DNA of 64,000 nucleotides from contig OZ210885.1 of NCBI GenBank assembly GCA_964658305.1, positions 10,292,001 through 10,356,000 on the forward strand, given 5' to 3'. The notes under the pieces are model-generated. The model saw only the letters and a list, made by a program, of their open reading frames with translations. It was not told the origin of the DNA and ran no database searches. The position numbers and the translations under genes are program-made. Numbering within the stretch: position 1 is the stretch's first letter; each line of letters opens with the position of its first letter. Of the stretch, positions 1 to 64,000 are shown piece after piece. Source of the stretch: Leptogorgia sarmentosa. Its lineage: Eukaryota.

Positions 1-3000
1 TTGAACTCCCTACAAACGCAAATAAATATGGTTTTTGCCTTTCGTTTCGTGGTGGACAGCAACTACACACATTCAGAATTAAAGAAGATTTCAAAATTCA
101 TTAGTAAATACAAGCACTGCCACTATTCATCACCAAAAGGCATACGATAGAAATACATTCACCATATATACATCCGTATACATCTGTATATACATTTTAA
201 GCATCAGACCACTTTTTCCATGCTTGTTTTTGCCAACAACAACATGTGATGATCCAGAAAGATTATGACAAGATCTCGAACGTCAAAGAAGAGCTGATAA
301 CAACATCAACAGACAGCAAAGAAAGGTTCTACTTAAACGACACATTTGATATTTCGAGTAAAGGCCCATCTTCCGGCGGCAATTTGTAATTAAGTAACTC
401 CCAACGAAGGGCCTTCGCTCAAAACGTCCAATCTTCTGCTGATCACACATGGCGGGACGTTATGAAGATAAATCTTGCATGAATGTTGCAACATTTTGGG
501 AAAATTTTGTCGAGGCCTTTAATATGTGTTATGCCAGGAACATACAAGATCATGATTGAATGATAATACAATCTTGGCAAGAGCATGGCAAGATCTCGGA
601 TCATGGGTAAGTTGTGGCAACAGAATGGGAAGATCCAGCAAAATCATGAAGATTTAGAAATACAGATACAAAAGGAGATAAAGATACAAAAGGAGAGAAA
701 CTACCCACAAAAAATGAAATCCTAATTTTAACATTATGTTGAAATTGGGTTAATGTGTGAGTGCGATGACTGATTATCGACAACCAGCAATTTTTTTTCC
801 ACTATCTACATATTAAATGATGCCACAAGGTTTGACATTTTGAACAACTGGGCTCTTTGTCAGGAAATATTGTGGGAGATGAGAGACACATGGGGTTATA
901 TACAATTGCATTAAGTAATCTATATATGTAGGTGACTAAAATAAAAACCATATTGGAAAACCATTGACAACAAAGATGTTAATATGTTCACATTCATAAA
1001 AATAATATGTGCACTTTTCCTTAACTATCAACACTGATTCTCGATCAAGGAGCACCTCATGCTTGTCGATTCTGTTATCCGCTGGTAATACTGACCACAT
1101 TCTGAAGTTTGTTACTGGACAATTAACTTACCTTAATTTATTTTATAATCTCAGGAAACTAAATGTTCTAATTTGGCAGCCTTGATTCAGGTTGAAAATC
1201 AAGTTTTTCACACAATGTATTGTTGTTGGATGATGTCAACAGGTGAGCCAATCACATTTCTATAAGGGGATAAAAAAATGGGGCAGAGCCAGTGTTAACT
1301 TTCACAAGAAATCAACAATTTCATTGATGTTTCATAGACCAACTAAATGTTGTGGTCCTACTTTATTATAACATGACCCAAACTAAAAAGTATAGTATAT
1401 ATAATACTAAAAAGTATAATATATCATTGCCCCCTCCCCTTGTTCTCCCCCACCTCCCATCTATACTCTAAGCTATCGGCAAAGTACAGGAATATATAAT
1501 AAATGAGATAATCAATGTGAGGATTATATCTAGCTACCATGTTTAAGACCTGATTATGACCAGGGATGGGAAATAAAACACTTAATGTTCTTTGGCAGTA
1601 TCTGTGGCAGTTTGATTTTGTTTGGACAGTATTATATACCAACTGAGCAATAACAACCAACCATCTGCACAAATACAAGATAAATCTACATGAACTTAAA
1701 GTCATTACTCAACAAGTGACTTCTATAGCTCGGTCGGTCAGAATGCTGGTCTGGAATCTCATGGTTACAATTCCTGACAGTCAGGTTTTATAGATTCAAA
1801 CAGTTTATAAACTTATCATAAGCTAACAAATCTGACAATGAAAATTAAAGTAAAATGTGCGAGAGGCAGGGGGATTTTTCCAGTAAGTGGCAGAAAGAAA
1901 CTCATGTCTAGCTTGACAGTTTATGTACATGCAAAATGGAAATTAAGGAATGAAAACATGTGGGCAAAAAACATGCATGATTTGTTTTGCAGTTTCAGGC
2001 CCAGTCATATTCTTTCTGCAATAAAATTAGGATTTCACATTCAATGCATTATTTTCAATCAGCAATTCAATCCATCCAGATTGAAATCAAAATCAAAATT
2101 GACTCAATCCAGAATGAGTTGTAACTCAATTCAGATTGATGTAGTCAAATCTAATCCAATCCCTTATTAGCCTTATGATTTCAAAACACAAATGAAATAT
2201 GTAGATCTGATCTAAACCTGAGGTAAAAACATGCTAAATTCAATTGTGACACTTGAAATTTGCAGTGAAATATAACATCAGTATGTAAATCAATATGGTT
2301 TTATAAAACTTCACTCAATGTGAAAATTTTTGAGGGGAGTTAATGTGTCTTAATATTGAGTAAAAATTATACACATGCTGGGACAGTTGCTGCAATGTAT
2401 TAAAATCCTCCAAAATGTCTTTTTGTCAAATTTCTGGTTGTGTAGTTTTTACTTTTTGATGGGTGTTAAGTGTAAAATACATTTTTTTTAATAGAGAAGC
2501 AAAATGCATGTAATATGGGGGTCACATATATTGTGTCCCTGCTACTAAAATCTTGAAGGGAATGGTAATTTCATCAGCCCAGGAGATTGACATCCTTGTA
2601 ACATCAAAACATGATTGAATTCTTGTGGTATAAAACAGCTATAAATATATGTAACACAAAACTTGTTTGCTGGGCAAATAATAGAATTGTCTTCACTATT
2701 TAATAAATTTATATTAAGCATAATATAATTGTACTGAAAGAATGTGGGTTTGCAGAGCAAAAGCTAGAGGTTTTGGTGGCGTTTTTAGAGCAAGTAAAGG
2801 CCCTGTGTAACAGGGAATGCTCTGGACTTATGTGCCATGCTAGGAATCACCAGCTAGGTCACAAACTACTGATGCAATATACAACTTGATGCATGCTGTA
2901 CTACAGTATAAAGTCAATGATGATAGGGTTAGAGTTTCTATATCATTTATTAATGTATGTCTGAACACAGCTCGGCTTAGTCACTGCCAAGAAATTTGTA

Positions 3001-4466
3001 TGGAATGGGCTGGAATGCCTTAGAGAAGCTGTAGGAAAAATCATTAATGAAGGGGACAAAATTAGCCACTGAATTCACCAAAGTGTACAGTATATATTGT
3101 AATGAGAAGGTGAATTTTGATAGACTTCTATCAGCCAACGTAATTGCTGATATTATTTCACTAATATTAAATCATGATTGTAACCTTGTCATATGAAATG
3201 CAGCTATAAATATTTGTAAGCAAATCTTGCTTAGTAAGCCATATTCCCCTCATGAGCAATTTCTATTAGCATTAGTAATATCAGCATTGAACAATTCCGT
3301 GTTAACAGAGCGAAAACTTTTAGGTTTTGGTGGAGTTTTCAGCAAACAAATTCTGATAGTGTAACGTACAGCATGAAGATTTAGCTTCCGGCTTTGGTCC
3401 TTCGCAGTTCGTTCATTATTTCGAGCATATTATACCTATTTGTAACCTTATTACGGTTGAATATATTTGTTCCGTCATTTGTGTCGTTCATGTCTAACGT
3501 ATTTTCCTTTCAAGGGGTATATTGCTTTCCTAACACACGGCATCTTCGCAGCTCTGTGACGGGAAATCCTACGGGAATTTCTTTGGTTTACTAGACATTT
3601 AAATCAAACTCACCTCGTTTCTTATTCCCTGTCCCGCTTTCAATTACTCGTCAATGTAGTATGATTCCGATTATATTGACAGAGAACGAAATACATGAAA
3701 CTCACTGCTACAATAAAGCACAGACTGGCTAAAATATTAAAACTCTGAGTGTAATCAGAACATGGCTTGAGAAAAGGGGAAATCCCTTTCAATTTCCGGC
3801 AGATTAAAATTCAGCCTGCGAGAACTTGAGAATGCCTTGGAAAATAGTTTTAAAATTCCTTGAATTTTCCTTTAGTTTCTATCAATATGTCACTTTGATT
3901 TCTCTATCGTGCTACCATCAGACGTGAAAGTCAAAGATATTTTATAATCATATTGTATACAAAGAGAAAATGACGGTAACACATCTATCTAAGGCTTAAA
4001 ATGTCGCTAAATCATAAAATGTCCCCAGTGCCAGTGGATCGATTTTCGCCCTACTTGTCAGCGTCAAATGAAACTTCAAATTTACGCTATTTGAACAACC
4101 AATTGTACTATATTGTGCCGTCATTAAGGCAAAGACTTCTGTTCCCGAATATAATCTCCTTTGAGTTTCAAAACGAAAGCGGAAATTAATCTTTAGGCTA
4201 TGACATGGCAGATTCCTCACTGTTGACCATGATATCTATTTCTACTACACAAGTATACGCCTCCCATAATTATCAATTGCATTGAGGAGAGCACCTAATA
4301 ACATAGGGTCAGGCTACCTTGACGCTCGGGTGTTCCTCGGTAATTATCTTCGGAATAATATTTAATTTGAATATTTTAATACTCAATACATTAGGTAATG
4401 TCGAGGGTGATCGGGGGACGATCGCCGCACGTTCCGAACAGTTTACGAACCCCGAGGTAGCCTGAC

Positions 4467-5175
4467 CACTGAGCTATACTTAGTATATCTGGAGATCGGG
4501 CTCTCCACTTTGAAGTGTCGCCAAAAACATGGCGGATTTTACGTCACACGTCCCCTATTCTCATGATGGTAATTACTGACCACAGTTGAAGTGTGTGCAG
4601 GCGCCGTTTCCAACCCTCCCTGGATTTTACGGTACGATTTTATATATAAATATATACTGCATTGCTGTTTTGATATTTTTTCAAAGAATTGAGATAAAGT
4701 ATTAAAATTCTCTTACATCTCAAAAATATATTGTTGTATTTGTCGATGTACGCGCCTATAAATACCGAACGCGATTGATTAAAGAGGAGTTGAGCACTTG
4801 ACAAAGGAGTTGTGACATCCGTAATTTATCTGAAATTAAATGTAGTTCAGCAAATAAGTGACCGACCGTCGCCAACTATGTGTGCAAAAACGCCGCATGT
4901 TGATAATCAACAAAATTCAACGAAATATTGTTTTGAATTTAAAGCTTTGACGTGATATTAGCTGGTATTTTAGTATTTTATTTTCAGACAGGGGGGTGAG
5001 AAAACTGCTCACTTTCGGCAATGTTATTTGGTCAGTGGTCAGTCCCCTGAAATAGGGGACTTACTACGTCATAATGACGTAAATTTGGTTAAAATCCGCC
5101 ATGTTTTTGGCGACACTATTTTGTACGGCGTTGTATTACGACCCGATCTCCAGATATATTAAGTATAGCTCAGTG
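4467..5175. mobile_element. MITE with 34-bp TIR and 8-bp TSD (hAT/P-like)
   Basis: TIR CACTGAGCTATACTTA(G/A)TATATCTGGAGATCGGG; TSD AGCCTGAC on both sides; empty site at ~40680. Confidence 0.88.
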
Positions 5176-5585
5176 AGCCTGACCCTATGTTATTAAGTGC
5201 TGTCCTTGCGATTAAATGGGTTCATTTCAAAACATTTTTGGACATAGCTAATAAAAAATAGGTACACAACGCGCACATGTACTGCGCCCAGCTTACTAAT
5301 AAAATTATATATGGCTATGAAATAGGCAAATTGCGCAAATACCGATTCATAAAACTTGAGGTTGTCCTAGTTACAGTTTTTCAGTACATGATATAAGTTT
5401 CGTGACTACATCGCATTCTAGAATTCTGTTCATTCACGCAACATTGGCGTAGAAGACGTTAATATATATGACCCGTATACGCGTAGATACAAAACAGGAT
5501 ACTTTAGACTATATAAGATTTCCTTTGTTTTGTTTCACGCTCATCTAAATTGCACAAACTCGTTTTATTACAAAATACAAAATAC

Positions 5586-6112
5586 TAACACTTATTCCGA
5601 AGGTCTGAGGGGTATACGAGATTTACCCCTCGAAGCCTGGAGCCAGAATTCGTATCCCCCGAAGCGCGAAGCGCTGAGGGGGATACGAATTCTGGCTCCA
5701 GGCTGAGAGGGGTAAATCTCGTATACCCCGACAGACCTTCGGAACAAGGATTTTGTCTATCACCGAGCTATAAGCAAATTTAAATTTCACGAAACAAGTC
5801 ATACACCTTGTCGGCACTGAAAGTAACCTATTCTTCATAGTTTTCAATCCGACGAGCCTTCAAATACGCACCCAACTTTATATTTGCATCGTTCTCACTT
5901 TTTATAGTGTTTTTGTTATGCAAATCTTGTCTTTTCTGCGTTAATTCTTCGTCAGAAATTAGATTTGCATTGTTGTTGGGCGCCATTTTGAATAAATTGC
6001 CGGGGGAAAAATCCGTATCCTGCTGGAGCTCACGCTCACAAAAGGATACGAGATTTATCGATTCTGTTTCGACCAATCAGATTTGTCTATTACTGTGAGG
6101 TGATAGACAAAA
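5586..6112 (-). mobile_element. Palindromic non-autonomous element, Crypton-like, with a truncated ORF
   Basis: ~160-bp hairpin at 5588-5750; 14-bp inverted repeat TTTTGTCTATCACC (5751 and 6099-6112); absent from copy B at ~41630; SDEEL...KNTIKS...GAYLK resembles Crypton recombinase N-termini. Confidence 0.6.
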
Positions 6113-6341
6113 GGTATTCTCCTGATTTCCTGGTGTTGAATGTTTCAACAATTCTGTATGACGAGGCGTCAAAACATTTGCATATATTGCGTGAACACTA
6201 TATGACACTGCCGACAGTCCAAGCATGTACAAATATGTCAATGCCGACACGCTCAAAGTATCGTAGGCATGAGGTTACACGTTGTGTGAGGATTTTAGTT
6301 GCAACTTATATTTATAATATTCAAGACGTATTAGATTTCAA

Positions 6342-8187
6342 CTAGGTTACCCACAGGGTAGGAAATGCTGCCTTGGCGCAAGCTGTAGTCATCGAAAGTA
6401 TTACAACTCAAAAATGATATCAATAAAAACAAATGGAATTATTATGGAAATTTTACAGAATGAGTTAGTTGGTGAAAGTTAAATGTAATGTATATATTTA
6501 TTATTGCAATATTGTAAGATCTAAACGGGACCAGTTGCGATAAAAACCGTATAAATATTACACTGTTCTTGTTTAGGTCTTTTTGCATAACCGTTTTGTC
6601 GGTCAACTTGTATGAATCGACTTTAATAGGATTGAAATAGCTCTTTATAAACATAAAAATAGGTACACAAAGTGTACATGTATCGGCGCCTATGTAGCTT
6701 GGTTACCAACGGTGATCAAATCTTATTTAATTTGTTTTCGGCTTTTCGACGCACGCACCTTATCTGTCCCTAATACGCGATCTTGCATGTATAAAATGGT
6801 TTACTGCTGGGGAATAGGCGAATAGCGCAAATACTAATTCCTTTCAAAACGTGAGGTTTTGCGTGGTTAAAACGTGAGACGTATTCAATACTTGATATAA
6901 GCTTTCATGACTATCTCGCATTCCGGAATTCGCGCGATCATCTCAAATTGCGTAAGGAATTGAAATTGACGACATATGATATCGCATTTCATGCGTCATT
7001 TTATTGCGTCTTTAAAATAGAGACAGCGCTTTGCGATAATGCGATTGTTTGTGAAAAATGTGGCTTTCTAAAAACCAAATTACCCTTTTCAAAACCATAT
7101 AATAATGGTATATTTATATACAGTATATTCTGTCCATTCATGCAGCATTTGCCTAGTCGTTATGCGCGTAGGTTCAGAACGGAATACTTGAAACTATATA
7201 TGATTTCGTTTGTTTTGTCTCGCGCTTAATAAACGCACAAACCCGTTTTATTACAAGCTACGAAATCTATTTTCCTGGGATTGAATGTTTCAACCATTCT
7301 GTATGGCGAAGCGTTAAAATATAGTAGATATTCCGTGATCACGATGACACCGCGGGCAGTCCAAACATGCATGTATAGTGCGACAGTGCCGACACGCTAA
7401 AGTGTCTAAAGTATCGTAGGGAAAATATACGCGCAATTGCGTATTGTGTCAAGACATAAACCTTTTTAATAACCTTAAATATTCGCCGTGTTCAAGGTAA
7501 TACAATGCATAATTTGCGTCATGATATTTTTGCTTTGATGATTTAAATTCCATAGCAAACCTCTTTGATATCTTCAAAAGCAATCAGCAATGCGGAGCCA
7601 ATGTATAATTTGCGTCATGATTTTTTTGCGTATAAATTTCCCTAGTAAATAGTGTTGTAAAAACGTAAATGCTTAAAAAGTAACACTTGTCGCTGCGGCC
7701 ATTATATTTTCTTCTTATCTGGTTATTCATGCGAAATAAAATCCACGATCAAAGTGATCAAACGAACCACCACTCTTTGGCTCGCGCCAATACCAGCCGC
7801 CATTTTGTAATATTTAGCCCGCAAGAACTTGCTTTGCCCTAGTATTTTCCAGACACGCACAAACACACACACAACCCGATAGCAATAATATTGACGAACT
7901 GTCGTCTTAAATAACAACGGTAACGTTGTGTTAAAACCTGTGATCAGATTGGAATGGATTATAAAAAATATCCATGCGGCCGTGCCGGCCATTCGTATAC
8001 TGTAGTCACTGTACGAAACGGGAAGAATTTACAGTTGAGAGAAGTCCTGCAAATGCGGGTCGAACACCCTAAATTTACTGGTACCGTCATGCAATGCGCC
8101 AATAGAAAATTTTGATTTTGATCCACAAGACAAAATTAGGATCTGCTGCCTTGCTCGCTCGCTTCAGGCTCGCTCGCTGCGGCAGCA
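6342..8187. mobile_element. Non-autonomous Helitron/Helentron-like insertion
   Basis: Absent from copy B at ~41858; no TSD, A-rich target; left end ACTAG with TACCC/GGGTA hairpin; subterminal TGCTGCC/GGCAGCA inverted repeat; GC hairpin at the right end. Confidence 0.65.
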
Positions 8188-10364
8188 ATAAGTATATACA
8201 ATTAGAACGCATCCCTGTCTTGTCGTGTCCCAGCTATAAAATCATGTAAATGCATATAAATATCACGTGTAAAACTGTCACCTGTCAACATTGCATTCGA
8301 AAATCTCCCATATTTATCGAAGGTTTATTTCAGGGTTTTTTTTACTATATTTCAAAAATTTCACTTACAGTCTGCATTCCACATTAATCGAGTTTGTGAA
8401 ATTCAGGTAGAGTTATGACTTTTGCTGCCTTTATTTCACTAAATACATCACAGTTGCCCACATTTCACTAAGACTTCTGCTCTAAAATATAATCTAGGAG
8501 GCTCAAAATGAAAGTGGAGATTAATCACAGTCTACGTAGCCAAGAGCTATGCGATACTACCCCCATTAGAATCTCTAAATTTTTATCCTAACTACAGCGC
8601 GCAACTTAAACTTCATCTGATATACCAGAAATATGATTTTTAAATTTTGCCCATTCACTGCGGATCAGTATAGATAGTATCGTGCAAAATATAACGCGAA
8701 ACCTGCTCAGCATAAGCAATTTTGTGTGGCATTCTTGATCGGTAACCCCTTCGATTTGTAAGCGTGGATTATACGAACTGACGAACAGTCTTCCTATATT
8801 CTTGTTAGCATATTATAACCCAGCAAAAAATTGAGAAAGCTACAGCCCACTCTGGGCCATGGGCTCTACTGCGCTTGTAGAAAATAGTTCGAATTTCTCG
8901 TATGATATTTTTAAAGACTTTGTATTCTAGTACTCTACATTGCAAAGGCATAGGAAAAGGAAAATAAAAGCGTAAAGATTTTTGTTCCATAACAATGATC
9001 TTCTATGAATTTAATTGAGAAGAAGAACGCGTGGTGAACCCATGAGTAAACACACTAAATTGCAATCCATCTTCATCCTGTAGGTCATATTAATTATTAT
9101 TCACATTTTCTGATGCCTACAATTTTATTTGTCAAATGGAAACCACTTTCTTGTTTACTCATACTAACTTAATGTAAAACAAATTTCATACGCAGATCTT
9201 GATCAACGTATTTTTCAAGTTAAATCCTCACTACATACATATCACTTGAGTGGCAAGCTAAAACATTACATCTGGCAAATATCTGTCTCAACGCGTCTTT
9301 GCGCACAATAGCTAATCTCAATGGCTAAATTTGAAGGTCAAGTATGTTTGATATTATTGTAGCTACGATCTTTTCAGTGATGTGAGATAAAGCAAAACAG
9401 AAAAAAGATGTAATAAATGTTTTCGTGATTGTAATAAATGTAGTGGTGTCCAAAAGAATGAGGCCGTAGTTGTTATGGAAAATTCGCATTGCGAACATTT
9501 CTTTGAAGCCGCGACTCATATGAAATGAAATAATGATATTTGATACGAATTGCGTTTATAATGTGCTGGACTGACACAGCGAGCTAGCAACCGAAATGTT
9601 TTGCATTGCATGAAGCGCATAAAACGTCTTTAAGGCAACATGAATGCTCACTCCAATAGCTGCACTTAGGGATGGAAAATAACCACTCATTCAATGTCGT
9701 CTCTATCAATCACGTTATTCATTTATAAGTAGAACTGCTAAATCTTCTAGTCCGACTAAGTCTACCTCGAGGTCCGTAAGTCCATAAAGCTCCGCGTTTT
9801 TGTATCGCAGCTGATTAAACCCTGATTTACGCCTGCGTTGTGCATATATCAATTTCTCATTTTTAAAGTAATTTCTCAGTAATTTCAATTCATCATTCGT
9901 ACCAACGTCACTATAAAATAAAATCTAATTTTCTAAAATTTGATACACTCGCGGGTGTCTTAGCACACAGCCCACTTCGTTCCTTCTTCAGATGGTAACT
10001 TCGAAACCGTAGAAATATAGCATGCTGCTCAAGTTCAGTGACCTGGTCTGGCAGAAACATTATCTGTATGTACATTTACTATAACCCTGTGTATAGTAAA
10101 TCTATGAATCTATAAATCAGACCTTTCGGTGATTTCCCCGAATAAAGGCAACTGATACTTGTAGGTGAACAGCAGATATCTCACATCATAACATGTACAG
10201 TGAGAATATTTCAGCGCATATTATGAAATTTCACACTAATAATCAGTCGTTATATCAGTGCATTATGTAGGAGCGATATGTAAAAATTATGTTATGTTAA
10301 CCTTTTCAGTTTAAAACCTACAATATATTGCTGCAAATACTTCCAAATCATTCTGAGTCATGTC

Positions 10365-11665
10365 TCCTAACTATACAGCGAGCAACTTAAACTTCATCTG
10401 ATATACCAGAATATGATTTTTAATTTCTGCACATTCACTGCGGATCAGTATAGATAGTATCGTGCAAAATATAACGCGAAACCTGCTCAGCATAAGCAAT
10501 TTTGTGTGCCATTCTTGATCGGTAATCCCTTCGATTTGTAAGCGCACATTATACGAACAGTCTTCCTATATTCTTGTTAGCATATTATAACCCAACAAAA
10601 AATTGAGGAAGCTACAGACCACTCTGGGCCATGGGCTCTGCTGCGCTTGTAGAAAATAGTTGGAATTTCTCATATGATATATTTAAAGACTTTGTATTCT
10701 ACTCTACATTGCAAAGGCATAGGAAAATATCCGCGAGTACACGCAGTCTGCATTCCGCAGTAATCGCATTGGCCGAGTCAAGCTAGGAATGTTACATTTC
10801 GATCGAAATATTTTTAATACAGCAAATATCGTTTTATGTCATAACGTACAGTCTTTACCGTGTAAAAGTACGAAACATAAAAGCGCAAAGATTTTTGTTC
10901 CATAACAATGATCTTCTGTGAATTTAATTGAGAAGAAGAACGCGTGGTGAACCCATGAGTAAACACACTAAATTGCAATCCATCTTCATCCTGTAGGTCA
11001 TATTAATTATTATTCACATTTTCTGATGCCTACAATTTTATTTGTCAAATGGAAACCACTTTCTTGTTTACTCATCCTAACTTAATGTAAAACAAATTTC
11101 ATACGCAGATCTTGATCAACGTATTTTTCAAGTTAAATCCTCACTACATACATATCACTTGAGTGGCAAGCTAAAACATTACATCTGGCAAATATCTGTC
11201 TCAACGCGTCTTTGCGCACAATACCTAATCTCAATAGCTTTGAAGGTCAAGTATGTTTGATATTATTGTAGCTACGATCTTTTGATCAGTGATGTGAGAT
11301 AAAGCAAAAGAGAAAAACGATGTATTAAATGTTTTGGTGATTGTAATAAATGTAGTGGTGTCCAAAAGAATGAGGCCGTAGGTGTTATGGAAAATTCGCA
11401 TTGGGAACATTTCTTTGAAGCCGCGACTCATATGAAAGGAAATAATGATATTTGATACGAATTGTGTTTATAATGTGCTAGAGTGACACAGCGAGCTAGC
11501 AACCGAAATGTTTTCAATTGCATGAAGCGCATAAAACGTCTTGAAGGCAACATGAATGCTCACTCCAATAGCTGCATTTAGGGATGGAAAATAACCACTC
11601 ATTCAATGTCGTCTATCAATCACGTTATTCATTTATAAGTTGAACTGCTAAATCTTCTAGATCTA
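10365..11665 (+). repeat. Local direct duplication of ~8585-9750
   Basis: Near-identical sequence; duplicated spurious ORFs MSRGFKEMF... at 9325 and 11231; third copy at ~42205-43160. Confidence 0.88.
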
Positions 11666-13031
11666 GTCTGGCTCATTTCGAAAGCAAATATTTGTGTGAA
11701 CGCCAATCAGAACAAATATTTGTACGGATTCGTTCCAGTTTCCTTTTATCGTTGACACATCATTTAAGCCATTTGTATATGTTTAATATAGCGCAGTTGT
11801 CTGAAAATGAATCATTTTGTATTTCTATTTACTACAATACTATTGTTAACTATCTGGTGTGGCGATGCTTAACATGGCTTTACTCGTGCTAAAATCCAAT
11901 TTTCATCGAAATAGAAAACGAAAATTTAATGAAATTGTCCAAGATACCTCACCAGCCCTATATGGCTGCAAGGTTGGCTAAATGTGGCGCTGCCGCTTAA
12001 GTCCGAGCAACGCCCGAGCAAAGTCCGAGCAAATCCGTACTCTGTCGAACAACGACTGAAATAATTGATCCGCACCGTGTAAATGGGGACCCAATGTGGC
12101 AAATATTTGTATCAGTACAAATACTTATCCGGACAAAATTTTTATGTGGTGCCGTGTAAACGGGGACCGTAACCCCTGAGCTAGCGAAGCTCTGCAAAAT
12201 TGCCGGTAAAAACCTTTTATATGAATAGATTTTGCAATACAACATAATAAAGTAAATGAATGCTTAGTAACCAAGCCGCGAAGTGATCCCAAAAAATTTA
12301 TCTGCCGGCGCGAAGCGTCGTCCGGGCGTAAGCTAGGGGCGATCGAGGCCGGGTAAAATTTCGGAACGGCCATTTACTCCCGAGCAAAGGACAAAACAAA
12401 CTGTGGACAAGAAAGAGTGAACAGAATGTTTTTTCAACGAGCAAATCAATTTTATCAATAATATATCATCATATATTTCTTAAAATACAATTTTTGTTCT
12501 TTCAGTTTACAATTTTTCGCAGAGGTTCACAACGCCCCGCTGCGAAAGCCGTATTAGCCAATCGGATTGCTTCATTTTTACGAATAAGGATGATCATTAT
12601 CAGACACATCGCAACTTGTTTCAATTTGTTCAAACTGAACGGTTGTTAATTACGTCCTTAGGGACATGACGTTGACATGATGGTTAAGTTCAGACTGTTA
12701 TATTAAAGATGCAACTACGATTTATTGGAGCATTCCATGCAGCTAAAAATTTACTGTATGGAGAGACATACCAAAAATTAGAAAACAAATATATATATAC
12801 TCTACTAAGGGCGCTTTCCATTGCAGTCGCTTTGCCATCTCGTAAAAGTCAGTTGTACAGCGCGCACGCCAAGAAAGTTGAAGATGTAAGAAGTAAGCGT
12901 GTCCCCGCGGGCAAAATCAGACAAGGAACGCTAATATTCAACACCCTTAACGAAAAGTAAAACATGTTCGCTCAGCTCGCGCGGGCAAAACGACATGAAG
13001 ACATGAGACTGACCTGAAAGGTCATAGATTG

Positions 13032-13450
13032 TCAGGGAACTATCACGTATTCAAGTTCTTTCGGAGAATCACTACTTCCAGTTCCATTGCTACTCATGTT
13101 TGGTGTAGAATGCTGTTGAAAATCTTTGTGTGGTTGTGCTTGATATTTCTCAACAGTCAAACTTTGATAATTTGCAGCAATAGGAACTCTCTTCGATTTG
13201 TCAAGTTGTGCGTACGGCGATGGTTCTTCGTATCCACTTTGGGAATCTGGTATTTGCAGTAGATCTATACGTGGTGACAAGACGTCGTCATAACCAGTAT
13301 TTTCATTATTCTCAATATTTCTCTGGTTTGTTATGACTGTTTTTCTTTTGAAGAGGATACACACTGTGAAAATAACTACTGCCACTGCAACCACAGCCGC
13401 GACTACGATTCCAATGATGATGCCGATGTTGATCGATGAACTTGGTTTAA
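13032..13450 (-). CDS. Terminal exon: transmembrane helix and cytoplasmic tail with several Tyr motifs
   Basis: [26 protein letters not shown] followed by KRK stop-transfer; YDDV, YEEP, YAQL, YQSL and YVIV; ends at TGA. Confidence 0.85.
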
Positions 13451-16400
13451 CTGTATATGAAAAATATTGAATTATTCTCTGGATCAAGTAGCTACTCTTG
13501 TTTCTCAGCTGACATCGCTTGATCTTGCATATTATAAGAATCGGGGCCTATTGAGTGTTTCTGTTGCCGATTTAGAGGAACTTTATTGAAAGTGATTGAA
13601 CACGTGTAACATTCAATTGAAGCGATTAAAATTGGCAATTACAGAAAGAACAGTTAAGCTGCAGCCACTGTTGAATATCGTTAATTGGAATCGATTGTTT
13701 TTATGATCTGTGAACACTGGAATTGCAATCTAAAACTGTGTTTCATAACTTGTGTTCTATAACGGCGAAAAGAATGTCAATTGAAAAACAGAACTATAAA
13801 GTGTGTTTTTGTGTATTCCGTAACATGGTATGCATTTCGTGTTAAATGATCCACTTTCCGACATGCGAGATTCTACCTATCATTAGTTCAAGAATTATAC
13901 AGCGTTAGTGATGAAAACTTTTTTTTCCTCAATATTTTTCTGACCGTAAAGGTCAGAGTTAGGATTCTAGAGTTTTGGTTGGGATTAGTATATAGAAAAA
14001 TGGTTTATATCTAACACTACTATAACTATATATATCAAGAGTAATACTGAAACGCCGACCAGCGATCTCAGGCGATAGTCCAGCGTGGGCATTACTCGTG
14101 TTCTCAATTGAGAAATATTGGGTACTACCCGTGAGGTCTTTGTTCAACGGCTGTGTATGATGTCCCCGTGTTGAATCGTCAAAAACGCTTGGTATCTTCA
14201 AGGTTGTAATGACGCATCCGGACATGCAGGAGGCCATCATATTTACATCGGCATCATGTATTTCCAGATTTTTTTCTAAGCACGATTTTGAAACAAAACT
14301 TACCAACACAGGAGCCTTTACCATCTCCAAATAATCCTGGATTGCACGTGCACGTATATGATCCAATGTTGTTATCGCAAGTGGCATTCTGGTGACAGAT
14401 AGATGTATTTTGACATTCGTCGATATCTAAACAAACATTGCTAACGCAATGTTAACGCCAACTAAAATACAGTAGTCTGGGATATCGGGCTACAAGGCCA
14501 TGTTCTGCGATGTTCTGGACCACAAAGTCAAACTCGTACTGAACTCATGGCAAGAACTTAAAATTCTGCTACATACTGCAACATCAACGAGAGAATTTGA
14601 GATTTCCGCTCAATTTAGATGCCTTTAAAATGGCCTCGTATCTCCACATCATTCAATACGACTGTTTGGTTATTTTTAGAAAACGTCTGAGATGCTTGGG
14701 ACCCAAAAAAAAGAGCAATGTTTACAGCGAAGATCACATGCGAGCTCAACTGAAGAAATCTAATGTCCAGGACTATCTACCTACAGGGGCATTTGACATG
14801 CTTTGCGTCTACGACATGGAATGCATGTCAGACATCATTGTTTTGTTCAGTTGATCAGTGAAAGTAATTGCGATGGCGTTCAGTTCAGAAAAACTAGACG
14901 TCTGCATAGAAGGCCGTATTGAAGTAAGGGAGCTAATGTGTGCTGGCACTTATATGGTAGGATTATGTTGCTAATTTTCCCGAATAATATAATAATTTGT
15001 AGTTGTACTTAATGTACGTTTCCACTATATTTTAATCATCACAGAATAGATTATTTACCCAGATCATTAAAGTACTCGGTGATTCCGCCATTGTCTGTAT
15101 ATTGCCTTGACATTTACAGCGATTTTTGTGAGCAGTATTTTGAAGCAAAACTTACCAACACACGAATCTTTACCATCCCCAGATAAGCCCTGATTGCACG
15201 TGCATGTATATGATCCAAAGTTGTTATTGCAAGTGGCATTCTGGTGACAGATAGATGTATTTTGACATTCGTCGATATCTAAACAAAGTTTTATAATTTG
15301 GAAATGACAACGCCCACTAAGTATTTGTCCGCATGCTAAATATATACGACTATAGCGTATTTTCTTAAACATACACTTCGACTTTTGGCTTTTCCCGCAA
15401 AATCCATCACCATATCTCGAAAGTGCATTTTAGAATTAGTAAAAAGTGCATTGTTTCATTGCGAAATGTTGTTAAAATTAATGCGCAAAATATATTGTGC
15501 ATGAAAACAGGGGAATTTTTTCCATACATTTCCAATAATATAGGGGGAATTTTTTTACCACCTTTGAGATGAAAATGGTGCAGATTTCCTCACATAATAT
15601 CATTGTTGTCAATTTCCTGGACGCTGATTGGCTGAAAAGCTTCAACAACTGTGCAAATTAAACTTTAATTTGCACAGTGTGCAAATTAAACTTAATTGCA
15701 CGGTTTCGAGCCCGCGATACATTATAAAAACAAATATATAAACGCTTAAATCAACGCCAAAATTCTTGTTTTTTTTGACGTCATTTATTTTCAACTTTGG
15801 ACAAAAAAGGTTACTGGACGTGTACTACAATGATATTAATACGAAATTACACTTGTTCTCGAAGTATTAATGAAAAATTGCTCTTGTGTTTGGCGAAATA
15901 CCGCTCGTTCTTCGCACTCGCGGTGTTTCGCCAAACACGCGTGCAATTTTTCATTAATACTTCTCGAACCGTGTAATTTCCTATACTAAAAGTATTGCAC
16001 ATATTCAAATTTTGCATGGCATTTACAACATTTCACGACCAAATTTTGCAATTTTACCAATTTTGACAAACTATTTTTACATAGCTCATGTGATGGATTT
16101 GTTCTTTTGGTCTAAAAAAATTCACCTCAAGCTACTAGGATTGCTTGACATCGTGGGCATGGCTGAAAATATATTTGCTTTACACAGTTCACTCATCATA
16201 CATAATTCCTTTGTCTCGAAGACGTTTTGTCAATAAAAATATCACTTCCTACCAGGTGTATCCATCCCAGCGGTAATCACAAAGGTCTTTAAGGAAACCA
16301 ACCAATGAGAATGCTATATGAACTACTGACATGATAACTGCGAAAAACATGGTCCAATTCAACTCATGCACAATGTGAAACACCAACCTTCACAATATGT

Positions 16401-19400
16401 TCCATTTCCTGTTAATCCAGATTTACACTGGCAGTCATATCCCCCGGGCTTATTTGTACACGTGGCATACACATGACAGTAACCACCGAGGCAACATTCA
16501 TCCACATCTTGCATAAGATAAAAATAAAAGTTTATAAACATTGCAAAATTCGCCATAATACACGTGGGGAAAACAAAACTTACCATCAGCAGCAGCAACT
16601 GCACTTGTGGCTGCCCTGATGCTGTATGTTTCCAAAACCTCTTCACTTTCTTTGTCAATTATGTCAAGTTCAGCACTAGTTGGATTGAGAACATACAGGT
16701 ATCTTTCGCCTTGGGCAAGTTTAATGGCAGCTATTGGTCCAGCGTATTCTGTTAATTGGACTGTTGTTTGATTGTAATATGTCTTCATCACTTCGTAAGT
16801 ATCGCTACCACTTATGTAATTCGTCCAATAAACCACTTCCTTAGCCTCATCGACACTAACGTCTCCAGGAAAATCTCCAGCTAGAACAAATTCTGATGCC
16901 GTAGAGAGATTGTATCGTCCAATATCGCCATGATTGTCAGAGTTGGAAAAATATAACACGCTGTAAGACAACATCAAAAAAATCGCTGATATTCCATGAG
17001 AAAGGGATAAAGAAAATTATAAAGGAAATCAGTAGATTGCATTTTAAAGGACGTTATATAATCCAGAAGTTATGTAAAACGAATAGCTTGAATACTACAG
17101 TATATGGTGGACAATATAAAGACACTATGATAATAATAATAAATAAATGGAAACTTCATTGGAATTCTTATACAAAAATTATTATAAATCTCACTAGTTT
17201 ATATGTAAATTATGTTGATTACTTGAACCTATATAGCTATTTATGGTTCACAAATCAAACTGATTAAAAAATAATTTTGGAATGTATATCAGATTTGTAG
17301 TAATACTAGATTCGTCCAGTCTATTTCTGCAGCTAAATACATACGTTATTTATTGCTCTTATCGCGATGGACATAATACAATAATGTTTTTCTCAAAAGA
17401 GCAATGTTGACCAGTGAAACGTACCGAGAGACTGCATCAAAATCAAGATCTCTTACGCCAGTAGCGTCAGGGATGATATTGGAAATGTCCGAGCTGTCTG
17501 ATATTGGAAATCTTTTCAAATCGTTTTTGACCACACTTTTGTAATAAATGTACCTCGCTATATGATCAATGGTAAAAGCATCAATGTCGATGCCCGATGA
17601 AATTACTGTTTGATTATTTCCATCCAATTTCATAGTGTATAAAGTATTGCCATCGTCAGTGAAATACAGCATTCCTTTAGTCAATTTATCATATTCCAGT
17701 TTTGCATTCGTAGCCGATGCTATCGTCGTGATGCTCAACCCGTTGCTTACGACATAAATTTCAGAAGCAGTAGCCAAGTATATTGAGTCTATATAACACT
17801 TCGGATCTAAAGGAATCAAAATAACTTTAACCGATTAAAAGATTTAAAATGTTCAAAATTTAGTCCCTGTAAATAATGAAGTTATATGGATTGTGTAGTG
17901 CAACTTTTTCACACCGCACTTACAATACCCAAAGTTGGCAGAAGATTGATTAGCAGTCAATCTATTTTTAATCCAGCAAAACAATCGTCTCATTTCTCAA
18001 ACTGACGGCCTAAAGGCCATTTCGCCCACGCTACTGGGTAGGTTAGTACGACTGAAAGTAGATATCCACGCTGGGAGGTTCATATCTGCTGCGTATAGAA
18101 ATGAAAATCTCTAAACATATACATTTTACATCAGTGCAGAAGGCCATTACTAACACATACCTTCACAGACAGTTCCATTTCCTAAAAAACCGCTATTACA
18201 AGAACAAGTAAACGAACCAATGGTATTAGTACATGTAGCATTCAAGTGGCAATCATGACCATTTGCACATTCGTCAATGTCTATTAATGCAAAAAAAAAA
18301 CTTCGCAAACTATGCACAGAAAAGTAATTATACTACAGCTGAAGAATAGAGGGTTTGTATAGTTGTGTATACATTTTTCAAAATATTTTTGTTTTTTAAG
18401 TTTTTTAACAGTGTAGGGGCAATAGAGGAACTGTTAAAATTTTGCGTCATCAGTAAGTTTTGCTTGATGGCAGAAATGCACTCTGGTAAAAAGCACATGC
18501 TGCCAACTTTTCCGTAATCACTGATTAATATCAGTACTACATTTATCACTACCACATGCAAATAGCTGCGTTGATTCTATCACCGGCACTTGTTCAGTAA
18601 AATACCAAATTTACAAGCGGTTCAAGTCGCATGGCTTGGTAAGAGCAGCTTTTTTTCTGACAGCAATCCTTTAGAAAAGCTATACTATTTACATACACAC
18701 ACAGTACAGGTGGAATAATCTTACCATTTGTGCCAATTATTTCTTTCGCTCCCGCAAAAACTATGAAGTTTTGAACAATTGTATCGGTTGCTTTATCAAA
18801 CTTACGAATGACAGATTGAGTTGAATCAAGTACATAATAGTAATTTCCAATTTGCGTAATTGCCGGTCGCCCAGATTGTCCAAATGAACTGCTGATAACC
18901 GTCGTATTACCATTGTAATCCGTCTTTCGTAACATCAAAGTTTTATCAGGGTTATAACTGATCCAGTAAATGATCCGGTTGCGACGATCCAGTGTTAACC
19001 TGACAGATGAGCTGTTAGCGTTGAACAATGTCCTCACTTCTCCACTGGTAATATTATAAACAACCAAATCTCTCTCGGAGGTGTCATCGGCAGCAAAGAA
19101 TAACAGCCTGGTGATAACGGTTATGACAAACTTTCCAACATATTCTACATTTTGTTTTGCATTTTGAAATATATATCTTTAATTATATCTATTGATTTTT
19201 ATATTTTATTCATTATACGCTTGCGAGTTACACCAGGTAGAATACATCTTGATGTTTTATGCTCAATGAAGAACATAAAAGGGCTATTGGGGACAAATGG
19301 ATGCAACAAACAATGCGCTCAGTTCCACACATAATATCATTGTTGTCAATTTCCTGGATGCTGATTGGCTAAAAAGCTTCAACAACTGTGCAAATTAATC

Positions 19401-20065
19401 TTTAATTTGCACAGTGTGCAAATTAAACTTAATTGCCCGCGATACATTATAAAAAGAAATAAATAAACGCTTAAATCAACGCCAAAATTCTTATTTTTAT
19501 TTTTCATTTATTGTCAACTTTGGACAAAAAAGGTTAGTGGACGTGTACTACAATGATATTAATACGAAATTACACTTGTTCTCAAAGTATTAATGATTTA
19601 TACTTCTCGAACCGTGTAAATTCCTATACTAATTTAGCACAAAATTAAAATTTCATGAAAAATTTCTTTATATTTGCAATACTTACTGCATCATAGGATC
19701 CACTTGAATATCGGTCAGATCTTGGTTTCCGTCAGTGAGCAATTCCGTTAGACCTGTTCCATTAAAGTTTCTCGAGTTGCTGTAATCAGTTGCTGCGGAG
19801 ACAAAGTAGATTTTTTCGTTCTCATCATCCACGCTGAATCTTTTTACGCCTCCACCAATTCCAAACAATTTCTGGATATCAGAACCATCCAGCTTCATTG
19901 ATTGCAACACCGTTGTCACTTCTTCGAAAACGTAGAGTCTTCTTGTGCTAACATCGTAACCCAACTTCGAATTGATTGCCGATCGGATGACAGTACTTTT
20001 CCCACCACTTGATGACACATACATAACATGAGTAGCATTCGCATAAACAATATACTCTAATTCAG
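13032..20065 (-). CDS. Spliced gene (9 exons seen, 5' end missing): LRP/pro-EGF-like single-pass membrane protein, [beta-propeller-EGF]x2-EGF-EGF-TM-tyrosine-motif tail, ~800 aa visible
   Basis: Exons 19687-20065, 18725-19107, 18161-18280, 17425-17788, 16584-16960, 16388-16507, 15156-15278, 14304-14426 and 13032-13450 all have AG/GT boundaries and join in one frame to TGA at 13032-13034. Motifs: degenerate YWTD repeats (IYWIS, VYWTN, LYFTD), DIDEC Ca-EGF starts, hydrophobic TM. Confidence 0.85.
14304..14426 (-). CDS. Exon: Ca-binding EGF domain, near-identical duplicate of 15156-15278
   Basis: [41 protein letters not shown]; tag/GTAAG boundaries. Confidence 0.85.
15156..15278 (-). CDS. Exon: Ca-binding EGF domain ([41 protein letters not shown])
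   Basis: EGF Cys pattern, tag/GTAAG boundaries. Confidence 0.85.
15591..15989. mobile_element. Intronic hairpin-bearing interspersed element
   Basis: Long palindrome at 15843-15980; second copy at 19328-19632. Confidence 0.75.
16388..16507 (-). CDS. Exon: Ca-binding EGF domain ([40 protein letters not shown])
   Basis: EGF Cys pattern, aag/GTTG boundaries, phase 1-1. Confidence 0.82.
16584..16960 (-). CDS. Exon: second half of beta-propeller 2
   Basis: cag/GTAAG boundaries; [14 protein letters not shown] motif. Confidence 0.8.
17425..17788 (-). CDS. Exon: first half of beta-propeller 2
   Basis: tag/GTACGT boundaries; [14 protein letters not shown] and [12 protein letters not shown]; paralogous to exon 19687-20065. 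Confidence 0.8.
18161..18280 (-). CDS. Exon: Ca-binding EGF domain ([40 protein letters not shown])
   Basis: Six-Cys EGF spacing, phase 1-1, tag/GTATG boundaries; too short for the ORF track. Confidence 0.85.
18725..19107 (-). CDS. Exon: second half of beta-propeller 1
   Basis: cag acceptor, GTAAG donor; [14 protein letters not shown] and KTDYNG motifs. Confidence 0.8.
19328..19632. mobile_element. Second copy of the 15591-15989 element with the hairpin core deleted
   Basis: Same ends CACATAATATCATTGTTG...CCTATACTAA. Confidence 0.75.
19687..20065 (-). CDS. Exon: first half of beta-propeller 1 ([21 protein letters not shown]...DIQVDPMMQ)
   Basis: tttcag acceptor and GTAAGT donor; LDLR class B-like repeats ([21 protein letters not shown]). 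Confidence 0.8.
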
Positions 20066-20934
20066 CTGAAATTTGAAAACGATTATCTCAAAACTCATTT
20101 GAGGATGACGGAATCGCCACAACGAGAATTAGGTGTTTAAAAAACTCCAAACCGAGGAAAAAACGAAGCACGAAGGAAAATTCGGAGAAAAACTTCGGCG
20201 CATACAAAAAGTTTTCTTTTCGTACATAGGTTATCTGTTGTTGAAGTATTCCCAAAAGTTTTTCGAGAGTTCAAAATGGAGGCAAAAAGAATTTTTTATA
20301 CTAGTGCATTTTCAGTGAAATCAGAAAAGAAGTGAATGTGGAACCTAAAGGCCCATTTACACCGGCGATATTTTGCTGCGAATTTCTCATTATGAACGAT
20401 GCGAAGGAGTTGATGAGAAATAAATGTTCCAAATAATGGAAACTCATAACAACATTGATAAGAAATCTACTCCTTCACATCATTCACAAGAAGAAAATCG
20501 CTCCTGAAATCGCAGCACAATCACCGGCCTCCTGTGAACACCTGTGGCCTTTATAACTGCATGAAAATTATAGAAACTTACAACTTGCAATTGGAATCAT
20601 GCAAGCACGTTAACCAAAGGTGAGTGTTGATAAATTGATTGTACAAAATGACTGAAGGATTTCTTTCGCCTTAGGACACACATTTTTCTCTTCTTTTTGC
20701 GAAGAATGACTGTTGTTTCGGCTGGTAGTTGGTAAATTTTCATTGCATGCGCGATTCTATGGTCGGCACTAGATCATGGTTAACATACGTACATATTCGC
20801 GACTGCTGTACATTCACGTCAGCGGTGTTCTTCGAACTAGAAGCGTCAAAAGCGTCATATAACGACTAAGTTAGTGAATAAAAACCCACAAACTACCTGT
20901 TCATTCTAATTACATCATGACATCTTGTCATCTA

Positions 20935-21365
20935 CCTTATTCGTACTTAATTTCGCGCGTACTTAATTTCGCGATTTTGTCGAAGCCATATTTAGCGAGA
21001 CTTTATTTTCGCGATTTTGATGACCGAGAATAGAAAAAGGGCATTAATTTTCGCGAAATACAGATTTTCAAAACCATCATTTATTGAATTTTAACTTTTA
21101 ACAATTGAATTTTATTAAATTTTAACTTTTATTGAAATTTATATATGTCGACGTCGGTAAAACGATATGCGAGCTGTACATGTTGTTGTTGATCATATAT
21201 ATTGAGAAATTAATGATTTAACAATTCTAATTTTTTTACTAATGTTTTAATTTCGCGTGGTTAAATTTCGCGAGGATTTTTATTCGCGCGACTTTAATTT
21301 CGCGATTTTTTTTCAATCGCGAAAATCGCGAAATTAAAGTCACGCGAAATTAAGTACGAATAAGG
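20935..21365. mobile_element. Tc1/mariner-type MITE
   Basis: TIR CCTTATTCGTACTTAATTTCGCG; TA TSD; subterminal TTTCGCG repeats. Confidence 0.85.
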
Positions 21366-22679
21366 TACAACGTTTTCGTTATCCAACTGTAAAGAAGTCA
21401 TTTTGCATCGCTATTATCGATTTTTGCGTGCTTGTCAATTGGCATTTAAATATTCCCGCACAAGTGCGCGCTATTTGACTATAATTGAGCAGCTGGGAAA
21501 TTTGTTGCGCATGCGTCAAATGTGACTTGCGTGGGCTTCACGAACTAATATCGCGCGCGGGATCTTTAAAATTTGTAAACAAAAACATGAGCGGTATTTT
21601 TTTCTCCTGTGCCGCGTTTCTTTGGCTGTTTTTATCGCTGTTTTTGCAGTTGCAAATAGGAAGGACCCTTTGTGCCGTATGCGGCAAATGCTGCAAAAAG
21701 AATTAAATTCTGCAAGGAATAGCTTCCGCAAAGCGCTGTTTTCCAGAGCTGTTTCGGTGTATCCTACGACGAGACAGGGATATTATGCTCTACCTGTCGA
21801 ACTTTAAAGGCGAAATTCAACTTGAAGGGCAATTTTCCCCTCAAAACGATTAGGTATTTATTTTTCCTACCTATCCAGAGAATTCAAAAATAGGATCAAG
21901 ATTTTGGAGATTTCGGTTAGATTTTTTACAATTTTGTCGAGTTTCGACCGAATTTAATTCCTGATTGAGACGACAAAATATAGCGAGATATAGTTTAAAA
22001 TATTTTTTGTTCCAAAAGGAGTAACGGTTTGATTTCTTTACACAAGTATTAATACATTAGTACCAGAAACTAGAGCAAAAAATGAACCAACTACATCCAA
22101 TTGATTCGCTATCGTTCGTCTTGATATGGCAGACATCAAAATTCAACTTATATGCAATGTTTGACATAGAATCCACGATTTTGGTCGGAAGGGCAATTTT
22201 CATATCAACAAAATGCTGTTTATCAAAAACAACAAACAATGAGAATATCAAATTTAGTAACAAAACTTTAGAGATTTCGTCTAGATTTTGAGCTTTCGAA
22301 GCTTGCCCGCCATACGTCTGTCTTGGGTCTATAACGTCAACAGATGCGAAGCAATGTAAACTTTTGCTCACCCTGAACAAACGTAAAATTATCTGGCAAA
22401 AACAGAACCAGGGGTGACACATGAAGTTGTAAGGAACATATTATACACTCTTTCCAGTTTCAAACACCCACAAGTGGCAGTGAATCTTTACTCAAAGCAC
22501 GGGCGTGCCAAAATTGTGTTCAAATTATCGGTTAACATCCTTGTGTGTATATGTGCTGATCACTCGCACAAGTTTGTTTCAAATCACTTGAAAAATCGTC
22601 TTTTGTCAGACCATAGATAACAGTTCACGTACAAGTTAGTTTTGATCCATGTAACCAAGCGAGTTGGCGCACAATTTAC

Positions 22680-23333
22680 CATAGGCGTACGGGCACATTT
22701 TTTTGGGGGGGGCTGGGCTGAATTTGCCCGAATTACATGACGTCATAGATTTCGTGACGTCATCATAATATTATATAATCTGAGAATACTATAAATGAAA
22801 AGCTTTCCTTTGAAAATTGATATAAAGAGAAATATGTCGTCCCCAGTGGCGTAGCCAGACCTTCTTTTTTTTTTGGGGGGGGGGGGGACGAAGCAAACGG
22901 GGAAGGCGCGATGGCATCTAGGGGGGTCCGGGGGGATTCTCCCCCGGGAAAATTTTGAAATCTGGAGTCCATCAATGGCGATTTAGCGTGTTTCTGGGGT
23001 GAGATTTGTGAAAATGTTTGGTTGAGATTGGTAGTCACATGGGTAGTCATCGTCCCCCCCTAATTTCTACCCGGATTTCATCTTTTTACGGCGCAGTCCT
23101 TCAGCCTTTTGAAGGGGCTGAAACCCCCCCTGCCCCCCCCCCTCCCTTGTCTACGTCACTGGTCGTCCCTAGCCAAACGGAGAAAGGGAAAGTTACTAGC
23201 GTAACAACATTTTTATCTAATCACCAGACCGTCGCTGCCCGAATGACAAGACAATTTTTGCCCGAATAGATGAATTCTCAAAAAATTTGGGGGGGCTGCA
23301 GCCCCCCCAGCCCCACCCCCTCGTACGCCTATG
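22680..23333. mobile_element. hAT-like MITE (host of a nested MITE)
   Basis: TIR CATAGGCGTACG; 8-bp TSD CAATTTAC. Confidence 0.88.
22844..23161. mobile_element. hAT-like MITE nested in 22680-23333
   Basis: TIR CAGTG(G/A)CGTAG; 8-bp TSD GTCGTCCC. Confidence 0.88.
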
Positions 23334-26300
23334 CAATTTACAAATAAACACAACACTTTGCAAGGCATAATAACACGTTCAAACCCTAGGTGCCTTCGTC
23401 GCTAATATTTTAGTAAAATGTACCATTAAAAAGGACATATTCAACATCTGAAGCAAACTTGGTGTGCTAAGAACAACTTCCTACTCTTTAAATAATTTGA
23501 TTATGGCTCAGAGAAGCTCAGATCTCAAACAAACATTCGCTTTGCATTTTCATTCGAAATTTACAAATTCGAACAAAAAACAGGTTGTGCCCGCAATTTC
23601 TCTGCACAGCGACAACAAATTTCCCAGCTGCTCTATAATTGTTCTTGCGACACATCGCTGACCCCAGTGTACAGCAGTCGCGATTATGTACGTATGTTAA
23701 CCATGATCTCACCATTGGTTTCTCACCAATGGTTGGTTGCTCACCATTGTTTCTATAGAATGGTGAGCAACATGCCAAATTTCCCTTTCTCACTCTGTCT
23801 ATTTTATGCTTAAAACTCGATTATGAATCATTTTACACAAAGTTACGTAGAGAAGTTCTTTGTCGTTTTCAGTTGCTTTAACAAGTGTGCTTCTCGTCTT
23901 TCCACTGTTTTACCCAATCAAGTTACTTTTTTGGAGAACAGGGTAAAAAAGGGTAAATAAAATGACATGGATATAAATAGGCAGTTTTTCAAAATTACTT
24001 ATACAACATCTTACTTGCGTTTCTTATAAAAACGAGCGCAGCAAACATGGCGATTAGAAATGTAAACATCTAGAAAGAAAACAGAAAATACGAATATATC
24101 AGGATATGATTATTATAGCATCACGAAATGTGTAGTAAGAACAAGGTTTTGTGATTCCAAGTCGAGCTCAATTTGGCATAAGAAAATACCCTGGTGTAAT
24201 TGGCGTAATTTCTGGATTGCTTTCGAAGGAACGTATGTTTCGATTACAGTTTTGACTTTCTTCGTAGTTTCAAGTTTCATAGTGATAAATTTTAAAAATG
24301 AGCGTTTAGCAAATATTTTGACCGTTACACTGTTAGAATGTATGCCTACTATATAATTCTTTATTAGATACATCGCTAGAAATGGCGGACATTGGAACGA
24401 ACGCATACGTTGTCCCCAGTCTCCCGGTTCACTCGGATATTGAAATTTTATTAAAAACTATATGGTCATCCATTTATTACATGAACAATAAAAAGATAAA
24501 TTTTATCGAGTTTAATTGCATTCATTCAAAGACTCAATTTGTTTTTTAATTTCCCGCGTAATCCACGCAACCCGCGTGAAAGCCCTCATGTCTCTATCGT
24601 GTTAAATATACTCTCTAAATTAATCAGTAATTTTCTCGTTTAATCTGTCAACCGAAGCAGCAATTTCCTTGCGGTGCGTAAATTATCCCTATCTATCCTA
24701 GTTCAGGGATAGATAGGGATAATGGGGCTATACAATTGAGGGATGTATCGGGATTCCAATGCCCCAATTTCTGGCGATGATATATATATTTAGATGTTCT
24801 GTGGAAGTGTTGTTTATTGATACACAACAAAACATTAGAAAAAACATCACTATCAATGCCCATAAAAGCGCCACAGCCAAAATTGCCGATTTGATTGATA
24901 CTGTAGCCCGAAAGATAATGCCGCGAAAATGCCCCCCCCCCCCCCCCCCCCAAAGCTACGAATTATTTTGAAAACTTGACTTCAATACTGAATTAAATGT
25001 GCTGCACTATCCAATTCCCCTAAATTTTAGTAAAGTTTTGTAAAGATCAACTTCGTAATAATGTATTTGCATTTTTTGAAATTAATTATTATGTATTTGC
25101 CTGTTTGTATGAGTGTTTGTATGAATAGTTACTATGAAAGGAGAAAGAGTGCTTTTTTTGTTACATTTCGTTTGCTAATCTCATAATCCCCAACTCATTT
25201 GAATACCTGGGAAACGGAAAGCATCATAAATTGATGTCCTTCAGATAATTCATTCAATTACGGGAATGCAATGCTATCAGCTGAAACTTTCCCCGTCTGT
25301 GAAATCAAGTACATGGCAATGAAGTAGCAGTGCATTTGATTTACTTTGTTTTTTTCGTAATAAGATAAGCATCTCCTATTAACAGAACTGCACGTTATGC
25401 CCTGCATGGCCGTAAAGTTTTTCAGAGTATAATATTTCCATAACAAAACAGGCGAACAAGTCATTCGGTCCTGTCTCAACAAGGAAGCCCTTGGAATAAA
25501 CAATGGACAAGTTAATTAAAAAACTGGTTCCCATAAAGCATTATTCGAACAGTTAGGCTTGTTTGGCTTACTAAAGTCTCCAGTGTAGACAAATTTATTT
25601 GTGATAGACACTCCACACATGTCACTTTCCAACTTACTATACCAAAGGATAATACCGTAAATAGAAAGCTCACTGACATTCCATTATATAGCCTATGCCT
25701 ACATTCATACGTATTTAAACACATCAAGAAATCAAATTACCAACTCCAGGATATCTTAGAACCTATATCTACATCCATTAATAGCCGAATGTCAGTATTT
25801 AAATCTGACAAAGGAAACTATTCAGGAAGAAGCACCGAATGTGCATTGGGACATAGCAACTTCAGTCAAATCATACCACATGTAACACAACAATTCCCAT
25901 CCAGGATAAAGAATATCTGTATACCGTAAACAAGAACGGTAAACTCAACCAAACCTCAATCCAAGGAGGAGCTCAAACTTCATGAACACGTGAAAAACAA
26001 ACTCAACAATTCAGCACCAAAAATTAGTTCAGCGTTTCTGAATCCGTCGCATCTTTAGCGACTTTCTCAAAATCGCAGCTGTTGGTCCATGTTTTGTAAG
26101 TGAGTATTATTATTATTATCTCCTTTACTATTTTGTATAATATCATTATTGAGTCCCCATGCAGATTGAGATAGTGAAATTACTCTTAATCTGAGGATTC
26201 ACAAAATTAATTCGCCAATGCTAATTAATTTTTTTCCGTAACTAACCTTTGCGTACTGTTGAGTATCCTATGTATAGTCCACAAACTGCGCAAGTGAAGA

Positions 26301-27571
26301 TTAACACACGATTTCTTTGCCCAACTTGAATAAACCACTGCTTGCACAAACTACGTGTACGCATTACCTGTCAGGTAAAATTAATAGTTTCCCCATCTTT
26401 AAAATTCACGTAATTGTAATAGTAGACGCGTATTGACTCACAACATGTTTGTTTTATATGGATGAAAGATTTTTTTAATTAAAATTTGTCATTTTTTTAA
26501 TCCATGCATTTAATCCATGCATGGATTTTGTTAATCCAAAAGACAAGCTGTCTATCCTGGCCTAGGCTTCATATTTACACAGCTAATTCAACTGAGGTTT
26601 TCACGTGAACGTTAAAACTCAAAACTTCAAAACTTCGAAATCATAGCTCAAATAGCTAGGAATCTTGAAATACAATATTACTAGCTTAGCTACCTAAGTT
26701 AAAAATTGTTAATAAACACGAAATAAAAACACTTCAGTATTCCTTTGGAGCTCAAAGCTCTTAGTTTTGAATTTTAACCTTTGGCTTTCAGAGAACAACA
26801 TTAATTCAGTTACCTGCATTGTACATTGTGAAACGTCACATACAAAAATGGATAGGATTTCTTTTATTAAACATTCAAAGCAGGAGATAAATAAGAGCTA
26901 CGCTTTTAATATAACTCATTAATCAAAACCCGTTAAAATGCTTTTGAGAATTAGCAACGTAGTTATCATATTGGGAGTAATTGGACAGTATTGCCATACT
27001 GTCCAAAAGTAGAAATATCCTCGGACTTTTGCAATGTCAGTTTATTCATCTGGGGGATCAGTTGTTCGAAAGCAGATATAATGCGAATGCGGATACAATT
27101 CTATCGCACGCATACCCAGCTACCAACATTCGGCGACGAGTTAAAGCTGATCTCACTTGAGTGTAAGCGCATGCATTAGGGTTCAGCTTACAGCTGTCAC
27201 ACATCGAAATTTCCAGGTAATAATTATTAAGAATATAAAATAGAAAAATTAAAGATCAGGAATGGTCCCGATCTTGACATTTCGTGAACCGCCTAGAAAA
27301 AGGAATTATATCATTTTTTACTTTTTGCTTTGCCGTTTTTAAGATGCGTTTTTATCAATTTTGTGACGTTTATGTATTCATTTGAGCTATTATACTATTG
27401 CGTGATTTCTGCGTATGCATCTTCGCAACCTTTCACAGAGGAGGAGCTTTTGCTCCACCGAACCAGGGACGTGTTTGGTGATTATTCAGGCGTCGTGCCG
27501 GTATCATTGATGGTATCGAAAAATTCTGTAATGTACTTCGTACTGAGCAAGAAAAAAATGGGATTAATATC

Positions 27572-37331: not shown

Positions 37332-40300
37332 GAAACATTTTTATTTTTTTCCGGTCCGTAACTCCGGTCCGTAACCTAAATAGAGCTTTCTGATTGGTTG
37401 CCGAGCGGTCCGTATTCTACGGTACGGACCGCTCGCATGCATTGTCGTAGATTTAATACAAATATAGACAATGTTTTTGTTTTCTAAAATTGAATGGTCG
37501 CTTTTTAAAAGATTCAAAACGAATTTAGGCGATAAAGAATACATGAAAGTTCATTTTATTATGCTAAGGGATATTTTAGGCGGTATTTACAGCGACAAAA
37601 ACTCATAAGTATTATTGATACTCAACAAAGTCTCATCAGTATGAACAAAACAAAACATTCTCTGCGAAATATTTCGGTGTCTAAAGCGTATTTTAACCAT
37701 GTTTGTAACGTGAAACGAACGGAAAAATAAATAATTTTAATTAGTTTACCTTTTTCGTAGTAATGTTGAGTGGAAAAGCGTCAATATTGAAGCAAAGCGT
37801 CAATATTGAAGGGTTTTTTCTCACTTCGTCTTGGCTGTTTAGCAGCCATACTTGCGATAGAGTAGCAAAGTAAACAAACACAACTGATCACAAAATCTAG
37901 TTCGCAACACTGGAATTTTTGACGAATTTTATCATAACATCGACGGGAAAAAAATAAATAAGTTATTTACCATTTAGGTCGGTCCGTACTGGAAAATATT
38001 TTATCTCGATATATCTTTTCTCGGAATGTGATAATAACGCAGAGGAGGTTGGACAGCAGATCGCAAAGCGTCATGGGTAATGAGCGCCTAATTACACGTG
38101 CGCCCTCATTCATACTTTGACTGCCGCGATGTATACATCTCTGGTCCAATTAATAAATGGATGCGTTTGGAGTTTGACTTCGATTCTTCTTCAAAGTAGC
38201 GTGGTAAAACATTATTGTTGTGATCCTTACGATGGTTGCTGTTTACTATTCCAAGTTTACCGTTTTTAAATTACCTGGCTTTCTTAGTAACCGTCTTTAT
38301 TGCCGAGTCGCCATGTATGATCAAAGTAAATACAGTATTTCAGGTTGGTATATCAATATTTGAACTACAATGCATTCTTTTAATAGATTTCTTATTTGTT
38401 TTATTATTTACGATTGCATGTAAAAAGAATTTACTTGTGATACTTAACTTGCTAAGTTATGTATGGCTGTATAAATTTTCCTTTGTATCAGACTATCAGA
38501 TGGTGAATTTCATTATTTCATCTATTCATTCTATTGCTTACATAATATTCCTGAATTGCATGTATCTGGGTTACATGTAACTTAGGAATTGTAATTTTGA
38601 GAAAAAGATTTTCTGTTGTGATTTTATAGAAAGAAATTTGCTTAGACATATATGGTTGGCTGATTTTGAACTTGGGCAAGATGGCATTATGACCAGTTAA
38701 AAGGAACTAAATATAGTGGAATTTGATGAAATAAAATGCTATGAATCTGAAAGCAGCAATGATGAAGACATTCCATTGGTTCCACTGCTCATGAAAATAT
38801 TAATTCCAAACTTTGATACTGCCATATCTTGTTCTTGAAGAGATGTTTTAATATAAAAAATATAGTACAGTAAACCAAGCCCTACAGTTATTGAATGGAA
38901 TGCATATGTGTTGGGTATACTGTATTTCTACTAAACTGAGTAGTGTTTGCTCCACCCATGCTGTAATCACTGACAGGATAAGTCAGGATATACATGTACA
39001 AATTTGAAACTGTGCTTTTAATAAAAACAACATTACACAAGACACTTGGTATAAACAACTGCAACATATGTGGTATGAATAAATTAATAAATTTGTGAAA
39101 CTGTTTAATTATCTTGAGCACTTTATATAGTAGGAATGGAAAATTTGTGTCAGCCATGGTTGTGTACTAAAAGTCTCTAACTTTCTGAGTCTATCAACAT
39201 TGTCACATTTTTCATAATAAGACAAACAACACACAACAATTACTTGTTATTGGGTAATTACAATATTAATATCAATAGCTTTGGCCAATTAATATCACCC
39301 CAATCTGTATCTCTACAGTACATATATTTGTACATTTTGTGCTTGGCTCAGGAGCTGGTAAATCTTCTGCTGGATTGAACTGGACTGCTAAAGCAACTCA
39401 GGTGGCCCTGTTGAGGGATCACTTTGCCATGAACAACCCCCAGGATCAGCTGTTGTTCAGCAGGTGAATGAAAAGAGCATTACACTTAATGCTGCCACAC
39501 ATTATGCACCTGTAATAAGTAACAATATATGAATAACACAAACAATAATAAGTTGAGCATTCTATGCATAACCAGAGGATAAAAAACAGTAGCCCTAATG
39601 ATTATGTGTGTAGGAACTCCTAACTGATCCGAAATATACATGACCCATGAATAGCAATAATATTAGGTTGCCCAGGGATGAGTAGATGGTTTCAATAAGG
39701 CCTTTTGGGGGACACTAACCATCTGAAAGACCCATTATAATTTGGCTGAAACACGACATAAGGGTTGGGTGGTAAAACTTGCGTAAGGCGACAACTCATG
39801 TCAAAAGGCAACATGAAAGTAACAACCCAAAATTATACTCCACGTAAGAAAACATTGTTTTAAACGTTCAAATATTCCTGTGAAACTAATTGAACACCTC
39901 GTGTAATAAATACATTAATGAATACTTGAAACCTCGCCACTAACTTCACAAATTATTCAACAAAATAATATTTCTTGGTAACAAGGCGAAGCACCATTTT
40001 TGGCAAATGTCAAAACGAGTCATGTCGATTCAAAGTGAAATTTCTATATCGCGCGGGCGGGTAATTCGGGGTAATTCCGTAGGTTTTTAGTTCATACATT
40101 TGTGCTCATGTTGACAAAAAATCAAAGAAATCGAACCACGGGAATTCGACATTTTCCATTTTAAAAATCGTAAACAGAAATATAATTTAGCTGTCGTGTT
40201 AAAATGACCCTCCAACATTTGATTATAAAAATGAAGCAGTAATTAACGTTTACCTCACTTAAAATTCCAGATATCAAAAGTTCAACTCTTCCTTTCACAG

Positions 40301-40469
40301 AATCCTAGAAATTCCAGCATCAAACTTGAATAAAAATAGCCAAAATTTGAATAGTTTTGTGCGCTATGCAAATTATTTTGTTCAAAATCCTCGCAAAAGC
40401 AATGTCAAAATGACGCGATTTGATTGGTCGAGAAATTCACGTGACAGCTGTCCAACCTCCTCTGTACAT

Positions 40470-43400
40470 AAGTATACGCCTCCCATAATTATCAATTGCA
40501 TTGAGGAGAGCACTTAATAACATAGGGTCAGGCTACTTTGACGCTCGGGTGTTCCTCGGTAATTATCTTCGGAATAATATTTAATATGAATATTTTAATA
40601 CTCAATGCATTAGGTAATGTCGAGGGTGTTCGGGGGACGATCGCCGCACGTTCCGAACAGTTTACGAACCCCGAGGTAGCCTGACCTATGTTATTAAGTG
40701 CTGTCCTTGCAATTACCGTATTTACTCGTTTGAGCGCCGCCCCCGATTGAGCGCCGCCCCCGATTGAGCGCCGCATTTCATTTTTTGTATTATAAAGATA
40801 GGTAATTGGACCTCTACGGGGCGTTTTCGGTGGTTAATGTGGTACTCATAGGTTCCCTAGGGAACGTTCATTGTTGAACTGAAATTCAAAGGGTCCTATT
40901 GGACTTTCCTTCAACTGATGTTGTAGGTATTTGTTTGATCTCATCTGTTGTATAGCTGTTGTATGGCAAAACACATTATTCGCGCAGGGTCTATATCATA
41001 AGACCGTCCTGCGATTTTTGTATTATAAAGATAGGTAATTGGACCTAAATCAGAATTTAAAGAGCGCCGCGGCGCTCAAACGAGTAAATACGGTAAACGG
41101 AAACATTTTTGGACATAGCTAATAAAAAATAGGTACACAACGCGTACATGTACTGCGCCCAGCTTACTTACTTACTATGAAATAGGCAAATTGCGCAAAT
41201 ACCGATTCATAAAACTTGAGGTTGTCCTAGTTACAGTTTTTCAGTACATGATATAAGTTTCGTGACTACCTCGCATTCTAGAATTCGCGCGACCATATCA
41301 AATTGCATAAGACTCGAAACATGACGACATATGATAACACATTAATTTTTATGTTATTGCGTCTGTACAATAGCGACAGCGCTTTGCGATTGTTTGTGAA
41401 AAATGTGGCTTTCCACGGACCTAGATTACCTTTTGTATGTACTTAAAACCATATTATATACACCATATTCTGTTCATTCACGCAACATTGGCGTAGAAGA
41501 CGCTAATATATATGATCCGTATACGCGTAGATACAAAACAGGATACTTTAGACTATATAAGATTTCCTTTGTTTTGTTTCACGCTCATCTAAATTGCACA
41601 AACTGGTTTTATTACAAAATACAAAATACAAGGTATTCTCCTGATTTCCTGGTGTTGAATGTTTCAACAATTCTGTATAACGAGGCGTCAAAACATTTGC
41701 ATATATTGCGTGATCACTATGACACTGCCGACAGTCCAAGCATGTACAAATATGCCAATGCCGACACGCTCAAAGTATCGTAGGCATGAGGTTACACGTT
41801 GTGTGAGGATTTTAGTTGCAACTTATATTTATAATATTCAAGACGTATTAGATTTCAATAAATATATGCAATTAGAACGCACCCCTGTCTTGTCGTGTCC
41901 CAGCTATAAAATCATGTAAATGCATAACATCACGTAAAACTGTCACCTTTAACATTGCATTTGAAAATCTCCCATATTTATCGAAGGTTTATTTCAGGGT
42001 TTTTTACTATATTTCAAAAACTAATCGCAAGCACATACAGTCTGCATTCCACATTAATCGAGTTTGTGAAATCCAGGTAGAGTTATGACTTTTGCTGCCT
42101 TTATTTCACTAAGCACATCACAGTTGCCCACATTTCACTAAGACCTCTGCTCTAAAATATAATCTTGGAGGTTCAAAATCAAATTGGAGATTAATCACAG
42201 TCTAGTGATATTTTTAAAGACTTTGTATTCTAGTACCCTACATTGCAAAGGCATAGGAAAATATCCGCGAGTACACGCAGTCGGCATTCCGCAGTAATCG
42301 CATTGGCCGAGTCAAGCTAGGAATGTTACATTTCGATCGAAATATTGTTAATACAGCAAATATCGTTTTGTGTCATAACGTACAGTCTTTACCGTGTAAA
42401 AGTACGAAACATAAAAGCGCAAAGATTTTTGTTCCATAACAATGATCTTCTATGAATTTAATTGACAAGAAGAAAGCTTGGTGAATCCACTAAATTGCAA
42501 TCCATCTTGATACTGTAGGTCCTATTAATTCATTATTCACATTTTCTGATGCATACAATTTTATTTGTCAAATGGAAACCACTTTCTTGTTTACTCATCA
42601 TATAAACTTAATGTGAAATAAATTTCATACGCAGATCTTGATCAACGTATTTTTCAAGTTAAATCCTCACTACATGCAGTATCACTTGAGTGGCAAGCTA
42701 AAACATTACATCTGGCAAATATCTGTCTCAACGCGTCTTTGCGCACAACAGCTAATCTCAATGGCTTTGAAGGTCAAGTATGTTTGATATTATTGTAGCT
42801 ACGATCTTTTCAGTGAAGTGAGATAAAGCAAAACAGAAAAACGATGCAATAAATGTTTTGGTGATTGTAATAAATATAGTTGTTATGGAAAATTCGCATT
42901 GTGAACAGTTCTTTGAAGCCGCGACACATATGAAATGAATAATGATATTTGATACGAATTGTGTTTATAATGTGCTAGACTGACACAGCGAGCTAGCAAT
43001 CGAAATGTTTTCAATTGTATGAAGCGAATAAAACGTCTTTAAGGCAACATGAATGCTCACTCCAATAGCTACACTTAGGGATGGAAAATAACCACTCATT
43101 CAATGTCGTCTATCAATCACGTTATTCATTTATAAGTAGAAATGCTAAATCTTCTAGTCTGGCTCATTTCCTAAGCCTACCTCGACCTCCATAAGTCCAT
43201 AAAGTTCCGCGTTTTTGTATCGCAGCTTTTCAAACACTGATATACGTCTGCGTTGTGCATATATTAATTTATCAAATTTACAGTCATTTCTCAGTAATTT
43301 CAATTCATCATTCGAGCCAACTTCACTCACTAATAAAATCTAATTTTCTAAAATTTGATATACTGCCCACATCGTTCCATCTTGAGATGGTAACTTCGAA

Positions 43401-43528
43401 ACCGTAAAAATATAGCATGCTGCTCAAGTTCAGTGACCTGGTCTGGCAGAAACATTTTCTGTATGTACATCAACTATAAATCTGTGTATAGTAAATCTAT
43501 GAATCTATAAATCAGGATCAAGACCTTT
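40470..43528 (+). repeat. Dispersed multi-kb repeat, copy B
   Basis: Matches copy A and supplies empty sites for the insertions in A. Confidence 0.85.
40716..41093. mobile_element. Tc1/mariner (pogo-like) MITE
   Basis: TIR CCGTATTTACTCGTTTGAGCGCCGC; TA TSD; empty site at ~5213. Confidence 0.88.
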
Positions 43529-43914
43529 CGACAGTACTACCTTATTACGCTACGTTTTCCTTTCTCTTCTATCTCTCTGACTATGTGAGTATATGTTAGG
43601 GTCATATAATGATTCATAGTTTTATCGTTTGTACCTAAATCGAAGGTCTACGGCTCGTCCGGCAAGTCCGACAGATTTTTATTGCTGTGTGTAAAATATC
43701 ATAGAGCACGAAAACCGGATAAATTAGAGGTTTTAGCTAAAGTGCACAGTGCACTCGTACATAAATGAAAGAAAATTATTCCTAAGTGCTTGCCCTGGTT
43801 TCGTTGCGAACGTTGCGAAAATCTTTCAATTCTTTTTTATCTATTTGTTAGACTACATTATTTTTACATGAGAGACTGTGTAACATAAACATGCTCATTT
43901 TGCCGTAAAACCTC

Positions 43915-44110
43915 GTTCCGGGTTTTACAGATTCCGGCTTTTCATGTTCCGGGTTTTACAGATTCCGGCTTTTTATGTTCCGGGTTTTACAGATTCGGGC
44001 TTTTCATGTTCCGGGTTTTACAGATTCCGGCTTTTCATGTTCCTGGTTTTCTCCTCGTTCCGTTCCTCGTTCCGTTCCCCGATTCCCCGTTCCGGGTTTT
44101 ACAGATAGCC
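43915..44110 (+). repeat. 31-bp minisatellite (4 full units plus degenerate ones)
   Basis: GTTCCGGGTTTTACAGATTCCGGCTTTTCAT repeated head to tail. Confidence 0.9.
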
Positions 44111-46659
44111 TAATTTAGAACGCAGCGCATTTTGCAAGTATTACAAAATATCAAATGTAAAGAGCGTCAGATGTGATACATATCAATTTTATTTATTCTG
44201 AGCTAATTTTTTTGCTTCCATGTCTAATATGCTTATAACCAAGGCTTACCTTGATCAATTTTTGGTGTAAAAATACTGTAAAAATGATCAAATAATGATA
44301 AATGTTACATGACTTTGAATTGAGGGCCCAGAGGGGGGATTGATCATTTCAGGCCGCATGGTTATATAAGAATTCTGGTGTTGAGCGAATAGTAAGACAA
44401 GATAAATATTCAGTTCAGAAAGGCTGGCAAAGGTCCAGTATATGAAGCCACAATCGCACTTCGTGGCTTGTGCCGACCTACGTATATCTGTAGGCGGTAT
44501 CTAAAGAAATTGCGGGGTAAAAAACTCACCGCATGATACATGGTATGCTATTATTCATGATCACTCAATCACACCGGACCAATATATATTGTTATTGCAA
44601 AGCAAATTATATATTTAAATTATCACAGAACCCTGTGAACATCAGACAGTTTGATGCCAGTGAGATATATTGTTGTCTCTATGTTGATCGAGTATAAAAT
44701 CGAAGTGTTAACACGGAGTGTTCCTTGATATTAAAGCTCTTTTGGTTTAGATTAACGGAATTGAAGCAAGCGATTTAAAAGGTAAAATATTCGTAATTGA
44801 AAATATGTAAAGTCTGTATGTTATTAAATATCGATGTACATGCAGTCTTTATTTGTATCGATACATTTTGTGATCCGAGTTTGTAAGATATTCACTTTTT
44901 AAAGAGTATGTATTTATAAATTAGTCGCGTAATTCAAAGTTTTCATATCTTTTCACAGTGATTTAACTTCAGCTATACCGCACACTGTGAGCATTTTGTA
45001 AATACGTAGACATGCTTAGAAATGCTGTACTAAAGAAATACTCCATAATTTTTCTCAATCATATTTCAATATATGGTAAATGTTCAATGGTAAATGTTCT
45101 GGTTTAAATCTAATCAGAACCTGTTTCTAATTTCGATATAACTGATGCCACAAAAATGGAGTTTGAAGAAGCGGGAAAAAATTACAACTCCCTTTGTGTT
45201 TTGCAATCATGGAAGTATTTTAAAAATGTGATTATTTGATTAATTCAATGTAGAGGCGTAATACAATTTTAGTGTATTTGAAGTTTGAAGTTTTATTTGC
45301 CCACAAAACGATAAAAATACAAAATGATTTACATTATTTACAAAGTAATAACGGGCTAGGGACCTTTGGAATTCCTATTGGACTTTTAGGTAATGATATG
45401 GGATATGATAAGTATCGTAATTGCTAAAACAAATATATTAGAACTATTTACATGAAGTAATGAAAAGATACAATCAAATAGTGAAATATAAAAGGCAATG
45501 TAAGTTGTCATTACAATATTAAATATATTTACAGTATTAATTACGTGTAGATAGTATGAATGCTGCATAATTGTGATCAGAAGTAGCTAACAAAGGCATT
45601 TCTCCCAAATTACATATAAATTAAAATAAGCAAATTTTCAAGACATTATATGGATTAATTTTGTCAGTTGAACCTAAATTTAATCAATTAAATGTGTGTT
45701 GTTCTACAGCGGCAAATCAATTCATCAACAGCTTGTACAATAGCTTTGTACATGACATAATATACATTTCGACTTTATTATTATATATATTCTGTGCCGC
45801 CTGTCCTGGGAATTTTAGGAGTGGTACTTCAAGCATGATTCAGTGTCTAGTTTCACTGCAACCTACAGTGTAAACTTACATGCTGTTGCCACACATGAGT
45901 GTCTTCCTGTTATATTGTTCTTCGACCCAGCACCATTCAACTGAAACCCGCAAACACAATTGTTAGAACACTCGCAATCTGTGACGACATTTATTTACGT
46001 CGTAGAGGTTGAAAACAGAAGCGTTTGCCCTTTTAACATCATTGCGAATCGGTGAGTACTAATAAAAGTTTTTGAAACTATTTCCAGTTTGTACAATAAA
46101 TGCAATATTACGAATTTCCTTTGAAAGCAACAGCATCCATCTTATGACGTTGCAACACAATGGCAAACAAACATGCTTTTACGCTTCTACCATTCGTGAA
46201 ATATCGTTTCAGGTTATGTGAGAGTGTTTTGTGTCGCTCTTACTTTTAATTATCTGTGATCTCGTGAGCCTTGTATTGCACATAAACTCCTCATATCACC
46301 AGTTAGAGCGCTTGTTTGTAAATTAAACTTAATTTATTCAGACAAGATACTGATAAAACTAGACAAGATTTTGATCTTTTTATAAAAGCTGAGGTCATGA
46401 ATAATTATTTATTAAATGCTTTAAAGCTTTTCGTTACTATCTGTACTGATTCTTGGGTGGTTATATCATGGTGAACATACATTTGACTGGTGCGTGTTCA
46501 ATCGCTGACATGTCATGCATACAGCGCTATTTGGTACGATTTGTTGAAAATCCTAAATTGAATTAAGCATTGCCAAGCAAAGCAGCCTCCATCCTCACTT
46601 CGGGCTTATTCAATACAGACTTGAGCATGCAATAACCAGGGACCAAACAACAGGTGGAG

Positions 46660-47998
46660 CTAGCAACGCTCAGTCTGTAGCGCTGTTAGCAAATTTGCTG
46701 TTCTTGACTAATTAGGTTGCGACCAAGTCTTCAAATTCATAGGAAAGCAAACTTCAATACTAGCAGTGTATACCTCACGCAAGTTTGTTTACAAGTTTCA
46801 TTTGAAAACTATAGTATATGATTGGCAACATTTCAGTCTGTAACAGTTGATACATTCTTTCCAGCATAAAACATTCACTGTTAATTAATCAATACAAGAC
46901 TGAGATTAAATCGACTGATAGCATGCATGTAAATTGTATTATAGCGGACGTTTTTGCGATTGTTTATTATGCCCTCGGCCCTCCAGTGTACTATATGTAT
47001 ATTTTTTGTCTAATATTGTGCAATATGGACCGAATGTCCCAAGACAGATAACACATGCAATCTCAATATCATGCTATAAAAATTAGTACACTGAAATAAA
47101 CCTATAAAGGCCCATCCACACGATGTGAATATCTTATACGATTTGTTCTGACTTATGGAAATGAGTGGTTATCTCTCATTACCTGTTGATTACGTTACGA
47201 CGGCATTTCATTGTATTCACGCATGTTTGCTGCATGCATTCCAGACGCTATAATACAAATCTTATCGTGTAAATGGCCTTGGCAGAATCTTAGGCCCCTA
47301 TTACACTATACCGGATTGCATCGGAGCGGAGCGATTTTTATACCGGATTGGGCTGTTGTTTACACTACGCCACTGTAATCCGCTACGTGCCGTGGAGCAA
47401 AAATCACTCCGCTTCGTTCGTGATACAAAAAGTAATCCGGTATGTGCCGTACCAAAATGATTGCCTTTCAAAATATTTTTATGTATGTATTGACTGCTGC
47501 AAGCGTGCTGCAAATAATGTCGTGTTTGTATGCCCTAAATATCCAACATTATACGATACGAAGACGTCTTCGACAGCGGAGCGGCGTAGTGTAATCGCTG
47601 CCATTTTTTTCATCCGTGTCAAAATTGATCCGGAACAAAAAATAATCCCGTATAGTGTAATAGGGGCCTAAGCAACGCCCAGTCTGTAGCGCTGTTAGCA
47701 AATTTGCTGTTGTTGACTAATTAGGTTGCGACGAAGTCTTCAAATTCATACGAAAGCAAACTTCAATACTAGCAGTGTATACCTCACGCAAGTTTGTTTA
47801 CAAGTTTCATTAAAAACTATAGTATATGATTGGCAACATTTCAGTCTGTAACATGCAGTTGATAGATTCCGTTTACCATAAAACATTCATTGTTAATTAA
47901 AGCGAGACTGAGACTGATAGCATGCAAGTAGCTAAATTGTATTATAGCGGAAGTTTTTGTGATTGTTTATTATGCCCTCCAGTGTACTATATGTGTAT
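46660..47998 (+). repeat. ~330-bp direct duplication (46660-47000 and 47670-47998) separated by MITEs
   Basis: AGCAACGC(T/C)CAGTCTGTAGCGCTGTTAGC...CCCTCCAGTGTACTATATG occurs twice. Confidence 0.85.
47293..47668. mobile_element. PIF/Harbinger-like MITE
   Basis: TIR GGCCCCTATTACACTATAC; flanks TTA/TAA. Confidence 0.8.
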
Positions 47999-49355
47999 TT
48001 CCGGAGGGAAATTATGTATTGTGCCGAACAATGTTTTACCTAAAGTTAAGCGTATTTTTGAGCGATTATTGCATTAGAATGACACGGTATGAATCATGAA
48101 TGACACACATAACGAAATAAATACAGTTACTATTAAATACAATAATTTATAACCTATAAGATATCGAGTGGAGAATATTTTTCACTCTCGATCGCCTTAC
48201 AAATATAAGGCGTTGTTATTGTATTTAACTGGCTTGTCTGATTTTTCAAAACAACCAACATTGGCACATAAAAACTGCCCAATTAACAATTTAGACAGGA
48301 TTCGTGTCAAAATGTCGTGATTGCATTTGCTGTACACGATTGTGTTGTCGCCACTTCAACTTTTCAAGTAAATCATAATTTATTTGCTGAGAACACCACC
48401 AAAACGTAAAACTTCCGTTCTGTGAACACAGAATTTTTCTATACTGATTGACGTTACGTTTCTGTTAGAAGTTTATCACGAACGGAAAGAAATGTTATAT
48501 TTGGCTTAGTTAACAAGTTTTGTATTAAATATGCAATTAATGTTACAAGGTGACAACAGTGCCGGATTATCTAGGGGGCAATGGGGGCATTTGCCCCCGG
48601 CCCCAGCTCAAAAGCTTGTTTACCGGCACAAGAAAAACAATGTATAAAAAATTTCAGTTACTATGGGTTTCGAAAATGTGGAACTGTGCCGGTCTTTATT
48701 GGCGCGGCAATAGCCATTTACATTTGCATTTTTTACCATTTTTTACGGAGATGGCCCGGCATGAAAAATAGCTGGCACGCACAATTGTCCGAAACGGCGA
48801 TTTTTCATTTTGTTAATCACGTTTTCTACACAATTTCATCTATTATGGGAAATCATACATGTGTTCATGGAAGTCTTATTTTACCTGGATTATCCATAAC
48901 CATTCCGTAATTGCTCTTGTGTCTTTCGATTACTTGGTTTTCTCCAAAGAGAATCTAATTTCTTCACCATTCCAAATATTTAACAGAACTACTGTCTCTG
49001 GCCATGTAATTGTCTCACCTTTCTTTTCCACGATTTTGAAAAGCGTACCGAGCATGCGTACATCGAAGCGAACTGCCATCATTTTGTATGGCACGGCATT
49101 TGTCCAACTATGTTCTGGGTCTCGGCACGGGTAGAAACAGAAATTTACTCACAGAAATTTCCTGGTGCCTTGCCAATAAAAACCGGAACCCGTTCCAAAT
49201 TTCAACCGTGCCGCGCCAATTCTTGTGTTTGTGTAGTGTAATATTTAAAATATGGAGTGCATAAAAATGTTATGAAATTCATTGATTGCAGCTGAATGTC
49301 TTTTTAAATTGCGTATACTTAATTCACGTATATTTTATTTGTAGATCCCTGAATA

Positions 49356-49953
49356 ATGGCAAGCGGTGCCAGTTACACAACAGATGAAGAATCCAGATGG
49401 GTTGTGATTGGTATTTGCCTTACCAAAGTTGTCACTCCTACCTTGAGGAAAGTTGTCGATGCAAAATTGAAGAGCTGGTATCAAGACTTATGTAAACCAC
49501 CTGATGAAATTGACAAACAAGTTTTCGGAAAGCAAATTAAAACGCTGCCACCATCAACGTTGTCTTTGCAATATAAAAACATCAACGGTAATAATGTACA
49601 CAAGTATCCCCGTGCATATGACTACGCGGTGAAAGATGCTCTGTCTTTGGCAAAGTTGTTCGTTCAACCCTTCATGGCAAAGTTTACAGGTTTTGACGAT
49701 ACAATGGATCTTTCTGCTTTACTGACTATCATGTGTGAAGCAGATCCATTCATAACATCTGGTGCCTCAGTTTACGCAAATAATGTAAGGTCAAACGTGA
49801 GAAACGAATGGGCTCATTGTAACTTTCCCAAATGGACCAATGCTTTGTTCAATGACGCGATTCAACACCTGCAATGGTTGGCGAAAAATATCAATTTAAC
49901 AACTGCGGCTGAAAAAGAAGTGTGTGATGATCTTGAGGATTGGAAAAACAAAG
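49356..49953 (+). CDS. Exon 1: HEPN-like N-terminal domain (CXorf38/DUF4559-like)
   Basis: RxxxxH motif RNEWAH at 49800-49817, preceded by AKLF...DLSALL; acceptor at 49344 before the ATG; AAAG/GTAATG donor. Confidence 0.8.
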
Positions 49954-52900
49954 GTAATGATTTAAGTTTCTTATACTTTATCGTATCGTTCGAAGGTGTG
50001 ATGCTGCAGCTTCCAGCGTGGGAATGTCACCATTTATTGTGTTTCTGATTGATAAGTTGTGATTGTGTTCACAACACAGCAGTGTTGGCAGGCAATGTAA
50101 CTCTTTCTTTAGCGTTTACTGTTATGTTTTGCTGAAGTTTAATGACTGTATGCTAATTGTTACGAATACACGAGAAAATGCTTCATTTGCTTTTGAAGTC
50201 AAAAACTGAAATTCGAAGATTGTAAACCAATGCACAATGATAATAAGAATAATTGTATGGAATAAATGAAAGAATGAAAAAATCATTAAATTTCGTAACA
50301 CGCCCTCTTCAGGCGCCAACATTTCAAAGATAAGAAATACATGATGAAGTATTTATTGACCCCCCCCCCCCCCCGTACAGTAATACTGAGCAATACACAA
50401 AAGAACCAACTACTGATAATAGTATTTTGTGCTGTTGGTCGTTAACAAAAATATAAAAGTCAGTTCATGGCATTTAAAAACAAAACAAAATCGGTACTTG
50501 AAGATCTTAGTTACTTCATTCCCCAGCATGATTTTTAAGACATTTTAATCTTCGGAATTTATAAGGTTCAAAATATTGCTATTAGATTTGTTCTCAATTT
50601 ATATATTTATAAGCTCTGGCTAACTTTGCTTCTTAAAATCGCAGTGCAAGTGTTTTAATAAGACACTTGTAAATAAAAGATTAAAATTGTATAAACTTGA
50701 CACATCAAATTTTCAGTTATTTACTTTTGAAACATTTGGTATGATCCATCATTTTCCTTCAGTCATTATAGCCACGGATTTTTCTTGTTCGAATTCTTGG
50801 TCTTTATCGGTCGTGGGTGCAAAAACGTGTCTTCGGACGGAAACATTTTGGACTATGACTGACAAACCTGTGTCACAAACTTTTGTTTACGTTTTGTTAA
50901 CGTTTTCAATTAGTTGAACAATCCAAAAAGTTTTAAAGTATAAAATCAATTCATATGCATTATGTATATTACCGACGGCACCATGACACATGAAGTATTT
51001 CCTGATATACATTTTACGAGGTTAAAACAATATGCGCAGAAAACATGCGGAGACCGTGACACAGCTGCTTTAATTGCTGACGTATAATACATATCTCGAC
51101 CAATCTAATCTCTATTTGTTTCATTAGCTGACATTCATTCTTTATTGCTAGTTTCAAACGTTTTTGTTGATGGACGATACTCAAAATTAATTAAAGAAAG
51201 CTTGTCAGAACTTCGCAGATGTATTGAAAATTGGCATCTTGAAACAGACACGAAGGTTTGATGAATTTCTATTTTTGTTTTTACAAGCTGAGCATATCTC
51301 ACTTTACCGCGCGGTATGTCTCGCGTCGTCTATAATTGCTTACTAGCTGACCTTTCGATCATGGCGCAGGATATTTGTGCTATTATGCTATTCGTTTCAG
51401 AGCGTAACTGTAGGAATCTTATATCTCTGCAGATGACCGGAGTGACAACAAAGCTTGATAATATAGAGTCGAACATTGGTCTAGAGTTACGTGAACTACG
51501 CTGCAATGTTGAAGAGAAACTTGGTGCTCTTGAGGAAAAAATCAGGACGATGTGTCATAGTGAACAAAAACATGAATATTTAGAGATTGCCGAAAATAAA
51601 GGTATTATAATTAGCCATTTCCGATTCGAGCAGAGGACTGGGTCTATTCGCCTGTTTTGGATGGACAAAAATAAACAAAATGCCAAAAATGACAGCTAGG
51701 AAGTTTTCCTGAAGCCTTCTAACTCCATAAAGTTCTTCGTGCAGCCTCGTGAATTGCACAAAATGGAATGAAGGGCTCGCATTAGTAATCACTGTAAACT
51801 TTGGCAAGAAATTTTAATGCCTGACCGACTAAAATTTTATAGAATCGTTCAATTTCAGAGTTATAAAAACGTGTCGATTTCTGTTATACACAATCATTCG
51901 ATGCGCGCAGCATAGTGATTTAACATTAACAATATACATTAAAGTATTACTCGACTGTGATTGGTTCATTTCAGTGCAGTTAATCCCAAATCACACTGTA
52001 ATTTTCTGTAATCACAGTGCAATTTTCTGTTATCATTTTTGACCAATAAAATTTGAGCTCAAGCTACAGACTGCTTCTAAACAAAGTAAAAATTGTCTTC
52101 GGGTCGAAAGTATAGTTTTTATCTTTTTCTTAATTATGAAAAAATCTTTTGAAATCGTTAGCGCTGTAAGATGTGAAATAAACTAAGCAACAAAACTCTG
52201 TCGGTGAAAATTCGCTTTGAGACGTAAGTTAAGAGTACAATTGTCTCGAATGCTTTTATGCAAACTATTAACAAGTAATAGTATGGTTTCTCGTGCAATT
52301 TGGATAACATAAACATGTGAGGTCTTTGGAAAACTCATTCGCGCATGTCAACTCTAAATTGCACTCGAAACCGTGGTATTATACCTATACTTATCATCGA
52401 AATCTTTTGTATTTGTATCTTAGTTCCGTATGGATTACGCAATCTACCTGCTCACATGGTAGAACGGCCATCAGAAGTAACGGAGTTATTGGAGTTACTC
52501 AAGCAGGGGAATAAAGTGGGTGTTGTTGGACGTCATGGTGGCGACGTTGGTATCCGTGGAATGGGAGGCCTCGGTAAGACGGTGTTAGCCCAAGCTGTTG
52601 CCTGGGAAGTCTCAAAATCTCGTCAAGTTGTCTGGCTTGACATTGGTCAAACACCTGATCGCTTGAAACTGATTAACACCCTCGTCAGAGTCCTTGGTGG
52701 AGATGTGTCGTTCAGTGATATTGTTGCAGCGCAATCTTGGTTAAGAAAATACACGGTATGTATGCTGTGCTGTATTTGATGTTTGTGAGAAAATGTGATA
52801 GGGCTATTTTCAAGGTAGGGACGATTTTTAATGGGATGTAGCTCGATTTGAGGCGTCCCCAACTCGATAAGTGAGGTGGACATTTTCATATATTCGTGTT

Positions 52901-55900
52901 TTGCACAATTAATTTCTTTTGAAATCGATTGTTTTTATGGTCTGCGAACACGAATTTATGAATATGTCCACCCCACTTATCGGCTCTGGGGACGCCACTG
53001 AGCTCGAATAGCCAACTTGCACGAATACAGAAAAATATATCCGGTACAGCGTTGGTAAACGTAAATTAAAGCGACGTTAAATATAGATGTCTGATGTTAG
53101 ATGGACGTTAAAGCTAGAATAGTTGCAATTCTCCCAAGTCTTTTCTTTCACACGACCACATGCACAGGGCGGTAGGCTTTATTACTTGTCTTTAATTTTT
53201 AAAACAAAGTTAGCATTTTAACCCGGCTTCGCCTGGTTCAGTATTGAAAATTTCTCGTGCGTTGTACAGCCAGCTCGTGTAAATATTTGTAAAAACAAAG
53301 TACAATTCTTAACTCGTACATCCTTGTGAAACGAAAACAATATATACTTGCATACTACTGATGTGGCTTGACTAATGGTCGAAATATTTGCTTCATATTG
53401 CCTCCGGGTCTATAAATGATAAATATTATCTCTACTTTCTCAGTTCTTTAAAAAACTTTATTCATATCATGCATTGGCAGTTGGGACTCTTTTACACTGC
53501 AATTTTTGCAGCTATTTCTAGTACAATTTTTATTATTTCCGCTTTGATTGAGGTGGAAGACTAAACCAGTTGCGGAAGTCAGAAATAATAAAATCAGAAC
53601 ATTCGTCATAAATCCACCTATGAACATGTGCCTCATATATCAGAAAGGCCAGAAAATGCCACTAAAAAAATGCAAGCGAGCCTTTGAAGTCCTTGGCCAG
53701 TAAGAGTTGTAAATTTTACCAACCTTTGAATGCAGTTAACAGGTACGGTTTCTGAGCTAGTTTTCAACTCATTTTTAGATTGATAAAGATTGTTTGGTTG
53801 TTGTTGATGATGTTTGGAAGGTGGACAACGCTGCTGTATTCAATTGCTTATCTGGCAAATGCCAATTATTAATAACAACTAGAGATGCTACTGTTCTCTG
53901 CGGCTCGGGAATTACCAAGTACGAACTTGTTATTATGCCACAAGATAAATCCCGAGGGCTCTTGTATCAGAGCGCTGGGATAAGTCCAGAAGAACAGTTA
54001 ACGCCAAACTTACGGCGAATTATTGCAGATCTGTTAGAACAGTGTCGAGGTTTACCCCTGGCTCTGTCACTGGTGGGTTCAAATTTAACAGACACTCGTG
54101 CGGAACAAGACTGGGAGGATGTTTTGGATGATCTTAAAAATGCTGACCTGGAGAGAATTCGTTCATTATTTCCCAAAGTCGATTATCCTTATGATAACCT
54201 CTTAGCAGTCATTGATGTGAGCTATGAGCGCCTGGACGAAAGTGTACGCGAGATGTTTCTTTATTTGGCTATATTTCCAGAGGATACAGATATACCGTCA
54301 GATGTACTCGAGCTGCTGTGGTGTTCGATACAGAACCAGAGTGGAAAAGCTTCGCGCAAACCTCAGAAACACAAAGATATACTTGCTGTGCTCGAGAGAA
54401 AGTCGCTGATCTTAAAAGGTACAGTTTTATCTTCTAACGGTTTTGATCTGCACATCCTCCGAAAAATTTTTATCTTTAGTGCCAAGTTCACTTTGCAGTA
54501 TTGTCATTAGTAACGAAAATTTACAACATTCAGTGAACCAGTAATACAGGTTGCAAAGTGGATCAAGTGGATTTTTTGATGTTTTGTAATAATAAGGCGA
54601 ATCATGTAAATTAAAAAATATTCTTTGCTTTATAGGAATTAGGAGTTTTACCAAGACTACCTTAAGTCTATGTGTCTTTTTGCAGATATTGCATTATTCT
54701 TGGCTCGCTATAGCCAATAATTATTCTTATTGTGACTAACCCATTTCGTATTTACGAAAACCTGATAGCACAACTTCTTCTATACTACTCAACGGCGATT
54801 TTGAGATTTCAAAAATTGTTCGCCTCTAGTACAAATCTCCTAACATTTCGATCAATTTCAGGGCCTGAACTCCACGGAAAGAAAAGCTATCGTGTCCATG
54901 ACTTGCTTTTGGATTTTGCCCAGACAAAACTTCAAGACATGGGTACACTAAATGATGTTCAGGATAAGTTCGTAAAGGCACTTCGTGGCCTGTGCGTGGA
55001 TGGTGACTGGAATGATAATTCAACTACCTGCCAAAAAGACTATTATTTCAAGTACCTACCCTATCACATTTATTCTTCGGGACGACATGGTGAACTACTC
55101 CAGTTGCTGTTTGATCTACACTGGCTCAAACAAAAAGCGAAACACGTCAGCGTATTCTCTGTAATATCAGATTTTCGTTTTGTGGACACAGAATCGGAGG
55201 AAATCCAACTTCTCAAATCCTCGTTAATGTTCTCTGCCGATGTCATCAACGAAAACCCAGATTCAATCTGTCCTCAACTCCTAGGTAATTCAAATAATGA
55301 ACTTTAATTTATCTCATTCTTCTATGATTTGTTTAAGTTGCCTCACTATTTAGTGCAAAGTTTCGAAGAAATTTTGCATTATTTTGATGAGTGGGGAAAA
55401 TTCACATCAGTCATTCATTCATAGTGTAAACACGGGAGGGGGGAGGGGGGGGGTGGTTCCCAATATCTTGCCATGTACAAACTCCATAATTGACTGATAT
55501 CCTTACAAATATTATGCAATTGCATGTAGTTATAAATCGTTGATCATCATGGTTTGCAGTTACTCTAATGAATAGAAAAGTAAGGTAACAATTGTGTCAA
55601 TTGTGTTAATCGGAACAGCAGTATATAAAAGCTATAAGGCTACTTGTTATGCAGTGTTTCATCTGTACTTCAACTATCAACTGTCAGCCACCAATGATCA
55701 GATAAGAGAACTATGGCACGATCGTAAATATGTATGTGATCTCAACTTCCCGAAAATCACTATATACAATGAAAATTTCCAAAATTTTTTGAAGACACGA
55801 CCAAAGAAGGATTATTCTTCCCAGAGCTGAAGTCGATATTTATGGACTTTATGCATAACCGCACATGTTGCATATCCTTCCCGTCGTAAAGAACATTGCT

Positions 55901-56326
55901 AACTCAATCAAGAACACATGCATACTGTACTCTGTTAATCGTTGGTTCTGATGTCAATAATTGTAACTAGCAACTAAGCATGACAACTGCTGGTAATATA
56001 GCAGAATTAACCCTTGTCAGTGTAACATATGCGGAAATAAATCATTTCATAAATACTCGTTCCGTTATCATAAAATAAATTACTTTTCTTTTTACTGTCA
56101 CAATATAAAACAGAATAAAACATCATTTCAACAATTGCAAAGCTTTCAAAAATGTTTTTTTCAGTGTCTCAGTTTCAAACTTTGGTATTACTTTATGTCC
56201 CCTTTATATGAAAGTCACTGAAGGGGAACGAACATTTTGTTAAAACAATCAAAAACTTCCTTTAGAAATTAGAAAAGAACTCATATGATGAATTTTGAGT
56301 ACCTATTATGTTAATAATCAAGAAAC

Positions 56327-56419
<93 letters not shown>

Positions 56420-59400
56420 TATATAGTATAATCAGATAGGGCCGTTAGTTGTTCTGTTTTAATTTTTTCCCGGTCAAAAATTGTCTCTATCATTAAATGC
56501 TATTTTAAATTTTTTGAATTTGTTACGTGCGCTAATACTGTTGTGTATTTTTGTCTTCCAGGCAGACTGCTATCTTATGAAGAGTTTCCGGGGATAAAGA
56601 CGCTATTAGAGCAACTCCGCGCAACATGCACGGAGACTTGTCGTCTTATACCGGAATTCTCATGTTTAGATCTTGGAGGCCCTGAGATCTTTCGAAAAAC
56701 GTTTGATTCAAGGGTATGGTCATTAGCGACGTCCAATATTTCATCCGCTACTCTTGTCATTTGTGGCTTAGATAATGGTTCAATCACAATCTTTGATCTT
56801 GACACAGGTAAATAACCGTGTGGTAACGTAGCTACTATGGAAAGAACTAATGGCAAGGTTTGGGGTTTTCAATAGTTTTTTTTTCTTTTGTCCGATCGTC
56901 TGTCCGGAAAAGGGATAAAACACAGATTCAATGCCGCCTCTGCTTGTAATTGTAATTATATGTACAACCATATCCTCACTCACATTTGTAAGAATCATCA
57001 GTTGTGAATAATGCAAGTTGAGCGGCTGCGCGATATACGTGTGTTAAATACGTCTTATTTTGTACGAGGAGGGAATCGTTACACTTGGTCTTATAGTATT
57101 TCTACTGTTCGTTAAGATCTTCCGTCTTCTTCTTCTTGGCGTTGTTTGGTCGGTTTCTCGTTGAGTTTGTCTGTTTGAGTTTCGGTAGCCTTTTCATTTG
57201 CTACGCTTTTACTTCGGTCTACGTCCACTGACTCAAGTTGGGATGGGGAGTTCCTTTTATACTGTCGGTCGAGGGGATCTTTGGACACGTGAACAGCGAG
57301 GTGGCACGATACTGAATCCACCAATCAGCGTTCATGTGCTGTACTATGAACCCTCGTTCCAGCTCTCCAATTCTGTTTGTTTAGGGTGTTGTCGCACTTC
57401 TCAAGTCAGTTTTACGCTCACTCTACCGATACTTCGACAGGTTAAGACTAACCTACTTTATTACTTACTAATAGCAAAATAGTCGAGGTGCAACATCTTG
57501 GCTTAGCTTTATAAGTTAACTTAATTTAGAAGAGAATTTAACTGACATTTTGATGACGTATTATTATAATTACTCAACCGCGCGAATTATCTGAGGCGTG
57601 ATTGATGGCAAAACCCAAAGCATACGCACGCGTAAGTACAAAGTTTCTCTTTACACAATGTACACGGCCTGTTTAAACACATCTGGCTTTTTCCCTCACA
57701 TTTCGATCAAACTTTGACAGTATCCAAGATTATTTATCTTCTCTATCCGCCTAATTGGAACCGTGATTGACACTCTGCGTAGGTTCGAAAATTTATTATT
57801 TACTTTATCTGGATTTTGAAGCAAGAATGTCACTTATCAGCTCCTCTACGTGCGTAATGTTTAGTTTACCTGCGGGACTTATCTTTAATGTTTACACAAT
57901 ATTATGCACCTAGGTAACACGTGAATAAAAAACTGAGAAAATTCGAAATCGCTCTCAATTTCGCAAAGCCACTCGGGTGACGTTGTTAATTAACAAAACT
58001 TTGCAGTGCAAAATCACCCCTTGTCAAGAAACGTTGTACTAGCCTTCAGCTTCAATTCTTTTTGTTAGTGCTGATAATGAACTAAATGGAACTACATTAA
58101 TAATGTACAATTTTACCGTACCTGCTGTCAAATGTAAAGCAGTTGATTACATCTGAAATTTACGGCGCTATAATCTCATGGAGCTCACTGGCCACTGGCC
58201 TCAGGGCTCGTCCCATTATGCTTCGCATCACTCTAGGTAATGTGGCTATGCTTTGCTTCAGGTATATATCCGTTGTTCTCAGATTACTTACCTGCTTCTC
58301 TTTGCGGAATCGGCAAATAATTGATCCGCTCGCCAACGATAACTCGCGGTATTTCGTGCGGCGTCTCCAATAATTGATAGTAGGGACCTTAAGATGTAAA
58401 ACGCCACAAACTCGAGAACGGGGTCTAAATTTCAGCTTGAAAATGAGTGCTGACCTTTTTATGCTTTAAAAAGATGTTGGATTTTTTTCAAGAAACAGCT
58501 ACACAGGTTCAGCTAAAGCAATGCGATCGTTGCTGTGTAGTCAACTTGAAGTTACGGCTCTCATGTTGTAATCAGCCTTCACGTTGCTTTGAAGACGTTA
58601 TAATGCTTGGCTTAATGTTGCGTTGATAACAACAAAGCCGTTGATACCACAATTTATGCTTGGTTTTTGTTCAGCATAAAAATTTGTTTGTTCGGAAAGC
58701 TCGTCGTCGAGTTGGTCACGTTGTAGATCTTAAAGTCCCTAATCCTCTGCTACAAAATTGCTATGAAACAATTTTTGAACTTATCAACAATGCAGTTGTC
58801 TTTCTATTAGGAATGACAGAAATGTCTGGTGATAGTTACAGTTTGATAAAATAAAAATAAACCACTGTATACACGCGTCATATTTCGCGCAAATAAGTAA
58901 GTATTAATAATATTACGCCATCCAAATCTCATTTCGCTCCACGGATAATTATCCAATTTTTTTAGACCTGCAGCCCACTGCCCCGCTTTTTGAGAAAAGT
59001 TTCAGTTTTGGAAGCAGACAAATTCAATTATATAGCGTATATATTATGATTATATTATAAACATATTCATACATGCCTTTTTTGCTAAGCAAAAGCTTTG
59101 ATCTTGGTTATTCATTGAAATGAGAATATAGTCCTTCATCGCTCCGGTTATCGTTCTGAGAACAGCGTAACAACTACTATCTTTTAAATATTGTTGTATA
59201 AAAATTTAGGTACCCTGTTAATGGAGCAATGCGCTCTGTAGGGATCACCGGTCAGGTTTGACGAAGCTTGTAAATAAATAAAATAAATAGATATGGGTGA
59301 GGGAACAAAGGTTTACACTCAAAGTAATTGATAATTCATTAGAAAATTAGCCAATCATGTGCGGTAGTCGTCGTCATATGATGATGTTTGAAATTTGGAT

Positions 59401-60525
59401 TAGATACTTGAAGAGACATGTTCATCCATATAGTAAAATATTCAGTCATTTCTTGAACGGGATCAATGTATACTGGGTAAAAATAAAAAAATCTCACAAA
59501 TGGCTGGAGGGAATGCTTGTGTCTGCAACATATTAATCAAAGTATAAAAATCAATTCGGACAGAGTGACATATTATTTCTTCTAAACAATAAAACATACA
59601 ATTATTAAGAAATCGTGTGCATAAATGATATCTGCCAATTTTAAAATGTGAAAGTTCAGTAATTACAAATACAAGTAGGACAACATTCCTGTGCAATCAT
59701 TGGTATTCGCTGTATAGAATATTTCCTGTTTATAGCTTCATGCATGCTTTCCAATTATCTACTTTCTCTTCTACCACCAACATCAGCCACTAAATTTTAA
59801 ACACTAGTAAATATACTATAAGTTTCAGTAAACTGTTCGGCATTGACCGTTACTCTACCACTTTAGTTATCGAGGCAACAGGGACCGGTAGCGAGTCTTA
59901 CCCAAGCGTTCAAGTTGGCTCGATATATATCTATTGACTTGCACAACGAAGATGAGGGCATACTTTTATGAAATCCCAAGAAGTAACGAATGAAAACACA
60001 CGCCTGTAAAACACGCTACAGTAAATTCCGCAAAATTACAGTTATTTTGTTTTTAGTATTGAAGATCGTTTCGGTGTTTGTCTATCGCTTACATTGCTGT
60101 TTAAGTTGCTATAGGGACGTAATAGTATAAATCGAAGTTAGCGGTGTAAACAGAGTGTAGCTGATGGGTTAGTTAATGTAGTTACTTGTCCCAATCATTT
60201 ATTTTATCGCCGCAATGTTTTGAAAAATACTCCCAATGTAGTAACGATGTGAGTGAAAATTACCTATTACACCTTTTATGTACGTGCTCTCTTATTTTAT
60301 AAACAGGTAGAGAAGTTCAACAACTACTGGGACATTCTGGCGGCGTTACCTGTTTGTCTGTGTCACAAAGTGGAACAATACTAGCGTCAGGGTCGTGGGA
60401 CGGAAGTGCAATCCTTTGGAGAATGGATAATTATGAACGGCTTTTTGTGTTCCAAGGGAAGAGTAGAGTTAATGCCCTGGATTTCAGTGCAGATGATCAG
60501 CGAGTGTTTATCGGAACACACCATG
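49356..60525 (+). CDS. Spliced gene (8 coding exons seen, 3' end not found): HEPN (CXorf38/DUF4559-like)-coiled coil-NB-ARC-WD40, APAF-1-like STAND protein, ~910 aa visible
   Basis: Exons 49356-49953, 51152-51255, 51433-51601, 52424-52755, 53779-54418, 54862-55284, 56562-56807 and 60307-60525 join in frame with AG/GT boundaries (phases 1,0,1,0,1,1,1,1). Motifs: RNEWAH, GMGGLGKT, LVVVDDVW, LITTRD, GLPLAL, VHDLL and GH...ASGSWD WD40. Confidence 0.88.
51152..51255 (+). CDS. Exon 2: helical linker (VSNVFVDGRYSKLIKESLSELRRCIENWHLETDTK)
   Basis: tag acceptor and AAG/GTTTG donor; phase 1 to 0 bridges exons 1 and 3 exactly. Confidence 0.7.
51433..51601 (+). CDS. Exon 3: coiled-coil linker
   Basis: cag/GTATTA boundaries; heptad pattern LDNIESNIGLELRELRCNVEEKLGALEEKI. 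Confidence 0.75.
52424..52755 (+). CDS. Exon 4: NB-ARC N-terminal part with Walker A
   Basis: GMGGLGKT at 52558-52581; VVWLDIGQ; tag/GTATG boundaries. Confidence 0.9.
52848..53000. mobile_element. Short hAT-like MITE in an intron
   Basis: Palindromic body (GGCGTCCCCA...TGGGGACGCC); imperfect 8-bp TSD AGCTCGA(T/A). Confidence 0.7.
53779..54418 (+). CDS. Exon 5: NB-ARC Walker B, sensor I, GLPL, start of winged helix
   Basis: CLVVVDDVW, LLITTRD, CRGLPLAL and LAIFPEDTDIP; tag/GTACAG boundaries. Confidence 0.92.
54862..55284 (+). CDS. Exon 6: MHD-like motif and APAF-1-like helical domain 2
   Basis: YRVHDLL, YYFKYLPYH and LLFDLHWLKQK; cag/GTAATT boundaries. Confidence 0.88.
56329..56417. repeat. 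(AT)n microsatellite, about 44 units
   Basis: Directly visible. Confidence 0.97.
56562..56807 (+). CDS. Exon 7: end of helical domain and first WD40 repeat
   Basis: QLLG-RL junction; VWSLA...VICGLDNGSITIFDL; cag/GTAAAT boundaries. Confidence 0.85.
58382..58740. mobile_element. Harbinger-like MITE in an intron
   Basis: TIR AGGGAC(C/T)TTAAGAT at both ends. Confidence 0.7.
60307..60525 (+). CDS. Exon 8: WD40 repeats
   Basis: LLGHSGGVTCLSVSQSGTILASGSWDGSAILW; cag/GTAAG boundaries. Confidence 0.88.
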
Positions 60526-61043
60526 GTAAGCATCTTAAACACAAATCAAACAAGGATATCAAAATGTTGTTCAGAATAGGTAAACGAAAATCTGCATAAA
60601 CGTTTTCTCGACTTCCGCTCTGCTTAAAAGTTAGTATTAAAATGCGCGAGTTTCGATAAGAAATAAGATTTTGCTGACGTCTATGGATTTAACGGTTCAG
60701 AAGGAACGCCAGCAACGATGCCATTGGAGAAAAAATTAAATCTTTTTCATATGTATTATGTTTGTCAAATAACTCCGCAAATGATCATACTTTCGGAAAT
60801 ATGTTACCCCGCCGGTACCAAATTCAATATTGGAATATCTTTCATTAAATTAAAATATTTTTTCTTCAAATAGAAATACTTGAAAGTACGATCACAAAAT
60901 GTTTGTTTTACGTTACAAATTCAGTGGCGTAAATCTTCAGTGTCGGCCCTCGGTTGAACTGTTGTGGTTGAACTGTTGTGAACTCTTTATTATACCTCTT
61001 AGCTTCACATTTTTACTATGAAATATTCTCTTGAATTCTGCAC

Positions 61044-62866
61044 AGGCGCGGATCTAGGATTTTTCGTACGTTGGTCAAAATTTAAAATATCCAAAGGGCG
61101 TGGTCCATGGGCGTTGTCAAGGGTTTTCTGGGGGCGTGGGCCCGGGCGTCCGGGGCGTGGCTAAAAAAATGTCCAACGATGTTCGTTTAAAGATTTTGTG
61201 CGCAGTATTTTGATAAATATAGCGTAGCTGTTTCGCTCCATATCAGAGCTCATCAGCATGCCTAGGAAACATCTGTTAATGACTTGATGCCATATATTAT
61301 TTTATCATAATATATATGATATCATATATTCAATGTTTCCGACATGGACAGCAATAGAGCAACTGCTTTTAAGGCGCCAGGACTCGCCCTCACACCTTTT
61401 CCATATGTGAAAAGGGTGACTATATGGGACATTTGATGGACATGAAAATGCTCAGTTTTCAGGTCAATCCCAGTCTGAAAATATTCTTAATTAAGTTATT
61501 AATCTGTCCTGTATTCATACCATTGACCTTCTCTCTGCAGCTACAGTAGGTGGAGGGTTTACAGTAGGTTTAGTTAGTACTAGCCTTAACTTAAGGGATG
61601 CAGCAGAGGGAAATGTTTCATTAGGGGCATTTTGTGCAATCAGGTGGGCTGGGAGTGCTTTAGAAACAGTAAAAAAATAATATGCAATGCTGGCACCAGG
61701 CACTTTTGAACTTCTAATCTTCTTGGACTGCACACTAGAAATAGGTAGTTTTCTTTTATGCTGGATAGTATAAAAAAGAAGAGAAATAAAATGGTTAGGA
61801 TGAATGGTGACCCCACTCCCCAGGTTTATATGACCATAATAGCAAAATAGTATGTGAAGATCATCATCAAAGCTTCTTTGGCAGGCAAAGAGGTTTTACA
61901 AACCTCTTCTCTGGTCTTACCAGAATCCAAACTCTCTCTTGAAACAGACTGAGGTAAAAGATTGTTAATATTTTTCAAATACTGACCATGTTCCCATGCG
62001 CAAAGGGTGGCGATAAAGTCAAATGATCCAAACTCTCTACAAACTATTATCACCTGCCTGTACCATTGATACAGAGCTATAGAAGCAATTACCAGAAGGT
62101 TCAGATCTAAGAAAGTAAAGGAATATCTAATTAAATTAATTTTAAAATACAAACAGCAACCACCCTTTTAAGTTTCAACTAAAAATCCTTTAGAAATACT
62201 GCACTAGTGTAGTGTTACTACTTAATAATACAATAATAGTAACAGACTAACAGTCTAACACGTGTATATACTGTATGTGGATTCGTGTAGTATTCCAGGA
62301 GTCCAGGTTTACATTTTTTAACACGATTATATTATCACAAAATTTTAGTGCAGTTGAAAAGTAAAACTTGCAAACAAACTAGTGATATGTCTAAAATCTA
62401 GATCGCTCAATTGACCTTGACCGATTCACTATACGCACAAATATGCAATTAATCCATTATTTATATTATATAAATTCGATGCAAACCCATCTTTAGCCGT
62501 GTTTATACAATTTAATTGTAAATAATTGAAGGTTTACCTTATAGCTGTGAAAAACTTCTCCAGCAGTCCCGTCCACGTGCATAACTGGGGATAAAATGTT
62601 CCACGGAGAAATTTCTGCTGAACGTAGACTACGACGGTTTATAGCAGACAGCAACTCTGCAATCGAGCACTTACGTGCCGCATGAATGCGATTTATAAGA
62701 TTTTGATAAATCTTTTACGCAAACATTCACGTCGCCACTAACATTTATTCAATGACCGGTGAATGGCCTCCAACTGTGAATCAGCCAAGTCGGTCAAAGA
62801 ATTGGGCCAATAAAATTGTAGGAATTATTTAAATGAACCAATCAGTGGCATCATATTAGAGCCCCT
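61044..62866 (-). mobile_element. Putative 1.8-kb inserted element carrying the hammerhead and degraded exon-like segments
   Basis: Flanked by GCAC direct repeats (61040-61043 and 62867-62870); imperfect ends AGGCGCGGATCTA / TAGAGCCCCT. Confidence 0.4.
61227..61352 (-). ncRNA. Type III hammerhead ribozyme
   Basis: Minus strand reads GCUGUC|CAUGUCGGAAACAU-(60 nt)-AUGUUUCC-UA-GGCAUG-CUGAUGA-GCUC-UGAUAUG-GAGC-GAAA-CAGC. All core nucleotides and three stems are present, with a GUC cleavage triplet. Confidence 0.8.
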
Positions 62867-62879
62867 GCACTGTTATTTT

Positions 62880-63152
62880 AGGGGAGTTATTTTAACTCCA
62901 AAAACGGTGTCAAATAAAAAGGTTCAGAATAGCACCCTTTTTGGTGTTACACTTAACACCACTTTTGGTGTTAAAATTAACTCCTGTTTTGGAGTTATTT
63001 TAACCCAATATTTGGAGTTAAAAATGTAACACCCTTCGTGGAGTTAAAATATAACTCCAAAAGTGGTGTTAAAATAGCACCACTTTTGGAGTTACAGTAA
63101 ATTTAACTCCCTTTCTGGAGTTAAAATTTAACTCCTCTTTTGGAGTTACTTT
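62880..63152. repeat. Array of short alternating-orientation motifs (TTAACTCC/GGAGTTAA, AACACC/GGTGTT)
   Basis: Many copies visible; typical of transposon subterminal repeats. Confidence 0.7.
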
Positions 63153-64000
63153 TAAGCTTAATGGACCTTCTCCCCTTAGACAAATTTTTGAATTGACAAA
63201 TTTCATTAGCAAAGCGGGAAAAAACATCATAAATTCACTAAAATTGCGAAGTTTGGATACAGAAATAAATATCGTAAAATCTGGATAATACAGTCATGTC
63301 AAATTTGTGAATTTTGTTTACTTTTGTATTACGCACGCTAAATTATCATAACATGACTGTATATCCATTTTTACGATATTTTGTAACCAAACTTCACAAC
63401 TTATGATGCTCTTTCCAGCTGGGCTGATGAATTTCTCCAATTCAAAAGTTGGTCTAAAAATATAAAAGAAATATTACTGTAAATTTCAAAAGCACTCACA
63501 ATTTTTTTTGACAGCAAAATAAGTGATTTAATTTATAAAAAAATTAATTTACAAGCATAGCCTCAATAGAGTTCATTGATGCTCCTTCATTAGAGAAAAT
63601 GGCTTATCTTTGTGGCATTGTTTATTCGTACAAATCCTTATAATATGTGGCTCAAATCCATGTGTCCAGCAGTTAGTTGAGCAGTATTTATTCCATCCTC
63701 AGGCTTTTGAATCATGTTGTTCATAATCAACCTAAAAATATAATGTAGAAACAATCTTAATTATAGTCATAGTGCATTTTTATGCAATTTAGATGCTACT
63801 ATAAATATCTTCAATGTCGTTTTAAAATTAGGCCAAAGTATTGCCATAAAGCAGTTCATATGGTTTATGTTTGGTGTTCAAGTCCCTTGACCTTGTACTG
63901 TAGTGGAACCTGTTGATTTTTAACAAATAATAATATGGATTTACCTACACTTTGTCCTTGAAAATCAGCCATTTGTCCTTCAAAGGCCATTGTCCTTCAA

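Follow-up and report, generated by a model that had tools for sequence, protein, structure and literature searches.

The gene that opens at position 49356 of the window (the whole stretch of DNA analysed here, 64,000 nt, whose letters are those of intron-rich animal DNA) is on balance probably an Apaf-1-like sensor that carries a grafted HEPN RNase head and stalk and is switched on by oligomerisation. Its ATG opens 199 codons plus one G, which lead to a phase-1 donor (G|gtaatg at 49953/49954). Exons 2–8 were placed from spliced relatives with tblastn and blastn (Table 1), and the resulting eight-exon model comprises 910 stop-free codons in one open frame, with the domain order HEPN–stalk–NB-ARC–helical–WD40, GT-AG at 7 of 7 internal junctions and 62% identity to the spliced protein P0002 over 927 columns. 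P0002 is longer by about 800 residues, and the gene likely runs on beyond the window end.

Table 1. Features of the HEPN–NB-ARC–WD40 gene model, in window positions
Feature	Position	Strand	Supporting detail
Likely splice acceptor and 11-nt leader	49343..49355	+	AG at 49343-49344, pyrimidine-rich, sole AG in 49320-49356
Coding exon 1, 199-aa HEPN-type domain (Swt1-like, CXorf38-related)	49356..49953	+	D118, R149-N150, H154; phase-1 donor
Exon 2, start of helical stalk	51152..51255	+	tblastn and blastn with spliced relatives
Exon 3, rest of helical stalk, last exon of the putative grafted module	51433..51601	+	phase-1 end
Exon 4, NB-ARC start, Walker A (GMGGLGKT)	52424..52755	+	PF00931 E=2.9e-6
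Exon 5, Walker B (LVVVDDVW), LITTR, GLPLAL, winged helix	53779..54418	+	PF00931 E=3.2e-18
Exon 6, VHD (MHD-like) motif and APAF-1 helical domain	54862..55284	+	PF17908 E=3e-11
Exon 7, start of WD40 region	56562..56807	+	50-60% identity to P0002/P0012
Exon 8, WD40 repeats	60307..60525	+	PF00400 E=9.9e-15

The transcript-type relative L001 (79% identical) aligns at 49356–49953 and then at 51150–51258, and this gap in the alignment confirms the junction of exons 1 and 2. A 135-aa open frame at 51292–51699 was considered as exon 2 and rejected, since spliced relatives place the true exon where Table 1 has it. The acceptor of exon 3, the least conserved exon (36% identity to P0002 over 56 aa, z 5.7), was picked among several AGs by frame and homology. 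The acceptor in front of exon 1 is in phase 1 relative to the reading frame, and an in-frame TGA lies upstream of the ATG. Pfam matches (NB-ARC, APAF-1 helical domain, WD40) were obtained in exons 4–8 and none in exon 1; Walker A, Walker B, LITTR, GLPLAL and VHD are all intact, and as judged by these motifs the gene has an intact NB-ARC–WD40 (Apaf-1-like) body. Purifying selection on the gene is shown by dN/dS, at 0.10–0.43 for exon 1 in 6 of 6 comparisons and below 0.5 in all 8 comparisons overall. The HEPN exon is present once within the 64-kb window. Matches in three sequencing runs are contigs spanning introns, with no splice joints among the matches listed; their summed depth is higher over exon 1 than over intron 1, which is no measure of copy number.

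At E<=0.001, homologues of the exon 1 domain were found among near-length candidates (304 of 384) and longer ones (27 of 723), well above chance, the best being 68–72% identical and the best named ones belonging to Dendronephthya, Paramuricea and Xenia, which points to an octocoral as the probable source of the gene. The animal HEPN subfamily of the domain comprises 536 clusters at 50% identity and has a conserved R-N-x-W-A-H. HEPN catalysis uses an R-N-x-x-x-H motif and requires dimers, and RNEWAH at residues 149–154 conforms to the HEPN Rx4-6H motif with a polar residue after the Arg. Conservation is nearly invariant in close homologues (R149 and H154 in 121 of 121, N150 and D118 each in 120 of 121) and remains strong in distant representatives, where Arg and His are both present in 122 of the 131 that cover these positions and D118 in 129 of 141. 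By spacing (36 vs 33 residues before the His), rather than by alignment, D118 is a possible counterpart of CXorf38 D134. No ExxxR/K motif was found in the domain. The predicted model (pLDDT 85) contains helices only, and helix 137–153 terminates at the motif, in agreement with the described motif position in HEPN domains, where one helix finishes and the following loop begins (PMC3710099); in a model of the relative P0029 the HEPN domain is followed by one helix of ~60 residues (207–267). Foldseek against the PDB gave no match at E<=0.001 with either predicted model, sequence searches of the PDB at E<=10 gave 0, 0 and 2 irrelevant matches, PADLOC on 5 proteins matched no HEPN model, and a homodimer prediction run without an alignment scored 0.01, which speaks neither for nor against pairing. 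Language-model neighbours of the domain were HEPN_DZIP3 and DUF4559 clusters (0.91–0.97). Exon 1 very probably encodes a HEPN fold, and the domain is predicted to be a likely active RNase.

CXorf38 was classed in 2013, by prediction, as an active Swt1-like HEPN with a zinc ribbon inserted in the domain, fused to NACHT and DEATH in cnidarians and proposed as an immune RNase (PMC3710099, including its Table 1). A preprint (10.64898/2026.05.28.728550) gives its motif as RNEIMH and describes a proposed H167–D134 dyad and an occluding C-terminal helix, all predicted. The Pfam cut-off for DUF4559 (PF15112) is 27 bits; the profile did not match the window protein, and the best close homologue reached 25.4 bits, so that this protein and its 120 closest homologues all fall below the cut-off, unlike the CXorf38 family. 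At E<=0.001, DUF4559 matched 16 of 121 close homologues and HEPN_Swt1 9 of 121. The cut-off was passed by 5 of 73 distant relatives, including P0316, which shares 37% identity with the window domain across 199 aa (E=2e-38) and whose residues 14–203 align collinearly with profile positions 5–204 (31.4 bits); residues 23–188 of P0128 likewise fall on positions 8–183. The CXorf38 zinc ribbon is absent: only 2 of 121 proteins have C-x2-4-C ahead of the motif, and none of 130 has CxxC where the insert would lie. Because the DUF4559 link runs via relatives only and the zinc ribbon is missing, the window domain is, at the level of profiles, a sister subfamily of CXorf38/DUF4559 and not CXorf38 itself; strict membership was rejected on the cut-off and the ribbon. 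The two share R-N-x-x-x-H with an upstream Asp, the weak collinear profile match, a helical extension past the core (in P0336 and P0363 the profile match extends to positions 301–304), invertebrate fusions to STAND NTPase, ankyrin and Death, and a predicted role as immune RNase, whereas the window domain has no zinc-ribbon insert, no dsRBD that was seen, and an NB-ARC–WD40 body.

The original prediction had likened exon 1 to CXorf38 from the motifs RWVVIGICL, SLAKLFVQPFMAKFTGFDDTMDLSALLTIMCEADPF and VRNEWAH, all of which are present, and from human CXorf38 motifs, of which RNEIMH agrees with the preprint. The likeness held as far as a HEPN-type domain related to DUF4559 via relatives, and gave way at the zinc ribbon and the Pfam cut-off; the suggestion that CXorf38-like proteins are immune HEPN RNases was right in spirit, though not new, having been made in 2013 (PMC3710099). 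The comparison with PF18738 that it also proposed gave no match: on this domain type PF18738 gave 0 of 121 at E<=0.1 among the close homologues, and DZIP3-like membership was rejected. DZIP3/hRUL138-like HEPN (PF18738) is often found on NACHT/NB-ARC proteins of corals and oysters (PMC8260672, PMC10236652, PMC9646362), and in pearl oyster its carriers include NACHT proteins that end in WD40 or TPR; it shares with the window domain the position of an N-terminal effector on expanded invertebrate STAND sensors, but is a different family. Pfam-based surveys count the DZIP3 kind and would mostly overlook that of the window, which suggests that such counts of coral immune receptors leave out a large HEPN family. 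PF18738 matches in P0016 and P0269 fall on a second domain, these proteins carrying a window-type HEPN followed by a DZIP3-type one, and P0274 has two window-type stretches.

To describe the spread of the domain, architectures were scanned in 44 of the 46 long representatives (400 aa or more). Sixteen carry nSTAND3 (13 with ankyrins), one ankyrins only, seven NB-ARC, two NACHT-LRR, two other NACHT, two NPHP3-type regions, and two Roc-COR with the HEPN near the C-terminus; TPR/beta-helix/MYND, AIG1 GTPase, Death, kinase with KEN RNase, and PARP14-type RRM occur once each, and seven were uninformative. WD40 was found in 0 of these 44 distant proteins; the only carriers of the WD40 form observed were the window gene, P0002 and P0012, along with the truncated relatives L001 and L018. 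In P0370, the window-type HEPN is combined with a protein kinase and KEN (RNase L/Ire1-type), giving two predicted RNases in one chain.

The borders of the HEPN exon were traced in spliced and genomic relatives. Spliced-type continuation is present in 26 of 28 spliced proteins, and the junction residue is G, V, E or D in 28 of 28, the codons of which all begin with G. Short database proteins have Gly at the junction in 118 of 119 cases and spliced-type continuation in 0 of 119, and by inference are translations of unspliced DNA. In 14 of 50 loci a G|gt leads into unrelated sequence; 3 loci stop short of the site, and the rest continue in frame. The 3' intron is proven by two spliced/genomic pairs, L039 on L029 (100%, 99.8%) and L037 on L034 (100%, 99.2%). 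Upstream of the exon, 12 of the 13 genomic loci have their nearest AG in phase 1, and one such acceptor, the equivalent of the likely one at 49343, is confirmed in relatives by the pair L040 on L041. In L007 the HEPN exon is internal, with the ATG read as ATT and about 200 further residues in front. In coral relatives the HEPN exon is bordered by phase 1 at either end, which places it in the 1-1 class, with counts drawn from related, not independent, loci of few subfamilies; five distant genomic-looking loci (L044, L046–L049) have no 3' intron. The extra N-terminal region spliced ahead of the HEPN exon in L007 (12–700, P0010) and P0009 (1–60) has no Pfam match and may resemble TRADD-N-like domains. 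L046 (505–5129) and L049 (1–5782) hold closely spaced pairs of intron-less HEPN–NB-ARC genes, in tandem in L046 and on opposite strands in L049, whose HEPN domains are 26–31% identical to that of the window.

An exon-by-exon comparison with 16 proteins points to two ancestries in the gene. Exon 1 is 54–64% identical to seven octocoral-type TPR-class or HEPN-only proteins and 38% identical to Desmophyllum P0028; against nine TPR-class/HEPN-only proteins, exons 2–3 gave z 8.9–15.6 in five, a weak match in one and none in three. Exons 1–3 had no match in 5 of 5 DED/Death-class proteins compared. From the first residues of exon 4 onwards, exons 4–5 are 50–73% identical to five DED/Death-class proteins (64–73% to two from Dendronephthya), and the switch in similarity falls at the phase-1 intron after exon 3. 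The nearest NB-ARC–WD40 relatives have DED or Death at the N-terminus in 5 of 5 scanned, with DED in Dendronephthya, Nematostella and one further relative, and Death in Xenia.

Tree distances were compared for the 23 of 28 proteins with both domains in full. HEPN and NB-ARC distances averaged 0.69 and 0.65 within the WD40 class (3 pairs), 0.81 and 1.16 within the TPR class (171 pairs), and 0.96 and 6.0 between classes (57 pairs). The NB-ARC tree places the three HEPN-bearing bodies in one group (89/84) nested within DED/Death-bearing ones (85/95, 89/98), and the Nematostella tandem-DED protein lies outside this joint cluster; in the HEPN tree, WD40-class domains nest among TPR-class domains (nodes 100/98, 91/95, 81/89), forming two groups that the test neither unites nor keeps apart (p=0.495). 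AU tests of topology gave p=0.218 and p=0.053, and thus neither rejected the no-graft tree. From these comparisons, a HEPN module was very probably grafted onto the Apaf-1-like body in place of a DED/Death module, a graft well supported by distances, with topology tests below significance.

Stalk and NB-ARC lie in one exon at 9 of 13 genomic TPR-class loci, the other four ending too early; these loci are 37–45% identical to the window domain and probably come from stony corals, not octocorals. Because the TPR-class stalk shares an exon with NB-ARC, a clean one-exon swap fails to explain the window gene, whose introns within and after the stalk are missing in TPR-class loci. As traced by homology, the moved unit is the HEPN exon plus the ~90-residue helical stalk (exons 1–3), and a one-exon swap was rejected as the origin of the gene, since exons 2–3 share TPR-class stalk ancestry and the break comes after exon 3. 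The original prediction of a single-exon cassette shuffled onto STAND scaffolds is therefore borne out in part: the module is mobile, mainly N-terminal, found on many STAND and other NTPase bodies rather than confined to one architecture, and flanked by phase-1 borders, and the HEPN core with its phase-1 donor does lie in exon 1. What does not stand is the single exon, since the grafted unit extends to exons 2–3, where the usual helical extension is encoded, and the 3' intron is missing in the five distant loci. The next NB-ARC relatives after the cnidarian ones are TIR–NB-ARC–WD40 proteins from metagenomes (P0159–P0171), likely bacterial, at ~30% identity.

STAND proteins bind a ligand, exchange nucleotide and assemble into rings. 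From this biology and HEPN biochemistry, together with the architecture, motifs, selection and split ancestry of the gene, we propose that the WD40 propellers would bind a ligand (pathogen or damage signal), that ADP/ATP exchange would lead to ring assembly of the NB-ARC bodies, and that the ~60-residue stalk helices would bring HEPN domains into pairs. The paired domains would form a composite metal-independent site (H154, R149, N150 and probably D118) that cleaves host or viral RNA, with translation stop or cell death as the outcome, and the triggered sensor would cut RNA in place of recruiting caspases. If the domain is active, its activation by oligomerisation is likely.

Instead of cutting RNA, the HEPN fold could bind it, or bind a partner protein, and signal in the role of adaptor or integrated decoy, a reading in keeping with the RNase activity being a prediction, with some Swt1-family HEPN domains described as inactive RNA sensors and with the ExxxR/K motif not being found. 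It is unlikely, however, given that published inactive HEPNs have lost the R-N-x-x-x-H motif, which is retained at the close and distant counts given above. The working RNase might also be a short form of about 235 aa, in which exons 1–2 are read through and which the long STAND form holds or releases. The exon-2 donor (51250–51264) is followed by an in-frame GTT TGA stop, as in L018 (1037–1085), which reads through this donor and has the highest coverage (cov 266) among the 24 contigs of its series, and L001 and L015 also end early; but these contigs lack a poly(A) end and could derive from unspliced pre-mRNA or from broken paralogues, and full-length spliced forms exist (P0002, P0012), making this quite improbable.

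An old fusion, in which the HEPN exon looks recent through gene conversion among paralogues or slow change, would fit the AU values and the two WD40-class HEPN groups of undecided union. It is similarly improbable in view of the DED or Death borne by the nearest NB-ARC relatives in three named genera, the HEPN and NB-ARC rates, at ~1:1 inside each class and 6:1 solely in comparisons across classes, the position of the similarity switch on an exon border, and the lack of WD40 in the 44 long distant representatives. Least probable of all is that exons 1–3 and 4–8 are separate genes or a pseudogene joined by the gene model alone: the low conservation of exon 3 and a model resting on relatives' transcripts would permit this, but the spliced P0002 and P0012 follow all 8 exons in order and in a single frame, and the uniformly low dN/dS also speaks against it. 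A grafted, RNA-cutting HEPN head on an Apaf-1-like body is thus preferred over these readings.

Apaf-1 homologues with DED, Death or TIR instead of CARD are described for Nematostella, amphioxus and sea urchin (PMC2246300, PMC2575513). Such Apaf-1/CED-4 homologues with swapped N-termini share NB-ARC, helical domain and WD40 propellers with the window gene, but their replacements are given as protein-interaction domains, whereas the window gene has a predicted enzyme carried by a long helix: HEPN and stalk, with no N-terminal CARD or death fold. The body is a DED/Death-class paralogue, Apaf-1-like by domain architecture and not by orthology. Bacterial HEPN-STAND proteins (PMC3710099) likewise have an N-terminal HEPN on STAND NTPases, and sensor-driven HEPN pairing as the likely switch is shared with them and with the KEN of Ire1/RNase L; unlike in Ire1/RNase L, the window sensor is WD40 plus NB-ARC, not a kinase plus ankyrin or luminal domain, and the HEPN family is another one. 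HEPN is also found in other immune architectures (PMC8195603, PMC13581612). The literature searched contained no Apaf-1-like NB-ARC–WD40 body with the death fold replaced by HEPN, although supplements of the surveys or of PMC3710099 may include one, no description of the zinc-free HEPN subfamily and its exon phases, and no activity test of HEPN domains on invertebrate NLR-like sensors. What this analysis adds is the exchange seen on an Apaf-1-like body and the extent of the hidden HEPN family; the CXorf38 RNase idea dates to 2013.

In a broader hypothesis, to which we give an even chance, octocorals possess a caspase-free 'RNase apoptosome', in which a HEPN nuclease on a coiled stalk has taken the place of the death fold of an Apaf-1-like WD40 sensor, the exchange lying at a phase-1 intron. 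It would be one member of a Pfam-invisible animal HEPN effector family of >500 clusters on NB-ARC, NACHT-LRR, nSTAND3-ankyrin, Roc-COR, AIG1-GTPase and kinase-KEN bodies, and an animal counterpart of bacterial STAND nuclease defence. If true, it would offer a tractable route to proving human CXorf38 function, for the study of which zinc-free, switchable relatives are on offer. Near-identical NB-ARC–WD40 bodies, some with a caspase-recruiting death fold and others with a predicted RNase, constitute a natural swap, and direct RNase effectors on animal STAND proteins thereby become testable with a small domain and a point mutant.

Several other features were recorded in the window. The region 27572–36004 holds 22 tRNA genes (His, Asn, Pro, Gln, Glu, Ser, Cys, Gly, Val, Trp) on both strands within 8.4 kb, with internal duplications and inversions, and the cluster ends at a 455-nt inverted repeat (36081–36535 / 36751–37205; 99% complementary, 215 nt apart). 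An Rfam scan of 38000–64000 gave no match. On the minus strand, 13035–20087 contains exons of a single-pass receptor-like gene with beta-propeller-like stretches (DUF5050 match), calcium-binding EGF repeats, a hydrophobic segment and a tail bearing several tyrosines. An interspersed repeat family of two or three copies, 94–99% alike (8362–11660, 40465–43515, 4246–5585), and a tandem array of 31-nt units (43884–44069) are probably mobile-element remains.
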